This document shows positions 1 through 64,000 of a DNA stretch of 64,000 bases, piece by piece. The DNA comes from Bacteroidota bacterium. GTDB taxonomy: Bacteria > Bacteroidota > Ignavibacteria > Kryptoniales > JAKASW01. Under the pieces are notes generated by a model. That model was not told the DNA's origin and searched no databases. It saw only the letters and a program-made list of their open reading frames with translations. The translations under genes were made by a program, and so were the position numbers. The stretch's first letter is position 1, and every line of letters begins with the position of its first letter. Location: positions 8,838 through 72,837 of the forward strand of contig JAJYRM010000004.1 in NCBI GenBank assembly GCA_021794075.1, given 5' to 3'.

Positions 1-55
1 TACTCTCCTATTAACCCTCAGCAGAATTCCAAAACGTGATTTTCACAGCATAACC

Positions 56-1888
56 TCACTCCACCGTGACACTCTTCGCGAGGTTTCTCGGTTTGTCAAC
101 GTCACACCCTCGAAGAAGAGCGATATGATACGCGAGCAATTGAAGAGGGATGACGGAAAGGACGGGGTTAAGCGAATCGATCGTCTTGGGAATCGGGATT
201 ATGTATTCCGCCATCTTGTTAACGCGAGGGTCATCGTGGTCTACTATCGCGATGACTCTTCCCCCTCGTGCTTTTATTTCCTCCATATTGCCGACTACTT
301 TTCCATAGGTCTCGTCGCGCGGCGCAAGGAATACTACCGGCATTTCACTGTCAACTAGAGCGATCGGCCCATGTTTCATTTCGGCCGCGGGATATCCCTC
401 GGCATGTATGTACGAAATCTCCTTCAACTTTAACGCGCCTTCAAGCGCAACAGGGAAGTTGTATCCCCTTCCCAGGTAAAGAAAATTCCTCGACTCATAA
501 AAAGCTTCCGCAACCTCCCTGATGAAAGGATCAAGCTGCAATGCCTCCGACATAAGCCCCGGCAATTTTCGCAGCTCTGCGGAGATGGTTTTCAGATCCT
601 CGGATTCGGGGTTAAGGCCGCGTGTGACCGCGATCGTTAGCATACTAAGCGCCACAAGTTGGCACGTGAATGCCTTCGTGGAAGCGACTCCGATCTCAGG
701 GCCCGCGTGAATATAAATGCCCGCCTTGCTTTCGCGGGCGATGCTGCTTCCGACGACATTGCAAACCGCGAGGCAGGTGGCACCCTTCGCATTAGCCATC
801 CGAAGCGCGGCAAGAGTATCCGCCGTCTCGCCGCTCTGAGAAATCGCCACCACCACATCGCTATTGTCGACGACAGGGTCGCGATATCTGAATTCGGACG
901 CGTACTCGACTTCAACCGGAATTTTCGCGTATCTCTCAAGGAGGTATTTGCCGTAAAGGGCTGAGTGCCAAGACGTTCCGCATCCCGTGAGTATTATTCT
1001 CCTCGCCGACAATATTTTCGGCATGAGGTTCAGAAGTCCGCCCAATTTAACGCTGTCGTCATCGGTAGAGATTCTTCCTCGCATTACGTTTCCTAATGCT
1101 TCAGGCTGTTCGAAAATCTCCTTCTGCATGAAATGTTCGTAATTGCCTTTCCGTATATCGTCGGACACGAGAGTCAGCTGCTCCGACTGGCGGACTACCT
1201 CACGGTTCTCAAGGGTTCTGAGATCAATCCCCTCTTTCGAGATAAAAGCGATCTCTCCGTCAGAGAGGTGTATCACTTCCGAAGAGTAAGGAACAAGCGC
1301 CGCCTGATCTGATCCCACCATAAACTGCCCGTCTCCTATGCCGATCAGGAGCGGGCTTCCGTTTCTGGCGGCGACCAGACATCCCGGCGTTCCTGAATGT
1401 AAAATCGCCAGCCCGTAGGTTCCTTCCAGCTCGCCGAGCGCGGCAAGTACTGCCGCATCAATCGAGGCTTTTGTCTTCAGCTTCTCCTCGATGAGGTGGG
1501 ATATAACCTCCGAATCGGTCTCCGACGCGAACGTGTGTCCCTCTTCGACGAGTCGCTCCCGAAGGGAATAGTAGTTTTCGATTATCCCGTTGTGGACAAC
1601 CGCCACAGTTCCCGTGCAATCGAGATGCGGGTGTGCGTTGGAAACAGAAGGGACACCATGAGTCGCCCACCGCGTGTGAGCTATCCCAATATTCGAAGCC
1701 GGAAGCTTGCTTGCCGCCAACCTCGCGAGTCCGTCCACCTTCCCGGGACACTTTACGTCGTATATTTTCGAATCGCTAACTACAGCGACACCGGCCGAGT
1801 CATATCCGCGATACTCAAGATTGTAGAGTCCATTGACGAGAATCGGTATCGCCACCCTCTTACCTATGTAACCGACAATTCCACACAT
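56..1888 (-). CDS. glmS: Glutamine--fructose-6-phosphate aminotransferase (GlmS), canonical copy
   Basis: 610 aa. N-terminal MCGIVGYIG (Cys1 Ntn glutaminase) and HTRWATHG. Two SIS domains (CGTSWHSA, SQSGETADTL, VASTKAFT). Isomerase residues intact (ALKLKEIS, EMKHGP, C-terminal NLAKSVTVE stop). Confidence 0.95.
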   Translation of the reverse strand: MCGIVGYIGKRVAIPILVNGLYNLEYRGYDSAGVAVVSDSKIYDVKCPGKVDGLARLAASKLPASNIGIAHTRWATHGVPSVSNAHPHLDCTGTVAVVHNGIIENYYSLRERLVEEGHTFASETDSEVISHLIEEKLKTKASIDAAVLAALGELEGTYGLAILHSGTPGCLVAARNGSPLLIGIGDGQFMVGSDQAALVPYSSEVIHLSDGEIAFISKEGIDLRTLENREVVRQSEQLTLVSDDIRKGNYEHFMQKEIFEQPEALGNVMRGRISTDDDSVKLGGLLNLMPKILSARRIILTGCGTSWHSALYGKYLLERYAKIPVEVEYASEFRYRDPVVDNSDVVVAISQSGETADTLAALRMANAKGATCLAVCNVVGSSIARESKAGIYIHAGPEIGVASTKAFTCQLVALSMLTIAVTRGLNPESEDLKTISAELRKLPGLMSEALQLDPFIREVAEAFYESRNFLYLGRGYNFPVALEGALKLKEISYIHAEGYPAAEMKHGPIALVDSEMPVVFLAPRDETYGKVVGNMEEIKARGGRVIAIVDHDDPRVNKMAEYIIPIPKTIDSLNPVLSVIPLQLLAYHIALLRGCDVDKPRNLAKSVTVE

Positions 1889-1938
1889 AATAAACTATCC
1901 TCATTTTAATTTTGAGAAAACGTTAAGCTCCTTCTCAA

Positions 1939-2487
1939 CTACGGTCTACCTGGAGGAGCTGGAAAAGGTGAAGCCTGCGGAACGCCGGAATGCGCCCCAG
2001 TCAGGACGAAATAGGCTGCCGCCGCCGCGACAACCGCGACACCGGTACCCACTAGCGTAAGAAGCCCGACGCCGCCCTTCGGATTTACTTCGTTTGCCTT
2101 GACCACAAAATAGAAATCCGATCCAGGGAGACCTCCCGGAAGATCATTGTTGATCTCCCAGACAATTCTCCGACCAGTGCCCGCGAATTTTCCTACTCCT
2201 ACATCTCCGTGAATCGTCTTTGGGATGAATCTGAAATTCGGGTCGTCCCGTTTCCTCAATTCGACGCGCACCTTGTAAGTCTGGTCCGGTTTGCCCAGAA
2301 GGTTGTAACTTATATGCACTTCTCCGCCCTCCACCCCGAACCGGACATCGGTTACCTTAGTGTTCATTCGAAGGCTCGAAGCAACGGCACTCGAGGACAT
2401 TAATAACAGGACAATAGAGGCGCCCACTGCCAGAAGCACTGACTTAAGAAATCTGCCGCTCATCCGTATTGCCATTTTAGTTCTCAT
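1939..2487 (-). CDS. Hypothetical secreted/membrane-anchored protein
   Basis: 182 aa. N-terminal signal/anchor (LLAVGASIVLLLMSSSAVA), C-terminal TM (LLTLVGTGVAVVAAAAAYFVL) and Pro-rich tail. No family recognised. Packed between the FN3-repeat gene and glmS on the same strand. Confidence 0.5.
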   Translation of the reverse strand: MRTKMAIRMSGRFLKSVLLAVGASIVLLLMSSSAVASSLRMNTKVTDVRFGVEGGEVHISYNLLGKPDQTYKVRVELRKRDDPNFRFIPKTIHGDVGVGKFAGTGRRIVWEINNDLPGGLPGSDFYFVVKANEVNPKGGVGLLTLVGTGVAVVAAAAAYFVLTGAHSGVPQASPFPAPPGRP

Positions 2488-2498
2488 ACTTTCCTCTC

Positions 2499-5400
2499 TT
2501 ACTTAAGCAACACCATCTTGTGTACCACGCTCGCTCCGGCACTCGTGGTAGCACGGTAGAAGTAAACTCCGCTCGGAAGTTCCTGGCCATGCTCGTCACG
2601 ACCGTCCCACAGAAAGGAGTGGTTGCCGGCTTTCAAACTGCCGTCGAAGACCCTCGCCACTTCCTGCCCGATCACATTGAACACCGTAATCTCGACGTGG
2701 GCATCGCCAGACATGTATAACGGTATCATGGTTGATGGATTGAATGGGTTTGGATAATTTTGTCCAAGATAGAATGTCGACGGCCCATTCTGCCTGATTT
2801 TATCCTTTATTAACGAACCCTTGCCGACCAGTATATTGAAAGTCGTCGTCTTCGATACCGGAGTAAATGCCAGTTCCGGTGCCCTCCTAAGATTCGACCA
2901 GCTCTTCGAAACCGGATTGAACAGATAAACATCGAACCAGGACGGCACTCTATCGAGCCCTGAGAACCTGAGCTTTGCATTCATGAACGGAGCCGAATCG
3001 ACCGTCAACGCCCACTGGGATATATCGGTAAAATCGGGATGTATGTCGCTGGCATAATTGCTGTATTGCCTGTTCCAGTCCGGATGATGGAAATAAGTAG
3101 CCGGGACGTTGCCAATAGCTGTCGGCTTATGCACGTCGAGCGGGTTATGATCGCTTTGGACCGACGATGACACGCCGATCCAAGCCGCATCATCCGTTAC
3201 TTTGCCGGAGGTAAGCGATATGTTTACTGTCCAACCCGCAGACGCAAGCTGGTTCTCCCATAGTTCAGTTGAAGATGTGGCAGTCTGGCTACCCGGAGAG
3301 GGAATGCTCAGACGCCGCAAGCCGGTGGAATTGAAGAAGTAATATCCTTCCCCCGGCTGCAGCTCGGGAGAAATCTGGAATGCCCCATTGAAGCCATAGA
3401 GTGGTTCAGCGGTTGAATTCGCGACCTGAACGGCTCCCCAGGCCACTGAATCAGGCAACGGATCTGTAATTAGATTCCATCCGGCATGCAACGGAATATA
3501 AACCGACCCACTCGAATCCAGTGGAGCCGCCGCTACGCTGGTATCGACGACCAGAGGGCCGACGTTAATTATCCAGAACGCACGCCCGAGATAGAAATGG
3601 AACATGGAATCATCATTGGCCTGATTGAATTTCACGAAATAGTTCGACGGGTCTCCGTTGTCCCAGTAAGCTTCCCACGATACCCCCGGCGTGCCGCGAA
3701 GGACCGAAGTCACAGACAGGTTGCTGGCACCCGGCAAGCCGACCAATCTGTAGTCCAGGGCGGAGAAGCCGGAGGTATCGGAAGACTTTGGGAAGCCGAC
3801 ATCAACCGCCACGCCGACTCGGCCGGGCGAGACTTCCCGCACCGTGGAAAATTCCCAGGCGCCGCTGAAAGCGGTCCAGGTTCCGGAGTCCAGCTTCGCC
3901 CTCACGTGCCAGTAATACGAAGTTGCGGTGGCCAAAGAATCTATTGTTAAAGAAGTGGATGTAACCGTGGAATCGTTTGTGACAAACGTACTGAATGAGG
4001 AATCTAGCGCGACCTGGACATTGAACTGCGTCGCCCCTTGGATATTATTCCATGATAGGACGACGGAAGTCGGGAGACCGGTTGTCCCGTTGGCAGGGAC
4101 AGACAATGTCGGTCCGGACTTTTGCGCGCCAGAAGTTGTGAAGCTCCAAACCTGAGACCACTGACTCGGACCGACGGTGTCTAGCGCGTCTACCCTCCAC
4201 CAGTAAGTGACTCCAGCGGAGAGAGCGATTGTATTAACATATGATTTGGCAAGAGTCGTGTCCATCAGGATGGAAGAGGCAAGACTGCTGCTGGTTGAGA
4301 CTTCTACCCTGTATTCCTGCGCGTTGTCCGATGTTTTCCAGGTGAGGGTTTCTATTAAAGGCTGGTTGGTCGCGCCGTTCGCAGGCGACACGAGTACCGG
4401 CGTCGAAGGGACTGTGCTTGGAATCAAAGTCGTGAATTCCCATTTTGAAGACCACGCGCCCACGCCAAATGAGTTCACCGCCCTTACCTTCCAGTAGTAG
4501 TGAGTCCCCGAGTTAAGTGAGTTAACAACCAGGTAGTCGGCCGCTGAGGTAGAGTCCTGTACCACGTTCGAATCCAGAGAAGGATAGGTCGAAAAGGCGA
4601 CCTCGTAAGAGTTGGCGTGTGTTGAAGGGGCCCACCTCAAAGTGTCGTTGACAGGCTGGTTAGTGGCGCCGTTCGCCGGATACATGAGTGTTGGCGTGGC
4701 GGGCGGCGCGCCGGTTGTGAAAGTCCACGGCGACGACCAGCCGCTGACACCGGCGGTGTTGACCGCCTCCACCCGCCAGAAATATGTTGAGCCCGATGAA
4801 AGACCTGAGAGAATAAAAGAAGTCCCGCTCAGATCCGAATCATCCGCCACGAATGAAAGGAAGTCGGACGACAAGGCTACCTGAAGCCGGTAGTACTCGG
4901 CATTCCGGGATGGATTCCAGGTCAAAGTATCTGTCGTCCGCGTACTCGTCGCCCCGTTTGGAGGCGAAACCAGTTCCGGCACTGAAGGCGCCACGACTTG
5001 GCTCTTCGTTGTGAAGGTCAATGTGCCAGACCAGGAGCCGGTACCTGCGCTGCTCTTCGCCGCAACGCGCCAGAAGTACTCGTTTCCGGGAGCAAGCGTG
5101 GTTACATAGAGAGAAGTGTCGGTAAGCGAGCTGTCGTTGATTGTAAGAGTTGAGAATGAGCTGGATAGCGCGACCTGCAAATCATATTCTGACGCACCTG
5201 AAGCCGAGCGCCAAACGAAAGTCAGCGAGTCGCCTAGATTAGTCGCTCCGTTAGAAGGTGAAAGCGGCTGCGGCGCGGAAGGAAGCGCTGCGGTAGAAGT
5301 CGCGAAAGTCCAGGTACTCGACCACGAGCTTTGGCCGCCTGTGTTCGATGCGCTAACGTGCCAGTAGTATTCCGTGTTTTGCGAAAGTCCGCTTACCTCC

Positions 5401-6572
5401 GTTGATGTTCCGATGAGAGTATAATTGGAGTACACAATGTTGGAAAAAGTCAGATCCGTCGCGACCTGAATGTTATAATGCCCGCTATTGGAGACGGCGT
5501 TCCAGGTTAGCGTCAGCGTAGTCGGCTGGCCAGACGCGCCGTCAGAAGGTGAAGCCAATGTAGGGGCTGAGGAAGGCTGTACCTGCGCGGTAGCAGTCGT
5601 GAAGCTCCATACTGATGACCAGCTGCTTGATCCGGCCTGGTCCATCGCCTTGACACGCCAATAATACGTGGTAGAGGTTGATAAGTAATTGACCTGCTCC
5701 GAAGTGGATGTGATTGTCGAATCTCCGTACACTATCGAGGTAAAAGACTGGTCCGTCGCCACCTGGAGCCAGTATTTTGTGGCTCCCGATGACGCGCTCC
5801 AACTCAACACGATCGAAGTCGGTTCGCCGGTGGAGCCGTTGGAGGGCGATGCGAGCGAAGGGCTACCAGGCGGCGCCGATGTGGTTTGCGTGGCGAAACT
5901 CCAAACGGTTGACCATGAACTTGCGCCAGTGCTATTCACAGCTTGTACGCGCCAATAGTACGTCGTCCCACCGGATAGTCCGCTCACTTGTTGCGAAGTG
6001 CCGCCGATGCCGGTATTGCTCACGACGATACTTGAGAATGTGTTGTCCGTCGCGACCTCGATATTATAAGAGGCGGCTCCGGACGAGGCGTTCCAGCTCA
6101 GCGTCGGAGTCGTCGATAGCCCTGTGCTGCCGTCCGTCGGCGAGGCGAGCGACGGCGCTGACGGTGAAGGAGTTCCCGATGCAGTTGAAAAGCTCCAGGT
6201 CGACGACCAGCTACTGGTTAGGAGCAGCGTCGACGCCCTCACGCGCCAGTAGTACGTTGTTCCCTGCGACAGACCTGACGCTGTGTACGAAGTGCCCGAC
6301 TGCGTCTGATCTACAACCACATTGCTGAATGAGTTATCTGTCGCGACCTGTAATTCATAGGAGGTGGCCAGTGAGACGCCGCCCCATGATATCGTAACCG
6401 AAGTTGATTGACCGGTCGCGCCGTCGGCTGGAGAAGCCGGCGAAGGCGCCCCAACCTGTGCTGACGCCGGGACACTCCATGCCAGGAGCAACGCGACTGT
6501 GATTGCCCGCAGGGCAAATGGAACGATATGTCCTGCTTCATCAACCTGTTTATGTAAATGGCCTCTAGACAT
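2499..6572 (-). CDS. Giant T9SS-secreted surface protein with nine tandem FN3-like modules
   Basis: 1357 aa. Signal peptide (..LLLAWSVPASA). Nine modules of about 96 aa, each ending in a ..T(Y/E)YYWRV..A.....S.WS..W.FTT signature. About 370 aa of non-repeat region, then a Por/T9SS C-terminal sorting domain (QNYPNPFNPST...VVHKMVLLK). Confidence 0.85.
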   Translation of the reverse strand: MSRGHLHKQVDEAGHIVPFALRAITVALLLAWSVPASAQVGAPSPASPADGATGQSTSVTISWGGVSLATSYELQVATDNSFSNVVVDQTQSGTSYTASGLSQGTTYYWRVRASTLLLTSSWSSTWSFSTASGTPSPSAPSLASPTDGSTGLSTTPTLSWNASSGAASYNIEVATDNTFSSIVVSNTGIGGTSQQVSGLSGGTTYYWRVQAVNSTGASSWSTVWSFATQTTSAPPGSPSLASPSNGSTGEPTSIVLSWSASSGATKYWLQVATDQSFTSIVYGDSTITSTSEQVNYLSTSTTYYWRVKAMDQAGSSSWSSVWSFTTATAQVQPSSAPTLASPSDGASGQPTTLTLTWNAVSNSGHYNIQVATDLTFSNIVYSNYTLIGTSTEVSGLSQNTEYYWHVSASNTGGQSSWSSTWTFATSTAALPSAPQPLSPSNGATNLGDSLTFVWRSASGASEYDLQVALSSSFSTLTINDSSLTDTSLYVTTLAPGNEYFWRVAAKSSAGTGSWSGTLTFTTKSQVVAPSVPELVSPPNGATSTRTTDTLTWNPSRNAEYYRLQVALSSDFLSFVADDSDLSGTSFILSGLSSGSTYFWRVEAVNTAGVSGWSSPWTFTTGAPPATPTLMYPANGATNQPVNDTLRWAPSTHANSYEVAFSTYPSLDSNVVQDSTSAADYLVVNSLNSGTHYYWKVRAVNSFGVGAWSSKWEFTTLIPSTVPSTPVLVSPANGATNQPLIETLTWKTSDNAQEYRVEVSTSSSLASSILMDTTLAKSYVNTIALSAGVTYWWRVDALDTVGPSQWSQVWSFTTSGAQKSGPTLSVPANGTTGLPTSVVLSWNNIQGATQFNVQVALDSSFSTFVTNDSTVTSTSLTIDSLATATSYYWHVRAKLDSGTWTAFSGAWEFSTVREVSPGRVGVAVDVGFPKSSDTSGFSALDYRLVGLPGASNLSVTSVLRGTPGVSWEAYWDNGDPSNYFVKFNQANDDSMFHFYLGRAFWIINVGPLVVDTSVAAAPLDSSGSVYIPLHAGWNLITDPLPDSVAWGAVQVANSTAEPLYGFNGAFQISPELQPGEGYYFFNSTGLRRLSIPSPGSQTATSSTELWENQLASAGWTVNISLTSGKVTDDAAWIGVSSSVQSDHNPLDVHKPTAIGNVPATYFHHPDWNRQYSNYASDIHPDFTDISQWALTVDSAPFMNAKLRFSGLDRVPSWFDVYLFNPVSKSWSNLRRAPELAFTPVSKTTTFNILVGKGSLIKDKIRQNGPSTFYLGQNYPNPFNPSTMIPLYMSGDAHVEITVFNVIGQEVARVFDGSLKAGNHSFLWDGRDEHGQELPSGVYFYRATTSAGASVVHKMVLLK
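3840..6446 (-). repeat. Nine tandem coding repeats (about 290 nt / 96 aa) inside the FN3-like giant gene
   Basis: Protein residues about 43-911 repeat the pattern SP.(N/D)G(A/S)T......L.W......A..Y..QVA.D..FS......D......T......L...T.YYWRV.A......S.WS..W.FTT. Copies are diverged, not identical at DNA level. Confidence 0.8.
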
Positions 6573-6590
6573 TTTAGTCCTTCTCTATCT

Positions 6591-8549
6591 CTAAGCAGCT
6601 TTTGGAGTTAGACTTCCAGTTTTCGGCTTCCTTACTTCGCTGCGTATCTCTTCGTCCGAGTAAACGTCCACCGGTTCGAATCTCATCGCTGAGATCTTGA
6701 TGGGAACGTTGTGCCGGTCGGCGATTTTCTTAATGCGCTGAAAGACTTCCGAATCTATGTTTGGTTTCGCGAGGACTATCTCGCCGATATTCATCTTGTT
6801 CATCAGTCCTTCTAATTTCCAATGTCCTCCGAATACCGGATAGCCGTCAAGGTACTTCCCTTCCATCCGCGGGTCGTCATCGAGAAATCCCACAGGCACA
6901 AAAGACGACAAGCCGTGCTCGTCTTGCTGCTCACCCGCGAGAAGAGACTGCAACGCGATCAGTCCTTTTCCGTCGGCGCCATAGATGAGCGCCTTCTTCC
7001 CACCATCTACCACCTCGCGCCCAAACACATAGCTCAGGGCTCGGAAAGCCACCCTTGATCCGATCACCAGGGTCGAGAGGAAATAAAAATCAAGTATGGT
7101 GAACATGCCGACATTCGATCCGTTACGCACGACAGGAAGAATCAACAACGCGAAAGCCGCTATTGCGGCCCCACCAAGTGCGGCCTTCAACATTTGCAGG
7201 AAGTCGCCCAGCCCCATCAGAGTGATCGACCTTCTGTAAACGCCGCCCACAAGGAAAGCAAGAAGCTGGACCAAACAGACCGCTATCATGTAAAACGCCC
7301 AGATTCTCCAGCCGACGACATCAAAGCCCGCATGCGAGCTAAACGTCCACGCGAGGAAGAAAGAAATGAAAACCGCCGCCACATCCATGAGGACCAGCGA
7401 GATCACATGTTTCATAAATGCCTTCTTGTATATCCGAAGAAGGATTCCGTTCCTCAGCAGGGCCATTTCCCGATAACCAAGTTTCCGAACTGCCACAAAC
7501 GCCAGGACCCCAACGGCGCCAAGTATCAACGAGGCGTTAAGGCTACCCGCGGTAACCAAAAACGCGCAGATCCCGAACGCGCACGAGACCACATATAAAA
7601 CGAACACCGCGTCCCTTTGAGTCAATCCATGAGCAAGAAGCTGATGATGGATGTGCCTGCGATCGGGAAGGAACATCGAGTGCAACTTCTTAAGCGTCGT
7701 TGCCGGCAGGGACTGGCCCGGTAGAAAAGACCTGAGAATTCTCCTGAGCATGGCGAGTGACGTATCCATCACCGGAACGCCGAGCGCGAGGATAGGAACG
7801 ATCATTGAAAAGGCAGTCGTTCCTTTCGTAGAACTATTTATTGAAAGCACGGCAAGCATGAATCCGACGAAAAGACTCCCCGAATCACCCCAGAAGACCT
7901 TTGCCGGATTGAAATTATAGCGGAGAAATCCCAGGACGGCGCCTACAAGTATTGCCGCCACCTCAGCGGTTGTCTGATCACCATGAAGGAACGCGATTGC
8001 GCCTATCGTCAGGCCTGCAATTGCGGATATGCCAGCCGCTAGTCCATCGAGTCCATCGATCAGATTGAACGCGTTTGTAATTCCAACGACCCAGATAACC
8101 GTGATCGGCAGAGAGAACAATCCGAGTGAAAGTACCCCGCCGGTGAACGGATTTGTGACCGAGCTGATCTTGAAACCTGCGACATAAACGAGAGTACCCG
8201 CGAGAAATTGGACGAGGAATTTTTGTCCGGGCTTTAGTGTCCACAAGTCGTCGCAAGCGCCGAGGATCAGTATCGTCACGAGAGAAAAGGAAAGCCCCAG
8301 CCAGCTGAATTTCGTGAAGAAGGATCCCAACCCTGAGCCGGGCACAAAGAAATGTATGATCATAAGAGTGATCACGAAACTTCCGAATGTGGCCAGACCA
8401 CCGAGTCTCGGCGTCGGGTGTTTGTGAATCTTCCGTTCATCAGGTTTGTCGACGGCTCCAAGCTTGTAGGCAAGCTTTATTACCGGTGGAGTCAGCAACA
8501 ATGAAAAGCATACCGACACGGCGGCAGAGAATACCAGAATTTCTACCAT
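6591..8549 (-). CDS. Polyprenyl-phosphate HexNAc-1-phosphate transferase (WecA/MraY family) fused to an extra TM block and a WbaP-type Rossmann (CoA-binding-like) domain
   Basis: Motifs GACDD, NAFNLIDGLDGLAAG and HIHHQL. C-terminal half has 4 more TM helices, then KALIYGADGKG...VGFLDDDP...YPVFGG. Start set at ATG 8549 (MVEILVF) with AAGGAGG 5 nt upstream; the ORF stays open to 8606. Confidence 0.85.
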   Translation of the reverse strand: MVEILVFSAAVSVCFSLLLTPPVIKLAYKLGAVDKPDERKIHKHPTPRLGGLATFGSFVITLMIIHFFVPGSGLGSFFTKFSWLGLSFSLVTILILGACDDLWTLKPGQKFLVQFLAGTLVYVAGFKISSVTNPFTGGVLSLGLFSLPITVIWVVGITNAFNLIDGLDGLAAGISAIAGLTIGAIAFLHGDQTTAEVAAILVGAVLGFLRYNFNPAKVFWGDSGSLFVGFMLAVLSINSSTKGTTAFSMIVPILALGVPVMDTSLAMLRRILRSFLPGQSLPATTLKKLHSMFLPDRRHIHHQLLAHGLTQRDAVFVLYVVSCAFGICAFLVTAGSLNASLILGAVGVLAFVAVRKLGYREMALLRNGILLRIYKKAFMKHVISLVLMDVAAVFISFFLAWTFSSHAGFDVVGWRIWAFYMIAVCLVQLLAFLVGGVYRRSITLMGLGDFLQMLKAALGGAAIAAFALLILPVVRNGSNVGMFTILDFYFLSTLVIGSRVAFRALSYVFGREVVDGGKKALIYGADGKGLIALQSLLAGEQQDEHGLSSFVPVGFLDDDPRMEGKYLDGYPVFGGHWKLEGLMNKMNIGEIVLAKPNIDSEVFQRIKKIADRHNVPIKISAMRFEPVDVYSDEEIRSEVRKPKTGSLTPKAA

Positions 8550-8673
8550 AACATCCTCCTTGAATCTGAATATGAGTTTAATCTCGACATCGATCCCGCC
8601 TCGCAACTAGGCGCAAAATCAAATTCCGATTTAGCATTTGCGCATTTTTCTTCGCGGCATGAACTGTTCATTT

Positions 8674-9597
8674 TTACATTGCCATCGAAATCGAAAACTG
8701 TTGAATTAACGTCTTTGTACCCATTTCCGGGTAAACTGCGTATTGCAGTCCGAAAAATCCCTCCTTGATGCCGAGTCCGTACCGGGCAGCGGAAACCCCG
8801 GGACCGGACAAATACCCAACCCGGAGCTCGAGGAATTGTAACGGGCGAATTTCTATCCCTCCCATATAGTAGAGCCCTGTTATGCCGGCTATCTTCTCAT
8901 TCGCCAGTGACATTATGAAAAAGGGAGGCCTCAACGAAGCCTTTGACGGAAAAGTCATCGTCGCACCGATCTCAACAAATGTCGAAGTAGGCCTGCTTGC
9001 GGTTGTCATACCGATACCCATGGCATCCGGGAAAAAGGTCACATCGCGCCCGAGCCCTCCCCAAACAAAACTATAGCTTATGTCCGGAGTGGGCGCATAG
9101 TCCGCTCCCAAAGCGAAATAGGACCCCCAGGCCTGTGTTCCGTCGCCGGCTGTACCATGACGCAACGAAGCCGCCCCTCCAACGCTTAGGGTCGGCGTAA
9201 CGTCACCGGCAAACGCCAGATCGTATCCATACTCGAAAAATCGCTGGTCCGACGGGGCCGGGTTTCGAAAATAGCCGAAATGGTAGGCGTCAAGGCCCAG
9301 AGCAATCGACACAGGGCTTCTCAATACGACAGGGACGGTCAGGTTCTCCCTCATTCCAGAAGAACTATTTGCCTGTGAGTGGTTGAGGAGAATTGAGCCG
9401 TTGTCAAGGTACGCCAACGCGGCGGGGTTTTCGTACATCACGCTGGCATCGGATGACTCCGATATGTTAGCGTTTGCCATCGACGCATTTCGCGCTCCGA
9501 CTGAAGAACTAAGGACGCTCTCCTGTCCGTACGCGCTTCCTATCAGTAACAGAATCGCCGATGCCATTTGAATAACACTGAAAAGTAGAGTCTTCAT
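8674..9597 (-). CDS. Putative outer-membrane beta-barrel protein (unknown family)
   Basis: 307 aa. Clean signal peptide (MKTLLFSVIQMASAILLLIGSAYGQ). Alternating hydrophobic/Gly-Tyr-rich strands throughout. Sits between the Wza-like and WecA-like genes. Confidence 0.5.
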   Translation of the reverse strand: MKTLLFSVIQMASAILLLIGSAYGQESVLSSSVGARNASMANANISESSDASVMYENPAALAYLDNGSILLNHSQANSSSGMRENLTVPVVLRSPVSIALGLDAYHFGYFRNPAPSDQRFFEYGYDLAFAGDVTPTLSVGGAASLRHGTAGDGTQAWGSYFALGADYAPTPDISYSFVWGGLGRDVTFFPDAMGIGMTTASRPTSTFVEIGATMTFPSKASLRPPFFIMSLANEKIAGITGLYYMGGIEIRPLQFLELRVGYLSGPGVSAARYGLGIKEGFFGLQYAVYPEMGTKTLIQQFSISMAM

Positions 9598-9612
9598 TTC
9601 AACCGTCTTCCG

Positions 9613-10398
9613 TTAATGAACAAGAGCAAAAAAGCCGAAAAGCACGAGCATGTCTTCTCCGTATCGAGCCACCTGCCTGATGAGGTTTTGCTCGGCAGGG
9701 ACGAATACTGTGTCCCCCGCGCGTACCGAAGGGATGCTTGCGATGTTTCCGTTCTCGAGATAGCGCTGGAGATCGACCTCCACTGCGTCTTCATGGCTTC
9801 CCTGCCTGAATATCTTCACGTGTCGTAGATCGGCGTTCGTCGCCGTTCCTCCGGCTTCTGCGATGACCTCGACGAGCGACACTTCGCCGAGCGCCGGGTA
9901 ATTTCCCTGCTTGTTGACGGCACCCATCACGCTGATCCTTTTCCCTCGGCTTACGTGAGAGATTGTCACCCTAGCGTCTCCTTTCACATATTCCGACAAA
10001 CGTTCCTGAATCTCGCTGGCAAGCTGTCTCTCGGTCAGTCCCTCCGCAATGACATTTCCAACGAGCGGTATAGCTATCGTCCCGTAATTCTCCACCGTAG
10101 TTGTTGTATTGAACTTCGGGTATCCCCACACCATCACCTGGACCTGATCGCCCGGTTCGATTACGTTTTGAGGATCACTGGGAGGATCTGCAGTGGAGTC
10201 GCTCACATCAAGAGATCCCACATTGGATTCTGTGTCGTTCGATTGCGCGCTGGCAACCTCAATGTACTTGGAATGCTGACGCGCCAGCGGAACCTCCCCC
10301 GCGCATCCGGACACGACCATTGCTCCAGCAATCAGGACAATCGCCACGACAATTCTATGCAATAAGCCGATAGAGCGCTTCGTCGACAAAGATTTCAT
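9613..10398 (-). CDS. wza: Polysaccharide export protein, Wza family (Poly_export + SLBB), lipoprotein
   Basis: PGDQVQVMVWGYP...GTIAIPLVGNVIAEGLTERQLASEIQERL (Poly_export) and SLVEVIAEAGG...RAGDTVFVP (SLBB). Lipobox VVSGC. Start placed at MKSLSTKR (10398) so the signal peptide is N-terminal. The ORF is open to 10518, and Met codons at 10434 and 10458 are alternatives. Confidence 0.8.
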   Translation of the reverse strand: MKSLSTKRSIGLLHRIVVAIVLIAGAMVVSGCAGEVPLARQHSKYIEVASAQSNDTESNVGSLDVSDSTADPPSDPQNVIEPGDQVQVMVWGYPKFNTTTTVENYGTIAIPLVGNVIAEGLTERQLASEIQERLSEYVKGDARVTISHVSRGKRISVMGAVNKQGNYPALGEVSLVEVIAEAGGTATNADLRHVKIFRQGSHEDAVEVDLQRYLENGNIASIPSVRAGDTVFVPAEQNLIRQVARYGEDMLVLFGFFALVH

Positions 10399-10571
10399 TC
10401 CAGAAAGAATTGTAGACAAGCGGCTGGAAGACATCGCGTTGTTAGATTCGCGGGTCATCGACTCGAAGGACGGCTTACGATATTTCGTTTCGTAGGATGA
10501 CTGTCTAATCTGTAACAAGTTCTTAACCCTTCTTTCAAGTTTCCGTTCTTAAATGCTTGCAAGAAGAAAAG

Positions 10572-10587
10572 GTCAAGATGCGTGCCA
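10572..10587 (-). promoter_or_regulatory. sigma54-like -24/-12 element facing the wza-led operon
   Basis: Minus-strand reading tGGCACGcatcTTGAC. It has the GG/TTG spacing of TGGCACG-N4-TTGCW and lies about 50 nt upstream of the longest wza ORF start. Confidence 0.5.
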
Positions 10588-10823
10588 CGCGCAGAAGAGT
10601 GACTCCAATTTCGATTGTGACCTGAAAACAGCACCGATTGCGATAAATGGCAGCCCGGAATCGTTCGTTGCAGTTTTAAGACGATGATGCGCTGACGCCA
10701 TCATACACGCCGATACGAAGGTGACTGTCTCCTTCGTACACAAAAGGGCTGATGAAGCTCTTCAATGCATGATCGGAATCGCGAGTCCGAACGAATATTG
10801 CGGGAATTATCATCAAAGTTCCC

Positions 10824-10839
10824 CGGCACGCGCTTTGAG
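10824..10839 (+). promoter_or_regulatory. sigma54-like -24/-12 element facing the wzz-led operon
   Basis: cGGCACGcgctTTGAG, ending 27 nt before ATG 10867. A GAGAGGA Shine-Dalgarno lies between. Confidence 0.5.
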
Positions 10840-10866
10840 CTTCTAAGAGTGAGAGGAACTTAAAAC

Positions 10867-12222
10867 ATGAAGAATGCACAATTCGGTTTTGACCAGTTCT
10901 CCGCGATGATGAGGCGGAGGAAGATACCTTTTCTGATACCATTCATAATAATATTCGCCGCTTGCACCGTAGGCGCGTTTATCATGCAGAAGAAATACAA
11001 ATCCTCAACGACCATACTGGTACAGGGAGATGGCGTGTTGAATCCGCTTGTGAGCTACACAATGGCGGTCACTATGGCTTATGACGGTCAGCTTCACAAC
11101 TTTGACGAGATCATTTATAGCAGACCGGTTATAGAAGCGCTCATCGACAGCCTTGGTTTGCATAAACAGGAAGAGACCGCGGCCCAAAAGGAAGCGTTGA
11201 TAGCCGCCATAACAAAAAGCATAACCACAGACCGGAAGGGGACCGATATATTCACGATATCTTATTTCGCGCCAACTCCGGAGATGGCGCAGAGAGGCGT
11301 CGAGGTCCTGTCAGAATTGTACATTCGAAAGAGACTAACGATACAAAACAGCAAGAATGACTTTGCCGTCCAGTTTTTCACTCAAAGGCTGAACAGCCTG
11401 CGGAACAAATTCGAAAAGAGCCAGAATCAACTAGTGGGGATGATGAAACAACATATAAGTGCCATCCCGGAAAGCGACCGGGAGTTGTATACGCAAATCG
11501 GGGACTACAACAAACAAATCGACAAAATTCAAAGCACAATATCGAACTATCAACAGGCCCTGGCGATACTCAACAAGACAGACTTAGCCCACCCCAAGAC
11601 GATCGATCTTAAGACCCTGTATGAGATTCCGCTGCTCGGAGTCCCTTACGGAAAAGAACTCGAATCCGCGCTGGTCCAATACGATGGACTTCTCCACAAG
11701 TATACAGAGCACTACCCTGCCGTTGAAGACGCGAAGGCAAATCTGCTCCAGCTCCTTCAGCGGTCAAGATCGGTCACGCAGTCAGGTCTCGTCGCCAAAG
11801 AAAATCAAATATGGCAGATTGAAAAAAGTAGGAACAAGGAGATTGCCACCGTTCAACGCGCCACGGTGGCCTCGAGCCAGGACCAGGATGTCCGATCGAA
11901 TTTCAATATATACAAAGGATTGTACAACGACATGCAGGTGAAACTGGAGCAGGCGGAGACCAGCAGGGCTCTTGGAGAAAACGGGGCAAGAGAATTCGTT
12001 GTGCTTGACCCCCCCGCGCTTCCCACGCGACCGGCCAAGCCGAACAAGCCGCTCATGGTAGGCGCCGGCTTGATTTTGGGCCTGATTCTCGGCCTCCTCT
12101 CCGCAGGCCTTGCCGAGATTTTCGATTCGAGGGTAAGAACGCCGATGGACATCGATCTGTACAACAAACCAGTAATAGCGTTCCTTCCCGCCGTCGATGG
12201 CTATAGCAAACATGCCGATTAA
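10867..12222 (+). CDS. Polysaccharide co-polymerase / chain-length determinant (Wzz/GumC-like, PCP family)
   Basis: 451 aa. N-terminal TM after RRRKIPFLIPFIIIF, a Wzz-type start (KYKSSTTILVQ), a long coiled-coil periplasmic region and a C-terminal TM (PLMVGAGLILGLILGLLSAGL). Confidence 0.85.
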   Translation: MKNAQFGFDQFSAMMRRRKIPFLIPFIIIFAACTVGAFIMQKKYKSSTTILVQGDGVLNPLVSYTMAVTMAYDGQLHNFDEIIYSRPVIEALIDSLGLHKQEETAAQKEALIAAITKSITTDRKGTDIFTISYFAPTPEMAQRGVEVLSELYIRKRLTIQNSKNDFAVQFFTQRLNSLRNKFEKSQNQLVGMMKQHISAIPESDRELYTQIGDYNKQIDKIQSTISNYQQALAILNKTDLAHPKTIDLKTLYEIPLLGVPYGKELESALVQYDGLLHKYTEHYPAVEDAKANLLQLLQRSRSVTQSGLVAKENQIWQIEKSRNKEIATVQRATVASSQDQDVRSNFNIYKGLYNDMQVKLEQAETSRALGENGAREFVVLDPPALPTRPAKPNKPLMVGAGLILGLILGLLSAGLAEIFDSRVRTPMDIDLYNKPVIAFLPAVDGYSKHAD

Positions 12223-12239
12223 CTAAGAAATCAATATCA

Positions 12240-13016
12240 ATGAGCGTCTTCGACATTAACGATGCTGCCGATAATTCACGAAGCAGAGATAGCAGGAGAG
12301 AACAATCAATGTATGAAATGAGTGACGACTTGATAGAATCGCCATGGGGAAATGATGACAGGCAGGTTCAGAAGTATATCCGTCCTGTGAAAATAAGCGC
12401 AGTCGCGGGTGACATGGTTGACAAACGAGTTGTTTCCTATCAACTTTACAATTCGTTCAACTATTCCGCGATATACCCTTCCGGTCGATACTCGCCAAAA
12501 TTCAGTATAGGGGTAACGAGTCCTGGCCGCAGCGAAGGAAAGACAACCGCAGTTTGCAACCTCGCGGTAGCGCTCGCGATGGGAACGGGTAGAAAAACTG
12601 TCCTGGTGGACTTCAACATTATCAGGCCGAGTATCCACCAAATCTTCGGCATGTCCCCCGGTCCCGGACTTGCGGAAGCGCTAAGCGGCTCGGACATTTG
12701 TGTCGTTCCCACGCAGCTTGATAATCTCTTCGCACTTCCGGCCGGCGACAGGCGCTTGTTCACTCCGAGCAAATTGTCGTCCTTCCGGGAGGTGCTTTCT
12801 TCACTCAATAGCTCCTTTGAATTCGTACTGGTGGATCTTCCCCCGGCCGGTTCGCGCGCATTTCCCACGATAATCGTAAACCAACTCGGCGGGCTCCTTA
12901 TCGTGGTACGGCCCAAAATGACAAAGCGTCGGGAGGTTGGAAAGGTTTTCAGGAAACTGCATGACAAGAGCGTGCTCGGGTTCATTATGAACGGGGTTGA
13001 CGAAGATGACATCTGA
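12240..13016 (+). CDS. BY-kinase-like P-loop ATPase (CpsD/CapB/EpsG type), no C-terminal Tyr cluster
   Basis: 258 aa. Walker A region GVTSPGRSEGKTT, Walker A' VLVDFNIIRPS, Walker B FVLVDLPPA. The tail ..NGVDEDDI has no tyrosines. Confidence 0.8.
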   Translation: MSVFDINDAADNSRSRDSRREQSMYEMSDDLIESPWGNDDRQVQKYIRPVKISAVAGDMVDKRVVSYQLYNSFNYSAIYPSGRYSPKFSIGVTSPGRSEGKTTAVCNLAVALAMGTGRKTVLVDFNIIRPSIHQIFGMSPGPGLAEALSGSDICVVPTQLDNLFALPAGDRRLFTPSKLSSFREVLSSLNSSFEFVLVDLPPAGSRAFPTIIVNQLGGLLIVVRPKMTKRREVGKVFRKLHDKSVLGFIMNGVDEDDI

Positions 13017-13214
13017 ATCATGGAAGGATCTGGACAAAGAACTGGCGGAAGTTCTCCTGTTCGTATCAGGGACAGTTCTGGCAAAACTCATAATACGGCG
13101 CCTGATGCGATTGGGAATGTCATCGGATATTCCACTTGAGAGTGAGCAAGACGAATACGAAGAGATGTTGGGGATTTAAAACGAATAGAATGAAAGCGAG
13201 GTCAGCACAAATAC

Positions 13215-14441
13215 GTGAATCTCTATCCACAAACTAGGAAGGTCCGTGGGTTGGACCGGTATTTGAAATCGATCGGCATGGATGTTCGCCGATATGGGAA
13301 TGCCTCCCATGCGTTCAAAGACATACTTGTCTATCTCGGGAGAAAGTCCGGCGTTGAAAAGCCGAACGTCATAATGCCCGCGTATATCCCGGCTAAGCTC
13401 TACCGCACGGTGGTGACTGCCGGTTACGAGCCTAAGTTCTACGAAATCGGAAAGAGATGCGCTTTTAATCCCGAAGAGGTCGAGGGCCTCATCGACGATC
13501 GCACGACGTCGATCTTCGCGATTCATTACTTCGGGCATCCGGCGGATATCGAGCCGCTGTCGAACATTGCCGCGCGAAACCACATCGCGCTCATCGAAGA
13601 CTGTGCGCACGTTCTCCTCGGCTCATACAACGGGAAGGCTCTAGGGTCCTACGGCGACTTCGCGATTTTCAGCACCAGGAAGATGCTACAGTTGTCTGAT
13701 GGCGGTATGCTTGTCATGAACAGAAGCTGCCCCGACCTCAAAGCCAGTTACGGCCCAAGGGTCCGAAGCATTTACACTCTCGCTAACTTTCTGTCATCCA
13801 GGGTAAAACGCGGTTACATGCAGATTTCGGGCGGAAACGATTTTCTCCGTGTAACACGTCCGACCGAGGTCGGCTGGCTGGATCCGCGCAGGCCGCTCGA
13901 ACTCAATGTCAAGAAGATGTCTTTGTTCACCGCGCTCTACGGAAGGGCCATCGACTTAAACAAGATCTCAATGATCAGGAGAGAGAATTATATGAGGCTA
14001 ATTGAGAGGCTCAAGCCGTTCTCTTTTCTCGAGCCGATGTACGATGATCTTCCCGTTGCGTGGACTCCTTACAGTCTTCCGATGATGACTCGCGAACAGG
14101 ACCGGACCTTTCTTCAAGTTGAGCTTCTCCGGCGCGGCATCAGCTGCGGACTGGGCTGGCCGGAGTCACCTTTCGACGAGCGGCTGACCAGAACTCAAGC
14201 CCTCGCGAACACTGTTATCGAGTTCCCGACACATCCCCTTATGACATCGCGACAGTTTGACAGAATCATAGAGGCGTGCGAATCATTCGAGAGCGGCATT
14301 TCTTCACGAAAAGAAGAGGACGTACATCCCGATACAAGGTTATCCAAACAAGATTCCATTATGCCGGCGAGCGTGCCTCAGGCTCGGGGAACTAAACTCC
14401 TTCAGAAGGGTGCGGATGCGGCGAGCGCGGTTCGGTTATGA
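13215..14441 (+). CDS. DegT/DnrJ/EryC1/StrS-family PLP-dependent sugar aminotransferase
   Basis: 408 aa. IMPAYIPAKL...IFAIHYFGHPADIEPLSNIAARNHIALIEDCAHVLLGSYNGKALGSYGDFAIFSTRKML..SDGGMLV matches the family core, including the Lys-containing FS..K motif. GTG start as in the ORF track. Confidence 0.8.
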   Translation: MNLYPQTRKVRGLDRYLKSIGMDVRRYGNASHAFKDILVYLGRKSGVEKPNVIMPAYIPAKLYRTVVTAGYEPKFYEIGKRCAFNPEEVEGLIDDRTTSIFAIHYFGHPADIEPLSNIAARNHIALIEDCAHVLLGSYNGKALGSYGDFAIFSTRKMLQLSDGGMLVMNRSCPDLKASYGPRVRSIYTLANFLSSRVKRGYMQISGGNDFLRVTRPTEVGWLDPRRPLELNVKKMSLFTALYGRAIDLNKISMIRRENYMRLIERLKPFSFLEPMYDDLPVAWTPYSLPMMTREQDRTFLQVELLRRGISCGLGWPESPFDERLTRTQALANTVIEFPTHPLMTSRQFDRIIEACESFESGISSRKEEDVHPDTRLSKQDSIMPASVPQARGTKLLQKGADAASAVRL

Positions 14442-14513
14442 TGGTTTCGCATCAAGTTAAAGAATAGTTTTTTCAGGAATTACAATACAACGTAAACCAA
14501 ACGGAGAGCAAAA

Positions 14514-15341
14514 ATGAGTGGATTGAGAATTTCAAACGGAGCGCAGGTGAATACCGCGTTAAAAGAGATGGTACCGCTGACTTCACTATTCGATTCCCGG
14601 CCCAACCCTGAAACATTGCGGGAATGCCTAGAACAATTCAGCCAGCGCATTTCCGCAATCAGGGTGCTCATAGGGCATAACGAACACACTACCGTCGGCA
14701 CCACACGGCAATGCATCCAACTGGCCCACAGGTTCAACGTCCCCACGGTTACCCGCGTCGAATCTCCAAGGGTTGTCATCAATCGGGGAGTCCTCCCGAT
14801 CTACCTCGATCTCTGCGGAGAAACCGGTGTAAGCAGGATACAGTTTAGAAAGACGAGTCTTCAACACGGCATCAATCCCCGAGAGGTTGTTGCGCTTGCT
14901 GACGACAGGAACCTGGACATACAGTTTGAAATCACGGAGTGGTCTGCCACGAGAGGCCCGGAGAGCGAACAAGCTGAAATCAACGAGGGGATCGAATGGC
15001 TTGAAGCCGGCGCTTTAAATTTGGTCGCTAGCGTAACACGCCAGTCCGTTGTGAATGAGAACGGGCGTCAAAGCCAGATGAACATGCAATTTGCCGAAAG
15101 ACTGGCCAGGACATTTGGACTGCACGCTGTGATGTTCACGGCAGCGACCGAATCGGAGCAGACACCGCTGCTGAAAGCCTTCGGCGAGGAGACGCACATA
15201 TGCGATGTACCATTTGCCGATGTGGTCCGGGTGGAAAAGATGAGATCCGAAGTATCACTGGTTACATCCTTTTCAGCGGAAGTAGACTTCACCCTAGGTT
15301 ATCGCCGCAGCGACAATAGACCTGGGCAAAGGAATTACTGA
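14514..15341 (+). CDS. ComA-like (phosphosulfolactate synthase family, PF02679-like) TIM-barrel protein, divergent; paralog 1
   Basis: 275 aa. By-eye collinearity with archaeal ComA: I..I+...G; YLDLCGETGVSRIQF ~ FIEACKELGFEAVEI; LLKAFGEETHICDVPFADVVRVEKMR ~ ILKFGSSVNLANIAFDEVISLETLR. Clear paralog of 20973-21785. Coding confidence is high; the family call is tentative. Confidence 0.6.
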   Translation: MSGLRISNGAQVNTALKEMVPLTSLFDSRPNPETLRECLEQFSQRISAIRVLIGHNEHTTVGTTRQCIQLAHRFNVPTVTRVESPRVVINRGVLPIYLDLCGETGVSRIQFRKTSLQHGINPREVVALADDRNLDIQFEITEWSATRGPESEQAEINEGIEWLEAGALNLVASVTRQSVVNENGRQSQMNMQFAERLARTFGLHAVMFTAATESEQTPLLKAFGEETHICDVPFADVVRVEKMRSEVSLVTSFSAEVDFTLGYRRSDNRPGQRNY

Positions 15342-15345
15342 AATA

Positions 15346-16821
15346 TCATTTCAGGAGGAGCATCTTGATCGATAGTCTGGCAGAACTTGTCTGCAGCCTG
15401 CAAAGGTAGACGCCGCTCGGATAGGCATTTGCATCCCAGGATAACGCATGTTCCCCAGGCTGCAGAAACCCGCTGAAGAGGATGGCAACACGCTGCCCCA
15501 GGATATTGTACACGACCACTCTAACTCGTCCCGCTGAAGTGGTCCCGAACTTGATCGTCGTGGAAGGATTGAAAGGATTCGGATAGTTTTGGAGCAGATA
15601 GGGAGAGCTCGGCACGCCTGAAGGTGGTACGCTTACCACCGTTGTTGAAGTGTCAGCTTGGATATTCTTCACGGCTTCCATGAGAGGATAATTAGGACTT
15701 CCAGGAGGATACCCCCAGCCGAGTTCGTAGATTATCAGACCACCAAGATGATTCTTTCTTATATAGTTGAACTTCGCCGCGATAGAATTTGAGTCGTCGA
15801 ACGAAATAAAATAGCTGGGAGAAAGAAGCGAGAGAATGCCCGCGGGTATGCTGAGGTATCCGACTTGCGCCAGGGGATCCCAGTGGTAGTAAGCAGGGTT
15901 GAAGTATTTTTGCATGATGCCCGTTCCGCTTGAATTATAAAGCGGCACGTCGCTCGAAGATGAAAGAGTGACCGTGAGGGGTAGCACGTCCGGAAGGCTC
16001 GCGCCCTCCCAGACTGTTCCGGCAAACTCGCAGCCTATCCCTATTTTGGACGAATCGACGCCGGCCTTCTCGAACTGGCGCACAATGCTGTTCGCGTTTG
16101 GGAGAGGCTGACCGTCAAGAGAGTCACCGTCGCTGTAAAGCGCAGAATTGTACCAGGTGGGCCACCCACCATATTCCGCGGACAAATCATAGGTCATAAG
16201 ATTAATTTCGTTGAAGTATTTCTGAGTGTCCGCCATCAGACTCTGATTTCCGCCGCTGCTCGTCGACGTAAGAAGCATGCCGCTTCTCATCGCGTCGAGG
16301 CTATCCCGAAGCATATTGGCAAGATTAGTGAAATTTGGGTAATCCGATGTCGGTATTGGACCGGAGTAAGTCTCCCAGTCGATATCTACACCGTCGAAAT
16401 CATATTCCCTCACGAGCGCCATTATGTTGCTCACAAAGGTGCCTATGATGGCTGAGTCGGTAGCGCTTTCAAAGCCCGACTCGGTGTTCCAGCCGCCAAT
16501 CGAGACAAGGGCCTTCGCGCCTTTAGCATGGGCCGCTGCTGCAAGCAGTCTTGCCGCTTTGTAGTTCGCGTACGTGGTATCGATCGTGCCGTCGGGATTA
16601 GGTGAGAAACCGAAGTACGCCACAGCAGTCATGGACGAGAAGTCGACGGCGCTCAGCGGCGGAGTGCTGTTAGTGCTTCCGTTCCCAAGTTCCCATCCGG
16701 GGAAATAGCACATCACCCAAGGCTTCGCTTCGGCGCGCGGTGGAAGGATGATTAGCGCAAACACGAAAAGCGCGGCCAGCAGCGCCAGCCGCTTCTGTGA
16801 ATCGACAAGCCTCAACATCAT
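15346..16821 (-). CDS. GH18 chitinase-like glycoside hydrolase with T9SS C-terminal sorting domain (paralog 1)
   Basis: 491 aa. Signal peptide, WVMCYFPGWE, SIGGW, catalytic FDGVDIDWE (DxxDxDxE), MTYD, and CTD QNYPNPFNPST...SIKMLLLK. Confidence 0.9.
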   Translation of the reverse strand: MMLRLVDSQKRLALLAALFVFALIILPPRAEAKPWVMCYFPGWELGNGSTNSTPPLSAVDFSSMTAVAYFGFSPNPDGTIDTTYANYKAARLLAAAAHAKGAKALVSIGGWNTESGFESATDSAIIGTFVSNIMALVREYDFDGVDIDWETYSGPIPTSDYPNFTNLANMLRDSLDAMRSGMLLTSTSSGGNQSLMADTQKYFNEINLMTYDLSAEYGGWPTWYNSALYSDGDSLDGQPLPNANSIVRQFEKAGVDSSKIGIGCEFAGTVWEGASLPDVLPLTVTLSSSSDVPLYNSSGTGIMQKYFNPAYYHWDPLAQVGYLSIPAGILSLLSPSYFISFDDSNSIAAKFNYIRKNHLGGLIIYELGWGYPPGSPNYPLMEAVKNIQADTSTTVVSVPPSGVPSSPYLLQNYPNPFNPSTTIKFGTTSAGRVRVVVYNILGQRVAILFSGFLQPGEHALSWDANAYPSGVYLCRLQTSSARLSIKMLLLK

Positions 16822-17377
16822 GGCACATCACCGCACGCTGGTTCGTTGCGTATCCCTGACGCGTCTAAATGATGGTCCAATTGTGTGAAAGTATTACACA
16901 GTTCCGATTCCCCGTTCTCCCCCTTACGACTAAATTCTGTTCGTCCGTTCCATATTTCCTTGTGGAACTTCTCCGTGAAAAATCTCCTTCCGAAAAAATA
17001 TAGACCAGCTATAAGTCCGAGTCAACTCCTAAAACGATTTTTTGATCAAGAAAGAATATCACCGCAATCGGGCTCTGCCCGAACGAGTCGTAATTAATGC
17101 TTCGTCAGCGCCGTCGCGACCAAATGATATATCGATTCGTTTCGGCCACGGATTACAACGCGACGATTATCCTGGCGCGACGAATTTGCCCTGCGGCACT
17201 TACCGGTTCAGCCTGTCGCAACACAGACAATATCATGACTTTCGCAGACCCTCTTCCTGGAAGTAGCGGGAGCCGTTTCATCGCATTAACCATGCATACG
17301 GTATTCGTAGAGAGCGTGCTAACTTTGAAGCGCGCCTCAACATTCCATTTCTTTCGTTCGCTCATTAAAGCGGACTT

Positions 17378-19228
17378 TCAAATTTCTGGCGCAGTTTGTT
17401 CCACTGTTACAATCCTGGCAGGATTGCTCCGCTTGTCGACTTTGCATCCCCTGAGCAGCGCGATATGATATGCGAGGAGCTGAAGCGGGACGATTGAGAG
17501 AATCGGAGCAAGCATGTCAAGCGTCTTCGGGATCCTGACTGTATATTTCGAGATTTTACGGACCCGGTCATCTTCCTCATCTATAACGGAGATCAAGCTG
17601 GCTCCGCGCGCCTTCACTTCCGCCATGTTTCTAACCACTTTTTCGTAAGTCGAGTCTCGAGGCGCGATGAAGATAACAGGCATACCATTTCTAACTGGCA
17701 TGGTCTGGATATTCCTCATTTCTGCCGCGGGAAATCCCTCGGCATGGATGCCCGAAATCTCTTTCAGCTCCATTGCCCCTTCCAGAGCTACGGGATAGTT
17801 GAAGCCGCGGCCGAGGTAAAGGAAGTTTTCCGAATCGGAGAAATCGTCAGCGATCTCGCGGATGTAGGGCTCAAGTTGGAGAGTTTCAGTCACGAGATCG
17901 GGTAGCCTGCATAGTTGTTTAGTGATCTCCAGCCATTCTTTGAATTCCAGTTCACACCCGCGGGTAATAGAAAGCGTGAGAAGCACGAGTGTAGCCATCT
18001 GTGATGTGAACGTCTGCGTGGAAACGCCACCCAATCCAGAGTCTGCATTTATAAATACGCCGGCATCACATTCACGGGCGATGGAGCTTCCGCCCGTGCT
18101 GTTGATTGCCAATGTCGCCGATCCTTTAGACCTGGCGATCCGGATCGCCGCCAGAGTGTCCAGGGTCTCACCGCTATGACTTATTGCCACTACCACATCT
18201 TCCTTTCCGACGACAGGGTTCCTGTCAGTGAAATCGGAAGAACGCTCCACGTCTACAGGTATCCTTAGGTACCTCTCGAGGACATACTTTCCGTACAGCG
18301 CGGAGTGCCATGAAGTTCCGGATCCTGTTACAACTATTCGTCTCGCTGAGAGCAATCTCGGCATAACGCGGAGGAGGCCGCCTGCGTTGGCGGTTTTATC
18401 CTCTTCGGATATACACCCTCGCAAGACATTGATAAGCGCGAAGGGCTGTTCGAAAATTTCTTTTTGCATGAAGTGATTGTAGCCGCCTCGCTGAATCTCT
18501 TCGGCCGACCGACTAACGTCATCCATGTCGAGATGTATTTCGGAATTTTCAAGTGTCCTGATGCTCACCCCTTCTCTCGTGATGAAGGCCGCCTGGCCGT
18601 CTGAGAGATGCACCACCTTCCCCGCATAAGGCACCAGAACAGCTTCATCGGAAGCCACAATAAATTGTCCCTCCCCCACACCGACCATAAGAGGGCTTCC
18701 CTTCCGGGCGGCGATCAGCAGGTCCGGAGAGCCGGAGTGCACGATGGCCAGAGCATATGTACCTTCCAGATCTGCGAGGGCAGCAAGAACTGCAGCTTCT
18801 ATCGTCTTGTTGTGCTTCGATTTTTCTTCGATTAAATGAGAGATCACCTCAGTATCCGTTTCCGATTTGAAAGAATGACCGAGCTCCGCTAATGATTCCC
18901 GGAGCGACGGAGAATTTTCGATGACGCCGTTGTGAACCATCGCTATAGATTGCGAACAGTCAAACTGAGGATGTGCGTTCTGAACCGAAGGGCCTCCATG
19001 TGTTCCCCAGCGCGTGTGAGCTATGCCGAGATCTGAGTCAGGTAGCCTTCCCACAACCGCACGCGCAAGGAATTCCACCTTTCCTGGACACTTGACACAG
19101 TGAATCTTCGAATTACTTACGACCGCGACTCCGGCCGAATCGTATCCGCGATACTCAAGATTGTAAAGTCCGTTCACAAGTATTGGTATGGCAATTCTGT
19201 TACCTATATATCCGACGATTCCGCACAT
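17378..19228 (-). CDS. Divergent GlmS paralog (glutamine amidotransferase + 2 SIS) with substituted isomerase catalytic residues
   Basis: 616 aa from MCGIVGYIG at 19228. Cys must be residue 1 after Met removal, so the 42-codon upstream extension in the ORF track is rejected. The glutaminase domain is intact. AMELKE, EMRNIQTMP and the C-terminus NPARIVTVEQTAPEI replace ALKLKE, EMKHGPIAL and NLAKSVTVE. Confidence 0.9.
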   Translation of the reverse strand: MCGIVGYIGNRIAIPILVNGLYNLEYRGYDSAGVAVVSNSKIHCVKCPGKVEFLARAVVGRLPDSDLGIAHTRWGTHGGPSVQNAHPQFDCSQSIAMVHNGVIENSPSLRESLAELGHSFKSETDTEVISHLIEEKSKHNKTIEAAVLAALADLEGTYALAIVHSGSPDLLIAARKGSPLMVGVGEGQFIVASDEAVLVPYAGKVVHLSDGQAAFITREGVSIRTLENSEIHLDMDDVSRSAEEIQRGGYNHFMQKEIFEQPFALINVLRGCISEEDKTANAGGLLRVMPRLLSARRIVVTGSGTSWHSALYGKYVLERYLRIPVDVERSSDFTDRNPVVGKEDVVVAISHSGETLDTLAAIRIARSKGSATLAINSTGGSSIARECDAGVFINADSGLGGVSTQTFTSQMATLVLLTLSITRGCELEFKEWLEITKQLCRLPDLVTETLQLEPYIREIADDFSDSENFLYLGRGFNYPVALEGAMELKEISGIHAEGFPAAEMRNIQTMPVRNGMPVIFIAPRDSTYEKVVRNMAEVKARGASLISVIDEEDDRVRKISKYTVRIPKTLDMLAPILSIVPLQLLAYHIALLRGCKVDKRSNPARIVTVEQTAPEI

Positions 19229-19540
19229 AAGGTTACCCTTCCGGTATTTATGAAAATCAGGTTTATGATGCCGCTCTAGCCGCTTCGCGTCAAGTGCGAA
19301 CAAAGGAAACACAGGGACGCTCTCCTGATCGTACGCGCCGCCGATTTGGCGCAATTAAATCATGGACACTTCCATGCTCTTTTTGACGCGGGACGTATCG
19401 CCTAACGCTCGGTGGATTCCACGACCGCTGATGCGGTTTCTCATGCTGATCTCCTGCAAACAGGCGCTCACTTAACCTTTCGTGAATTCCGCCAGTTCAG
19501 CATCACCAGGTCGTGGAGGAATGCTCTTCGAATCAAGTAG

Positions 19541-19556
19541 CTCAAGATGCGTGCCG
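19541..19556 (-). promoter_or_regulatory. sigma54-like -24/-12 element facing the divergent glmS paralog
   Basis: Minus-strand reading cGGCACGcatcTTGAG. It implies a leader of about 300 nt before ATG 19228. Confidence 0.45.
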
Positions 19557-19803
19557 CACCGGACGTTAATCCGAATCGGCTCGAAATAACACGCTACGTC
19601 GCATTAACGCGAACCAAAACGTGCCGCGGGCTTGAGATATATCTTTCGGTTGGCGATAGGACTGTTTCTCTATTACACATCGATCTTCCGCGATATGGTT
19701 CCGGTGTACACATAACCAGATTAACCGCCGCGAGGCGACTCTTTCAGAGCGGATAAAACGTCATCCGAGCCGACATTTTGCCAAAGGTCAATCATCCACG
19801 AAG

Positions 19804-19819
19804 CGGCACGTGCTTTGAG
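19804..19819 (+). promoter_or_regulatory. sigma54-like -24/-12 element facing the CelD-like/ComA-like-2 unit
   Basis: cGGCACGtgctTTGAG, ending 8 nt before the first ATG of the ORF (19828). Confidence 0.45.
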
Positions 19820-19827
19820 CGACTACC

Positions 19828-20886
19828 ATGGAAAACACCTTGCATCCAAGTCTTTCTAATGAAAAGGAGAGTGGCACATTGGTTATGTATGTTGGGCAGA
19901 ACTGCAGCGACTCCGGAGAATACTGGAGTTCCGTATCACTGTACGCGGGCGCAGACATGCCCGAAGGGATGTCGATTCGCATTATCGACAGCATTGCCGA
20001 TCTCATGGCAATGAAGGACAGATGGGAACGGCTGTATGCCCAATCTCCAGAAGACACCAGCCTTTCATTTCAGGGACTGCTGAACTTCTGGAACGAAGTA
20101 GGTCGGGACAATGGGTACTCTCTTCACATCCTTCTTGTCTATTACGGCGGCAAAGTTATCGGTGGGATTCCAATGTATGCCATAGATGGAAACACCGTAG
20201 GTCTCACGAACCGCAAGACACTGCGACTGATGAAAAGCGATCCGAACCTCTCCGGGCATCGAGTGTCGTCTGAGATAAATGAACCGCGGAATGGATTGAG
20301 CGTACTTGCCGCAGCGGAAAACGGGCCCGCCGTAGTAAATGCCCTGGCCAGTTAGGTGCGATACTCATTTAAAACTTGCGAAACAGTCCAATTAAACAAT
20401 ACAACTTCTGTTAGCACACTCCCGACGGAGTCAGCTTCGATGCTCATTTCAGAAGAGTTCGGCTTTCAAGGCGGACCGGCGCCTTACTCTATGCAAGGAC
20501 ACTTCATTTATCAAATAGAATTGGTTAAAGAAAGGTTCGTGTCGTTGATGGACTCTGCTTGGCGCTCAATGAAAAGGACCAGAGAAAGAACGGAAAGTCA
20601 CGCCATCACTAAACGTCACATGGGGGTAGTATCCAAAGGTTTGGAATTAATTAAGCTTGCTAGCACCGCATTCGCTCATACGATAAAGGAATTCTACCGA
20701 AAGCCGATGGCGGACAAAATAGTCGGACAGACATTGCGGCGGTTGGGGTCGGGCATGCCTATCACAGCTCAGATTGCCGGAGCTGTTCCAACGCAGCGCC
20801 GACAATTACTTCGATTTGGCAGAGGCAAGCAACTTGTCGGGCATGCCTCGTCGCGGAATCAACTCAAAGAAGTCGAATTTCCCTAA
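19828..20886 (+). pseudogene. CelD/BcsL (FemAB-like GNAT) homolog interrupted by an in-frame TAG and lacking the C-terminal GNAT half
   Basis: ORFs 19828-20355 and 20356-20886 are in the same frame, separated only by TAG 20353-20355. Similarity to the intact paralogs (40788, 42313) runs through the stop: ALLQNRNRLWDEVEFQNL vs ALAS*VRYSFKTCETVQLNN. Total 352 codons against 397-497 in the intact copies. Confidence 0.55.
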
Positions 20887-20972
20887 CGTCGATCAGCGGA
20901 CAATGTCGCCGCGCAAATCGCCAAATCATTACATTAACAAAATGGAAAAGTAAACAATGAGGAGGTCAACAG

Positions 20973-21785
20973 ATGAAATCCGTGAAGATAGAAAATACCG
21001 CCCCGACGGGTTCAGCGGTTGAGGAAATGGCGCCGTTAACTTCCGTATTCGATCCCGACTCCACACCTAAAGCGATGGAAGAGTGCCTTGAGAACTACTT
21101 CAACCGCATTTCGGCGATAAGAGTCCTTATCGGTCGCAACGAGCACCACAGGACCCTTTCGCCAAGGCAGGCCATACTCGCGGCGCGCCGCTACGGCATC
21201 CCAACAATTACTCGCGTCGAGTCATCAAGTTTGAAACTCACGAAAGATTTGCTTGCGATATATCTGGACCTCTGCGCCGAGACTGGAGTGAAGGGGATTC
21301 AATTCCGGAGTGAGAGTCTGCATCCGGATGTCAGGCCTCGGGAGGTTGTGTCGCTGGCGAACAGCCGAGAGCTGGACGTGCAATTTGAGATTGAAGACGC
21401 GCGCTTCATCCCGTCAATGGCGAGCGAGGCGATGGATGTATTGATCGGCAATGCCACTGAATGGCTGGACGCCGGCGCGATCAATTTAGCGGCCGATATG
21501 ACAATGGTACGTCCGGACTTGCAGATAGACCTTAACATCGATCTGGCGGAGTATCTGGCGGGCGCTTTCGGGCTACGCACGATAATATTCAAAGCATCCT
21601 TCGAGTCAGTACACCAGGAATTGTTCGCCACGTTCGGCGACGAAGTCCATATCGGCGAGGTTCCTTTTGATCGCGTAGCGGCAGTTGAGAGCATGCGCAT
21701 GAATGCCGTGACGACATTCGCGTTTCCGTCGGATAGTTCCGATTCGTATTCGCACTGGCGCTGGTCCGACAACAGGCAAGGATGA
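20973..21785 (+). CDS. ComA-like (phosphosulfolactate synthase family-like) TIM-barrel protein, paralog 2
   Basis: 270 aa. Collinear with 14514-15341: EEMAPLTSVFDP...RISAIRVLIGRNEH...TITRVES...IYLDLCAETGVKGIQFRSESLH..RPREVVSLANSRELDVQFEIED. GAGGAGG Shine-Dalgarno upstream. Confidence 0.6.
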   Translation: MKSVKIENTAPTGSAVEEMAPLTSVFDPDSTPKAMEECLENYFNRISAIRVLIGRNEHHRTLSPRQAILAARRYGIPTITRVESSSLKLTKDLLAIYLDLCAETGVKGIQFRSESLHPDVRPREVVSLANSRELDVQFEIEDARFIPSMASEAMDVLIGNATEWLDAGAINLAADMTMVRPDLQIDLNIDLAEYLAGAFGLRTIIFKASFESVHQELFATFGDEVHIGEVPFDRVAAVESMRMNAVTTFAFPSDSSDSYSHWRWSDNRQG

Positions 21786-22035
21786 ATTGGAAAAAGCAAA
21801 AGGATCGATTCCACTTGATTATTTCGGGTTGCAAACTTCGGGAAGAGAAGTATGCGTGCTACTCTAGCTCTGCTCGAGGGGAGATAACTGCATTCGCGAG
21901 TTCCAAATGGTACTCCGCCACGCGGCTTGAAGCCACCAATGTTTAATAATTCCATGGAAGATCAGTTATCGTTACTTACAGAAACTATTCTCCGCTTGAA
22001 GGAGGCGTGTGCATTCGAGGATGATTCATTGAAAG

Positions 22036-23481
22036 TCATTCGATTAAGACTAACTTCGTACTGGCCCTAAGTCTTCCCATCATCAGTGTGCAGATGTAAA
22101 CTCCGCTCGCGTGACCAAAACCGCTCCAGCTCAAATCGTGAGTGCCTGCCTGTATGTAGCCGGAATAAAGCGTGGCGACCCTTTGGCCGAGGACGTTATA
22201 TACCTCCACGTCAACATCCCCGGCAACGTTAATCACGAGAGGAATTGTAACGCTGCGACTAAAAGGATTCGGGTAAGGCTGTTGGAACTTCGCCGCAATG
22301 GGTGGCGGTGGCGTCGGGGGCAATGGCTTGGCTAAGAACTTGCTGAACTGTTGCTTGACTGTCTTCAAAAGCGGATATGTTCCATTCCCAGGATATCCCA
22401 TTCCCAGTTCGTAGAGAATTATTCCGCCGAGGCCTTTCTCTTTTATGTATTCGGCTTTAGCCGCGATGGAATTCGAATCGTCATATGAAATGAACAGCGC
22501 GTCGACGGGAAGGAGTGAAGGTATGCTTAGATAGCACGCCTCGGTCTTTGCATCCCAGTGGTAATACGACGAGCGATAATATTTCTGCATTATTCCCGTA
22601 GTATCGGGAGAATAGAGCGGTACATCATACTGGACCGACAGGAGTCCGTTAAGCAACTGACCAGGAAGATCTATCCCTTGCCACACGGTTCCTCCGAATT
22701 CGGCTCCTATCCCGAGCTTCGCGGCAGGTACCCCGGCGGCCTCGTATTTTCTTACCTCATCGTCAATAGAAGGGACGTATTCCTGGGTGCCGGGGAAAGT
22801 AATCCCGTCGTTGTATATAGGGCTGTTGAACCAACTTACCCAGCCGGGGAAATCGCCGGACATATCATAAGTCATTATGTTGATCTGGTCGAGATACTTC
22901 TGCGCGCTTGCCATGACCGTGCTGGACCCTGCGGTCGAAGTCAACGTATAATTCGGCCCGACCGAATCCCTGAGAGTTTTCACGAGTGCCACGAATTGCG
23001 AGTCATCCCCTTGACTGAGCGGTTCCCAATCGATGTCTATCCCGTTATACCCTCCGGCCCTGGCGAAGGTCACAAGGTTCGACACAAATTTGTTCAATAT
23101 CGCAGGCGCCGTGGCAGCCAGAAAATCTTTTTCGGTCGCCCAACCACCGATGCAAATCAAGACATTAGCCCCGGCGGCATGAGCGGCTTTAACGAGAGCG
23201 GCCCCTCCCTCCTTTGTGATATCGTTGTCGGCAGTGTCCAGGGTCCCATCCGGATTCGGAACGAGCGCGAAATAGACAACGTCGGTCATCGCGCTGAAAT
23301 CGACATCGGACACAGGGAGATATCCGTCGCTCCCTGTACCTAATTCCCATCCGCCATAATACGCGGTCACCCAATGTTGTTGCAACGGGCCGGCAATCAA
23401 CGGGACGCCGTTGAAGGGCATGACAATCAGCGCGGAGACTACCAGGCTCCAGCATAAGCACACTTCGATCTTCTTCATCAT
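22036..23481 (-). CDS. GH18 chitinase-like hydrolase with T9SS CTD (paralog 2)
   Basis: 481 aa. WVTAYYGGWE, CIGGW, YNGIDIDWE, MTYD, C-terminal PYPNPFSRS...STKLVLIE. Confidence 0.9.
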   Translation of the reverse strand: MMKKIEVCLCWSLVVSALIVMPFNGVPLIAGPLQQHWVTAYYGGWELGTGSDGYLPVSDVDFSAMTDVVYFALVPNPDGTLDTADNDITKEGGAALVKAAHAAGANVLICIGGWATEKDFLAATAPAILNKFVSNLVTFARAGGYNGIDIDWEPLSQGDDSQFVALVKTLRDSVGPNYTLTSTAGSSTVMASAQKYLDQINIMTYDMSGDFPGWVSWFNSPIYNDGITFPGTQEYVPSIDDEVRKYEAAGVPAAKLGIGAEFGGTVWQGIDLPGQLLNGLLSVQYDVPLYSPDTTGIMQKYYRSSYYHWDAKTEACYLSIPSLLPVDALFISYDDSNSIAAKAEYIKEKGLGGIILYELGMGYPGNGTYPLLKTVKQQFSKFLAKPLPPTPPPPIAAKFQQPYPNPFSRSVTIPLVINVAGDVDVEVYNVLGQRVATLYSGYIQAGTHDLSWSGFGHASGVYICTLMMGRLRASTKLVLIE

Positions 23482-23514
23482 TTACGAAGTACCAGCTCAT
23501 CCCAGCGAGAGAGG

Positions 23515-24786
23515 CTAATCACGCTGCCCTGCGCTCATCCTGATTTTTTTCATCCCATGGATCATCGAAAGCCGTTCAAGTGACTTGCCGAAAGCGTTGC
23601 CGGCCGCTTCCAGCAGAGGGTATTTCCCATCGCCGGGATATCCCCAGCCAAGCTCATACAAGATGATGCCGCCGAGTTTTTTCTTCTTCACATAGGCCGC
23701 CTTCGCCGCAATCGACGCCGAGTCATCATATGAAACAAACATATCGCCGGAATTTTGCCCCGCATGAATGCTTAGATAAGGCACCTTGGCGACCGGATCC
23801 CAATGTTCGTCAGACTTCGAATAGTATTTTTGCATTATTCCAGATCCATCGTGCCAGTAAAGCGGAACATCGAAGCGAACGGAAGGAGGAGATATCCATT
23901 TCTGGTCGGGCCTGGTCACTCCTTTCCCATCCATCATCACCCCTCCACGCCAAACTGCGCCGGCTAACTCCGCTCCGATACCGAGCTTTGAAGCCGGGAC
24001 ACCAGCGTCCGTGAATTTCTTGACGATGTTGTCGCACGCCGGTACCGGCTTCGACCAGCCTACAGTTATCCCGTCGTCATACAAGGCGCTGTTGTACCAT
24101 GTTACCCATCCATCCGATGGAAACGACAAGTCGTAAGTCATTAGATTTATTTCATCGAAATATTCGGACAACGAGGCCATTAGATTTTGAGACCCCGAAC
24201 TCGTGGCTGCGGTCAGGATGTACGGATGAGGTAGAGCCGCTCTTAATGCCTTCGTCAGATTTGCGTAAGCAGAAAAGTCGGAGTTGGTTAACGGCTCCCA
24301 GTCGATGTCCACGCCGTCGTAGTGACTTTTCCTCACGAACTTCACGATATTTCTCACGAAAGTGTCGAGTTCGGCTGGACGGGTCGCTCCTTCAAACAGC
24401 TTCTGAGTCTGCCAGCCACCTATCCCCATTATAACCGCAGTTCCTGCCGCGTGCGCCTCGCGTACCAGGGCGTTTGATCCCTCGCTGCTCATGTTGTCCG
24501 ACGTATCGATCGCGCCATTCGGGTAAGGAGTGAAGCCGAAATAGACCACGGCAGTCATGGAAGAGAAGTTGACTACGTTGATCGGAGGATTGCTGTTTGT
24601 GCCGTTGCCGACCTCCCAGCCGGGATAGTAACATGTGACCCAGTGTCGCGCCTGCGCGAAACAGTCGGACGCGGAAGATATGGAGAATATGACAGCGGCT
24701 GCCACGTACAACCATTGAATATTCGTTACCCGGCGTGCCGGGCTGCTCAGGCTATTCGAGCGTGAACATTCTGATCGATATTTCAT
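23515..24786 (-). CDS. GH18 chitinase-like hydrolase without T9SS CTD (paralog 3)
   Basis: 423 aa. WVTCYYPGWE, GIGGW, YDGVDIDWE, MTYD. It ends just after the catalytic domain, so no sorting domain. Confidence 0.85.
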   Translation of the reverse strand: MKYRSECSRSNSLSSPARRVTNIQWLYVAAAVIFSISSASDCFAQARHWVTCYYPGWEVGNGTNSNPPINVVNFSSMTAVVYFGFTPYPNGAIDTSDNMSSEGSNALVREAHAAGTAVIMGIGGWQTQKLFEGATRPAELDTFVRNIVKFVRKSHYDGVDIDWEPLTNSDFSAYANLTKALRAALPHPYILTAATSSGSQNLMASLSEYFDEINLMTYDLSFPSDGWVTWYNSALYDDGITVGWSKPVPACDNIVKKFTDAGVPASKLGIGAELAGAVWRGGVMMDGKGVTRPDQKWISPPSVRFDVPLYWHDGSGIMQKYYSKSDEHWDPVAKVPYLSIHAGQNSGDMFVSYDDSASIAAKAAYVKKKKLGGIILYELGWGYPGDGKYPLLEAAGNAFGKSLERLSMIHGMKKIRMSAGQRD

Positions 24787-24863
24787 CTGAAATAATCCTT
24801 TCGAGTTATAGTTGAGGCGATATCCATGTGGTCTAGATACGACCTCTTCCCTACTTGACCTTC

Positions 24864-26351
24864 TTATTTGAGAAGGACCATCTTTCTCATAATTGATACA
24901 TTATTTATACGCAAAGTGAATAGGTACACGCCGCTCGCGTCTCCGCTCCCGTTCCACTCCCTGGAGTACGAACCGGGCAAAAGGTAACTATCGATCAGGG
25001 TAGCGATTCTCTCCCCGAGAATATTGTAGATGTCGAGCGTGACGTGCGCCGGCGTGTCAATCCGGAATGAGATTGCGGTTACTGGATTAAATGGGTTGGG
25101 ATAGTTCTGATAAAGGCTTCCGAAAAGGCCTACATTACCGCTCGTGATCGGGACGTAGTACAGGAAGTCCGACTTGATCGACTGCAAAAGTGGATAAGAT
25201 CCATGCCCCGGATATCCCATCCCAAGCTCGTAAATAATGATTCCGCCGAGACCTTCCTTCCTGATGAATCGCGCCTTTGCTTCGATCGACGCTGAATCGT
25301 CATACGAAACGAAGCAAGCTGGTTTTCCCCGCTGCTGCGGAATGCTGAGATAACCAACTTGCGCCAGTGAGTCCCAGTGATAGTAATAAGGCTTGTAGTA
25401 ATGCTGCATTATTCCGGTGCTGTCATGTGAGTAAAGTGGCACATCATACATAACAGAATTGAGCGAAAATAGCGATTCGTCCGGTTCAGTTACGCCCGTC
25501 CAGACTGTCCCGCCAAGTTCCGCCCCGATACCGATTTTATCCGGAGCGACCCCCGCCTTTTCGAAGTTGTCAACGACCGCCTTAATGGAAGGGAGATGCG
25601 TCTTCAACCCCGGAAATTTCAGGCCGCCGTCGTAGACAGGCGAATTGAACCAAACGACCCATCCGCCTGTTGGAAAGGACATCTCATACGTCATAATATT
25701 TACTTGTTCAAAGTAATTCTGATCGAGTGACATAATCTTCTTATTACCGGGACTGCATGTTGTAGTTAGAAAATCAGCTTTTGAAATCGCCTTGAGAGAA
25801 TCGTGGAGCGCTCTGGCGAGTGCTGTGAAGGGATAGTAATCCTGAGCGTTGATTGGTTCCCAGTCGATGTCTATTCCGTCGAATTTATTTACCCTGACGA
25901 AGTCGATAAGATTTCGGACGAACTCGCTGAGGTGCCCGGTATCGGTAGCGCGCTCGAAGTCTGTTCCGCTTCCGGCTCCTCCGACGCATATCAACACTTT
26001 CGCGGAGGCGGAGTGCGCCGCGCGAATGAGTTTCTCCGTCCCTTCACTAGTGATTCCATTTGTGGATGTATCAATCGTGCCGTCGGCGTTCGGCACAAGA
26101 GCGAAATCTATAACATCGGTGAAGGCGGAAAAGTCGACATCAGAAACAGGGAGATAACCGTTCGAGCCGTTACCGAGTTCCCAGGCTCCGTAATAAGCCG
26201 TTACCCAATGAGCCGGCTCAGCGTCACAGAATTTCGGTACACATAAGAACGATGACATCATTACAGAAACCAATGAAATGAAAGCCCGCGCAAGATCGCT
26301 TCGCGCGAGCATGGATAAATAGGAATCGGAGCCAACTGATGGTGTATTCAA
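24864..26351 (-). CDS. GH18 chitinase-like hydrolase with T9SS CTD (paralog 4)
   Basis: 495 aa. WVTAYYGAWE, CVGGA, FDGIDIDWE, MTYE, CTD QNYPNPFNPVT...MRKMVLLK. Confidence 0.9.
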   Translation of the reverse strand: MNTPSVGSDSYLSMLARSDLARAFISLVSVMMSSFLCVPKFCDAEPAHWVTAYYGAWELGNGSNGYLPVSDVDFSAFTDVIDFALVPNADGTIDTSTNGITSEGTEKLIRAAHSASAKVLICVGGAGSGTDFERATDTGHLSEFVRNLIDFVRVNKFDGIDIDWEPINAQDYYPFTALARALHDSLKAISKADFLTTTCSPGNKKIMSLDQNYFEQVNIMTYEMSFPTGGWVVWFNSPVYDGGLKFPGLKTHLPSIKAVVDNFEKAGVAPDKIGIGAELGGTVWTGVTEPDESLFSLNSVMYDVPLYSHDSTGIMQHYYKPYYYHWDSLAQVGYLSIPQQRGKPACFVSYDDSASIEAKARFIRKEGLGGIIIYELGMGYPGHGSYPLLQSIKSDFLYYVPITSGNVGLFGSLYQNYPNPFNPVTAISFRIDTPAHVTLDIYNILGERIATLIDSYLLPGSYSREWNGSGDASGVYLFTLRINNVSIMRKMVLLK

Positions 26352-26712
26352 TTTCCGCTACTCCAATGCAATGTCGTTAGCAGGCCCCGATGGTGGTGAT
26401 GCCCAGCCTGCCATCGCCGGATTTCACTCCTGATCGAGTTTAAAACCAGTCGGTTCGGTCAAGCTGGGTGAACTTACCGTGGACCCGCCCTCGCGAGCCG
26501 TCCGATAACTTGGCGGCTTGTTCATGACGGCCCCTCCTTCGACTTGGCTCCGTGGGACCTGGCAAGAATATATCATCAATCCTCAGGCCGGAAGATTCTG
26601 ACGATTATTCATCGAATCGCTGCAGGCCGCGTATATATTTTACACGCTCATTCCGGAGAATTGGTTAGGTGGTACACATTTACGGCGAACGAGGCGGCTC
26701 GTCGGGAGGTAC

Positions 26713-26745
26713 AAAAAAAAGGTCGCCCCATTTCTGAGGGCGACC
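26713..26745 (-). terminator. Rho-independent terminator after the large GH18 gene
   Basis: Minus strand: GGTCGCCC-tcagaaat-GGGCGACC followed by T8 (plus-strand A8 at 26713-20). A second 7-bp hairpin (gctcggc/gccgagc, 26770-26790) lies between it and the stop codon. Confidence 0.75.
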
Positions 26746-26806
26746 CCGCGAACATTTCAATTTATGGCAGCTCGGCAGAGTGAGCCGAGCCTGTCTCATC
26801 GAGTCG

Positions 26807-29800
26807 TCACTTTATTAGAATCATCTTCTTAATCATGGCTTTGTTGCCTGCCATCAGTCTGTAGAAATAAACTCCGCTCGCGCAACTCGAACCATTCCAC
26901 ACCGCAGAATGCATTCCAGCGCTCATGTAACTATCGACCAGCGTTGACACCTGCTGGCCGAGCGTGTTGTACACCTTGAGCGTAACATGCGCTGCTTCCG
27001 GTACAGAAAACATAATCGTTGTAGTCGGGTTGAAAGGATTCGGATAGTTTTGCTCCAGGGCAAACTTCGAGGGCGTTTGCACCGAGGCGACAGTATCTAT
27101 TCCGGTAGCCGTCAGCGAACTGGAGGCATTGTTCAATTGCAGATTGTCCAGATAGTATGTCTCGGTTTGGCTGCTGTTCTCCGAAATGTCGATCCGGTCA
27201 AATTGCTGATTAGACGGATTTAGACTGCTCATCGGTACCGTTATCAATGTCCATTTATTAGCGTGAACACTCCCGACAGAGACGGCCTGGAATGAGGTTC
27301 CCGCGTCGCTTTCAAGTCCAACTGTGAAGGACATCTTCGAGCTAGTGTAGACCTCGAACTGGACTGCGCTGTAAAGAGCCGGGTTTATGTACTCCCCGGA
27401 ATTCCACGCGCCATAATGGAGACTCGCCGCTCCCCATTCACCTTGTACAACTGAAATCGAGGAGCTTCCGCCGTAAACCGGGCTGGTGTTTGAGAAGTTG
27501 AGCGTGGCATTCCATGAGGCGTCCATCCACGGAGACTGGAGCGCATCCTGGTAAATTGCCAGGCCGGGAACGGAAGCCACCGAAGGTATTTTGAAGACCC
27601 AGGGGGAAGACCAATTGCTCGTCAAGCTGCCGGAGCTCGCGTCGGCGCGCCAGTAATACGTGTTTCCCGCCTGCAAATTGTTTACGGTAAGGGAATCCGT
27701 CGTCAGGTTGGCGCTATCGACAACGGTCGAAGAGAAAGTACTGTCCGTCGATACCTGTAGTCGGCAGGATGTGGCTCCCGAAGGTATTTTCCATGTCAAC
27801 GTCACCGGGGATGTGACAGTGGAATCAGCTTCGGCAGGTAGCAAGAGTGTCGGCGCCGGAATCGTGGTCAGCTGCAGATTATCGATATAGTAAGTTATTG
27901 GATTGCCGCTCGCGTCTTCGATTACAAGCATGGTGAAGACCTGGTTCGTCGGATCGAGCTCCGACATCGGAATAGTGATGCTTGTCCAGTGATCCGCGGA
28001 AACCGTGCCATAATTGACAGTCGGGAACGTGACTCCCGTCGGACCGCCCATAAGGAACACCGCAAGGTCGATAGAAGAAGCGGAATAGATGTCGAATGTA
28101 ACGTCGGAATACTGCGCCGGGTCAACATTCACCAACGCATTCCATCCTCCGGAAAGGAGCCTGAAACCGCCGGAAGCATTCTGTGCGACGCTAACGGACG
28201 CGGTGCATCCGCTGTAAACTATAGATGTGTTTGCGAAATCGTCAGTCACGTTCCACGAACCATCCGACCAGTTCGACGCCAGCTGGTTCTGGTAAATCCA
28301 AGTCCCCGAAGTGCTGGCTGCGCTAGAGGCGACGGTATTAGAGACCGTTACCGTTACTGAACTGGTTGCTGTGTTACCTGCCGCGTCGCTCGCAACCGCT
28401 GATATCGTGTGGGTGCCGTTTGACAGACCGGATGTGGCCAATGTAGTGGTGTACGGCGAGGTAGTAATAGCGCTTCCATAATTCGTTCCGTCGATCTTAA
28501 ATTGCACGCCAGTTACGCCGACATTGTCGCTGGCGTTTGCTGAAAGCGATATGGTCCCGGACACGGTCGATCCGCTCGAGGGCGACGTGACAGAAACAGT
28601 CGGCGCGGTTGTATCCTTGGTCGAGAGGATGTTTGAAACATTCACGGTGATCGACGCAGTCGAAGAATTGCCCGCGGCGTCCGTTGCCGTCGCGCTTATC
28701 GTGTGCGTGCCGTTAGTTAGCGTCGTAGTGAGAAGGCTTGCTGTAAACGGAGCAACACTGATTGTCGATCCGATCAAACTGCCATCCACTTTGAACGTAA
28801 CGCCTGTAACTCCGACGTTATCGGAAGCGTTAGCCGAAATTGACAGAGTGCCGGACACCGTCGCGCCGTTCGTCGGCGAGGAAATCGAAATAGAGGGAGG
28901 AATCGTGTCGGTCGGCACCGCTGTAGTACCGCCGCCCATCTCTTTCTTCACGTACGCCAGCAAGGGATAAGTGCCGTTGCCCGGGTATCCCATGCCGAGA
29001 GAATAGATGATCAATCCGCCGAGTCCCTTGCTGTTTATGTAGTTAAACTTGGCATTGACATCGCTCGTGTCTTCAAAGCTTATGAAGTAATCGCTGGAGT
29101 TGGTCGAGCCGGTCGTGCTGAGGTAAGACGCCTGGGCCTGACTGTCCCAGTGATAGTCCTGGGCATTGTAATATTTTTGCATGATTCCGGAGCCGTCCGA
29201 CGCATAAAGGGGCACGTCTTCCTGTACGGTGGGAGCTGTTGACCATGCCTGGTTTGGTCCGGTTACACCGGCGCCGTTCGTCATCGTGCCGCCGTTCCAC
29301 ACTGTCCCGGCGAACTCGGAGCCTATGCCGAGTTTAGATGCGGACACACCGGCGCTTTCATAACTGGCAACCTGTGAATTGACGTTGGATGAAGCTTCCG
29401 ACCCGTTTGTTGAGGCCGTGCCGTAAGAATATACAGAGCTGTTGTACCATGACACCCATCCCTGCCACGGGCCGGCCATATCGTATGTCATGATATTTAT
29501 CTGGTTAACTTCCGACTGGACGGCCGCCATCGCGGTAGGATCTCCGGCAGTCGTCGTAATCAGATAGGAGCTCCCCAGCGCGGAGCGAAGAGCCTTAATC
29601 AGCGCCTCGTACTGCGCGTCGTCGGTTGAGGCTTCCGGTTCCCAGTCGATATCTACGCCGTCCATATTATTGTTCTTTACAAAAGCGACGATGTTAGAGA
29701 CGAACGTGTTAAGGTTCGTCGAGTTCGTGGCGCCCTGGAATCCGCTCTCGGTATTCCATCCGCCAACGCAGATAAGCACTTTGGTGCCGCTGGCATGCGC

Positions 29801-30082
29801 CGCTGTGGTAAGCGCCGTGGCACCGGTTGTCGAAATGCCGTTGCTCGCTAAATCGAGCGATCCGTCCGCGTTAGGCACGATCGCGAAATAGACAACGTCG
29901 GTCATCGCGCTAAAATCGACATCTGCGACCGGCATGTACCCGTTTGATCCATCTCCTAACTCCCACCCGCAATAATAAGCAGTCACCCACGGCTTGGCCT
30001 GTACTTTCGCTGCCGCAATCGACATGAGAAATATCAGCGCCGCGGTCAACAAACCTCGGTATCTATTCTCGAACTTTTTCAT
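26807..30082 (-). CDS. Multidomain GH18 (paralog 5): GH18 + 2 Ig-like + CBM-like + FN3-like + CBM-like + T9SS CTD
   Basis: 1091 aa. WVTAYYCGWE, CVGGW, MDGVDIDWE, MTYD. Two repeats ..SGT(L/I)S(I/L)SANASDNVGVTGV.FK(V/I)DG... One YYWRADAS FN3-like module of the same type as in 2499-6572. CTD QNYPNPFNPTT...IKKMILIK. AAGGAG Shine-Dalgarno. Confidence 0.9.
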   Translation of the reverse strand: MKKFENRYRGLLTAALIFLMSIAAAKVQAKPWVTAYYCGWELGDGSNGYMPVADVDFSAMTDVVYFAIVPNADGSLDLASNGISTTGATALTTAAHASGTKVLICVGGWNTESGFQGATNSTNLNTFVSNIVAFVKNNNMDGVDIDWEPEASTDDAQYEALIKALRSALGSSYLITTTAGDPTAMAAVQSEVNQINIMTYDMAGPWQGWVSWYNSSVYSYGTASTNGSEASSNVNSQVASYESAGVSASKLGIGSEFAGTVWNGGTMTNGAGVTGPNQAWSTAPTVQEDVPLYASDGSGIMQKYYNAQDYHWDSQAQASYLSTTGSTNSSDYFISFEDTSDVNAKFNYINSKGLGGLIIYSLGMGYPGNGTYPLLAYVKKEMGGGTTAVPTDTIPPSISISSPTNGATVSGTLSISANASDNVGVTGVTFKVDGSLIGSTISVAPFTASLLTTTLTNGTHTISATATDAAGNSSTASITVNVSNILSTKDTTAPTVSVTSPSSGSTVSGTISLSANASDNVGVTGVQFKIDGTNYGSAITTSPYTTTLATSGLSNGTHTISAVASDAAGNTATSSVTVTVSNTVASSAASTSGTWIYQNQLASNWSDGSWNVTDDFANTSIVYSGCTASVSVAQNASGGFRLLSGGWNALVNVDPAQYSDVTFDIYSASSIDLAVFLMGGPTGVTFPTVNYGTVSADHWTSITIPMSELDPTNQVFTMLVIEDASGNPITYYIDNLQLTTIPAPTLLLPAEADSTVTSPVTLTWKIPSGATSCRLQVSTDSTFSSTVVDSANLTTDSLTVNNLQAGNTYYWRADASSGSLTSNWSSPWVFKIPSVASVPGLAIYQDALQSPWMDASWNATLNFSNTSPVYGGSSSISVVQGEWGAASLHYGAWNSGEYINPALYSAVQFEVYTSSKMSFTVGLESDAGTSFQAVSVGSVHANKWTLITVPMSSLNPSNQQFDRIDISENSSQTETYYLDNLQLNNASSSLTATGIDTVASVQTPSKFALEQNYPNPFNPTTTIMFSVPEAAHVTLKVYNTLGQQVSTLVDSYMSAGMHSAVWNGSSCASGVYFYRLMAGNKAMIKKMILIK

Positions 30083-30537
30083 TTGTTCTCCTTGCTTTGT
30101 AATCCGTTGCTCGAAGCATCATTAACGGAATCGATGTTGTTCTTGACAGCCTTCTCATAGGAGAGAGCCGTCAGGCAATCGATGAATTGGTTCAGTTGAG
30201 TCGTGAGGCTGAATACGAATGTGGCGCCCGCTTCCTTCCAGACTTCCTCTCCCGCCGAGTTGAACGGCAGAGTCAGCACTACAATAATCACATCCGGATT
30301 GATTCGCCGGATTACCGGGACCACGCCTGTTCCCAGGCGTCCGAATTTCGGGAGCACTACGACTACCACATCTGGACAAGTTGATAGGACTTCGCACACG
30401 ACGTTGACTTCATCAGCTACGTCGCTTACGCATTCGACATTCGGGATTTCCGAAATGATCGCTCGAAGTTTCGGGCGCATTATCTCCGAATCGGTGGCTA
30501 GTAAAATTCTCATCATATTCTCACGCCTGTTTTTCAT
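30079..30537 (-). CDS. Stand-alone receiver-fold protein lacking the phospho-acceptor Asp (pseudo-receiver)
   Basis: 152 aa. CheY-like layout (RILLATDS...PDVVVVVLPKFG...IIVVLTLP...FVFSL), but the D57-equivalent is Val/Leu and the K109-equivalent is Ser. The stop overlaps the GH18 start in an ATGA (30079-30082). Confidence 0.65.
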   Translation of the reverse strand: MKNRRENMMRILLATDSEIMRPKLRAIISEIPNVECVSDVADEVNVVCEVLSTCPDVVVVVLPKFGRLGTGVVPVIRRINPDVIIVVLTLPFNSAGEEVWKEAGATFVFSLTTQLNQFIDCLTALSYEKAVKNNIDSVNDASSNGLQSKENK

Positions 30538-30692
30538 TTTTTGCGTTAGAAAATTAGCAGGGAGCGAAAAGGGCGGGTATCGGTAAATGCCCGATTTTCA
30601 AGTAGGATAGGGGGATAGCCGGGTGTGGGAATAAAGGAAACAACCTTGTAGCGAAAAGTACTACAAGGACGAGTCGGGGGAGGATAAATTAA

Positions 30693-30796
30693 CGGAATGG
30701 TGGAATAATGGAAGCTTGGATTGATGGAACTATGGAATAGGCAGAGCGAATTAGTGGGGATCGCTTGAACATTGGATTGTTGGATTGGTGGATTAA
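30693..30796 (+). repeat. Phased octanucleotide repeat tract (YGGAnnnn)
   Basis: 13 consecutive in-phase 8-mers. Nine begin YGGA: cggaatgg tggaataa tggaagct tggattga tggaacta tggaatag at 30693-30740, then tggattgt tggattgg tggattaa at 30773-30796. A tenth begins GGGA. The strand is very C-poor. Confidence 0.7.
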
Positions 30797-31097
30797 GCCG
30801 GGGATGGTTGAATAGAAGTTGGGTTCGAAAAGGAAGAGGGTCAGATGTTTTGGGGATGAGGATAGAGCTCTGTGCAGTTATGCCAAGTATAGTATCGCGA
30901 CTTTCGACTCAACGGAGTTGAGCAACAGAAACCCGATACTAACCACCATGCTCTGTGGCGCTTTCCCGACTACGAAGTAAACGGCGATGAGCGGGCACTG
31001 ACACTGTCTTACTCAGCGAGACTTTCACCTCCGCGGCGAGGCGGCTTCGATCACGCAATCCTGGCCTCGTTTCGCGCGCCTCTCGGCCGCGCTGTGG

Positions 31098-31113
31098 TGG
31101 CACAGGGTTTGAG
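31098..31113 (+). promoter_or_regulatory. sigma54-like -24/-12 element upstream of the BNR/FN3 T9SS cargo gene
   Basis: tGGCACAgggtTTGAG. It follows the same pattern as the six paired copies and lies about 245 nt upstream of ATG 31360. Confidence 0.4.
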
Positions 31114-31210
31114 TTTGTTGTCATCAATCCGGTACTCTGGTTTCACCATTTCAGGGTGTCGCAACAGACGCCGCAGACTCTCTTGAAACGGAAAGGTTTC
31201 AGTATGCAAG

Positions 31211-31272
31211 ACCTCTACAGGCTCATCGCAGGTGATCACATTTTCCTGAAGAACATATTGCTGGTGAAATAA
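31211..31272 (+). repeat. Orphan copy of the last 62 nt (T9SS CTD end + stop) of gene 31360-33402
   Basis: 31211-31253 is identical over 43 nt to 33341-33383. The remaining 19 nt have 5 mismatches. It encodes ..LYRLIAGDHIFLKNILLVK* against ..LYRLIAGDHIFLKKMMLVK*. There is no similarity 5' of the repeat. Confidence 0.85.
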
Positions 31273-31359
31273 CCATCGCATAATAAACACGCCGCTTCGG
31301 TGGGCGGTCCGCACGTAGGATTGTACTGCCGCTCCGGCCATAACTAACAAGAGGCTAAC

Positions 31360-33402
31360 ATGAAAAATATAATCAAGATACCGATGCTCGTCGCACCAAT
31401 CTTCTTTCTCTCTACCTTCTTCACAAGCGCTGCCTTTGCGCAGCAGGGATGGGTACCCGAGAAGAGCGGAACGTCAAATAATCTCTACGCCGTCTCTTTT
31501 CCCGATACAATGACTGCATACGTCGTCGGCGCCGGCGGCGCAATACTAAAGAGCACAGACGGAGGAGTGACCTGGACAAGCCAGACGAGCGGAACAACTC
31601 AGTCCCTGCTGGGGATTACTTTCACAAATGTCGACACCGGAACCGTTGTCGGCGGCGGCGGAACGATTCTACACACCACAAATGGCGGAGTGACGTGGCT
31701 GAAACAAACCAGCGGCACAGGTACCAACCTCCGTGCGGTTTCCTTCTTCCACGGCAACAACGGTATGGCAGTGGGAGACGGAGGAACAATACTCTACACA
31801 AGCGACGGTGGTACGACATGGAATAGGCAGAACAGTGGAGTAACAAACAAACTGACGGGCGTCTCATCCGTAAATGACAGCACATGGGTAGCAGTAGGAG
31901 TCGGGACACCTTTTGGCGGTTCCAGCGGCGAAGCTCCCGTTCTACGCACAACAAATGCGGGAAGTACCTGGAATCAGGTAACCAATATATACAGGTTGCA
32001 AACAAGACAACTGGAGACGCTAAATGCTGTCTCCTTTAGAAGTAATCTTGGACTTGCCGCTGGATACTCTGAAGGGCAAACCGGATTAACGGGACCTATC
32101 GAATTCATCACCAGCGACGGAGGCGCCTCCTGGAACGAGAAGAGCGAAGGCGCATCACTTCATGGCTGCTCCTATGCGGAGGCATCAGCATGGTATGCAG
32201 TCGGATATCCGGGGATGATCGTTCGAAACGGCGCCGTCCAAACTCTCGGAAGAGCTAATCAATACGCTACGTTGAATGCCGTGGCATTTGCGAACGGCGC
32301 TAAAGGTATTGTTCTAGCAGGGAACACAATCCTTAGAACAACCGACGGCGGGATTGCCCCTCCGTATGCTCCCGCATTAGCTGTGCCCGCAAACGGTACA
32401 ACAAATTCTCCTACAAATCCATCTTTCAAGTCTACAGATTCATGCTGGGTAACCGGCTCACGCATACAAATATCGCCGGACAGCAGTTTCCTGTCAGTAG
32501 TCTATGATACTTCGCACGGACCTGGCGCATACGGCAGTGTTCAAGTGTACCAGGCGCAGGGGCTCGCACAAGGTACCACTTACTATTGGAGAGTCAGAAC
32601 AAGCAATGCTTACGGGAACAGCCCGTGGTCTCAAGTCTGGCACTTCACGACTCAAGGTAATCCTGATCTGGCGGTCTACGACTCGACTCTCCAGTCTCCA
32701 TGGACCGATGTGTCGTGGGGAGCTTCCGTTACCTACACCGACTCCAACGCCATCAGCGTAAATGCCGACGCATGGGGAGCCCTGAGTCTGCTCGACGGTT
32801 CCTGGAGCACTCAGGACTCGGTCAACCCTTCCATGTACACCAGCTTCAACTTCTCCTTCATGGGCACACAGGAGTTCGGCGTCTTCCTCCAGACCGATTC
32901 AGGACAGTCCCTTCCCTGCGTCGATACCACGCTTACAGAATCAGGGTGGGTAAATGTATCCATTCCGGTGAGCCAACTCGACCCCAACGGCACAAAATTC
33001 AGCAGGCTGACATTCCAGTCCGATGAGGCATCTGCCTACCGGTTCTATGTAAGAGACTTGAGGTTTGTCGGACTCGGGCAGTCATCCAAGGCATTCAGAC
33101 AATTGTCTCCTTTGGCCGGAGTCGGTACGGAAGTTCCAAAATCATTCAGCCTCGCACAGAACTATCCCAACCCGTTCAATCCCACAACGACGATCGACTA
33201 TCAGATCCGCAACCCGAGCCACGTCTCGCTGACCGTCTATGATGTACTCGGCAGAGTTGTTCAAACGCTGGTCAACACAAACCAGCAGGCTGGATCGTAT
33301 TCAGTCTCCTTCAACGCTTCCGGCCTTGCCAGCGGTGTGTACCTCTACAGGCTCATCGCAGGTGATCACATTTTCCTGAAGAAAATGATGTTGGTGAAAT
33401 AG
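31360..33402 (+). CDS. T9SS-secreted protein: BNR/Asp-box (Ycf48-like) propeller + FN3-like + CBM-like + CTD
   Basis: 680 aa. Signal peptide. Five Asp-boxes (STDGGVTW, TTNGGVTW, TSDGGTTW, TTNAGSTW, TSDGGASW). One TTYYWRVRTS module. CTD QNYPNPFNPTT...LKKMMLVK. Confidence 0.9.
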   Translation: MKNIIKIPMLVAPIFFLSTFFTSAAFAQQGWVPEKSGTSNNLYAVSFPDTMTAYVVGAGGAILKSTDGGVTWTSQTSGTTQSLLGITFTNVDTGTVVGGGGTILHTTNGGVTWLKQTSGTGTNLRAVSFFHGNNGMAVGDGGTILYTSDGGTTWNRQNSGVTNKLTGVSSVNDSTWVAVGVGTPFGGSSGEAPVLRTTNAGSTWNQVTNIYRLQTRQLETLNAVSFRSNLGLAAGYSEGQTGLTGPIEFITSDGGASWNEKSEGASLHGCSYAEASAWYAVGYPGMIVRNGAVQTLGRANQYATLNAVAFANGAKGIVLAGNTILRTTDGGIAPPYAPALAVPANGTTNSPTNPSFKSTDSCWVTGSRIQISPDSSFLSVVYDTSHGPGAYGSVQVYQAQGLAQGTTYYWRVRTSNAYGNSPWSQVWHFTTQGNPDLAVYDSTLQSPWTDVSWGASVTYTDSNAISVNADAWGALSLLDGSWSTQDSVNPSMYTSFNFSFMGTQEFGVFLQTDSGQSLPCVDTTLTESGWVNVSIPVSQLDPNGTKFSRLTFQSDEASAYRFYVRDLRFVGLGQSSKAFRQLSPLAGVGTEVPKSFSLAQNYPNPFNPTTTIDYQIRNPSHVSLTVYDVLGRVVQTLVNTNQQAGSYSVSFNASGLASGVYLYRLIAGDHIFLKKMMLVK

Positions 33403-33436
33403 AGAGGAAAGGTCGTACCACAGCCCAACACAAAAA

Positions 33437-33475
33437 AGCCCCGTCGTTAACTTCACGGCGGGGCTTCTTTCTTCT
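33437..33475. terminator. Bidirectional Rho-independent terminator between convergent genes
   Basis: AGCCCCGTCG-ttaacttca-CGGCGGGGCT (10 bp, one G-U pair). It is flanked by A6 upstream and TCTTTCTTCT downstream. Confidence 0.7.
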
Positions 33476-33545
33476 GGTTGGTAGTTGGGGCTACCTCAGG
33501 TTTTTTCCATTCGACCGGAGAACTATGAGTAACACGCCCTGACAC

Positions 33546-34361
33546 CTATTGTGCGAACCAGTAGCTGTAGTTGGTCTTTTCGAATTCTAAATGTTTTCTT
33601 TCTTTGACCACCCTTGCTGGGTTCCCGCCGACAATAGAGTATTGTGGAACATCCTTGACGACCACCGATCCAGGAAGGACAACGGCCCCTTTCCCGATCG
33701 TTACGCCAGGCATGACAAGAGCGTTAGAGAACACGAACACGTCGTCCTCAATAACAACAGGCCTCCCGATCAGATGCAGATCCGGGGAATTCACGTCGTG
33801 TCCGAGAGTATAGATTTTTGTTCCGTGTGCTATGTTGACGTTGTTCCCGATGCGTATCCCGCTTCTGTTGTCAAGGTAACAATGAGGATTCACAGTCACA
33901 TTGTCTCCGACTACGAGATTCCTGCGTGAGAAGAACTTCACCGGGATGTGGATGTATGTCTGTTTGCCAATCTGAAAGCCAGCAGCTTTCATGAATAGCT
34001 TTTTCAATCTGAAGAATGGGGCGGCATTGTAAAGGAAGTTGAAACAGAGGACCGCCACAAAATAGATCTCATTTCTCAGCCACTCCTTCCTACCTTCACG
34101 GCGGCTAATTTTGCCCGCCGAAGGGGGACCGACAAACCGCGTCGTGTCGCCAAGATTGTCCGGCGCATCCCGTCCTGGAAGGACGCCCTCTATCTGAAAG
34201 TTCGCCATCTGTGGAATCTCCATTCTCCCTGTCTCAGCATGAGAGCCGGGTCTGTATTGCATAGTCATCTTCCGCCACCTTTCTGAATTTTCGATATCTG
34301 TTACTCGTGACTCGATCCACCAGTTGTTATCCGATAACCGATTTATCCAGTAATCACCCAA
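33546..34361 (-). CDS. Hexapeptide-repeat (LbH) O-acyltransferase, WcaF-like, with long N-terminal extension
   Basis: The C-terminal 170 aa show the LbH pattern (IGKQTYIH..VVGDNVTVNPHCYLDN.SGIRIGNNVNIAHG...PVVIEDDVFVFSNALVMPGVTIGKGAVVLPGSVVVKDVPQYSIVGGNPARV). The true start is uncertain (internal Met codons). Confidence 0.75.
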   Translation of the reverse strand: MGDYWINRLSDNNWWIESRVTDIENSERWRKMTMQYRPGSHAETGRMEIPQMANFQIEGVLPGRDAPDNLGDTTRFVGPPSAGKISRREGRKEWLRNEIYFVAVLCFNFLYNAAPFFRLKKLFMKAAGFQIGKQTYIHIPVKFFSRRNLVVGDNVTVNPHCYLDNRSGIRIGNNVNIAHGTKIYTLGHDVNSPDLHLIGRPVVIEDDVFVFSNALVMPGVTIGKGAVVLPGSVVVKDVPQYSIVGGNPARVVKERKHLEFEKTNYSYWFAQ

Positions 34362-34409
34362 ACTCTTGCCTCCTTAATCCAAGTTTCCATGATTCCGTTT
34401 CCCAATTGT

Positions 34410-35054
34410 TCACTCTATCAGATGTTTTTCGATCGCGTACATGGTGAGCTCAGTGACGCTTTTCATATTCATTTTTTCCATAACTCTCGATTTGTAAGTG
34501 TTGACGGTATGGATACTAATGGAAAGTTCGTCGGCGATTTCCTTGACCTTCTTCCCCTGGGCGAGTGCTCGCATTATTTGGAACTCCCTGTTCGAGAGGA
34601 CCTCGTGCGGCTGCTTCTCGAGATCTCTATCGAGTTCGGAAGCAAGCTGTTCGGCCAGCGAACCCGTAATGTATTTTTTCTTTTTCGCCAGGGTGCGGAC
34701 AGCCGCGATGATTTCCTCGGGGGCGGTCTCTTTCGTCAGATAGCCTGATGCTCCTGACTTCAAAGCGCGAACGGCGAAGCGTTCCTCCGGGTGCATTGTC
34801 AATACAAGGATGGGAAGCTTCGGATAGCGATGCTTCAGGTCGCCCAGAAGGCTCAGAGTTCCTTTGCCCGGCATCGAGAGGTCAGTTATAAGCACATCGG
34901 GTTCGGCCTTCTCGACCCCGTCAAGGAGTTCCTGTTCGTTGGACCCCTCGCCTATCACCTTGAGATCGCCTTCCGCCTCGAGGATTTCCCTGAGTCCTTT
35001 CCTGACCAGCGGATGATCGTCGGCAATAAAAAGTCTAATCATGTGTTCATTCAA
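34410..35054 (-). CDS. NarL/LuxR-family response regulator (REC + HTH)
   Basis: 214 aa. IADDHPLV, PDVLITDLSMPG, VLVLTMH, GYLTKE. HTH LSNREFQIMRALAQGKKVKEIADELSISIHTVNTYKSRVMEKM. Confidence 0.9.
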   Translation of the reverse strand: MNEHMIRLFIADDHPLVRKGLREILEAEGDLKVIGEGSNEQELLDGVEKAEPDVLITDLSMPGKGTLSLLGDLKHRYPKLPILVLTMHPEERFAVRALKSGASGYLTKETAPEEIIAAVRTLAKKKKYITGSLAEQLASELDRDLEKQPHEVLSNREFQIMRALAQGKKVKEIADELSISIHTVNTYKSRVMEKMNMKSVTELTMYAIEKHLIE

Positions 35055-35074
35055 GTATGTATACAGATGGATAG

Positions 35075-35090
35075 CTCAACATCTGTGCCA
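35075..35090 (-). promoter_or_regulatory. sigma54-like -24/-12 element facing the response-regulator gene
   Basis: Minus-strand reading tGGCACAgatgTTGAG, ending 20 nt before ATG 35054. Confidence 0.4.
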
Positions 35091-35313
35091 TCACGCTTCG
35101 AGGGTTCACCCCCGCAAATTCTCATTGTATTACGGCAAAATCATAGAGACAGGGTTAGTCAGCCGCCTGAGTGTGTATTTTGGATACTTGCCCAAAGCCA
35201 TCGGTGGTGCCGATGCACACACCAGATTCCAATTTATTGCGACTCACAATTCGGCACATGCGGATTCAAGCCTCAATTGCGAAGTCAGCGCGAGATTTCC
35301 CGGGTAATCCTCA

Positions 35314-35329
35314 CGGCATGTCCTTTGAG
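35314..35329 (+). promoter_or_regulatory. sigma54-like -24/-12 element facing the 12-kb Wzy-to-acetyltransferase operon
   Basis: cGGCATGtcctTTGAG, 88 nt upstream of a 55-codon ORF (35418) and 263 nt upstream of ATG 35593. Confidence 0.45.
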
Positions 35330-35417
35330 TTAATACTCAGGAGAAGTTCAACAGAAAAGAAATGGAATCGATGACGCAGGCACACAAAATAACATTTCAA
35401 ATTTCTTCGGCAAATCA

Positions 35418-35585
35418 ATGCTCCCAGAGATAACGATATTAATTCTGATCGGCATCGTCATAATGCTCGCTCAGCATGAGGAGCGAGGCGGTATACGGAA
35501 GTACGTGATCATCGGGACGATCGCACTTCTTCAGACCGTGCTCGTTGTTCTGGAAATGTACATCATGAAAGTTCCGAAGTTATAG
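35418..35585 (+). CDS. Possible small two-TM membrane protein (55 aa, below ORF-track cutoff)
   Basis: ATG 35418 to TAG 35585: MLPEITILILIGIVIMLAQHEERGGIRKYVIIGTIALLQTVLVVLEMYIMKVPKL. Two hydrophobic helices. It ends 7 nt before the Wzy-like gene. No homology evidence. Confidence 0.3.
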   Translation: MLPEITILILIGIVIMLAQHEERGGIRKYVIIGTIALLQTVLVVLEMYIMKVPKL

Positions 35586-35592
35586 GGCCTAA

Positions 35593-37158
35593 ATGGATTT
35601 CATGACCGAGACAACACCGTGGAGACGTGATAAGACAGGGAAATTTGTTCCCGGCCTTCCGTTCGACTTGACCGTCCTTTACCTCGTGATAGTTTGTATT
35701 TCGCTACTCTTCGCGTTCGTGCTCCTGAAGACATACGGCAACATCGAGGCGTCCGTTGCCCTTCTGGTAGTATTCATGGTCCTGTTTCTGTCATTCTACA
35801 GGGTTGATCTCGCGTTCGACCTCTTCGTGGCGATGGTTCTGTTCTTCGACCAATTCATCGTCGTGCCCGGGGACCCGATAACCGAGAAGGTGGGATATTT
35901 CGATAATCTCAAGCAAAATCCGCTCCTCCCACCGACTTCAATCGGAGTAATGAATCCGCTGGAGATACAACTTTTCCTGATGATGTTTGGACTTTTCCTC
36001 GCAATGTGCGCGAGGAAGAATGCGAAATTCCAACGTGTGCCTGTTTGGGGATTGGCCCTACTGTTCACAACGGCGATGATCCTATCGCTGGCTCATGGGC
36101 TCGCGACCGGCGGCATCTTTCTAAGGTCGCTCTGGGAGATCAGGGCACTCTTCTATTTCCTCCTGCTGTATTTCCTGGTCCCGCAAATCATACAGACCAA
36201 AGAACAGATCTATACGCTCCTCTGGATTTTTGTCGTCATGATTGCCGTGAAAGATTTCCAGGGTGCATTAAGGTTCGCGGTGCTCGGTTTTCATTTCAGG
36301 GGTAATCTCTGTCTTACCAATCATGAAGATCCGGTTTTCACCGTTGACCTCTTCATACTCCTGTTCGGTCTTCTCCTTTTCGGTGTGAAGATGAAGCAGC
36401 GTACCGCGATCCTGGCACTGATGCCCATATTCTTACTGGGGTTCTACGCCGGAAAGCGAAGGGCGGCTTACGCGGGCTTCATCGTCTGCGTGATAGTATT
36501 CATGCTTATGTTGAACAAGAAAGAGAGGGCTGTTTTTTACAAATACTTCATCCCAGCCCTGGTGTTAGTCGCGATATATTCGGCGATTTTCTGGAACTCA
36601 CACGGCAGGCTCGGCGCGCCGGTCCGGATGATAAAATCGGGCCTCATCGAAAGCAAGAAAGCGGATGGGTCGCACTACTCTTCCAACCTCTACCGGATAG
36701 TTGAAAGGTATGACCTGGCCGCGACAGTTAAACACTCGCCGATAATCGGGATCGGATTCGGCAAGAAGTACCTTCAGCCTCTGCCGCTCGTAAAGATAGA
36801 CTTTCCCTTGCAGGACTGGATACCTCATGATGAAATACTCTGGCTGCTCGTGAAAATGGGAGCCGTAGGCTTCTTCACGTTCTGGCTTTTCATCGATGGG
36901 CTGCTCTTTGAAACCGTATCCATTACGAAGATTGTGAAGGACCCATTTCTGAAGGCGATGTGCCTGATGATCGCGGCAGCAATAGTCAATCAGATGGTCG
37001 TCTCGTATTTCGATCTGCAGCTGACCTACTACAGGGACATGGTATTCCTCAGCACTCTATGCGGCCTTCTTCCGACTATTAAAGCGCTGCACAGCGCGCA
37101 GATTTCCGAGGAGAACGCTCCGGCGCCCCCGCCGCTCTCGGATGGAGATCGGCAGTGA
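35593..37158 (+). CDS. O-antigen polymerase/ligase-like (Wzy_C-type) integral membrane protein
   Basis: 521 aa with at least 10 TM helices. It has a large loop with ...GKRRAAYAGFIV... and a periplasmic segment before the final TMs, typical of Wzy/WaaL-like proteins. Confidence 0.75.
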   Translation: MDFMTETTPWRRDKTGKFVPGLPFDLTVLYLVIVCISLLFAFVLLKTYGNIEASVALLVVFMVLFLSFYRVDLAFDLFVAMVLFFDQFIVVPGDPITEKVGYFDNLKQNPLLPPTSIGVMNPLEIQLFLMMFGLFLAMCARKNAKFQRVPVWGLALLFTTAMILSLAHGLATGGIFLRSLWEIRALFYFLLLYFLVPQIIQTKEQIYTLLWIFVVMIAVKDFQGALRFAVLGFHFRGNLCLTNHEDPVFTVDLFILLFGLLLFGVKMKQRTAILALMPIFLLGFYAGKRRAAYAGFIVCVIVFMLMLNKKERAVFYKYFIPALVLVAIYSAIFWNSHGRLGAPVRMIKSGLIESKKADGSHYSSNLYRIVERYDLAATVKHSPIIGIGFGKKYLQPLPLVKIDFPLQDWIPHDEILWLLVKMGAVGFFTFWLFIDGLLFETVSITKIVKDPFLKAMCLMIAAAIVNQMVVSYFDLQLTYYRDMVFLSTLCGLLPTIKALHSAQISEENAPAPPPLSDGDRQ

Positions 37159-37198
37159 AAATGAAAGTGAACGTCAAAACTAGACAAGAATGGTTTAA

Positions 37199-38698
37199 AT
37201 GGCTTACTCGATAGCAAAATCCTTGTTTAAGAACAGTGCGCTGATGATGATGGCACAGGCCGCGACATGGGTATCAGGACTCGTTCTCCTGATGGTCGTA
37301 GCGCGTTACCTCGGCAGCGCGGACTATGGATACTTGTACCTTGCGCTTTCCATTCAGACTATTTGCCAGTGGGTCATCGATTACGGCGGCCAGAATTACA
37401 TACCGAAAGAAGTCTCGCGGAAGAAGACAGATTCGTCCGACCTCATGACGCAGTCTATGCTCCTCAGAATGGGGCTATGGGTGCTCTCGATGATCGTTAC
37501 CTTCGCTCTTTGCCTGGTAGCCAACTATTCGACCCGAGTCATAATACTGATCATGGTTCTGGTGTTCTCTAACCTGTGGGTTAATCTGACGCTCCTGCTC
37601 CGTTCCGGGTACCAAGGGTTTGAAGACATGAAATACCCGTCACTTGCGACGGTAGTCGATCGAGGCCTGCTTACAATTACCGTAGTCCCCGCCCTTCTGC
37701 TCGGGCTGCGGGTAACGTCGGTCGCCATACTAATGGCGCTCACGCCGTTCGTCAACTTCCTGATCTGCTTAAGGTTTTCCAAGAAGATGTTCCGGCTGAA
37801 CATCTCTTTACAGATGGACAAGTTCAAGCTGCTGTTGAAAGAGGGATTTCCCTATTTCCTGTGGTCCCTCTTCGGTGTCGTCTACTATCGAATCAATGCG
37901 ATAATGCTTTCGCTGATGACTCCGGCTTCGGTTGTCGGTTGGTATGGAGCGGCTTTCAGATTCTTCGGCATACTCATGTTTCTCCCCGCGATATATTCAG
38001 CGGCCCTTTATCCCATACTCACAAGGCTGAGCCGGTCCGAGGCGCCCTCAATGATTAGCACGTCTCAAAAAAGCATCTCGTTCCTACTCCTTGCGGGGAT
38101 ACCGATAGCGGTCGGCTTGATCTTCTTCTCGCGGTTTATCGTTCAGCTCCTGTTCGGCTTGAAGGAATTCGGACCCTCCGCAGTCATTATCCAGCTTTTC
38201 TCCGCGGGGATGCTCCTGACATATGTCGATTTCGTGTTCGGCGGAATCGTTCTCGCCATTGATAAACAGAAACAGTGGGCAATGATCGCTTTCGGAGCGA
38301 TGGTAGTAAACATCGGGATGAATTACCTACTAATCCCTTACTTCCAGACCCTTTCGGGAAACGGCGGAATGGGCGCGGCAATCGCGACAGACCTGACGGA
38401 ATTATTCGTAATGATATCGGCCCTGTTTCTGATGCCGAGTAAACTCTTCTCACGGAAGCTTCTGGCAACTTGCGGGAAAGGTGTCGCAGCAGGGGTAGTG
38501 ATGGCGTTATCGATAGCGGGCGCGGAGTCGATCGGCTTCCCTTACCTCACGCTTCCCGTGATTGGGCTCGTCGCTTACGTGATCGCATTACTGGCAACAG
38601 CTACATTCAACGTTTCACAATTAAGACATCTGCTTGCCGAGATTTCAATTCCCGGCTTTCTCAAAACATTTTCAGAAAAAAGGAGAGCGAGCGCATGA
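37199..38698 (+). CDS. wzx: Wzx-type polysaccharide flippase (MOP superfamily)
   Basis: 499 aa, about 14 TM. N-terminus SLFKNSALMMMAQAATWVSGLVLLMVVARYLGSADYGYLYLALS is typical of the Polysacc_synt family. Confidence 0.85.
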   Translation: MAYSIAKSLFKNSALMMMAQAATWVSGLVLLMVVARYLGSADYGYLYLALSIQTICQWVIDYGGQNYIPKEVSRKKTDSSDLMTQSMLLRMGLWVLSMIVTFALCLVANYSTRVIILIMVLVFSNLWVNLTLLLRSGYQGFEDMKYPSLATVVDRGLLTITVVPALLLGLRVTSVAILMALTPFVNFLICLRFSKKMFRLNISLQMDKFKLLLKEGFPYFLWSLFGVVYYRINAIMLSLMTPASVVGWYGAAFRFFGILMFLPAIYSAALYPILTRLSRSEAPSMISTSQKSISFLLLAGIPIAVGLIFFSRFIVQLLFGLKEFGPSAVIIQLFSAGMLLTYVDFVFGGIVLAIDKQKQWAMIAFGAMVVNIGMNYLLIPYFQTLSGNGGMGAAIATDLTELFVMISALFLMPSKLFSRKLLATCGKGVAAGVVMALSIAGAESIGFPYLTLPVIGLVAYVIALLATATFNVSQLRHLLAEISIPGFLKTFSEKRRASA

Positions 38699-40791
38699 AG
38701 ATCCTGCACGTAACACCTTACTCCCCCGTCCCCCCAACATTCGGAGCTGCGCTGCGGATGTACCACATTCTCCGCGGGCTCGCACAGCTGCATGAAGTTA
38801 CGTTCGTCACTTTCGGGACAAAGAAGGATCTTGAAGGACTTAGATCTGCTTTCGGAGATTCGCTCGACAGCATTCACGTGGTGCCGCCAAACTTCCTCGC
38901 CCGCAGGCACCCGTGGCTCAGGTTATTGGCCGCCTTCCGAAGAAGCGAAAGTTTTTATACTCAATACACTAACGGCACGGAAATGCAGGCCGTTCTCGAC
39001 AGGCTCTATGAAAACAGCCATTATGATTTCACCATAGTCGAATTTCCGCACATGGGAAAATTCAAATTCGGCGCGGACACGATCAGCATTCTGGATGAGC
39101 ACAATGTCGAGTATTCAAATTTCGAGAGGATGTACAAGAACATTCATTCCCCCGCCAGGAAGCTGTTGTACTTCAGGGAACACAAGAAGACTTATCAGGA
39201 GGAGTTGAAAGCGTGCAAAAGCGTAGACGCGATTTTCACAACATCGATAAACGACAGCCAAATCCTTGATCGCGAAGTTCCGAGGAAGCCAAAATACGTC
39301 ATACCTAACGGCGTGGACACCGGATACTTCGTGCCATCCAAGGCCGAGCCCGAACCGTATTCGATGGTTTTTACAGGGACAATGGATTACGTGCCGAATC
39401 AGGATGGCGTGTTGTACTTCCTTGATGAAATATTCCCGCTCATAAAACAAGTTTTGCCTCAATCGAAGGTATACATAGTAGGAAAGAATCCGCCGAAGGC
39501 GATTACGCGAAGAGCGAACGTAGACACTATCGTGACAGGTTTCGTGGAAGACGTAAGGCCTTATACCTGGAAGGCCTCTGTGTACGTGGTGCCGCTGAGA
39601 ATGGGTAGCGGGACAAGACTGAAAATACTCGAGGGACTAGCCATGAAAAAACCGATCGTTAGCACAAGCATAGGCTGTGAAGGAATTGAAGTCAGGAATG
39701 GGACAGATCTCGTCGTGGCCGACAGCCCGGCCAAGTTCGCCGCGGAGGTGGTCGATCTGTTCTTGAACAGAGTGAGAGCGATAAGTCTTGGCGAGAATGG
39801 TTACGAACTCGTGAAGTCGCGATACGATTGGAGCGCTGTCGTCTCAAAAATGGATGACGCTTTAACGTCACTGTACAAAAAGAAGTACGGAAACGACAGA
39901 GATATCGGTTCTATCCAGATGAAAGAATCTCACAGCATCCCTGAACACCACGCGCAGGCGCAATACGAAGAACAGCACACTGTAAAAGTGCTTATGTATC
40001 ATCGTGTCGTCAACGACGAAACGCACATTGATCAGTATTCATGGAATGTGACCGTCTCTCAGCTCAGGAGACACCTTGAGCTCCTCGGCAAGTGGGGATA
40101 CACCTGCATTAACTTCGAGGATTACGCCCTTTTCCAACGGGGGAAGCTCAATCTTCCCAAGAAGCCCGTCATAATGACTTTCGACGACGGATACGACGAG
40201 ATGCACCGGAACGCTCTACCGATCATGAAAGAATTCGGCGCTCGCGCCACGGCATTCATACTTGGCGACCGCTCGATTAAATCGAACACATGGGATGTGG
40301 AATCGGGATTCGAAGGAGCGACGCTGATGGACGACGATCAGATACTTGAGATGAAAGACGCGGGGTTTGAGATAGGTTCACATTCCATGACACATCCGGA
40401 TCTCACCCGACTTTCCGAGCGCCGTGCCAGAAAAGAGATCTTTCAATCGAAGGAAATCCTGGAAGACTTGCTAGATTCTCCGGTCATCTCTTTCGCCTAC
40501 CCTTTCGGTTCCGCGAACAGCCTGATGGAAAGACTTGTGAAAGAAGCGGGGTACGATTACGGCTGCGGAGTATACTCGGGTCCTCCGAGATTCGCCCACG
40601 ACAAGTACGATATTCGCCGCATTCCCATAACTAGAAAGACGAACGCCGTCGATTTCGCATTGAAGATCCTGACCCCTTACGAGTATTATGAATGGATCAG
40701 ATGGGAAACTGGACGCATGATTCGCGGTAGCAAAGTCACCGTCGGCGTTCAGAGTGGAGCATCCGACGACGGAGAGGAAGGGACAATATGA
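38695..40791 (+). CDS. Fusion: GT4 (GT-B) glycosyltransferase + CE4/NodB polysaccharide deacetylase
   Basis: 699 aa from MKILHVTPYSP. The ATG overlaps the wzx TGA (ATGA at 38695-38698). GT4 core: FTGTMDYVPNQDGV...VVPLRMGSGTRLKILEGLAMKKPIVST. CE4 motifs: MTFDDGYDE, GSHSMTHPDL, FAYPFGS. No signal peptide. Confidence 0.85.
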   Translation: MKILHVTPYSPVPPTFGAALRMYHILRGLAQLHEVTFVTFGTKKDLEGLRSAFGDSLDSIHVVPPNFLARRHPWLRLLAAFRRSESFYTQYTNGTEMQAVLDRLYENSHYDFTIVEFPHMGKFKFGADTISILDEHNVEYSNFERMYKNIHSPARKLLYFREHKKTYQEELKACKSVDAIFTTSINDSQILDREVPRKPKYVIPNGVDTGYFVPSKAEPEPYSMVFTGTMDYVPNQDGVLYFLDEIFPLIKQVLPQSKVYIVGKNPPKAITRRANVDTIVTGFVEDVRPYTWKASVYVVPLRMGSGTRLKILEGLAMKKPIVSTSIGCEGIEVRNGTDLVVADSPAKFAAEVVDLFLNRVRAISLGENGYELVKSRYDWSAVVSKMDDALTSLYKKKYGNDRDIGSIQMKESHSIPEHHAQAQYEEQHTVKVLMYHRVVNDETHIDQYSWNVTVSQLRRHLELLGKWGYTCINFEDYALFQRGKLNLPKKPVIMTFDDGYDEMHRNALPIMKEFGARATAFILGDRSIKSNTWDVESGFEGATLMDDDQILEMKDAGFEIGSHSMTHPDLTRLSERRARKEIFQSKEILEDLLDSPVISFAYPFGSANSLMERLVKEAGYDYGCGVYSGPPRFAHDKYDIRRIPITRKTNAVDFALKILTPYEYYEWIRWETGRMIRGSKVTVGVQSGASDDGEEGTI

Positions 40792-42281
40792 TCGAGATGC
40801 CAACGGCATATTGGGACGTACCCTCCCCCGCTACCGAGATCATCGACAGGAAGCGCCCCGGCAACACTATAACCGTGCAACTTGTGACCGATATGTCGTC
40901 GTTTGCCGCGCTGGAGGGTGAATGGGACACGCTTGTATCAGATAGTTCAACGACAATCTTTCAAACTTTCGCCTGGCAATTTCTTTGGTGGAAACATTTC
41001 GGCTCACGTCCCGAGAATCATCTCTACATAGTGCTATTCAGAAGCAGTGAGAAGCTGATCGGCATTGCACCGTTGTTCATAAAGACTCTCTCACTATTTC
41101 ACTTCAGAATTAACAGGAAGCTCCTCCTCCTCGGCTCCGGCCTTGCCTCTCCGCATTCACCGGTACTCTCGCTCGAGAAGCAGGGTCCGCTCGATTATCT
41201 CGACATAATTTCCGCCCGAGGTTCCGAAGACCTTGTAGCGGATGCTTTTATAGCGCTTCTCCAGAACAGGAATAGGCTCTGGGACGAAGTCGAGTTCCAG
41301 AATCTTCGCGAGGACGGGACCGTCATGACGCATCTCTTGCTCAAATGCAAAGACCGCGATTTCTCTATCATCATGGAACACGAGGACACCTGTCCATTTG
41401 TCGGTTTGCCTGATAGTCTGGACAAGTTTCTCTACTCGATGAAACGGAGTGTCAGGCGTAATCTGCGCTACGTACAAAGGGGATTCCTCGAAAATCCTGA
41501 ATACAGTGTCGAGGACGCGGCGGCAAATGGAAACGCCGACGGCGCCCTTCAATTGTTGTCCCAACTTCATCAGAAGCGTTGGAATGAAATCGGATATCCC
41601 GGTCTTTTTGCGGATTCCCGCTTCGGAGCCCTTATCAAAGACATTTCGAAATCCCTCAAGCAAAATGGAAGGTTGTGGTTGAAGGTTTTGCGACACGAAG
41701 GCAAGGCGATCGCGGTGAACCTTTGCTTCAAATTCAACGGCACAATGTACACGTACGCCAGCGGTTTCGATCGTGATTCAGCTGCTGCGGGAACTTCTGG
41801 AGCAGGCTCTGCCCTGGTCTTCCAAAACATCATAGACTCAATAGAGTCACGATGCAGCGTAATCGACATGGGACGCGGGACGGAATCTTACAAATTTCAG
41901 TTCACCTCAAATACGCGCCAGAGCTGGCGGTTGAGATTGAAGCTCAGTGAAGAATCGAGCGCCGCGATCCGGGCCTACGTCTACCGAATTTATACTTTAT
42001 GGAACCGGGCGCTTTCAAGGTTCACCTGCGAGGTAACGATCGCAAGAGTTCTCATTAAAGGTAAAGGCGCCGTCCGCGGCATATCCGGATATATCTCGCA
42101 CCTCAGGGTCCGTCTGTTCGCAAAAATGGGAAGCTTCAGTAGATCGAAACCGGAAGGAGAGTCAAGATCTACCGGCGATGATAACAGTGCGGACGACGAA
42201 CGCTCTTCCCAAAAGGGATCGCCTCATCCGAAGAAAGGCAATGGAGTCGAGGATGCAGCCGAAACCGCCGGCGATAAATGA
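40788..42281 (+). CDS. CelD/BcsL-like GNAT (FemAB-like, Acetyltransf_6-type) protein 1
   Basis: 497 aa. FQTFAWQFLWWKHFG...LIGIAPLF; SMKRSVRRNLR; C-terminal GNAT half AVNLCFKFNGTMYTYASGFD. Acidic low-complexity tail. ATGA overlap with the upstream gene. Confidence 0.75.
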   Translation: MIEMPTAYWDVPSPATEIIDRKRPGNTITVQLVTDMSSFAALEGEWDTLVSDSSTTIFQTFAWQFLWWKHFGSRPENHLYIVLFRSSEKLIGIAPLFIKTLSLFHFRINRKLLLLGSGLASPHSPVLSLEKQGPLDYLDIISARGSEDLVADAFIALLQNRNRLWDEVEFQNLREDGTVMTHLLLKCKDRDFSIIMEHEDTCPFVGLPDSLDKFLYSMKRSVRRNLRYVQRGFLENPEYSVEDAAANGNADGALQLLSQLHQKRWNEIGYPGLFADSRFGALIKDISKSLKQNGRLWLKVLRHEGKAIAVNLCFKFNGTMYTYASGFDRDSAAAGTSGAGSALVFQNIIDSIESRCSVIDMGRGTESYKFQFTSNTRQSWRLRLKLSEESSAAIRAYVYRIYTLWNRALSRFTCEVTIARVLIKGKGAVRGISGYISHLRVRLFAKMGSFSRSKPEGESRSTGDDNSADDERSSQKGSPHPKKGNGVEDAAETAGDK

Positions 42282-42312
42282 TAATGTCAGCCATTAACAA
42301 AACTGGAGGATT

Positions 42313-43506
42313 ATGACCAGCCACGTTAACGCATTCGTGAACACGGAAGCGACCGCCCCGCAAGATATACAATTCCCGGAGACAGTCCACTTCCCGGCCG
42401 AAACAATTGTGGAATACGTTGATGACCTCGAGATGCTGCAGCAGATCCGAAGTGAGTGGGAGGGCCTGTCGTCATCATTTAACACACCGCTTCTCAGTCA
42501 TAACTGGTTCGCGTCTTGCGCGCACGCGTTCGGTTCCCATGAGCAGCCCGAAATTCTCATCATTCGGAGGCGCGGCGAGATCGAGGCGATTGCCCCGCTA
42601 GCCTTCAAGGGACATTTTCAAAAGAGGCTGGAAGTTATGGGAAGCTTCGTCACGAATGAACCAGGCGGAGTTATCTTTGCAGACCAGCGTTCTCTCGCGC
42701 AACTATGGGAAGCCGTGTGCGATCTACAAAAGACGGTTTTCCTGAAAGGATTCCGATTCGGTTCTCCGGAAGCTCAAGCATTGGAAAGCCTGCTCCACTC
42801 AAGACGAATCAAGTTCCTGGCGAGAGAAGAGCAACTCCCCTGGGTCAACACAAGGGGCGAATGGAAGGACTTCGAGAAGACCATCTCGTCCAGTCGGCGC
42901 TCAAGTTTCCGCAGGCTTCGCAAGCTTGCGGAGTCGAAGGGACAACTCGTTTTCGAAGAAGTGATTCCCACGCCCGAGAATGTCCAAGGTTATCTTGAAG
43001 AGCTTTTCAAAGTGGAGGCCGCGGGTTGGAAAGGAAGGACGGGAACCGCCATGAGGTCGTTTAAAGAGCTCGGCGAATTCTTCAGGACCTATTCGAGGCT
43101 GGAGGCTGAGGAAGGAAGGCTCAGGCTGTTCTTCCTCAAAGTCGGCGGACAGACTATCGCCGGCCAGCTTACCGTCGTTCGCGCAAACAGGCTCTGGATA
43201 TTCAAGATAGGCCATGATGAATCCTGGTCATGGTGCTCACCGGGGATTCTTCTCATGAACGAAGTGATCAAATATTGCTTCGACACGAAACTGGAAGGCT
43301 GCGAGATGCTCGGGAGCGACGAGCCATGGCTTCACATCTGGACCAACGAATGCCATACCGTGGTAACATACAGGATATATCCCAACGTTATTGCCGCGAT
43401 GTCGGATCTCCTGACAGATTTTGCTTACGTCGTGTCAAATAAAATAGCCACAAAGTTTGCGAAACAGAGAGGGGCGAGGCCTGCGAATGCTCACAAAAAT
43501 GCGTAA
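42313..43506 (+). CDS. CelD/BcsL-like GNAT protein 2
   Basis: 397 aa. LLSHNWFASCAHAFG...IEAIAPLAF; SSSRRSSFRRLRKL; IAGQLTVVRANRLWIFKIGHDESW. Confidence 0.75.
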   Translation: MTSHVNAFVNTEATAPQDIQFPETVHFPAETIVEYVDDLEMLQQIRSEWEGLSSSFNTPLLSHNWFASCAHAFGSHEQPEILIIRRRGEIEAIAPLAFKGHFQKRLEVMGSFVTNEPGGVIFADQRSLAQLWEAVCDLQKTVFLKGFRFGSPEAQALESLLHSRRIKFLAREEQLPWVNTRGEWKDFEKTISSSRRSSFRRLRKLAESKGQLVFEEVIPTPENVQGYLEELFKVEAAGWKGRTGTAMRSFKELGEFFRTYSRLEAEEGRLRLFFLKVGGQTIAGQLTVVRANRLWIFKIGHDESWSWCSPGILLMNEVIKYCFDTKLEGCEMLGSDEPWLHIWTNECHTVVTYRIYPNVIAAMSDLLTDFAYVVSNKIATKFAKQRGARPANAHKNA

Positions 43507-44335
43507 TAGAGTCACGAGCGCCATTGCTTCCCGGCATGTTGCCGGACATAAGCTGAGCGATGCCTTGCTGATATGCCGGTGGGCCGAATCGGAAGGGTTT
43601 AGAACCGTTATCTCTCCGTGGGCCGGAGCCCTCGATACCCCGCGCGACATGTTCAGCCGTTATGCAGCGGCTATCGAGGCCGTCACGGAGAAAAACGATG
43701 CCAGGTATGTTTCGATGAAGCTTGATTCGATCAACTACGACGGTGGATTATTCGATGATCTAGTACACCTCGCACGGGCAAGCCACGCACAGCTCCACAT
43801 CGATTCACTCGGTCCTGAAACGGCTGATGCTGCCCTCAGCTTCGTAGAAAGAGCCGTCACGTCAGGATACTATATCGGCTATACAATGGCTTCCAGGTGG
43901 CGGAGAAGTCTCACGGATGCGGAAAGAGTCGCAGACCTCGGCGTCCCAGTTCGGATTGTCAAAGGACAATGGCCCGACCCTTCCGGCCGGGCCATAAACT
44001 GCAGGAAGAACTTCACTGAAATCGCCGCTACGCTTTCGAAAAGGTGCCGCCGCATCGGTGTGGCGACACATGATGTGGTCCTCGCCAGAGAAGTCTTGAC
44101 GCGTTTCGTGGTTCAAAATGCCAACATCGAGTTGGAACAATTCTTCAGTCTTCCTCTCAACGGCGTGGCGCTCGCCAAAGAATTTGATCGGCCGTACCGG
44201 CTTTATATTTCTTACGGCCAACCGGGAATTCCGTACAACATCAGGTTCACGTTGACGCGGCCGAGGATCGCGGCGTGGGTGCTCGCTGATTTTGCCATCC
44301 ACGCGAGAAAGCCATGGGCTCAAAATCCTACTTGA
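43487..44335 (+). CDS. Proline dehydrogenase-family (PRODH-like) TIM-barrel protein
   Basis: Collinear with short bacterial PRODH: SRHVAGHKLSDAL..AESEGF; YVSMKLDSI; VRIVKGQWPDP; IGVATHDVVLAREV; YRLYISYGQPGIPYNIRFTLTRP. The start is uncertain (ATG 43487 or 43499; the ORF is open from 43457). Confidence 0.65.
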   Translation: MLTKMRNRVTSAIASRHVAGHKLSDALLICRWAESEGFRTVISPWAGALDTPRDMFSRYAAAIEAVTEKNDARYVSMKLDSINYDGGLFDDLVHLARASHAQLHIDSLGPETADAALSFVERAVTSGYYIGYTMASRWRRSLTDAERVADLGVPVRIVKGQWPDPSGRAINCRKNFTEIAATLSKRCRRIGVATHDVVLAREVLTRFVVQNANIELEQFFSLPLNGVALAKEFDRPYRLYISYGQPGIPYNIRFTLTRPRIAAWVLADFAIHARKPWAQNPT

Positions 44336-44408
44336 CCAGCTTCCTTCAATTTATGCTAGACAAATCCAAGCACCTTAAATGAATATCAAACTGGAGCGGA
44401 GTTAAAGA

Positions 44409-46571
44409 ATGAAATTAGTATTCATGGTCGTCAACCTCCTTTTCCTTGTGCCGGCATTAATCTTCTCGTCATACCTGGCTGTACTTACGATTGCCGCGGC
44501 GCTTAAGGGAAAACAATTCAAAGTGGCATCCGCAAAGTCTCAAAGGAGGTTTGCCATACTCGTCCCTTCGCACGACGAGGAGGCTGTAATTGAAAACACG
44601 CTCGCCAGCCTGGGGGACTTAGATTACCCGCGAGACAGGTACGACGTGATCGTTATCGCTGATAATTGCTCGGACAAGACGGCGGATATCGCCCGGTCGC
44701 ACGGCGACGTCGTCTTCGAAAGGTTCGATGACACGAACAAGGGAAAGGGACAAGCGCTGAGGTGGTGCCTAGACAGGTTAAAGAGCGAGGGAGCCGCATA
44801 CGACGCCTTCGTAATCATCGATGCCGACACAGTGGCCTCTTCAAATCTTCTCACGGTCATGAACGACTATCTTGAAGAAGGCGCTATGTGCATCCAGTGC
44901 AGTACGCTGGTCACCCCGCAGCCAGGCGCCTGGAGCCCGGAAATGACGCGGATCGGTTTCTTGCTTCACAATTATACCAGGCCGCTCGGCAAGAAGGCTC
45001 TGGGACTGAGCATGGGACTGAATGGAAACGGGATGTGTCTGTCGTCAAATCTACTCTCATCAATCCCCTGGTCGGCTTACTCACGCGTCGAAGACCTGGA
45101 GCACGCGCTGAAACTGGCAATTGAAGGCGTTCGCGTCATTTTTGCTCCTGAAGCCTACGTTCACGCCATTATGCCGACAGATTCCCGGCTCGCTGAGTCT
45201 CAGCGCCGTAGATGGGAACTAGCAAGGTTTTCAATAATTAAGAATTACACCTGGACGTTGCTTTCCGCCGCTATTCGAAAAAGATCTCTCGTAATCTTCG
45301 ATATGTTAATGGACCTCATCACCCCCGCCTTCGTGAACCTCTTTGTGTTGACAGTGGCGGGACTATTAGTTAATGCCGCCGGAACAGTCGTCCTGGGAGC
45401 GCCTTCCGCTCTGCTGTGGATGATGCCCGCCTATTTTGGCGCTCTCCTTCTTGAGACCTTCCACGTCGTCGGCGGGCTTAAGGTAGCGAACGCCGACCGA
45501 GGCGCCTACCGGACCTTAATGAGCACGCCGAAATATGCCTTGTGGAAATTTAAACTCTATATAAGGACAATAATAAAGGGCGACGATAAATTATGGCTAA
45601 GGACGGAGAGGGAGCGTTCTCTTCCCACGGGGAGCGCCGGGGAATCGACTGACACGTCGCGGAGAACCGACCGGAGCTCACATCGAGATGAGGGGTCTAC
45701 TCGCGGTGAGGAAAATATCAGATTTCCATTTCAACCAAGGGTAATGTCGGTACGGATTGACACTTTGAACGCTGAAGAAGTAATGAAAAAGATCGGACAG
45801 TTCCTGAAAGATTCGAAGCTCCATACTATTGCCACAGTTAATCCGGAGTTTGTGATGACCGCGCGGAAAGACAGGGAGTTTCTGCGGATTCTAAATCACG
45901 CTGATCTAAACATCGCCGATGGCATCGGTGTTCAACTTGCCATGAAGATGATGTATGGAGAAGTGTGCGAGAGGATTACCGGAGTCGATCTGACCTGGCG
46001 ACTTACTGGGCTTGCCGCCGAGCAAGGCTATTCTATTTTTCTGCTGGGAGCCGCGGAAGGAGTTGCCCGCGACGCTGCAGCGAAGATGAAAGAGAGATAT
46101 CCGGCGCTTAAAATCGCCGGATACTATTCGGGGAGACCCGACGAAGAAGGCCTGGTCGAATGCATCAATCTGACCAATCCCGACATACTCCTCGTCGCGT
46201 TCGGCGCTCCGAAACAGGAGAAGTTTATATTTAAGAACGCGAAAACTCTTAACGCGAAGATTGCGATGGGCGTGGGCGGGACATTTGATTATATAGCCGG
46301 AGTTGTTCCACGGGCGCCCGCCTGGATGAGACGACTCGGGATGGAATGGCTCTATCGACTCGCGAACCAGCCCGAACGAATAGGGAGAATTCTAACCGCA
46401 ACGGTGCGCTACCCTATCGCGATGTACTTTTACAAATCCTCAAAATCGTCGGTATCGAGAAAAGTCCTCGGCGAGTCACTCAATGAGTTGAAGTCAACGA
46501 TCGAAGCTCCATCGTCCCCCGCTCCCAGGGCGAATCTTGTTCATTCCAATTCGCGGGCAGTCGAGGTATAG
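44409..46571 (+). CDS. Fusion: membrane-embedded processive GT2 synthase (D,DxD,ED,QRRRW) + GT26 WecG/TagA/CpsF-family transferase
   Basis: 720 aa in a single ORF. N-terminal TM. FAILVPSHDEE, IADNCSDKT, VIIDADT, RVEDLEHAL, QRRRW. Four C-terminal TMs and a charged linker. Then VNPEFVMTARKD...ADLNIADGIGV...LLGAAEGV...LLVAFGAPKQEKF...GVGGTFDYIAG...RAPAWMRRLGMEWLYRL. Confidence 0.85.
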   Translation: MKLVFMVVNLLFLVPALIFSSYLAVLTIAAALKGKQFKVASAKSQRRFAILVPSHDEEAVIENTLASLGDLDYPRDRYDVIVIADNCSDKTADIARSHGDVVFERFDDTNKGKGQALRWCLDRLKSEGAAYDAFVIIDADTVASSNLLTVMNDYLEEGAMCIQCSTLVTPQPGAWSPEMTRIGFLLHNYTRPLGKKALGLSMGLNGNGMCLSSNLLSSIPWSAYSRVEDLEHALKLAIEGVRVIFAPEAYVHAIMPTDSRLAESQRRRWELARFSIIKNYTWTLLSAAIRKRSLVIFDMLMDLITPAFVNLFVLTVAGLLVNAAGTVVLGAPSALLWMMPAYFGALLLETFHVVGGLKVANADRGAYRTLMSTPKYALWKFKLYIRTIIKGDDKLWLRTERERSLPTGSAGESTDTSRRTDRSSHRDEGSTRGEENIRFPFQPRVMSVRIDTLNAEEVMKKIGQFLKDSKLHTIATVNPEFVMTARKDREFLRILNHADLNIADGIGVQLAMKMMYGEVCERITGVDLTWRLTGLAAEQGYSIFLLGAAEGVARDAAAKMKERYPALKIAGYYSGRPDEEGLVECINLTNPDILLVAFGAPKQEKFIFKNAKTLNAKIAMGVGGTFDYIAGVVPRAPAWMRRLGMEWLYRLANQPERIGRILTATVRYPIAMYFYKSSKSSVSRKVLGESLNELKSTIEAPSSPAPRANLVHSNSRAVEV

Positions 46572-46606
46572 CGGCGGGGTTGTAATATGTCAATCAGTAG
46601 GGGATC

Positions 46607-47245
46607 ATGGAACTCGCCGAAGACTCATTGACGTTTCACAGGTTGAGCGAAGTCAGCCGTCGCACAAGACTGCGTTTGCGGAAATATTCTCTCATCTCTC
46701 ACATGAGGGGGTTGTGGTTCGCGAGAAAGCTGACGCGTCACGGGATCGTCGTCGTGACGGGAAGATACCCCGCGCCAAGAGTGCTGAATCGCGGAGGCAT
46801 AATCGATGTGAAGAACTGTGAATTCTACGAAGGCGTCAGGCTGGAGGTTTACAAGGGGGGCATTCTTACGATCGGCAACGGGACATACCTAAACAGGAAC
46901 GCGGTTGTGATAGCGGTCGGCAGAGTCGAGATAGGAAACGACTGTCGTATCGGCTGGGATGTCGTCGTAATGGATTCCGACCTGCATCCGGTAGACGCGA
47001 ACGATCAGCCGATAGAAAGCTCGCCGGTGATTATCGAGGACGATGTATGGATCGGATGTCGATCCATAATCTTAAAGGGGGTAAAGATAGGCAGACGTTC
47101 AGTCGTCGCGGCCGGTTCGATAGTCACAAAAGACATCCCTCCGAACAGTATAGCCGCCGGGGTCCCGGCGCGCGTCATCTCGAACAATCCGGAAAAAGCC
47201 GAATTCTTCCTCAAGAAAATCAAATCAGTACCGACCTCCGACTGA
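46607..47245 (+). CDS. Hexapeptide-repeat (LbH) acetyltransferase (maltose/galactoside O-acetyltransferase-like)
   Basis: 212 aa. IGNDCRIGWDVVVMDSDLHP...PVIIEDDVWIGCRSIILKGVKIGRRSVVAAGSIVTKDIPPNSIAAGVPARVI. Confidence 0.85.
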   Translation: MELAEDSLTFHRLSEVSRRTRLRLRKYSLISHMRGLWFARKLTRHGIVVVTGRYPAPRVLNRGGIIDVKNCEFYEGVRLEVYKGGILTIGNGTYLNRNAVVIAVGRVEIGNDCRIGWDVVVMDSDLHPVDANDQPIESSPVIIEDDVWIGCRSIILKGVKIGRRSVVAAGSIVTKDIPPNSIAAGVPARVISNNPEKAEFFLKKIKSVPTSD

Positions 47246-47255
47246 CCCAGCGGTG

Positions 47256-50129
47256 TTACGAAAGATCCTTGCGTTTTAAGAGAGCAAGGAGTCTTTTGTG
47301 TAACGGAAAATCGGCGATCGTGAGAAGCCTGACCACGAGCTGCTGCAGTGAATCCGGCGGATAAGACAGGATAAAATCACTTTTAAGGCCGTCCATGTCC
47401 ACCTTCAGCAGCGACGCGACGGCATCCAGCAATCCTGTTTGGCCCGCTCCCGAGAGGACCGTGCAGCCTAATTTTCTTTCCAGCCTGCGAATTTCACTCG
47501 AGCAATTGGACGGCGCGTATGGATATCGGACCATCTTCAACATCGGAATGTCTTCTTTCGAATCCCCGATAGCGGCTGTATTATCGCCTGAAAAACCAGC
47601 GAACATTTTGAATGGTTCGATGGCACTTCCCTTATCGACATTTCTGCACATGAAGTAAGTGTCGGCTTTCCTGGAAATCACCTTTAGCCTCTCGAACTCG
47701 TTTCTTTCCAAAAACTCCTCAGCCTCCTGATTCGTCAGTCCTCGCGTCCCTCCCGGCACATAACGGTAGGCCCTTACCGCGTAATGGTACGCGGGATCGA
47801 TAAAGACGCCATTCATTTCTCGCAAAGACTTCCGGCAGCGACCAAGCTCATCCAGAGTTTCGTTGTCGACCAGGGAGAGTTCGGTGCCGGTCTTCATATT
47901 AAGCATCGCGCTTCCATATTCTGCGATACCGCCGATAAACCCGAAGTTCCGGCAGTAATCACGGACATGCTCGATGCTTCTGCCAGTGTTGGGTACAACT
48001 TTATACCCAGCCGCTCCAAGTAGAGAAATAGCCTCGAGTCCTCGCGCCGTGGTATGTGGGAATCCCATGATTTCGGAATCGAACACGCCGTCGAGGTCCA
48101 TAAAGAAGAGGCCTGATTTTGCCTCGCCCGCGTCCACGCGGCGGAGCAACGAAGACGAAAACCTGTTCATGGTGTAAACGCGAAAATTCCAGGACCATAG
48201 ACGCCTTTCACTCAACTGGTCGCTGTCCACTTTCTTGTCACCCTTCATAATTCTGTGAAACGCTCGCTCAGATTCCGACGTCGCATATAGCAGCTTGTGC
48301 ACGAATATTCTTTCCCTGAGTGTTTCTACATCGCCGCTTCGAGCCGAATAATTTTCCACCAGTCGATCTTCGCTAGCCTCGTCCAAATGAAATTCGAATA
48401 CCGTTGCGGCGATGTCATATGCCGGGTCCACGACATCGAGCTCAGGCGCGCCGAAGCAGTGCTGCTCGAAATCGATCTTGACGAGCCCGCCGTCACTTCT
48501 AATCCACTCGCCGGGTCTCATCCTTCCGTCTATCAGTGTCGGCCGGAACTTCAGCGCCATCTTAAGCCTATCCAATAGCGCCGGATACTTCAGATAGCCG
48601 AGAAGCCGATTGTAAACGCTCCTCAGGATACTCAGAATCTCAAGCCATCCCCAGCCGAGGTAAGGAATGTTTCCCTTCGGATCTTCGGCAAGCGCGAGCG
48701 TCTCCCGCCTGCGGGCGAGATAGGAAGACATCTTCTCGATGATCTCGTCCGTGACTTCAGAATCCGTCAATGCGGCGCCTTCGATCCATTCCATGATAAG
48801 AATCCCTTCCCTGAATCCGAGAACCTCCGGCACGAATCCCTTCAGAGCCCGTCCGGCGATATAAGCATGATAACCGAGCCAGCCGAATCCGACGCTCTTG
48901 GCGATAATCTTCTTTCGATTTTCTGTCCCATCCTCATACCTGAGTACTGCGTCGTAGACACGTTTGAGTCGAGCCTGAAAGCTGGCTGGATAATGAGACC
49001 AAAGGCGTCCGTTCACTTCGTCGGTCCATTCGTTTTCAATCATTACCGCGCTTCGGACTCCCGATTCAGAGAGCACATCGCAGATCATTCGCTCCATGGA
49101 GGCAGGCTCGAGCATTTCCGCGACGCGAAGGTCCTTAAGATGGACAGTAACCAAACCGGCCTTGTTGTGAGCCTTCTCCTGTATCTCGACGGACAAATCA
49201 ACGCCTGCCGCCGGATGCACGGGTACAAGCATCATGATTCGACCCGGGTCTGCTCCAAAATCAAGGACGCACTTTTCGAGCATCCGAACAGTCTTTCCAG
49301 TGTTCGAGTAATCATCCGACAACAGGACATTCACGTCTTGCCGAAGAAGCATTTTCAGCCTCTTCGCTTCCATGCCGTGAGCTCCGTATCGAGGTCTCAG
49401 CGTGATCCAATTAACATTCTTGACTCCGTGTTCCTGCAAGTAAATCTTGAGCAACGGGGCAAAGTAGCTTCCAGCGGTCCTGGCGCCAACTATCACATAT
49501 TCAGCATCCTTGTCAGGATTCGTGTCGAGAAAGCGCTTTCCAAGCGTCATTATATCGTCGGCGTGCAGATCCTGGCAAACATATCCTTCGTTCAGCCTCA
49601 TCCGCGCTTTCATAAAATCAGGAGGGAAGACTCCCGCTCTCACATTCCCGAACGAGCGAGAGAGCTCAGCAATTTCAGACTCGGCCGGTTCACCATCGTT
49701 CACCAGGGACCTGCAAGTCATTTCGGTAAACCGATCAAGCTCCTCTTTCCATCTCCATATTGCGCGTAGCCTAACGGACGACCTGAATTGCAGCGGATAG
49801 TTCAAAACATTTTCAACCAGATGAATGAGCTTGCCAAAGTGTGGAAAGATCCGGGCCAACGGCATGATATGCCACCTGCGCCGGGACAGATAATCGTCGG
49901 CCGTGCAACTCATCGCGCAGGCGAAGATGTAAAGATTGACCATCATCTCGCTTCGCTGCCACTGAACTGTGCACTTCCGGCAACGTTCCAGTTCATCGCC
50001 TGTTCTCGCGATAAGCTCCCTGATGGTGAGAAACGGATTTGTAGACCACAGATAATTATTGAAGAAGTCCCGCTGACCTTGCACGGCAACCGATTCGCCT
50101 GCATCCTCGATCAAATGTTTTGTTTCCAT
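47256..50129 (-). CDS. Tri-domain fusion: unknown N-domain + PRTase-like + APH/choline-kinase-like + HAD-IIB phosphatase
   Basis: 957 aa. PRPP-type loop YVIVGARTAGSYFAPLL...VLLSDDYSNTGKTV. Kinase-like IDGRMRPGEWIR..GLVKIDFEQ. HAD motifs FFMDLDGVF, VPNTGRS, VDKGSA, AIGDSKEDIPML. Confidence 0.8.
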   Translation of the reverse strand: METKHLIEDAGESVAVQGQRDFFNNYLWSTNPFLTIRELIARTGDELERCRKCTVQWQRSEMMVNLYIFACAMSCTADDYLSRRRWHIMPLARIFPHFGKLIHLVENVLNYPLQFRSSVRLRAIWRWKEELDRFTEMTCRSLVNDGEPAESEIAELSRSFGNVRAGVFPPDFMKARMRLNEGYVCQDLHADDIMTLGKRFLDTNPDKDAEYVIVGARTAGSYFAPLLKIYLQEHGVKNVNWITLRPRYGAHGMEAKRLKMLLRQDVNVLLSDDYSNTGKTVRMLEKCVLDFGADPGRIMMLVPVHPAAGVDLSVEIQEKAHNKAGLVTVHLKDLRVAEMLEPASMERMICDVLSESGVRSAVMIENEWTDEVNGRLWSHYPASFQARLKRVYDAVLRYEDGTENRKKIIAKSVGFGWLGYHAYIAGRALKGFVPEVLGFREGILIMEWIEGAALTDSEVTDEIIEKMSSYLARRRETLALAEDPKGNIPYLGWGWLEILSILRSVYNRLLGYLKYPALLDRLKMALKFRPTLIDGRMRPGEWIRSDGGLVKIDFEQHCFGAPELDVVDPAYDIAATVFEFHLDEASEDRLVENYSARSGDVETLRERIFVHKLLYATSESERAFHRIMKGDKKVDSDQLSERRLWSWNFRVYTMNRFSSSLLRRVDAGEAKSGLFFMDLDGVFDSEIMGFPHTTARGLEAISLLGAAGYKVVPNTGRSIEHVRDYCRNFGFIGGIAEYGSAMLNMKTGTELSLVDNETLDELGRCRKSLREMNGVFIDPAYHYAVRAYRYVPGGTRGLTNQEAEEFLERNEFERLKVISRKADTYFMCRNVDKGSAIEPFKMFAGFSGDNTAAIGDSKEDIPMLKMVRYPYAPSNCSSEIRRLERKLGCTVLSGAGQTGLLDAVASLLKVDMDGLKSDFILSYPPDSLQQLVVRLLTIADFPLHKRLLALLKRKDLS

Positions 50130-50507
50130 ACTCCTTATCCGCTCAAACGGCGTGTGACGCAGGCGACTACCCCGCCTTGCGCGCCGCCAATTTACCGATT
50201 TATCCCTGAAAGCTATCTCTCACGATGGCACATTATCGGAGTAGATATTAAGATAACACGGTACACTTGTCCGCGGTTCCGCATGCAGCGTTGGCGACTA
50301 ATATTTGACAACATTTACCGAACGTATATGGTGGTACAGCACGCGTGTACTTCATACACACAATCGAGCTCAACCGAAAGTATCCAAGAAATAATCAAAA
50401 TAAGTATTGCATCTACTCGAACTATTGCCTATTCTACGTTTGGTAGAATACAGATAGGGACACCCGGTATTTCGTGTTGGCAATCTTAAACAAACACCTG
50501 GGCGTCC

Positions 50508-51383
50508 ATGGGAAAAAGAGCGCATTCGATATATGTAGGTTCATTCTTCGTCGTAGGAGTGTTGTCAACTCTCCTACTAGCGATAAACGGGTATCAATAC
50601 TACACCACCCCGCTGGTCGATAGATTCTTCAACGCGCAGAATTCGCTCCTTGAGCCAAGCGGCTTCATCGGCGAAGGGCTCGGCGTATTGGGAAGCCTCA
50701 TGATGATAGTCGGTGTCGCAATCTACATGCTCAGGAAAAGAGTCAAGGCGTTCCTGCACATCGGCTACCTGAAAAACTGGCTGGAGCTTCACATCTTCCT
50801 CTGCACGCTCGGGCCGGTCTTCGTTTTGTTTCACACATCCTTTAAGTTCGGCGGCATAGTTGCCGTTAGTTTCTGGAGCATGACAGCGGTCGTGCTGAGC
50901 GGCGTAGTCGGGCGTTTTCTTTACGTGCGAATCCCCAAAACGATCCAGGGTCAGATACTCGGTGTCCGCGAGCTGGACGAGCTGGGGCGAGTCTATTCCC
51001 GGAAGCTCCAGACAGATTATCACGTCGATGACAAGCTCATTCGAATGATAGAGACGGCGTCCGACTATACTCAACTGAAGAAGGAGACGCTCCACAACAG
51101 CATCGTCTTCCTAATGAAGGACGCGACACACATGCGGCGTACTCTGCGCATCTTCGGAAAGCAGCTGAAGGCGGCTGGACTATCGCACGCGGAAATAATA
51201 AGGACCAAACGAGTCGCCAAGTCGCGGATGATCTTGGCAAGAAGGATTCGTCTGCTCAACGTGATGCACCGGTTTTTCCGGCACTGGCATATCGTCCATC
51301 TCCCCTTCGCGATAATCATGTTCCTGATAATGTTTATTCACATCGGCGTCGTCTTCGCGTTCGGCTACAGATGGATATTTTAA
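50508..51383 (+). CDS. Integral membrane protein with conserved-looking TM histidines (possible b-type heme/electron-entry subunit)
   Basis: 291 aa, about 5 TM. His in helices (LELHIFLC..VLFHTSF; RHWHIVHLPFAIIMFLIMFIHIG). It overlaps the next gene by 13 nt. Confidence 0.6.
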   Translation: MGKRAHSIYVGSFFVVGVLSTLLLAINGYQYYTTPLVDRFFNAQNSLLEPSGFIGEGLGVLGSLMMIVGVAIYMLRKRVKAFLHIGYLKNWLELHIFLCTLGPVFVLFHTSFKFGGIVAVSFWSMTAVVLSGVVGRFLYVRIPKTIQGQILGVRELDELGRVYSRKLQTDYHVDDKLIRMIETASDYTQLKKETLHNSIVFLMKDATHMRRTLRIFGKQLKAAGLSHAEIIRTKRVAKSRMILARRIRLLNVMHRFFRHWHIVHLPFAIIMFLIMFIHIGVVFAFGYRWIF

Positions 51384-52762
51384 CGATATACTCACTAGCT
51401 AACGAGGAAACATACTTGAGCGAAATATATCTGGACAATCTGATCACGTATGGGTCAGTGACCCTGGTCTCGCTTGTCGTGATTCTCATTTACCTCTGGG
51501 CGAAACGCAGGACATCCGTAAGAAATATTTCGAAGCTCCGTTTCGCGGCGGAAATGGGACTTCACGAACCAGTATCGCTCCATCCGGTTGTCAACCAGGA
51601 CACTTGCATCGGCAGCGGCGCGTGCATAACCGCCTGTCCGGAGAAGGATATTCTTGGAATAGTAGAAGGCAAGGCGCATGTCATCAACGCCGCCAGATGC
51701 GTCGGCCACGGGGCGTGTTTCCACGCCTGCCCCGTTCATGCGATCGCCCTGTGCATCGGCACGGAGAAGCGCGGCGTTGAACTCCCCCATGTCAGCCAAG
51801 AATTCGAGACAAATATTCCGGGCCTCTTCATCGCGGGCGAACTCGGCGGAATGGCACTCATCAAGAACGCCGTCGAACAGGGTAAGCAGTCGGTACAGTT
51901 CTTCCTGAAGAAAATGAAAAGAAACGTTAATTCAGAATATGACCTCGTGATAGTCGGCGCGGGACCCGCCGGTATTTCCGCGACCCTTGAAGCGGCACGG
52001 AACAAGCTCAGGTGCGTGACAATCGAGCAAGATACATTAGGTGGAACGGTCTTCAGCTTTCCGAGGCAGAAAGTAGTGATGACTTCCCCTATGGATTTAC
52101 CGCTTTACGGACAAGTAAAAGTGAGACAAACTTCGAAGACCGGACTGCTTGAAATATGGAAGCTCGTCCTCAATCAAAATGAAATCCTAATCAATGAGAA
52201 CGAGCGAGTCGAGCATATTGAAAAGAACGGCGATGTTTTCAGCGTGACCACTACGAAGGACGTATATACTTCGAAAGGAGTCATCCTCGCGATCGGAAGA
52301 CGCGGCTCGCCTCGCAAGCTCGGAGTGCCGGGTGAGGAAAAGGAAAAGGTTGCCTACCGGCTCCTGGAACCCGAATTAATATCTGGCAAAAACGTTTTGG
52401 TGGTAGGCGGCGGGGATTCCGCCATAGAGAGCGCAGTCATGATCGCCGACGCGCACGACACTAACAGGGTCACCATATCGTACCGCGGTGAAACATTCTC
52501 CAGGATCAAGACTGAAAACGCCGAGAGAATTTCGATAATGGCAGCGAACAACCGGATCCGCCTGATCTTCAATTCAAATGTGCAAGCGATTACGGACAAC
52601 AAAGTGATACTGTCCGTCAAAGATAAGCCGATTCCTGTGGAGATTGAGAACGACCTTGTCTACATATTTGCCGGCGGGACGCTTCCTACCGCCTTTCTAC
52701 AAAAAATCGGCATAACGGTTACCGAGAAACGCGGAGAAGCTATTCTCAAACATGACGACTGA
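51371..52762 (+). CDS. Membrane-anchored 2x[4Fe-4S] ferredoxin domain fused to FAD/NAD(P)-dependent oxidoreductase
   Basis: 463 aa. N-terminal TM. CIGSGACITACP and CVGHGACFHACP. YDLVIVGAGPAGISA and VLVVGGGDSAIESA dinucleotide folds. Confidence 0.85.
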   Translation: MDILTIYSLANEETYLSEIYLDNLITYGSVTLVSLVVILIYLWAKRRTSVRNISKLRFAAEMGLHEPVSLHPVVNQDTCIGSGACITACPEKDILGIVEGKAHVINAARCVGHGACFHACPVHAIALCIGTEKRGVELPHVSQEFETNIPGLFIAGELGGMALIKNAVEQGKQSVQFFLKKMKRNVNSEYDLVIVGAGPAGISATLEAARNKLRCVTIEQDTLGGTVFSFPRQKVVMTSPMDLPLYGQVKVRQTSKTGLLEIWKLVLNQNEILINENERVEHIEKNGDVFSVTTTKDVYTSKGVILAIGRRGSPRKLGVPGEEKEKVAYRLLEPELISGKNVLVVGGGDSAIESAVMIADAHDTNRVTISYRGETFSRIKTENAERISIMAANNRIRLIFNSNVQAITDNKVILSVKDKPIPVEIENDLVYIFAGGTLPTAFLQKIGITVTEKRGEAILKHDD

Positions 52763-54371
52763 AAGAAAATGGCATACCGTATATCTGCTTATAGTAATTA
52801 TAAACTTTGTTATGGCAACTAGCGCACTTGCTCAAATATCGCCCGGCCCGTTAACGACAGCGCACGCAAACCTTGAAGGATTGAGCAACTGCACAAAGTG
52901 CCACGTACTCGGGAAGAGGGCCGAGAATTTCAAGTGCCTCGCCTGCCATCAAGAGATTCAGACGCTGCTTAACGAAGACCGCGGCTACCACGCAAACCCC
53001 ACTGTAAAGAATCAGTATTGCTCGAACTGTCACAGCGAACATCACGGAAGACAATTCCAGATAATTCATTTCGATACGGCCACATTTAACCACGCATTGA
53101 CGGGCTATCCTCTTGAAGGGGTGCATGCGACGCTCAAATGCGACGCTTGTCACCAGCCGAAGTTCATTACAAATCCGTTGTTCGAAAGAAGGAATGGGAC
53201 TTTCCTTGGCCTGAGCGCGAACTGCGCCTCCTGCCACGAGGACCCTCATCAGGGCACGCTTGGCAGAAACTGCGCATCATGCCATGATGAAACCAGCTTC
53301 AAGCCGGCGGCAAAATTCAACCACGATAAAACCGTGTTCGAGCTTTCGGGAGCTCATAAGAGAGTCAAATGCTCGCAATGCCATGCGAATGAGATTAGAA
53401 ACGGAAAGCCATTCGTGAAATATGCTGGGGTGAAGTTCCTGAACTGCGTCCCTTGCCATCGCGACGTTCACAACGGACGATTCGGAGAAATCTGCGAGCG
53501 GTGCCACACAACCGTCTCCTTCGCTTTCATAGATGATCATACATTCAATCATGACATTACCGGCTATCCACTCAGAGGCAAGCATGCCGAGGTTGCTTGC
53601 AAGGATTGTCACGGGAATAACTTGAACTCGCGGCCGAAGCACGCGCTTTGCACGGATTGCCATAAAGACTTTCATCATGGGGACTTCAGGGTAGACGATG
53701 CCGTCGAGAATTGCGCCGACTGCCATACTGTAGAAGGGTTCAGAATGACGACCTTCACAATAGCGATGCACAATCGGAGCACATTCCAACTGACAGGCTC
53801 CCACCTTGCCGTGCCGTGCGAAGCCTGCCATTTCAATTCAGGTAAATGGCATTTCAAAACTCTCGGCACGCGATGCGCAAGTTGCCACAAGAACGTTCAC
53901 GGCAACCAGCTGACGGCGACATTTCTCCCGCACGATAATTGCGCCAGCTGTCACAATACTGATTCGTGGGAAGCAATCAGCTTCAATCACGACCTTACCG
54001 GCTTCAAACTGAATGGGAAGCATGCTGATGTGTCGTGCAGAAACTGCCATTACAGAAAGAACTCAGAAGGGACCGAAGTGTCGGTCTTCCGCTCCCTCAG
54101 CCCAAATTGCCAAACATGCCATCGCGATGTGCATTTCGGACAGTTCGCGGTTCAAACGAACAATGGGAAGGTAACATACTGTCAAAAGTGCCACACGACC
54201 AATAATTGGCAGCCGACAAAATTCAATCACCAGAAGACGAGATTTCCGCTGACCGGAGCGCACGCCAAGCTCAAGTGCATTGAGTGTCACAAAGAGCAGA
54301 CAGTCAACGGAGATAGTTTCATACAATATAAACTGAAGGATTTCAGATGCGCCGCTTGTCACTCGTCTTGA
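52752..54371 (+). CDS. Multiheme cytochrome c, 20 CxxCH motifs
   Basis: 539 aa. Signal peptide (..VMATSALAQ). I count 20 CxxCH motifs at regular spacing of about 25 aa (paired-CXXCH type). Confidence 0.9.
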   Translation: MTTERKWHTVYLLIVIINFVMATSALAQISPGPLTTAHANLEGLSNCTKCHVLGKRAENFKCLACHQEIQTLLNEDRGYHANPTVKNQYCSNCHSEHHGRQFQIIHFDTATFNHALTGYPLEGVHATLKCDACHQPKFITNPLFERRNGTFLGLSANCASCHEDPHQGTLGRNCASCHDETSFKPAAKFNHDKTVFELSGAHKRVKCSQCHANEIRNGKPFVKYAGVKFLNCVPCHRDVHNGRFGEICERCHTTVSFAFIDDHTFNHDITGYPLRGKHAEVACKDCHGNNLNSRPKHALCTDCHKDFHHGDFRVDDAVENCADCHTVEGFRMTTFTIAMHNRSTFQLTGSHLAVPCEACHFNSGKWHFKTLGTRCASCHKNVHGNQLTATFLPHDNCASCHNTDSWEAISFNHDLTGFKLNGKHADVSCRNCHYRKNSEGTEVSVFRSLSPNCQTCHRDVHFGQFAVQTNNGKVTYCQKCHTTNNWQPTKFNHQKTRFPLTGAHAKLKCIECHKEQTVNGDSFIQYKLKDFRCAACHSS

Positions 54372-56239
54372 TAATGACGCTAGCCGCGTCGAGTGCCCTG
54401 GCACAATCGCCGCACGGTAGCCAACTGAAGATAGACTGCTCGTCTTGCCACGTACCAACTTCTTGGAAGATCGATTTGAGCAAGATGACGTTCAATCACA
54501 ACACAGAGACTTCATTCAAGCTCACCGGGCAGCATGCGTCCCTCCAGTGCGTCGATTGCCATAAGAGCCTCGTTTTCTCAAACGCGAAACCGAGCTGCAA
54601 CTCCTGCCATCGGGATGTGCACCAGGGAAGCCTCGGACCTAACTGCGCAAGTTGCCATAACACCAAGTCGTGGCTCATAGTAAACGTGGCGCTGATCCAC
54701 GAGCGGTCAAGGTTCCCGCTCGTCGGCGCTCACCAGAACGTCGACTGCGCCAGCTGTCACTCCGGTTATTCTCGGCTGTACTTCCCTCCCATTACTGTGG
54801 CATGCATAACCTGCCACTCGACGCAATATTACGCGACCACGTCGCCTAACCATGTTCAGGCGGGATTCTCGACTCAATGCCAGGACTGCCACAACGTGGT
54901 CGATGTCAGCTGGGGCCCGACAAATTTCAATCATGACTTCTTCCCTCTTGTTGCAGGTCATGCTATCTCGAACTGTTTCGCGTGTCATAGACAGGGCACA
55001 ACCAATTTCGGCGGCCTCTCGACAAGCTGTTACAGCTGCCACAAGGCTGATTACATGAACGTCTCCTTCCCCAATCACGTGGCGGGTAATTTCTCGACGA
55101 ACTGTCAAACATGTCACACGATAAACGGATGGGCCCAGGCCTCTTTTGATCACTCCACTACCGGCTTCCCGTTGACAGGCGCGCATGTATCATTGCAATG
55201 CGCTTCCTGTCATAAGAATGGAGTGGAAAAGCTGAGCACGAATTGCTATTCGTGCCATAGCAACGATTTCGCTTCAACGACAGACCCGAGCCATACTAAG
55301 CTCGGGTTCCCAACAAACTGCGCCCAATGCCATAACACCACAGATTGGACGAATGCCACGTTCGACCACAACACCACGGGTTTCCCGCTTACGGGCGCTC
55401 ACGCGTCTGTTCAGTGCGCCCAATGCCACACCAACGGCTACCAGACTCCGCCACCGACTAACTGTTACTCGTGCCATAGCAAGGATTTCAATAACACAAC
55501 AGATCCGAATCACGTCCAGCAGGGCTTTCCGACAAATTGTGCCCAGTGCCATAATACAACCGACTGGACGAATGTCACATTTGACCATAACACGACAGGC
55601 TTCCCGTTGACGGGCGCGCATGCAACGGTGGCTTGCGCCCAATGCCATACGAACGGCTACCAGACTCCGCCGCCGACGGACTGCTATTCGTGTCACAGCA
55701 CCGATTACAACAACACCACGGACCCGAATCATGCGCAGCTCGGGTTCCCGCACAATTGCGCTCAGTGCCATAGCACAACCAATTGGGATAACGCGACCTT
55801 TGACCATAGCACGACTGGTTTCCCGCTGACAGGCGCACACACCACTGTCGCGTGCGCTCAGTGCCACACGAACGGCTACACGACTCCGCCACCGACGGAT
55901 TGCTATTCCTGTCACACAAAGGATTACAACAGCACAACTGACCCCAATCACATACAGATGGGATATCCGACCGACTGCACGCAATGTCACACCACTTCGA
56001 GCTGGGACAACGCAAACTTCGACCACACAGCATTCCCGATCACATCGGGGAATCACGCTTCGCCGCCTCTGACCTGTTCTCAGTGCCACACGACATCATC
56101 GAATTTCGCGATCTTCTCATGCACTACAAGCGGATGCCACACTCAATCGGAGACCGATCCTCATCATACCGGCGTAAGCGGCTATGTCTACAGCCCGACA
56201 TCGTGCTACTCCTGCCACCCCACTGGGAAAGGAGATTAA
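54347..56239 (+). CDS. Multiheme cytochrome c, 24 CxxCH + 1 CxxxxCH, with tandem triheme modules
   Basis: 630 aa. Signal peptide (MRRLSLVLIMTLAASSALAQ). 24 CxxCH plus CTTSGCH. Start overlaps the upstream stop by 25 nt. Confidence 0.9.
   Translation: MRRLSLVLIMTLAASSALAQSPHGSQLKIDCSSCHVPTSWKIDLSKMTFNHNTETSFKLTGQHASLQCVDCHKSLVFSNAKPSCNSCHRDVHQGSLGPNCASCHNTKSWLIVNVALIHERSRFPLVGAHQNVDCASCHSGYSRLYFPPITVACITCHSTQYYATTSPNHVQAGFSTQCQDCHNVVDVSWGPTNFNHDFFPLVAGHAISNCFACHRQGTTNFGGLSTSCYSCHKADYMNVSFPNHVAGNFSTNCQTCHTINGWAQASFDHSTTGFPLTGAHVSLQCASCHKNGVEKLSTNCYSCHSNDFASTTDPSHTKLGFPTNCAQCHNTTDWTNATFDHNTTGFPLTGAHASVQCAQCHTNGYQTPPPTNCYSCHSKDFNNTTDPNHVQQGFPTNCAQCHNTTDWTNVTFDHNTTGFPLTGAHATVACAQCHTNGYQTPPPTDCYSCHSTDYNNTTDPNHAQLGFPHNCAQCHSTTNWDNATFDHSTTGFPLTGAHTTVACAQCHTNGYTTPPPTDCYSCHTKDYNSTTDPNHIQMGYPTDCTQCHTTSSWDNANFDHTAFPITSGNHASPPLTCSQCHTTSSNFAIFSCTTSGCHTQSETDPHHTGVSGYVYSPTSCYSCHPTGKGD
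55022..56095 (+). repeat. Tandem coding repeats, period 219 nt (73 aa, 3 hemes each), about 4.9 copies
   Basis: Units start at residues 226, 298, 371, 444 and 517: T(N/D)CYSCH..D(F/Y)..TTDP.H.Q.GFP..C.QCH.TT.W.N.TFDH.TTGFPLTGAH..V.CAQCHTNGY.TPPP. Confidence 0.85.
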
Positions 56240-56242
56240 TCG

Positions 56243-57892
56243 GTGAACCGTAAAGCCTCGAATATGATCGCGTTCATTTTCCTTTCGCTTGTGGCGACAC
56301 TATGTACGAAAGCCGCGGTCCGAAAACGCGAGCTTGAGAAAAAGAGCGGTTCAATTATCTACATAACCCCCTTGAATATATATGTCAGTTTCAACGACAC
56401 GAAAGGCATAAAAGCTGGCGACACTCTTTTTATCGAACGTCTCGGGATAGCGACTCCCGCCATTACCGTGAAATACGAATCGTCTTCATCCGTGGCAGGA
56501 CCGGTTATCGGAAAACCGTCCTTGAGAGTGGGAGAGAGAGTCTTCGCCATGGTAATTCAGACCGCGAGACCGAGCAGACAAACTCCCGTCGCCGGACATG
56601 AGGTCGACACATTGCTTGCAAAGGAGTCTACACAAAGCACTCCGATAACGGTTACTACCACGACCGATTCGACGACTGTCATACCGGGCGTTTACGGCGC
56701 GTTTACCGCCAACTCTCTTTCGAATTTCTCGAACTACCCTGGCGCCTCCGGAATAGAACGATGGAACTACAATTTCAGTCTTAATGCCGACCGGATATAT
56801 GGATCCCGTTTTTCATTTTCGAATTACATGTACTTGAGCTATCTCGGAACTCAATGGAAGCAAGTCATGGCAAGCCCGTTCACGCAACTCCGCGTCTACA
56901 ACATGGCGCTGTCGTTCAAAACACGCGACGTCAAGCTTTGGGCGGGACGTTACGTGAACAACGACATATCAGGCGTCGGCCCGATCGATGGACTGCAAGC
57001 CGAAGAACGATTCGGGAACTTGACCGCCGGAGAAATTGCAGGCTCGCGACCAGGTTTCTATTCTCTTGGGTACAGGCCTAACCTGATCCAGTTTGGCGGA
57101 TTCATTTCCGACTCGGATACGATGGGCGCCGGTCTAATGAGAAATACATTATGCGTCCTCCAGGAGAATGATGGCTCAAACACAGACCGGCGCTTCATCT
57201 ATTTTCAGCATACCAGCAACCCGATAACAAACGTCGACATATACGCGTCAGGCGAAATAGATATCTTCAAACTCCATGATGGAAGACCTATGAACGACTT
57301 CTCGCTTACCAATCTCTATTTTTCGGCCGCGTATTTTCCCTTAAACCTTATTTCGCTGAACCTTTCGTACGACGCACAGCGGAACGTAATATATTATCAG
57401 AGTTTCGGTCCGACGATCGACAGTCTCCTTGAAAGCGAGAATCAGCTTAGAAATGACTTGCGGTTTGAGACGGACTTGCGGCCGTTTACCAACACCTTTA
57501 TCGCCTTCGGAGGAGGGTACAGCTTCCAGCAGGGAGACATAAGTCCTACCAGAGATGCCAATATTTCACTCACCGAATCGGGCATACCGCTTCTCGAGAT
57601 ATCGACAACGCTCTCTTACAGCCGGATCATTAGCGATTACCTTGACGGAACAGTATTCGGCGTGACAGTATCCAAATATATACCGATAAACTCGACCGAC
57701 ATAACCGTCGAGTATTCCAAGCTCAACTACGCTTTCGATAACGGTGCATTGACCATGATTCAAACACAACCCAGCGCCCAGATTACGACTAGGCTGATCG
57801 GGAATATTTTTCTGAATCTTTACTATCAGGGTACATATAGCGGTCCAAATAGTTACGGAATGTTTATGGGAGGTGTCACCGAGCGTTTCTGA
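56243..57892 (+). CDS. Putative outer-membrane beta-barrel (porin-like partner of the cytochromes)
   Basis: 549 aa. GTG start 7 nt after AAGGAG. Signal-like N-terminus. Long alternating-strand region rich in Y/G/N/S. C-terminal ..GGVTERF (terminal Phe OMP signature). Confidence 0.65.
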   Translation: MNRKASNMIAFIFLSLVATLCTKAAVRKRELEKKSGSIIYITPLNIYVSFNDTKGIKAGDTLFIERLGIATPAITVKYESSSSVAGPVIGKPSLRVGERVFAMVIQTARPSRQTPVAGHEVDTLLAKESTQSTPITVTTTTDSTTVIPGVYGAFTANSLSNFSNYPGASGIERWNYNFSLNADRIYGSRFSFSNYMYLSYLGTQWKQVMASPFTQLRVYNMALSFKTRDVKLWAGRYVNNDISGVGPIDGLQAEERFGNLTAGEIAGSRPGFYSLGYRPNLIQFGGFISDSDTMGAGLMRNTLCVLQENDGSNTDRRFIYFQHTSNPITNVDIYASGEIDIFKLHDGRPMNDFSLTNLYFSAAYFPLNLISLNLSYDAQRNVIYYQSFGPTIDSLLESENQLRNDLRFETDLRPFTNTFIAFGGGYSFQQGDISPTRDANISLTESGIPLLEISTTLSYSRIISDYLDGTVFGVTVSKYIPINSTDITVEYSKLNYAFDNGALTMIQTQPSAQITTRLIGNIFLNLYYQGTYSGPNSYGMFMGGVTERF

Positions 57893-57961
57893 TGAATGCC
57901 GCGACGGCTGGAAAAGTCTGCGAATATAGCGCGGCTGACATATTGAACAAAGACAACAAAC

Positions 57962-58369
57962 ATGGAGGAAAGGAAAATGAGCTCGAAACAAAAATACATC
58001 GCGGTGGGAATCACCGTTGCGCTGATCAGTCTGCTTGGCGCGGCCACGTTCATGCCGGTCGGCATTCCTCGTTTAACTGCAAGACCGGTTGAAACTTCAG
58101 CCAGGGTCATCGATGCGAAAGCATGCCCCGCTGGACAAACCTGCCCATACGCCGAGTGCCCATACCTCGCGCATCTTCATCAGATGGACGCGACGAATGG
58201 TTCGGCAAGCAACGGGGCTTCCGGAGTGTGCCCTTACGAATCACGCACACAAAGGGCAACAGCGCAGGAGCCGACGGCCCGGAAAGACATCATAGCCGTG
58301 AAGACCACCGCGCCTAAATACAACCAGAAGTACAAAATCAAGAACGTCGCGCTTCTGGAGAGCAAGTAA
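57962..58369 (+). CDS. Small membrane-anchored Cys-containing protein, unknown function
   Basis: 135 aa. TM (YIAVGITVALISLLGAATF), then CPAGQTCPYAECPY and a further CPY. Sits directly upstream of the CcmF-like gene. Confidence 0.45.
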   Translation: MEERKMSSKQKYIAVGITVALISLLGAATFMPVGIPRLTARPVETSARVIDAKACPAGQTCPYAECPYLAHLHQMDATNGSASNGASGVCPYESRTQRATAQEPTARKDIIAVKTTAPKYNQKYKIKNVALLESK

Positions 58370-58411
58370 AGCTCTCTTGCGCACGAGAACAATCGAGGGG
58401 AGGAGATTACT

Positions 58412-60802
58412 ATGATCGGCAGAGCCCTTGTCGTCGTCGCTTTCGGCGGAATGCTGACAGCGACTATCGCATACATGTACGGATTCTTCAAAGATGATGA
58501 TCGCGCCGTCAGGATAGCCAGAGGAGGATTCCACGTCGGCGCAGTCGCCGTCATTCTGACGGCCGGTTACTTCATGAACCTTATCCTGACTCACCAGTTC
58601 CAGTATACCTATGTATGGAGTTACAGTTCCTACGAACTTCACCCACCGCTGCTCATCTCCACATTTTACGTCGGACAGCAGGGGAGCTTCATGCTATGGA
58701 CCATGTATACAAGCATTATCGGACTGATACTGATGGTATACGCGCGGAAGCATAACTACGAAGCATCTGTAATGGGGATTTATTCCGCGATCGCCACCTT
58801 TCTTGTGCTTCTCGCAATCGTGAAGAGTCCGTTCGAGCATGTTTGGCAGACATGGCCGAAGGATGTTCACGCGGGCTTCATGCCCAACGACGGCAGAGGG
58901 CTCAATCCCCTTCTCGAGAATCTTTGGATAGTCATCCATCCGCCTATTCTGTTTCTTGGATTCGCTTCGACCGCGGTTCCGTTCGCGCATGCGTTTTCCG
59001 GAATGCTTAGAAAAGACTATGACAGGTGGACTAAGGTGGCAGTCCCATGGACTCTCTTCACCTGTGCGGTTCTCGGTTTCGGCATAACGCTTGGCGGTTT
59101 CTGGGCCTATGAAACGCTTGGCTGGGGAGGATTCTGGGGCTGGGATCCGGTAGAGAACTCGTCTTTCATTCCCTGGCTGTTCGCCGTCGCGTCGGTGCAC
59201 ACGCTCCTAGTTCAGCGACGCACCGGCGGTTTCAAACGCGCCAACATGGTGATGGGGATGCTCCCGTTCCTCCTTGTTCTCTACAGCACGTTTCTTACCC
59301 GAAGCGGCGTCCTCGGCGACACATCGGTCCATAGTTTCGAAAAGCCTGGTATGTGGGTCTATGTCTACCTCGTAATGCTGATCGCGTTCTTTGTAATTCT
59401 CGGGACTGCGTTGTTCCTGTTCCGCATAAAGGAAATTCCTCATGTAAAGATTCATTACTCGCTGACTTCAAGGGAGTTTGCCCTTTTCCTCGGCGCGGCT
59501 TCCCTTGTCGCGGTAGCGTGCTTCACCCTTATCGGTACCAGCGCGCCGCTCATAACCAACATTCTAAAGGGAAAACCGAGCGCCATAGATCCGAGCTATT
59601 ACATAAAGACAAACCTTCCCCTGGCTATCTTCATGGCCGCGATGATCGGACTGGGACAGCTCTTCTGGTGGAAGAAAACCAATTCACAAACACTCTCAAA
59701 AACGGCAAGTCTTCCGGCAGCAGCAGCTGCCTTGCTGACTGCGATAGTCATCCTTGCCGGCATGCGCAACATCTGGATGGTCCTTTTCTTCCTCGCCAGT
59801 GCGTTCGCACTCTTCGTCAACCTTCAGATCGCGTACAAGATCGCCCGCGGAAACCCGAAATTTCTCGGCGCGTCATTGGCACACATCGGGATAGCGGTAC
59901 TCTTTATCGGAATCATCGCCTCGACTCACTACGACAAACAGGTAGTGCTCACGCTCCCACGCGATGAGCCCGCCAACGCTTTCGGCTACAAGCTTACTTA
60001 TGTCGGCACTTCACAGCTAAGCCTCGGAAGGACGGCTTATAACGTCGTGGTGAGCGACGGATCGAGCAAATTCGTCGCGCCGCTCGTGATGTACTCGAGC
60101 ATGTATGAGGGGGGAGCTATCATTCGCAACCCGTACATCTTCAGCCTCGTGAACTACAAAGCTTTCACGCACCCCGCTCTTCTCGCATTCATCGGGCGCA
60201 ACATGCTGACTCGGGATTTGTATCTCTCGCCTCAGTCCGTCGAGGAAGAAGGCGTCCGAAAAGCAAATTCTCCGCGGATCTCCTCAAATGGGATTTTCGT
60301 ACCGCTTTCCATAAATGAACCGGTCACCGTTGGGAAATACACGTTCACGTTCGAAGGCTTCAATGTCGCGGAGGATCAGAAGGTTGCCATGATGAGTGGT
60401 GAAGCGTTCAAATTAAGTTCCATGATATTGCTCCGGCGAAAGGGCGGTCACGCCCCTCGGACGATAACTCTTACGAACAAAATTAACCCCGGCGGTCAGA
60501 ATCAGGCGGGCACCGTGGCGACTCCGTCGGGCGACCGATTCAAGGTGATGAAGATACACGTGAACAATAAAACCAACCAGACTGGTGTCCTGTTGGACTA
60601 TCTCCCGGCAAAGAATTCATCGGATGCGGCCATGATGGCAAAATCCTCAGGCTGGGAGGCACCGGGGAAACAGGTTTTGATTTTACAAGCGACAATCAAG
60701 CCGTTCATAAATCTTGTTTGGGGCGGGGTCATTATCATGGTCATCGGTTTTATCGTAACTTGGAGACGAAGGAGAGAAGATCTGGCCGTTCTCCGCAAAT
60801 GA
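58412..60802 (+). CDS. ccmF: CcmF/NrfE-family cytochrome c heme lyase (heme-handling WWD protein), long form
   Basis: 796 aa. N-terminus QFQYTYVWSYSS...FYVGQQGSFMLW. WWD motif WGGFWGWDPVENSSFIPWL. Many TM helices. GGAGGAG Shine-Dalgarno. Confidence 0.85.
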   Translation: MIGRALVVVAFGGMLTATIAYMYGFFKDDDRAVRIARGGFHVGAVAVILTAGYFMNLILTHQFQYTYVWSYSSYELHPPLLISTFYVGQQGSFMLWTMYTSIIGLILMVYARKHNYEASVMGIYSAIATFLVLLAIVKSPFEHVWQTWPKDVHAGFMPNDGRGLNPLLENLWIVIHPPILFLGFASTAVPFAHAFSGMLRKDYDRWTKVAVPWTLFTCAVLGFGITLGGFWAYETLGWGGFWGWDPVENSSFIPWLFAVASVHTLLVQRRTGGFKRANMVMGMLPFLLVLYSTFLTRSGVLGDTSVHSFEKPGMWVYVYLVMLIAFFVILGTALFLFRIKEIPHVKIHYSLTSREFALFLGAASLVAVACFTLIGTSAPLITNILKGKPSAIDPSYYIKTNLPLAIFMAAMIGLGQLFWWKKTNSQTLSKTASLPAAAAALLTAIVILAGMRNIWMVLFFLASAFALFVNLQIAYKIARGNPKFLGASLAHIGIAVLFIGIIASTHYDKQVVLTLPRDEPANAFGYKLTYVGTSQLSLGRTAYNVVVSDGSSKFVAPLVMYSSMYEGGAIIRNPYIFSLVNYKAFTHPALLAFIGRNMLTRDLYLSPQSVEEEGVRKANSPRISSNGIFVPLSINEPVTVGKYTFTFEGFNVAEDQKVAMMSGEAFKLSSMILLRRKGGHAPRTITLTNKINPGGQNQAGTVATPSGDRFKVMKIHVNNKTNQTGVLLDYLPAKNSSDAAMMAKSSGWEAPGKQVLILQATIKPFINLVWGGVIIMVIGFIVTWRRRREDLAVLRK

Positions 60803-60893
60803 AAGTGCGCCGGTAAATCAATCACTGGGAGCTGAATCTCTCTGAATGTTCTGGCAAGGATGATGCACTAGACACAAACAAAAGGAGAAAACA

Positions 60894-61478
60894 ATGAGAA
60901 GCAAAATGATAATCTTCTTATCAATTATCGCCGTATCGACGGCGACTGAAGTTAGCGCCCAAACCCTGAACGTGGCACAGCAGGGAGACAAGGCAGTGCT
61001 TTTCAATTTTGTCGGCTTAAGCGCCTTGAATTTGAACGCTTACCAGGGTGGAATCGGAGGAAAGTACTTCATCTCAAATGGTATGGCCCTCCGCGGTATG
61101 CTACTGTTCGGGTTGGATAACAGGACGACAAGCGGTACGCCGCAGTTCACAGACAACTCACTATCCATCGGTATCGCGGCCGGTCTCGAATATCACCTTC
61201 CGCTCGCATCGCAGGTCAGCCCGTATGTGGGAGGCCAACTTTCATTCCTGAACACCGCCGAAACCACCAACCCTGGAGCGAACAGGACGAGCTCAACTAC
61301 TTTCGGCCTGGGCGCAATCGGAGGAATCGAGTATTTCTTCAATAGCAATCTAAGTCTGAGCGCTGAATACCAGTTCGGAGTGACGAGCACACAGACCTCC
61401 GCCAGCGGCGCACCTGACCGAAGTGAGCTAAAACTTGGATTCCAAACCGCCGGATTGACAATGGCAGCCTACTTTTGA
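60894..61478 (+). CDS. Small outer-membrane beta-barrel protein (OmpW/OMP_b-brl-like)
   Basis: 194 aa. Signal peptide (..AVSTATEVSAQ). 8-10 amphipathic strands. C-terminal ..LTMAAYF. AAGGAG Shine-Dalgarno. Confidence 0.75.
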   Translation: MRSKMIIFLSIIAVSTATEVSAQTLNVAQQGDKAVLFNFVGLSALNLNAYQGGIGGKYFISNGMALRGMLLFGLDNRTTSGTPQFTDNSLSIGIAAGLEYHLPLASQVSPYVGGQLSFLNTAETTNPGANRTSSTTFGLGAIGGIEYFFNSNLSLSAEYQFGVTSTQTSASGAPDRSELKLGFQTAGLTMAAYF

Positions 61479-61578
61479 GTCACTCACGTCGCTGCGCGCG
61501 ACGAGTTCGCTCCAAAGAGACATCACGGAGCAATTTGGGGAGAACAGTTTATTATCACAAGAAAGTGAAGTATTGTGC

Positions 61579-61603
61579 AAAAGAGCCGGCACTTTGCCGG
61601 CTC
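61579..61603 (-). terminator. Probable intrinsic terminator for the Ser/Thr kinase gene
   Basis: GAGCCGGC-acttt-GCCGGCTC (61583-61603). On the minus strand the hairpin is followed by TTTTG. It lies about 110 nt past the stop at 61713. Confidence 0.5.
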
Positions 61604-61712
61604 CCTCTCCCCTTTTCTTGATTGGGTACCGGGGAAGCGCTCTTCCCTCCATCTTCAGAGCCAGAAAAGTATCCCCTATGGCTGGGCGTAAGTATATATC
61701 TCCGATCGAACT

Positions 61713-64000
61713 TTATTTACCATCGATTGTCTTTTCCCAATCCGAGACAATCGTTACTGTTGGAGGAACAGGATTCCCAGTGCTTACTCCCACGAGGACC
61801 TTTCGGCCATCCGAGTTGATATAGTATACTTCTTCTCCTTTGATTCCCTTGGCCGCTGAATAGAGCGGGTACGGTTTACTGAATATCAATGATTTGCCAG
61901 AACCGCGCACCTTCACTCCCATTATGACATTCTCAGGAGAAAGAAAATATATCCGTCTCCCACCCTTTCCCCATCTTGACCATTTGCCCCCATCATCGCT
62001 GACCTGCCATTTGCTTCCACCACCTTTGACGGCAGCGACGTAAATCTGTCTTTTTCCAGACTCATCCGAGGTATACATCACCCATTTCGAGTTCGGCGAT
62101 ATGCTCCCGTCTTCCTCGTCATATTTAGTGCCGATAAGGACAATCGGTTTCCGCCCTTTCTCCTCAGGGAGTAACAAAAGATCCCAGCCGCTGTTCTTTC
62201 CCACATAGTCCATCGCCTGTGCCAGTATATATTTACCGTTGTCCAGCCACTGATCCGCAATTACGTCGTTATCGAATCTGAAGAACGGCTTCGATTGCCC
62301 CGATCCATCCACATTTCTTATGTAAAGGTTGAGATTTCCGCTCAACCCTCGATTCGAGCTGAACACAATTTCCTTCCCGTCGGGGGCCCAACACGGATAA
62401 AGGTCCGCATCGCGGTCTAGAGTGAGCCTGGTCGCCACATTTCTCGATATATCATACGTCCAGATGTCATAATTCTTGTCCCCCGAATCATAGGAATCGA
62501 AGGCCACGCTCTTCCCATTCGGCGACAGCCGGGCATCATGGAACACCGGCATATCTACAAGTGTGTCAGATTTCACCCCGCGAGTTTCGGTGAGTATAAC
62601 CTTCTTCACGGGAATTCGCTCACGTTGAAAAATGAGGATGCCACTTTTCGAAGTCGAATAGCTCCCACTGATATCAATGTCGGAGTACTGTACGTCGCTC
62701 TCGACCGGCTCGATATGTCCGTCGAGGGCTTCGGCATCCGGCTCAAACCGGCGGGCAAAGAGAACCGATCGCCGCATGAAAAAGAGGTGACCGTCGGAAT
62801 ACTGGGCGTTCGACGAAGCCGTAAGTAACGGCTTCACATCTTGGGTGGCTTTAATTGAAGAGACATATATCTCATCGTTGTTTTCGGCAGTAACATTGGA
62901 CGACTGCACGGTGAACAAGAAATGATTTCCGTCTGGAAGAAAGTAAGGCCATCTCAAGCTGATCTGATTCTTGACGGTATCCGGCGACAATAGCTTTACC
63001 GGTTTTCCGCCGGAAGAAGCCACTTTGAAAAGGCTTCCCGTCGAGGATTCAGAAAAAACGATGACGCCTTTCGTGCCCCAGGTGCCGCCGTTACCGCCCT
63101 GCGCCCTGCAGATGATTACCGGTACGCCGCCGTCAAATGGAATGCTCAACAGCTTCCCCTGCCGGAAATAAGCGATGGATTTACCATCCGGAGACCAGAA
63201 CGGATAAGCCTTGTTGTCAGCCTTCACAAGCAATTTTGAAGACATTGAACCAAGCTTTCTGATGTAAAGCCCACTGTTGCCGGCGGAATCGTCACCGATA
63301 AACGCGAGGTACAATCCATTCGGGGAAATCGATAAATTGTTGCCGGCAGAATTATCAAAGTTCACGCCGGCTGGGGCAAGTATCGATGCCTCGATGACCG
63401 GATGCCCCCCTTCTGCCGCCCTGGTGAAAAAGGCTGTCAAATAAATCGCGGCCGCAAGTGACCCGAGCGCGACTAATAGGAAAATAATCCTTCGAAAAAA
63501 GGCCCCACGTAGCGGTGATCTATTGGGGCTCGCATCGCTATTTGCCGAATGATGATCGCTACTTGCAACGTCACTCGGGACTCCATCTTCCCCTTTCTCG
63601 TCGGAAGGTTTACGGCTGCGGCCAGATGGCATCTTCACGACGGGTAGTCTCTTCCTTTCGAATTGACGGTGAAGCCGTCTCAGCTCCTTGGTTACTTCTA
63701 GCGCAGACTGGTATCTTTCCTCCTTTCTCTTCTGCAGGCATTCGGCGATGATGTTCATCATTTCATTTTCTATGCCATCATTCACCGAGTGAAGAAGTGG
63801 AGGATCGACATGGATAATTTCATATTCGACCGCGGCCCTGTGCCATCCCTTGAACGGCGGTTCACCTGCCACCAGCTCGTAAAGGACCACCCCCAGCGAG
63901 AATATGTCGCTCCGAAAATCAACGTCCCATCCCTGAATTTGTTCCGGAGACATATATGGATACGAGCCTGCTGTCAGGTCATGAGTCGCATCGTCGTTCA
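61713..64000 (-). CDS. Ser/Thr protein kinase (C-lobe only in window) + TM + TolB-like WD40/PD40 beta-propeller repeats; 5' end outside window
   Basis: The frame stays open to 64000 (..NDDATHDLTAGSYPYMSPEQ..DIFSLGVVLYELVAGEPPF). One TM (IIFLLVALGSLAAAIYLTAFF). Repeated ..SP(D/N)GK.(I/V)(A/V)F.. propeller blades. Confidence 0.85.
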   Translation of the reverse strand, partial: NDDATHDLTAGSYPYMSPEQIQGWDVDFRSDIFSLGVVLYELVAGEPPFKGWHRAAVEYEIIHVDPPLLHSVNDGIENEMMNIIAECLQKRKEERYQSALEVTKELRRLHRQFERKRLPVVKMPSGRSRKPSDEKGEDGVPSDVASSDHHSANSDASPNRSPLRGAFFRRIIFLLVALGSLAAAIYLTAFFTRAAEGGHPVIEASILAPAGVNFDNSAGNNLSISPNGLYLAFIGDDSAGNSGLYIRKLGSMSSKLLVKADNKAYPFWSPDGKSIAYFRQGKLLSIPFDGGVPVIICRAQGGNGGTWGTKGVIVFSESSTGSLFKVASSGGKPVKLLSPDTVKNQISLRWPYFLPDGNHFLFTVQSSNVTAENNDEIYVSSIKATQDVKPLLTASSNAQYSDGHLFFMRRSVLFARRFEPDAEALDGHIEPVESDVQYSDIDISGSYSTSKSGILIFQRERIPVKKVILTETRGVKSDTLVDMPVFHDARLSPNGKSVAFDSYDSGDKNYDIWTYDISRNVATRLTLDRDADLYPCWAPDGKEIVFSSNRGLSGNLNLYIRNVDGSGQSKPFFRFDNDVIADQWLDNGKYILAQAMDYVGKNSGWDLLLLPEEKGRKPIVLIGTKYDEEDGSISPNSKWVMYTSDESGKRQIYVAAVKGGGSKWQVSDDGGKWSRWGKGGRRIYFLSPENVIMGVKVRGSGKSLIFSKPYPLYSAAKGIKGEEVYYINSDGRKVLVGVSTGNPVPPTVTIVSDWEKTIDGK

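Follow-up and report, generated by a model that had tools for sequence, protein, structure and literature searches.

What is the product of a gene that joins, in one reading frame, a membrane glycosyltransferase (GT2) with the motifs of a processive synthase and a transferase of family GT26? Such a gene lies in a 64,000-nucleotide stretch of Bacteroidota DNA, the whole of which we call the window. A sequence-only reading had taken its architecture for a new one, in which a synthase polymerises a glycan on a lipid-linked disaccharide primer.

One gene for two transferases

Positions 44409-46571 (plus strand) are one genuine gene joining two sugar transferases. The uninterrupted ORF encodes 720 aa (the coordinates include the stop codon); public gene calls begin it at Met6 (44424), giving 715 aa (P0001). 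Logan contigs from independent studies cover 45550-46000, linker included, without gaps, and the frameshift or stop that the sequence-only reading thought might separate two genes did not appear. An identical in-frame fusion occurs in two homologous sequences, L001 and L002, with 73% aa identity to the window protein; in the junction alignment, the homologous linker has equal length and a diverged sequence. Between the window and L001, dN/dS is ~0.07 for the GT2 as well as for the GT26 domain; for the linker it is 0.68, with zero indels or stops despite dS >1. Across 20 fused proteins, the catalytic residues of the two halves do not vary. The absence of indels in independent contigs, the shared fusion, the dN/dS of ~0.07 and these constant residues together argue that the fusion is real and selected.

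A frameshift or a lost stop codon from sequencing or assembly, disguising two genes of the organism as one, would fit the two genes found at this position in the closest unfused relative (L003), and the window sequence was checked against assembled contigs. Yet the contigs of separate studies agree across the linker; a separately assembled homolog with 73% identity and a Logan assembly both have the fusion and its stop-free linker; and the more distant fused representatives number at least 25. Such an artefact is left with almost no probability.

The cluster of L003 is fully syntenic, with a separate 408-aa GT2 and 316-aa GT26. These two genes are adjacent, overlap by 17 nt and are read in different frames; the linker takes the place of the stop codon, the overlap and the frame change. 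Halves that are separate, adjacent and overlapping in L003 point to a recent fusion of neighbours.

The linker of ~39 aa is charged, as first read, and is predicted to be disordered: residues 405-439 have pLDDT <50 in the full-length AlphaFold2 (AF2) model, and pTM, 0.89 when the GT2 half is modelled by itself, is down to 0.64 for the full-length protein. Both values indicate a flexible tether. Since the full-length model gives no confident inter-domain arrangement, we do not claim a composite active site. An internal start at M446, which could yield a free GT26, was set aside: its ATG is common to both fused lineages (L003 has Leu at that position), and no Shine-Dalgarno-like sequence is consistently well spaced in both. 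The stand-alone GT26 of L003 also carries a C-terminal tail of the type found at aa 677-720.

Table 1 Features of the fusion gene and of the surrounding window (positions counted from the first nucleotide of the window).
Feature	Position	Strand	Basis
WecA/MraY-family polyprenyl-phosphate HexNAc-1-P transferase (PNPT) with CoA_binding_3 domain	6591-8606	-	PF00953, E=1.9e-42
Wza-like OPX	9613-10518	-	
Wzz/GNVR PCP	10867-12222	+	
P-loop kinase-like ATPase	12240-13016	+	
Wzy-type repeat-unit polymerase	35593-37158	+	PF04932; best NCBIfam Wzy_EPS
Wzx-type flippase	37199-38698	+	PF01943; best NCBIfam Wzx_EPS
GT4-family transferase fused to CE4 polysaccharide deacetylase	38695-40791	+	Start inferred from 698-aa L001 homolog; mechanical ORF from 38470
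Two Acetyltransf_6 (FemAB-like GNAT) genes, 40788-42281 and 42313-43506	40788-43506	+	
Conserved 282-aa protein, always immediately upstream of GT2	43487-44335	+	Start inferred from homologs
EpsU-like membrane GT2 module (aa 1-402): TM1, GT-A domain, interface helices, TM2-TM3, amphipathic helix	44409-45614	+	Pfam, NCBIfam, AF2, Foldseek
TM helix 1 (aa 2-33), then K/R-rich cytoplasmic segment	44412-44507	+	AF2, hydropathy
DxD motif D138-A-D140, putative donor/metal binding	44820-44828	+	D140 invariant, D138 at least 90% conserved
E228-D229, counterpart of GT2-synthase TED/ED catalytic-base motif	45090-45095	+	Invariant in 119 and in 20 sequences
Q265-R-R-R-W269, on long interface helix 259-291	45201-45215	+	Q265, R266, R268, W269 invariant in GT2-family alignment
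TM helices 2 and 3 (aa ~294-329, ~333-359), bringing chain back to cytoplasm	45288-45485	+	Hydropathy, AF2 secondary structure
Amphipathic cationic helix (aa 364-390), interface-like, not TM	45498-45578	+	Mean KD -0.21, 7 charged residues
W396-L-R-T399-E-R401, conserved loop ending GT2 module	45594-45611	+	W396, T399 invariant; R398, R401 at least 90% conserved
Fusion linker (aa 403-441), charged, disordered	45615-45731	+	Junction alignment; pLDDT <50; dN/dS 0.68
GT26 (WecB/TagA/CpsF) module with TagA-type C-terminal tail (aa 442-676)	45732-46436	+	PF03808, TIGR00696, 7MPK
D504, equivalent of TagA catalytic D65	45918-45920	+	7MPK alignment; invariant in 20 fused proteins
R650, R657, R660, equivalents of TagA tail R214, R221, R224	46356-46388	+	7MPK alignment
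C-terminal tail (aa 677-720) and stop codon, low confidence	46437-46571	+	AF2; alignment
Hexapeptide-repeat O-acetyltransferase, directly downstream of fusion	46607-47245	+	

Two modules at the membrane

The N-terminal half is a GT2 enzyme. It matches PF13641 (aa 47-269, 84.8 bits against a cutoff of 27), and PF13632 (aa 134-330, 54.4 bits) and PF00535 (53.5 bits) above their gathering scores; its AF2 model (pLDDT 92.4) has a GT-A core, and the DxD motif is conserved. All catalytic motifs of a synthase (D, DxD, (T)ED, QxxRW) are present, as the sequence-only reading had noted: D85, D138-A-D140, E228-D229 and Q265-R-R-R268-W269 are at least 90% conserved, and mostly invariant, in 119 family members, the last as QRxRW with a variable third residue. 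The W-x-R-T-x-R segment comes after an IFH3-like helix, at low pLDDT; by analogy with published motifs, it might correspond to the gating loop of synthases (FxVTxK / WGTSGR). Several fused homologs have a weak Glyco_transf_21 match, and longer homologs carry Acyl_transf_3 or STAS as extra domains.

Sequence models and structures place this half differently. Its best NCBIfam model is EpsU (NF041865), with 264.4 bits against a cutoff of 700 over profile positions 5-391 of 394; synthase models score far below their cutoffs (PgaC 60 against 422, CelA 18.8 against 699, MdoH 18 against 328). The top Foldseek matches are BcsA (TMq 0.62-0.64) and HAS (~0.5). With BcsA, HAS and chitin synthase it shares the GT-A domain, the D, DxD and ED motifs and an interface helix that bears Q(R)xRW, and its conserved W/T/R loop may stand at the gating-loop position; identity is 12-18%, and three TM helices here face six to eight there. 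PcManGT of Pyrobaculum calidifontis (PDB 6YV7; TMq 0.52, TMt 0.61) fits roughly as well as HAS does. Among full-length-type matches its target-normalised TM-score is the highest, and no other GT2 structure has a sequence-level match better than E=1e-6 (7e-07, 16% identity). PMC8993221, citing Gandini et al. 2020, describes this small membrane GT2 as having a 'minimal cellulose-synthase-like fold', proposed for lipid-linked (N-)glycan assembly and not for polymer secretion, with its activity reported as unconfirmed. Unlike the window protein, PcManGT is archaeal, uses GDP-Man as donor and has no GT26 partner.

One TM helix precedes the GT domain and two follow it, together with interface helices; TM helices after the catalytic domain had been foreseen, and none lies beyond the W396-R401 loop. 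The minimal cellulose-synthase core has six TM helices and HAS has 2+4, of which at least two follow the gating loop (PMC8892547; bioRxiv 10.1101/2023.05.11.540447). A synthase channel of at least six TM helices, two of them before the GT domain and at least two after the gating loop, is thus not provided by the single chain. A search for the synthase partners BcsB, PgaD or a PilZ-type domain found none. The three TM helices and the K/R-rich segments after TM1 and TM3 put both catalytic domains in the cytoplasm. Judging from the model, the GT2 module is most likely a cut-down version of the 'minimal cellulose-synthase-like' fold, with donor and acceptor motifs kept and translocation-channel helices missing; a channel could still arise, in principle, from oligomerisation or from a protein-lipid pore.

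The C-terminal half is a complete GT26 domain, as first read. PF03808 covers aa 498-661 (E=1.4e-57, 194.6 bits against a cutoff of 27.4, profile positions 1-167 of 168), TIGR00696 gives 147.7 bits (cutoff 69), and full-length TagA aligns end to end, tail included (7MPK, E=1e-54). Across 20 fused homologs, D504, R650, R657 and R660 never vary or are conserved to at least 90%; their TagA equivalents, the catalytic D65 and the tail arginines R214/R221/R224, are defined in PMC8784642. From these alignments, the GT26 half appears complete and active. Equivalog cutoffs are missed (TarA 144.2 against 350, WecG PRK03692 130.1 against 323), and EpsA is among the best NCBIfam models, with 140 bits against 500. 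Compared with TagA/TarA and WecG, the Und-PP-GlcNAc beta-1,4-ManNAc/ManNAcA transferases, hydrophobic residues occupy the membrane-patch positions as in TagA (PMC8784642). TagA is a peripheral monomer, whereas the GT26 half here is tethered to a TM protein. PMC8784642 and PMC9804384 describe GT26 enzymes as working on Und-PP-GlcNAc at the membrane. Neither a UDP-GlcNAc 2-epimerase (Epimerase_2) nor a UDP-ManNAc dehydrogenase occurs among window ORFs of at least 150 aa.

The surrounding cluster and the role of the fusion

The window holds a Wzx/Wzy-pathway gene set: Wzx, Wzy, PCP, OPX, PNPT, GT4-CE4 and GT2-GT26. Its Wzy-Wzx-CE4-GNAT-GT2 core recurs in L003 and in two further relatives, L007 and L008; CE4 and two GNAT genes stand beside GT2 in the window, L003 and L008, while the L007 core has CE4 and one GNAT. 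The GT2 relative in L007 has no adjacent GT26. Among distant fused homologs, L004 has Wzy and Wzx nearby; L005 and L006 have no Pfam-recognisable Wzx/Wzy within 10 kb, both with a PHPT and L006 with an additional Wzc-like gene. GH18 genes, which carry T9SS secretion tails, flank the cluster in both the window and L008; GlmS is present twice in the window. EpsC appears among the NCBIfam matches of the acetyltransferase. The WecA-like enzyme already noticed from the sequence is the PNPT, whose best NCBIfam match, ECA_wecA, is under the model cutoff. It is the likely initiating enzyme, its link to the pathway, from 36 kb away, being assumed; more broadly, we infer a functional link between the cluster and the export and initiation module, 22-36 kb apart.

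Altogether, we consider the fusion to be a bifunctional membrane-anchored transferase for two cytoplasmic-face steps of lipid-linked repeat-unit assembly in a Wzx/Wzy exopolysaccharide cluster, with a probability of about 0.7. The host would be an uncultured bacterium of the FCB group, to judge by T9SS sorting domains and by relatives labelled Kryptoniota, Ignavibacteria or Bacteroidota. From what is known of these families, the WecA-like transferase would make Und-PP-HexNAc, to which GT26, held by its linker at the cytoplasmic membrane face, would attach a second sugar: beta-linked ManNAc or ManNAcA, provided that it behaves like TagA or WecG. GT2, whose active site and QRxRW helix would lie at the interface with the membrane, would then add one beta-linked sugar; that it adds a single sugar to a short lipid-linked acceptor is what we infer from its context. 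GT4-CE4, the GNAT acyltransferases and the hexapeptide acetyltransferase could finish and decorate the repeat unit, before Wzx flips it, Wzy polymerises it and Wzc/Wza export the product. The fusion would fix a 1:1 stoichiometry and the proximity of two enzymes on the same lipid carrier. In favour of a bifunctional transferase, models of the Myxococcus EPS pathway (Wzy_EPS, Wzx_EPS, EpsU, EpsA) are the best, or for the GT26 half among the best, matches of Wzy, Wzx and the two fused modules. Against it stand the processive synthase BcsA at the top of the structural matches, the conservation of every classical processive motif and of the gating-loop-like W-x-R-T-x-R, the GT26 donor pathway, of which no gene was seen in the window, the distance of the PNPT and the context of L005 and L006.

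The same motifs, the BcsA and HAS matches, the loop behind the IFH3-like helix and the WecA-like enzyme within the window favour what had been proposed at first: a processive, translocating GT2 that polymerises and exports a beta-glycan on an Und-PP-GlcNAc-ManNAc(A) primer made by the fused GT26. Salmonella enterica O54 offers a two-protein precedent, in which WecA is followed by WbbE (ManNAc adaptor) and WbbF (synthase) (PMC7685785), and its logic is that of the proposal: a non-processive transferase builds a lipid-linked disaccharide and a GT2 synthase extends it. The likeness is one of pathway logic; O54 has no Wzx/Wzy, whereas here several lineages conserve Wzx, Wzy, PCP and OPX around the gene, and the GT2 lacks a full TM channel complement, with three helices against six in the minimal core and none past the gating-loop position. 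Its sequence also groups with EpsU and not with PgaC, CelA or MdoH, close relatives such as L007 do without an adjacent GT26, and no synthase partner was found. Synthase-type polymerisation is thereby left unsupported, and we hold a secreting synthase to be quite improbable. The sequence-only reading had named clustering with non-processive GT2 enzymes as telling against itself; by sequence comparison, the affinity to EpsU bears this out as far as the pathway is concerned and does not count as evidence on processivity. Another alternative is a stripped-down, oligo-processive and non-translocating EpsU-like module, which would lay, in the cytoplasm, a short run of identical beta-linked sugars (e.g. 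GlcNAc, hence possibly a chito-oligomer) on the Und-PP-HexNAc-ManNAc(A) made by GT26. CE4 and GNAT would then remodel the oligomer as NodB and NodA do Nod factors, before Wzx/Wzy handle it and secreted GH18 enzymes trim it. We find this reading unlikely.

NodC has a 1+2/3-TM layout, and the size and layout of our GT2 resemble those of such small synthases. Every acceptor-holding motif is retained, CE4 and GNAT genes are conserved beside GT2, and the neighbours include GH18 enzymes, which act on beta-GlcNAc polymers, and two GlmS. However, the NodC model gives no match at E <0.01, the best matches of CE4 are PgaB and PEP-CTERM-type deacetylases (NodB reaches just 30 bits), and T9SS-tailed GH18 could be mere chitin-foraging enzymes. 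If correct, the oligo-processive reading would describe a hybrid of synthase-type and Wzy-type assembly not described before. The GT2 half might also glycosylate another membrane lipid (e.g. diacylglycerol) and so supply the polysaccharide with a glycolipid as its anchor or primer. Many members, fused ones included, bear the JGI label '1,2-diacylglycerol 3-beta-glucosyltransferase', the model predicts that the GT2 is embedded in the membrane and that its active site lies at the surface of the bilayer, and Glyco_transf_21, weakly matched by several fused homologs, is the ceramide glucosyltransferase family. But the label is an automated orthology assignment, and members of the family lie within Wzx/Wzy clusters. 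GT26 enzymes are known to use Und-PP-linked acceptors (PMC8784642), so that their repeated fusion to this GT2 speaks for one Und-PP carrier common to both; we regard a different lipid as very doubtful.

Recurrence of the fusion and its relatives

The architecture is a recurrent, fairly ordinary gene fusion and not a new polymer-making machine. The claim that it was new does not survive the sequence databases: the same order, EpsU-like GT2 then GT26, is found again in 25 or more further 50%-identity clusters and in three of 80 species-representative genomes, these three coming from three other phyla (Actinomycetes, Dormiibacterota and Chloroflexi). These genomes were queried with the GT2-family alignment, and GT26 genes were then located locally; 34 of the 80 have a GT26, be it fused, next to the GT2 or at another place within the locus (up to 10 kb on each side). 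We found no description of a GT2-GT26 fusion in the searchable literature, where absence is no proof that none exists, and nothing relevant there on QxxRW enzymes in Wzy pathways.

In Myxococcus xanthus, EpsU (MXAN_7422) and EpsA (MXAN_7451) are two of five transferases of an experimentally Wzx/Wzy-dependent EPS pathway (PMC7484181). The likeness lies in EpsU as the best model and EpsA as one of the best, in the Wzy and Wzx matches and in the type of pathway; with scores far under the equivalog cutoffs (700 and 500), the halves are relatives of EpsU and EpsA and not orthologs. EpsU and EpsA are separate, non-adjacent genes in Myxococcus, which initiates with a PHPT (EpsZ, Gal-1-P), whereas the two related halves are fused here, in a window with a WecA-like PNPT.

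As a 'Rosetta stone', the recurrent fusion indicates that EpsU-like GT2 and GT26 act together on the same lipid-linked intermediate. It gives a hypothesis on the order of steps in the Myxococcus EPS pathway, with EpsA and EpsU consecutive, which extends to many uncultured lineages of the FCB group, Chloroflexota and Actinomycetota. It also calls for caution in annotation: QxxRW, TM helices and a BcsA-like fold are insufficient to call a secreting synthase, and a large family with half of the synthase TM complement resides in Wzx/Wzy clusters. Were this family oligo-processive, the textbook division between synthase and Wzy pathways would be blurred.

A single origin of all fusions was rejected, as fused forms fall into ~15 clades of a neighbour-joining tree of the GT2 domain. 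The tree is rough: it is distance-based, with deep divergences and a sampling tilted to fused proteins. In it, the window and L001 form a pair nested within unfused relatives of 65-67% identity.

The fused reading frame

The fusion ORF spans positions 44409..46571 of the + strand and encodes 720 amino acids without an internal stop; public gene calls on the identical sequence (P0001) start at Met6, giving 715 residues. In Pfam, residues 47-330 are matched by GT2 models, every one over its gathering score, and residues 498-661 by the full-length Glyco_tran_WecG model (GT26, E=1.4e-57). Across an alignment of 119 family members, the GT2 motifs D85, D138-A-D140, E228-D229 and Q265-R-x-R268-W269 are at least 90% conserved and mostly invariant. 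The solved TagA structure 7MPK is covered in full by its alignment with the GT26 half (E=1e-54): D504 corresponds to TagA D65, and R650/R657/R660 to R214/R221/R224, residues whose importance was established by experiment (PMC8784642). With these residues kept, the domain is predicted to be active. What the sequence-only reading had observed, an uninterrupted ORF joining synthase-like GT2 motifs (D, DAD, ED, QRRRW) to a complete GT26 domain, is confirmed; its interpretation is partly supported.

Independently assembled contigs from runs of different studies (contigs, not raw reads) cover the junction without a gap: X1 over the whole stretch, X5 over 45550-45791 and X8 over 45660-46000. No frameshift or stop separating two genes was seen in these contigs. 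The same single ORF is present in a homologue of 73% amino acid identity, found at locus L001 of another assembly (GCA_021811615.1) and at L002 of a Logan assembly; its linker is of equal length and only 23% identical. Compared with L001, the window shows a dN/dS of ~0.07 in each catalytic half and of ~0.68 in the linker, whose 39 codons contain no indel and no stop despite a synonymous divergence above 1: selection keeps the frame open, while the linker sequence drifts freely. AlphaFold models both domains confidently and leaves residues 405-439 disordered (pLDDT <50). The predicted pTM is 0.89 when the GT2 half is modelled by itself and 0.64 for the entire protein, in keeping with a flexible tether.

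In both fused lineages (window, L001) an ATG, Met446 at window positions 45744-45746, lies exactly where the GT26 core begins; the unfused syntenic locus L003 has a leucine there. No consistent ribosome-binding sequence for this ATG was seen in the two fused lineages. An internal start yielding free GT26 is conceivable.

The GT2 half and its probable place in polysaccharide assembly

In favour of a synthase, the GT2 half carries every classical motif, and its model (pLDDT 92.4) finds BcsA as its closest structure (TMq 0.62-0.64), followed by hyaluronan synthases (HAS, ~0.5). After an amphipathic helix comes a conserved loop, W396-x-R-T399-x-R401. Synthases carry gating loops of the type FxVTxK in BcsA (PMC8892547) and WGTSGR(K/R) in HAS (bioRxiv 10.1101/2023.05.11.540447); the W396-R401 loop sits in the corresponding place and, judged by sequence, may be equivalent. 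PcManGT gives a match similar to that of HAS (TMq 0.52, TMt 0.61), and no other GT2 structure has a sequence-level match better than E=1e-6. This small archaeal GT2, described as having a 'minimal cellulose-synthase-like fold', is assigned to N-glycan assembly; its activity is reported as unconfirmed (PMC8993221). As both the processive synthases and PcManGT match structurally, the fold leaves processivity undecided.

In the GT2 module a single transmembrane helix precedes the GT domain and two follow it; past the W396-R401 loop there is none. A minimal cellulose-synthase core contains six, of which two precede the GT domain and two follow the gating loop (PMC8892547); the count for HAS is two plus four (bioRxiv 10.1101/2023.05.11.540447). 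By sequence the GT2 half groups with EpsU, a glycosyltransferase of the Myxococcus xanthus EPS pathway, at 264 bits over the full length, versus 60 for PgaC, 19 for CelA and 18 for MdoH.

Features of the window around the fusion gene
Feature	Position	Strand	Remark
GlmS (glutamine-fructose-6-P aminotransferase) paralogues, two	56-1888, 17378-19354	-	
WecA/MraY-family PNPT	6591-8606	-	farther upstream
Wza-like OPX; Wzz/GNVR PCP and its kinase-like ATPase			farther upstream
ComA-like (phosphosulfolactate synthase family) paralogues, two	14514-15341, 20973-21785	+	
GH18 (chitinase-family) paralogues, five	15346-16821, 22036-23481, 23515-24786, 24864-26351, 26807-30082	-	
Wzy-type polymerase	35593-37158		conserved cluster
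Wzx-type flippase	37199-38698		conserved cluster
GT4-family transferase fused to CE4 polysaccharide deacetylase	38695-40791	+	conserved cluster
FemAB-like GNAT acyltransferases, two			conserved cluster
Conserved 282-aa protein	43487-44335	+	directly upstream of EpsU-like GT2
Hexapeptide acetyltransferase			conserved cluster
957-aa ORF	47256-50129	-	C-terminal HAD-IIB phosphatase-like region only
Large multihaem c-type cytochromes, two	52752-56239, 58412-60802	+	MtrC/MtrF-like domain matches; downstream of EPS cluster

The top NCBIfam models are Wzy_EPS and Wzx_EPS for the polymerase and flippase and EpsU and EpsA for the halves of the fusion, all four built on the M. xanthus EPS pathway, and EpsC is among the matches of the acetyltransferase; all five matches lie under the equivalog cutoffs. 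That pathway is Wzx/Wzy-dependent by experiment, and EpsU and EpsA are two of its five glycosyltransferases (PMC7484181). The core Wzy-Wzx-CE4-GNAT-GT2 is found again in L003 and in the related clusters L007 and L008, and a distant fused homologue (L004, 36% identity) has Wzy and Wzx beside it. At two other fused homologues (L005, L006) no Wzx or Wzy is Pfam-recognisable within 10 kb; PHPT occurs at both and a Wzc-like gene at L006. Among window ORFs of at least 150 aa, neither a UDP-GlcNAc 2-epimerase nor a UDP-ManNAc dehydrogenase was found; ManNAc(A) is accordingly a candidate for the sugar added by the GT26 half.

Both the lack of these transmembrane helices and the Wzx/Wzy context speak against a synthase that secretes its product. 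Together with the grouping with EpsU, three helices versus six leave the proposed synthase-type polymerisation unsupported. For annotation, the case is a caution that QxxRW and transmembrane helices are insufficient to identify a secreting synthase.

By hydropathy and the positive-inside rule, the N-terminus is outside; the cytoplasm holds the GT-A domain, the post-TM3 segment with its 11 K/R residues, the linker and GT26. Both active sites thus face one membrane surface, the site of the Und-PP-linked acceptor. Und-PP-GlcNAc at the membrane is the acceptor used by GT26 enzymes, and TagA works as a monomer bound to the membrane through its C-terminal tail (PMC8784642); in the alignment, the positions of this tail and of its hydrophobic patch are kept in the fusion. 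We prefer, with a probability of about 0.7, a bifunctional transferase of repeat-unit assembly. The PNPT would make Und-PP-HexNAc, the tethered GT26 would add the second sugar and the EpsU-like GT2 a further beta-linked one; other enzymes would then finish and decorate the unit, to be flipped, polymerised and exported by Wzx, Wzy, Wzc and Wza. The analysis itself establishes the domains, the conserved residues, the topology, the gene context, and how the fusion arose and recurred; which donor sugars are used, which of the two steps comes first, and that the GT2 adds one sugar and not several, we infer.

Repeated addition would be expected of a NodC-like GT2, oligo-processive and non-translocating, that builds a short homo-oligomer inside the repeat unit. 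This reading, which we hold to be unlikely, fits the CE4 and GNAT genes conserved nearby, the GH18 genes on the flanks of the cluster in the window and L008, and the two GlmS copies of the window. Polymerisation by the GT2 half onto a GT26-built primer, the model of the sequence-only reading, finds a genuine precedent, with two proteins, in Salmonella O54 (WecA, WbbE, WbbF; PMC7685785); being at odds with the helix count and gene context, it is improbable. JGI's automatic label would have the GT2 half act on a diacylglycerol-type lipid acceptor, to which we give very little credence. An assembly artefact, with no real fusion behind it, can practically be dismissed in view of the gap-free contigs.

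Origin and recurrence of the fusion

The closest unfused relatives (P0003-P0005, 65-67% identity) are stand-alone GT2 proteins of 408 aa. In L003 (GCA_046706745.1) the entire cluster is syntenic with the window, in the order Wzy, Wzx, GT4-CE4, GNAT, GNAT, 282-aa unknown, GT2, GT26 and hexapeptide acetyltransferase. There, GT2 ends in '...LRTERDHKLASRN*', and the 316-aa GT26 gene starts 17 nt ahead of that stop in a different frame. In the window, the conserved blocks '...WLRTER' and 'FQPR(V/I)(M/L)SVRIDTL...' are joined in frame via the linker. The fusion thus results from a recent stop-codon loss and a change bringing both genes into one frame. The two adjacent genes were probably translationally coupled.

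We searched 1.84 billion cluster representatives (50% identity) exhaustively with HMMER and then mapped domains locally. The best 150 of 28,853 hits gave at least 25 further representatives in which a near-full-length EpsU-like GT2 is followed by GT26. They share 28-40% identity with the query, and two of the 25 are fragments. In 20 of these proteins the catalytic residues of both halves vary little or not at all. Some longer fusions carry a third, C-terminal domain: Acyl_transf_3 (membrane O-acyltransferase) in P0122 and STAS in P0139, P0143 and P0152, the latter suggesting partner-switching regulation in some lineages.

We also surveyed 80 species-representative genomes encoding an EpsU-like GT2, fetching up to 10 kb on each side. 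GT26 is fused to GT2 in three (L034, Actinomycetes; L040, Dormiibacterota; L054, Chloroflexi), directly downstream in five, directly upstream in two and elsewhere within the fetched locus in 24; in the other 46 it was not found within that locus, some loci being short. A rough NJ tree built on the GT2 domain spreads the fused forms over ~15 clades: the partnership is recurrent, and the fusion was gained or lost repeatedly. Our literature search found no paper describing a GT2-GT26 fusion. The architecture, earlier taken as undescribed, occurs too often in public data to count as unprecedented; the protein belongs with other glycosyltransferases of Wzx/Wzy pathways that combine several domains. 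The fusion has modest value as a Rosetta stone linking GT26 to EpsU-like GT2 enzymes.

Other genes in and around the cluster

The GT4-CE4 gene is a second fusion in the cluster and is shared by L001 and L003. L007 encodes GT4 and deacetylase separately, and at the corresponding position of L008 the deacetylase stands alone. The best NCBIfam match of the GT4 part is PEP-CTERM/XrtA 'stp1' (232 bits). In the window, L001, L003 and L008, the gene of the 282-aa protein directly precedes that of the EpsU-like GT2; the protein has no Pfam family, and its sole match, to a Thermus proline-dehydrogenase model, is weak (49.6 bits, cutoff 500). The PNPT has an extra C-terminal region resembling the non-catalytic N-terminal/CoA_binding_3 part of WbaP/WcaJ-type phosphoglycosyl transferases (TIGR03025 positions 1-223) and is an unusual PNPT-PHPT-accessory-domain chimera.

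Four of the five window GH18 genes encode a T9SS C-terminal sorting domain, and in L008 GH18+T9SS genes (17236-21209) directly adjoin the homologous EPS cluster. These enzymes may process a GlcNAc-containing EPS, or simply serve chitin foraging. The GlmS and ComA-like pairs, within the same 20 kb, appear to mark a duplicated region with boosted amino-sugar supply. The 957-aa ORF, whose N-terminal ~650 aa have no family match, keeps its position in L001 and is absent from L003, where the cluster runs straight into a ferredoxin/pyridine-nucleotide oxidoreductase gene. The sample comes from a mine-drainage metagenome. Downstream of the EPS cluster lies a CcmF-like cytochrome c maturation protein, and the cytochrome/CcmF arrangement is kept in L003.

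Follow-up and report, generated by a model that had tools for sequence, protein, structure and literature searches.

A widespread fusion of phosphoribosyltransferase, kinase-like and HAD phosphatase domains with a probable role in the ribose-based decoration of surface polysaccharides

The 957-aa gene described here is real. Its product combines phosphoribosyltransferase (PRTase), kinase-like and HAD phosphatase domains in one chain and belongs to a large, widespread, conserved and unstudied family of enzymes, whose probable function is to attach a ribose-based group to a polysaccharide of the cell surface. The gene lies in a stretch of 64,000 nucleotides (the window), next to an exopolysaccharide (EPS) operon (Table 1). 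We tentatively favour the reading that the protein is a cytoplasmic three-enzyme fusion dedicated to surface-polysaccharide biosynthesis, which would combine PRPP-dependent phosphoribosyl transfer, 5-dephosphorylation and a built-in kinase step.

The ORF is on the minus strand, starts with ATG and is uninterrupted, and comparison with a relative of 96% nucleotide identity gave a dN/dS of 0.35. A first-pass annotation had called the gene an orphan, which does not hold: full-length homologs range from 25 to 94% identity, homologs of the protein form 118 clusters at 90% identity, and the full-length family has at least 447 clusters at 50% identity. Family members are spread over at least 203 species-level genomes, which belong to uncultured Acidobacteriota, Bacteroidota/Ignavibacteriota/Kryptoniota, Gemmatimonadota and other groups, and all carriers found come from metagenome-derived sequence. 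Nearly all complete members have 900–1000 aa.

Table 1. Features of the fusion gene and of the adjacent EPS operon (positions in the window; residues in the 957-aa protein)
Feature	Positions	Strand	Evidence or remarks
Whole gene, 957-aa helical-hood / PRTase / kinase-like / HAD-IIB fusion	47256..50129	−	Stop codon 47256-47258; ORF, full-length homologs, AF2 model
All-helical N-terminal domain, residues ~17-203	49521..50081	−	DSSP of models; conservation
Type I PRTase core, residues 204-355	49065..49520	−	Profile vs PDB; Foldseek; PF00156 precomputed in 24/118 homologs
Divergent APH/choline-kinase-like domain, residues 356-668	48126..49064	−	Foldseek 2qg7; LicA 4r77; sub-cut-off Pfam APH
HAD-IIB phosphatase with C2B cap, residues 669-910	47400..48125	−	Pfam Hydrolase_3; NCBIfam; Foldseek top 49
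C-terminal two-helix tail, residues 911-957, family motif LLxxAD(R)	47259..47399	−	Conservation and model
EPS operon: Wzy-like, Wzx-type flippase, GT4-polysaccharide deacetylase fusion, Fem1, Fem2, PRODH-like, GT2-WecG/TagA fusion, hexapeptide acetyltransferase	35593..47245	+	
Fem1, second PF13480 GNAT	40788..42281	+	Pfam; phmmer matches in 47/87 loci
Fem2, PF13480, FemAB-like/BspF-like GNAT	42313..43506	+	Pfam; NCBIfam BspF 2.5e-21
PRODH-like flavoenzyme without Arg-Arg carboxylate clamp	43457..44335	+	Profile vs 2ekg 5e-29; 29/35 members match Pfam Pro_dh

The claimed layout of the chain, a helical domain followed by a type I PRTase, an APH/choline-kinase (ChoK)-like fold and a HAD-IIB phosphatase, was borne out by the AlphaFold (AF2) model, by Foldseek and by profile searches. 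The domain HMM searches and the Foldseek search with a predicted structure, both proposed in the first-pass annotation, were run and upheld the fold assignments; all motifs it quoted are present and are conserved across the 57 homologs in which residue conservation was scored. That annotation could have fallen on two points, loss of the PRPP-binding residues or of the full architecture in homologs, and on both it stands, as the residues are conserved and the homologs have all parts. One might still suppose that the protein is a HAD sugar phosphatase of the ordinary kind, whose N-terminal extensions are degenerate and play no catalytic part, since only Pfam Hydrolase_3 exceeds a curated cut-off in the protein (2e-10, 41.3 bits against 20.9) and the NCBI source name of the family is just ‘HAD hydrolase family protein’. 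We find this scarcely credible: 24 residues outside the HAD domain are invariant, PRPP-loop and kinase-motif residues among them, the four-part architecture recurs in nine or more phyla and candidate phyla, and the model is confident and compact (pLDDT 90.8, pTM 0.92).

The HAD domain has all four motifs, i.e. D678 and D680 of motif I (DLDGV), T715 of motif II, K833 of motif III, and D856 and D860 of motif IV (GDSKED). Among the 57 sequences D678, D680, K833 and D860 are invariant and D856 is kept in at least 90%; T715 is found both in the window protein and in the family consensus. In the model an α/β insert of ∼118 residues separates T715 from K833, which identifies a C2B cap. HAD structures fill the top 49 Foldseek ranks (1wr8 at 6.6e-11, 1kyt and 1s2o, range 1e-9 to 7e-11); the NCBIfam Cof, HAD-SF-IIB, SPP and PGP families match the domain, with the subfamily models below their curated cut-offs, and some homologs match S6PP (PF05116). 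In methionine salvage an APH-fold kinase (MtnK) works alongside HAD phosphatases and APRT, and the same combination of enzyme types here, together with methyltransferases adjoining in some loci, could be read as by-product salvage, in which an MTR-kinase-like kinase, an APRT-like PRTase and the HAD domain would recycle 5′-deoxy-/methylthio-ribose and base from SAM-dependent glycan tailoring. This is very improbable, as the HAD domain is of class IIB and not of MtnX/MtnC type, no nucleosidase or isomerase partner was found, SAM enzymes are inconsistently linked, and the large novel helical domain would be unaccounted for.

In the PRTase core, the PRPP loop VLLSDDYSNTGKT occupies residues 268–280 and has the type I pattern, a hydrophobic strand (VLLS), two acidic residues (D272 and D273) and then YSN-T277-G278-K-T280, i.e. 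xxx-T-G-x-T; D272 is invariant and G278 is kept in at least 90% of the 57 homologs. This region is covered by the profile alignments to 1vdm and 3qw4. G215, R217, G220 and Y222 of the PPi loop GARTAGSY, which also contains T218, are invariant in the same homologs, and a basic flexible loop (RPK) is conserved and, like the PRPP and PPi loops, invariant across phyla. The family profile matched PyrR, purine PRT, OPRT, GPRT and XGPRT in the PDB at 1e-4 to 1e-2, and further matches were APRT and Prs. With the model of residues 1–355, 43 of the top 50 Foldseek matches are type I PRTases, for most of which the probability is ∼1.0, with TM(target) of 0.23–0.56 and E-values of only 7e-3 to 6e-2, and the model has a five-stranded parallel α/β core akin to that of solved PRTases. 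The nearest relatives are nucleobase and regulatory types (PyrR, PurR, HGPRT and OPRT). Pfam PF00156 gave no match at E≤1 in the 957-aa protein, and homolog P0127 reached 24.3 bits against a cut-off of 26.3.

The helical domain preceding this core is novel. Foldseek and profile searches returned nothing for it beyond non-significant ferritin-like sequence matches (E≥0.026), and its conserved residues are F22, Y26, W28, E46, W57, E61, N65, W127, D187 and D192. It is probably the acceptor-binding ‘hood’ of the PRTase.

The kinase-like domain has the most invariant residues of all domains (17). Invariant or near-invariant positions are K389, K411, GWGWLGYH 414–421, D534, E541, D553-F-E555-x-H557 and D568-P-A-Y-D572; across the 57 homologs, D534, M537 and W542 of IDGRMRPGEW and K551 and H557 of the IDFEQH region are invariant, and E541, D553 and E555 are kept in at least 90%. 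A bilobal kinase fold was recognized by Foldseek (Plasmodium vivax ethanolamine kinase 2qg7, E=7.5e-7, probability 1.0, rank 50 behind the HAD matches), and LicA (4r77) matched by profile at 8e-3 in an alignment over DPxxDLA. The DFG-equivalent ‘DxE’ motif (I-D553-F-E555-Q-H557) and the DPxxDLA helix (D568-P-A-Y-D572-I-A) are both present. Pfam APH (PF01636/PF01633 clan) stayed below its gathering score in the window protein, with 19.3 bits against 23.2 (E 1e-3), and was matched at E≤1 in only 2 of 16 family members. The Brenner motif HxDxxxxN is absent: the loop L-I-D534-G-R-M-R-P-G-E541-W keeps the Asp without the His and has Glu at the Asn position after a two-residue insertion, and no αC Glu was identified in the domain. 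Because this catalytic loop is atypical, we regard kinase activity as plausible, judged from sequence, rather than established.

The strong conservation of this domain also fits a role in sugar-phosphate supply. The APH-like domain would then be an anomeric or other sugar kinase, to be compared with NahK, AmgK, MtnK and maltokinase, and the HAD-IIB domain would trim a second phosphate, following the logic of HldE/GmhB in heptose synthesis or of sucrose-phosphate synthase/phosphatase with an adjacent GT4, while the PRTase-like domain would only sense PRPP or nucleotide as PurR and PyrR do. These regulators are among the top PRTase matches, the HAD-IIB relatives SPP, MPGP and T6PP act after a glycosyltransferase, several loci show direct coupling to a GT4 gene, and the S6PP matches point the same way. 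We nevertheless think this role unlikely, as invariance of catalytic-type PRPP and PPi loops and of the RPK loop across phyla goes beyond the needs of a sensor, and a hood domain of this size and conservation points to a second substrate.

Genomic context places the family in glycan loci. In the window 10 bp separate the end of the EPS operon from the stop codon of the 957-aa gene, and both PF13480 Fem-like genes and the PRODH-like gene, whose true start is probably at about 43487, sit inside this operon. The gene had been described as standing alone between the EPS locus and a cytochrome operon; it instead closes the EPS locus as its last, convergent gene and co-travels with EPS-locus genes in other genomes. 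The EPS block is conserved beside homologs in L001, L002, L008–L010 and L013, while in the window's lineage the cytochrome side, compared between L001 and L002, is not conserved. Neighbourhoods were compared at 89 homolog loci, 74 of them well flanked (each at least 15 kb). At least one glycan-assembly gene is present in 61 of these 74, and all nine Pfam-annotated neighbourhoods contain glycan genes, with GT2, GT4, Wzx, Wzy, Bac_transf, Wzz, Poly_export, polysaccharide deacetylase and Wzi among the types.

A Fem-like gene (Fem1- or Fem2-type) occurs in 60 and a PRODH-like gene in 56 of the 89 loci, and both are found together in 48/74; Fem2 is the commonest partner of the family. The usual order is Fem2, PRODH-like gene and fusion-enzyme gene, abutting and co-directional. 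PF13480 is even fused to the fusion enzyme, at either end, in the Rosetta-stone proteins P0045, P0127 and P0217. The coupling is facultative, because the Fem/PRODH pair occurs without the fusion enzyme (8 of 17 well-flanked loci) and the fusion enzyme without the pair (about one third of loci); in the pair-less loci L005, L033, L048 and L088 a GT4 gene abuts or overlaps the fusion-enzyme gene. As a separate observation, the PRODH-like flavoenzyme without carboxylate clamp always has a FemAB-like transferase as its partner in glycan loci, and this pair points to an undescribed glycan tailoring chemistry.

The first-pass annotation had suggested synthesis or editing of a ribosylated small molecule or nucleoside-like signal, and had proposed that homolog neighbourhoods be mined for Ter and ATP-grasp partners. 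An ATP-grasp neighbour was found in 12 of the 89 loci, the window having none; PF15632 (ATPgrasp_Ter) exceeds its cut-off in L007, L072 and L087, and the other ATP-grasp loci give a match under the cut-off or none. The Ter side of the search was negative, with no TerD, TerB, TerC, TelA or other Ter-family Pfam match in the nine Pfam-annotated neighbourhoods, nor did the Ter-linked PRTase_1/2/3 families match the 957-aa protein at E≤1. In a soluble pathway of this kind, PRPP and an N-nucleophile would yield a ribosylated or nucleoside-like metabolite, similar to PurF/PurD or peptidyl-nucleoside products, its phosphate state would be edited by the kinase and HAD domains, and Fem-like or ATP-grasp ligases would add amino acids; the product could be a signal, an antibiotic or a compound later attached to EPS. 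We consider such a pathway rather unlikely. It is in keeping with nucleobase PRTases and PyrR as nearest PRTase relatives, with the ATP-grasp loci, with a minimal three-gene cassette with few glycan genes in L003/L018, with two paralogs adjoined by NRPS-like genes in L005, and with the Ter system, which the account in PMC7824862 describes as PRTases and HAD enzymes making a nucleoside derivative. Against it stand the missing Ter matches, the prevalence of glycan genes, the GT4 genes translationally coupled to the fusion-enzyme gene, and the lack of a consistently linked exporter or receptor. The suggested logic of ribosyl transfer with phosphorylation and dephosphorylation is reasonable, but genomic context favours modification of a glycan or EPS over a free nucleoside-like signal.

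In the polysaccharide-directed scheme that we infer, the PRTase core would bind PRPP as donor, and the hood, ∼200 residues rich in aromatic and acidic positions, would present the acceptor, to which ribose-5-phosphate would be transferred. The acceptor could be an EPS-pathway intermediate linked to lipid or nucleotide, with a hydroxyl or a de-N-acetylated amine of its sugar, or its acyl or aminoacyl substituent, as the candidate site. The HAD-IIB domain would then take off the 5-phosphate and make the step irreversible, by the two-step logic of gPRT-PRP and CriT-CrpP, and the APH/ChoK-like domain could use ATP to phosphorylate either the acceptor or the product of ribosylation, giving e.g. a glycan phosphate that is transient or permanent. 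In loci that have them, the Fem-like transferases (PF13480) and the PRODH-like flavoenzyme without clamp may form a separable companion module, which would acylate or aminoacylate, and oxidize, the same intermediate.

Several points speak against this scheme: the nearest PRTases make N-glycosidic bonds, a kinase and phosphatase in one chain have no role in known ribofuranose (Ribf) transferases, the catalytic loop of the kinase-like domain is atypical, coupling to the Fem/PRODH pair is facultative, and the searches gave no specific match to the known Ribf transferases. A more speculative and quite doubtful idea is that the enzyme acts together with Fem-like and PRODH-like partners, and at times an ATP-grasp, to build a new EPS substituent, in which a ribosyl (possibly N-ribosyl) group on a de-N-acetylated amino sugar would be phosphorylated and aminoacylated, perhaps with a prolyl oxidized by the clamp-less PRODH. 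Such a ‘nucleoside-like’ peptide-ribose decoration would be a third, evolutionarily independent route of PRPP-derived ribose into bacterial glycans.

To our knowledge, PRPP-dependent glycosylation was recognized only recently, with two known enzyme solutions, gPRT-PRP/CriT-CrpP and the UbiA-type three-component systems. If the proposed function is true, the family would be an independent, widely distributed PRPP-dependent solution with an extra kinase step, and its product may be a common, unrecognized feature of environmental biofilm matrices, because phyla that are dominant in soil and sediment, though uncultured, are among the carriers. With a defined function, many entries that now read only ‘HAD hydrolase’ could be corrected, and glycoengineering would gain a self-contained three-activity module; the PRODH-like/FemAB-like side finding may matter equally.

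Among known systems, the kinase-fold enzymes WbdD, WaaP, KdkA and eukaryotic FAM20B phosphorylate a sugar in a growing glycan, and FAM20B with the phosphatase PXYLP1 shows that transient phosphorylation and dephosphorylation can gate glycan assembly. They share the protein-kinase/APH-like fold with our domain, without a demonstrated sequence relationship, and the loop here is DGxMRPxEW, not HxDxxxxN. The HAD domain is most like SPP, MPGP, PGP and Cof phosphatases. Synthase/HAD-IIB pairs (sucrose-P synthase/SPP, MPGS/MPGP and OtsA/OtsB) share the transfer-then-dephosphorylate logic, and the GT4 neighbours recall sucrose-phosphate synthase, but these pairs make free compatible solutes and have neither PRTase nor kinase. 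The Ter-associated module, on the account relayed in PMC7824862 (Anantharaman, Iyer and Aravind 2012), comprises PRTases, HAD enzymes and ATP-grasp for a nucleoside-like metabolite; it resembles our system in PRTase and HAD chemistry with an amide-forming ligase, PF15632 ATP-grasp being present in some homolog loci, whereas in our enzyme the domains are fused with a kinase-like domain, the gene lies in glycan loci, and neither Ter proteins in the nine Pfam-annotated neighbourhoods nor matches to the PRTase_1/2/3 families were found.

The closest parallels are in PRPP-dependent transfer of Ribf to glycans, where a PRTase-like domain with helical bundles acts with a HAD phosphatase (PMC10299916, PMC11294581, PMC11127046). 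Bipartite gPRT-PRP ribofuranosyltransferases are described from Klebsiella, Thermobacillus composti and Salmonella (STM0726) (PMC11294581, PMC11127046). Like the 957-aa enzyme, they are single cytoplasmic polypeptides with a PRPP-type transferase and a HAD phosphatase, encoded in glycan loci, and their HAD domain removes the ribose 5-phosphate; however, their PRP domain is N-terminal, so that the domain order is reversed, and our enzyme has a class IIB HAD domain and in addition a kinase-like domain of 313 aa and the helical hood of 200 aa. Specific similarity to either system went undetected, with neither Bcs3 nor the T. composti chain among the Foldseek top 50 of the full-length and N-terminal models or among the 60 best profile matches of each search, and the enzyme is not a member of the known gPRT-PRP and CriT-CrpP families. 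Bcs3 of Haemophilus influenzae type b is a CriT-CrpP-CroT three-enzyme machine (PMC10299916), in which a PRPP-using PRTase-like α/β core flanked by helical bundles, a HAD domain removing the 5-phosphate and a third domain for phosphoryl-type transfer parallel our architecture. Bcs3 has an SH3b domain, which our enzyme lacks, and is described in connection with capsule export, whereas Wzx- and Wzy-like genes are found in the window locus; as its third domain Bcs3 carries a ribitol-phosphate polymerase of TagF-like GT-B type, and the 957-aa enzyme an APH-like kinase domain.

Within the window coordinates of the gene, no competing long ORF overlaps the 957-codon reading frame, which opens with ATG, and the nearest relative of the enzyme is colinear with it across all 957 residues, with 94% identity at the protein level and 96% at the nucleotide level; dN/dS of the gene against this relative is 0.35. 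All motifs named in the first-pass annotation were found in the protein sequence (see the table); its observation is real and its reading of the domains, i.e. a helical domain (residues ~17-203), a phosphoribosyltransferase (PRTase) core (204-355), a kinase-like domain (356-668) and a HAD-IIB phosphatase (669-910), is correct.

Coordinates of features in the window and in two homolog loci, and of motifs in the 957-aa protein
Feature	Position	Strand	Remark
Five paralogous GH18 (chitinase-like) genes in a row	15346-30082	minus	three with T9SS C-terminal sorting domains; one 1091 aa long, with Big_7 and HYR domains
GlmS	17378-19354		interspersed in GH18 row
ComA-like phosphosulfolactate-synthase homolog	20973-21785		interspersed in GH18 row
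Secreted BNR/Ycf48-like beta-propeller with Ig/fn3 domain and T9SS sorting tail	31360-33402	plus	just upstream of EPS locus
LuxR/GerE-type response regulator	34410-35054	minus	head of EPS operon
EPS operon	35593-47245		convergent with 957-aa gene, operon end 10 bp away
GT4 glycosyltransferase-polysaccharide deacetylase gene fusion	38470-40791	plus	inside EPS operon
PRODH-like gene	43457-44335	plus	292-aa protein
GT2 (EpsU-like)-WecG/TagA-family transferase gene fusion	44409-46571	plus	inside EPS operon
957-codon ORF	47256-50129	minus	ORF reading
Unannotated 291-aa ORF (looks hydrophobic), ferredoxin-FAD/NAD oxidoreductase fusion, large ORFs for multi-haem cytochromes with many CxxCH motifs	50508-57892	plus	divergent from 957-aa gene
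CcmF-like gene	58412-60802		after multi-haem cytochrome ORFs
PRPP loop VLLSDDYSNTGKT	residues 268-280		957-aa protein
KSVGWGWLGYH	residues 411-421 (window 48870-48902)		957-aa protein
IDGRMRPGEW	residues 533-542		957-aa protein
IDFE	residues 552-555		957-aa protein
DLDGV	residues 678-682		957-aa protein
NTGRS	T715		957-aa protein
HAD lysine	K833		957-aa protein
GDSKED	residues 855-860		957-aa protein
Two family paralogs, 6 kb apart	L005 10001-12898 and 19268-22219		homolog locus L005
Homolog, then methyltransferase, MBOAT, AlgX-like and carrier-protein genes	L004 12913-17514		Vicinamibacteria MAG

Single-sequence searches of Pfam, NCBIfam and PDB saw only the C-terminal HAD domain and a marginal PyrR match at residues 203-302, thus family profiles were needed. 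In these searches the HAD domain matched Pfam Hydrolase_3 above the gathering score (2e-10) and the NCBIfam Cof, HAD-IIB, SPP and phosphoglycolate-phosphatase families (1e-13 to 1e-9), and the source names of family members are merely ‘HAD hydrolase family protein’ or similar. That the enzyme is a plain HAD phosphatase, as such names imply, is scarcely credible. The family profile matched PyrR (2e-4), purine PRTase (4e-4), then OPRT, GPRT, XGPRT and HGPRT among PDB sequences, all on profile positions ~194-313. An N-terminal-only profile matched about 50 PRTases and PRPP synthetases, every one on the PRPP loop.

An alignment of 57 full-length homologs was used for structure prediction, and the resulting AlphaFold2 model had a mean pLDDT of 90.8 and a pTM of 0.92, which indicates that the four parts are packed with confidence into a single compact body. 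When the whole model was compared with the PDB by Foldseek, the first 49 matches were HAD-IIB phosphatases (PH1421, TA0175, sucrose-phosphatase, Cof-type and trehalose-6-P phosphatases), and Plasmodium ethanolamine kinase ranked 50th (E = 7.5e-7). Because HAD matches swamped this list, residues 1-355 were re-modelled separately to expose the PRTase (pLDDT 88), and type I PRTases then made up 43 of the top 50 matches, most with probability about 1.0, with E-values only of at least 7e-3. The helical domain had no match in the profile search against PDB or in Foldseek; ferritin, considered for residues 1-203, was rejected as a generic helical-bundle likeness (E at least 0.026). The C-terminal tail forms a conserved LLxxADR helix, and a membrane-anchoring amphipathic role for it was dropped after an unconvincing hydrophobic-moment survey.

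Conservation was scored across the 57 sequences, and the residues named here are invariant or at least 90% conserved. They comprise G215, R217, T218, G220 and Y222 of the PPi loop and D272 and G278 of the PRPP loop in the PRTase; K389, K411, G414, G416, W417, G419, Y420, H421, D534, M537, E541, W542, K551, D553, E555, H557, D568 and D572 in the kinase-like domain; and D678, D680, R717, K833, G855, D856 and D860 in the HAD domain. Invariant positions are most numerous in the kinase-like domain (17), and this domain, as judged from the alignment, is not a decayed linker. Searched alone, it matched the choline kinase LicA (8e-3) and, below the cut-off, Pfam APH (1e-3). Of the HxDxxxxN motif, its catalytic loop keeps the Asp but has neither the His nor the Asn, and a Glu follows a two-residue insertion; since this loop is atypical, kinase activity is graded as plausible rather than established. 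The conserved kinase-like domain would also suit a reading in which a sugar kinase is paired with a phosphatase and the PRTase fold serves as a regulatory sensor; we consider this improbable, with the PPi and PRPP loops conserved as well. The invariant signature KSVGWGWLGYH, which lies past the presumed beta3 lysine, is absent from the single APH/ChoK alignment returned (LicA, covering the C-lobe only), and is a possible search signature for the family.

The enzyme had been called an orphan; this was contradicted by a word-index search, in which homologs formed 118 clusters at 90% identity, almost all 900-1000 aa long. Exhaustive HMMER with the N-terminal profile against 50%-identity representatives recovered 1319 proteins at E ≤ 1e-3 (447 at E ≤ 1e-30), of which the long matches again had the same overall length. 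When one genome per species was scanned, 203 genomes encoded a relative; the 80 loci kept from it are all in metagenome-derived assemblies, with hosts in Acidobacteriota, Bacteroidota/Ignavibacteriota/Kryptoniota, Gemmatimonadota, Burkholderiales, Verrucomicrobia, Nitrospirae, Rokubacteria and Armatimonadetes. Literature searches on PF13480/FemAB-like proteins and on PRODH/PRTase/HAD/EPS combinations returned nothing about this family.

Nor does the gene stand alone, as had been stated: at L002, the locus of a 48%-identical homolog, the EPS side is kept, and the genes on the other side, cytochromes in the window, are unrelated. The cytochrome side is conserved only beside the 94% relative. The EPS operon encodes, in order, a Wzy-like protein, a Wzx-type flippase, the GT4-deacetylase fusion, two PF13480 FemAB-like GNATs (Fem1 and Fem2), the 292-aa protein, the GT2-WecG/TagA fusion and a hexapeptide acetyltransferase; GT2 and WecG are separate genes in L002. 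The LuxR/GerE-type protein may regulate the EPS locus, and a regulator of this kind lies immediately upstream of the homolog in locus L007. The BNR/Ycf48-like protein with its T9SS tail argues for the window being of FCB-group (Bacteroidota-like) origin.

To survey partners, six-frame ORFs of 89 homolog loci were searched with HMMs from window proteins. Of these loci, 60 had a Fem-like gene, 56 the 292-aa protein and 55 both, usually abutting and co-directional in the layout Fem2, 292-aa protein, 957-aa homolog, (Fem1-like). PF13480 domains are also fused to family members, C-terminally in P0045 and N-terminally in P0127 and P0217. P0195 (1718 aa) was considered as a Fem-PRODH-target triple fusion and rejected, as its 770-residue N-terminal extension matches neither partner, nor any Pfam family. 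In loci lacking the pair, the homolog and a GT4 gene often overlap at the homolog's stop codon. At L004, Dlt- or alginate-acetylation-like O-acylation genes stand in for the pair; at L005 the two paralogs flank GT4, adenylation-PCP, P450 and condensation-domain proteins, with FkbH-like, PCP and MBOAT genes upstream, a gene content that suggests a glycan bearing acyl or peptide groups.

Of the 74 loci for which 15 kb or more of sequence was available, 61 had one or more genes recognisably for glycan assembly, and glycan genes were found in all nine Pfam-annotated neighbourhoods, none of which contained a Ter-family Pfam match. An ATP-grasp gene accompanies the homolog in 12/89 loci, some matching PF15632 ATPgrasp_Ter; beyond such neighbours no link of the enzyme to Ter was found in these loci, and the linkage was rejected. 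Hence the soluble nucleoside-like metabolite or signal proposed earlier is doubtful, and less likely than a glycan-tailoring role. By-product salvage is highly improbable.

The PRODH-like profile gave full-length matches to the proline dehydrogenases of T. thermophilus (5e-29) and D. radiodurans (4e-26), and 29 of 35 members matched Pfam Pro_dh; by these profiles the 292-aa protein is truly homologous to monofunctional proline dehydrogenases, though divergent. It keeps the RxVKG, ATHD and YVPYG motifs, which we take from PRODH structures to contact FAD. The Thermus ‘YLTRRIAERP’ segment, presumably the site of the Arg-Arg pair clamping the proline carboxylate, is replaced by ‘PYxLxQAxxxP’, and LPGRWxRSxxD is a new invariant motif of the subfamily. 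We infer a substrate other than free proline, with a prolyl-type amide and a phosphorylated compound as candidates. Fem2 is similar to BspF, a PF13480 crotonyltransferase, so its donor could be acyl-CoA or aminoacyl-tRNA. When metagenomes were scanned reciprocally with the PRODH-like profile (L090-L169), 17 loci had flanks of at least 3.5 kb on each side; all 17 had a Fem-like gene and only nine the 957-aa homolog, which rules out obligate coupling; where the latter was missing, polysaccharide deacetylase, GT2 or GT4 adjoined the pair. Thus Fem/PRODH is a tight module, and the 957-aa enzyme a second one that often joins and sometimes fuses. The pair looks like an undescribed glycan-tailoring system in its own right, with or without the enzyme.

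In type I PRTases a nucleophile held by the ‘hood’ displaces pyrophosphate from PRPP, and HAD-IIB enzymes of the SPP, MPGP and T6PP types remove the phosphate left by a transfer step. Ribofuranose is introduced into bacterial polysaccharides by a PRPP-using transferase and then a HAD phosphatase (PMC10299916; PMC11294581; PMC11127046), and in the CriT transferase of Bcs3 a PRTase-like core lies between helical bundles (PMC10299916). In the gPRT-PRP protein STM0726, the D14A mutant trapped an intermediate still bearing its 5-phosphate. Neither the best profile matches nor the top-ranked Foldseek matches showed a specific likeness to CriT or gPRT; with its other domain order and added kinase domain, membership of the 957-aa enzyme in these families was rejected. 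Compared with gPRT-PRP and CriT-CrpP, it shares their two-step logic and their type of genomic home, whereas the order of domains differs and the kinase-like domain is new. This shared logic and home favour, if tentatively, a reading in which the PRTase would carry out PRPP-dependent phosphoribosylation of an EPS-pathway acceptor, the HAD-IIB domain would perform 5-dephosphorylation after ribosyl transfer, and the APH-like domain would add a phosphoryl transfer. The enzyme belongs to a large unannotated family, a new architecture on the recently discovered chemical theme.
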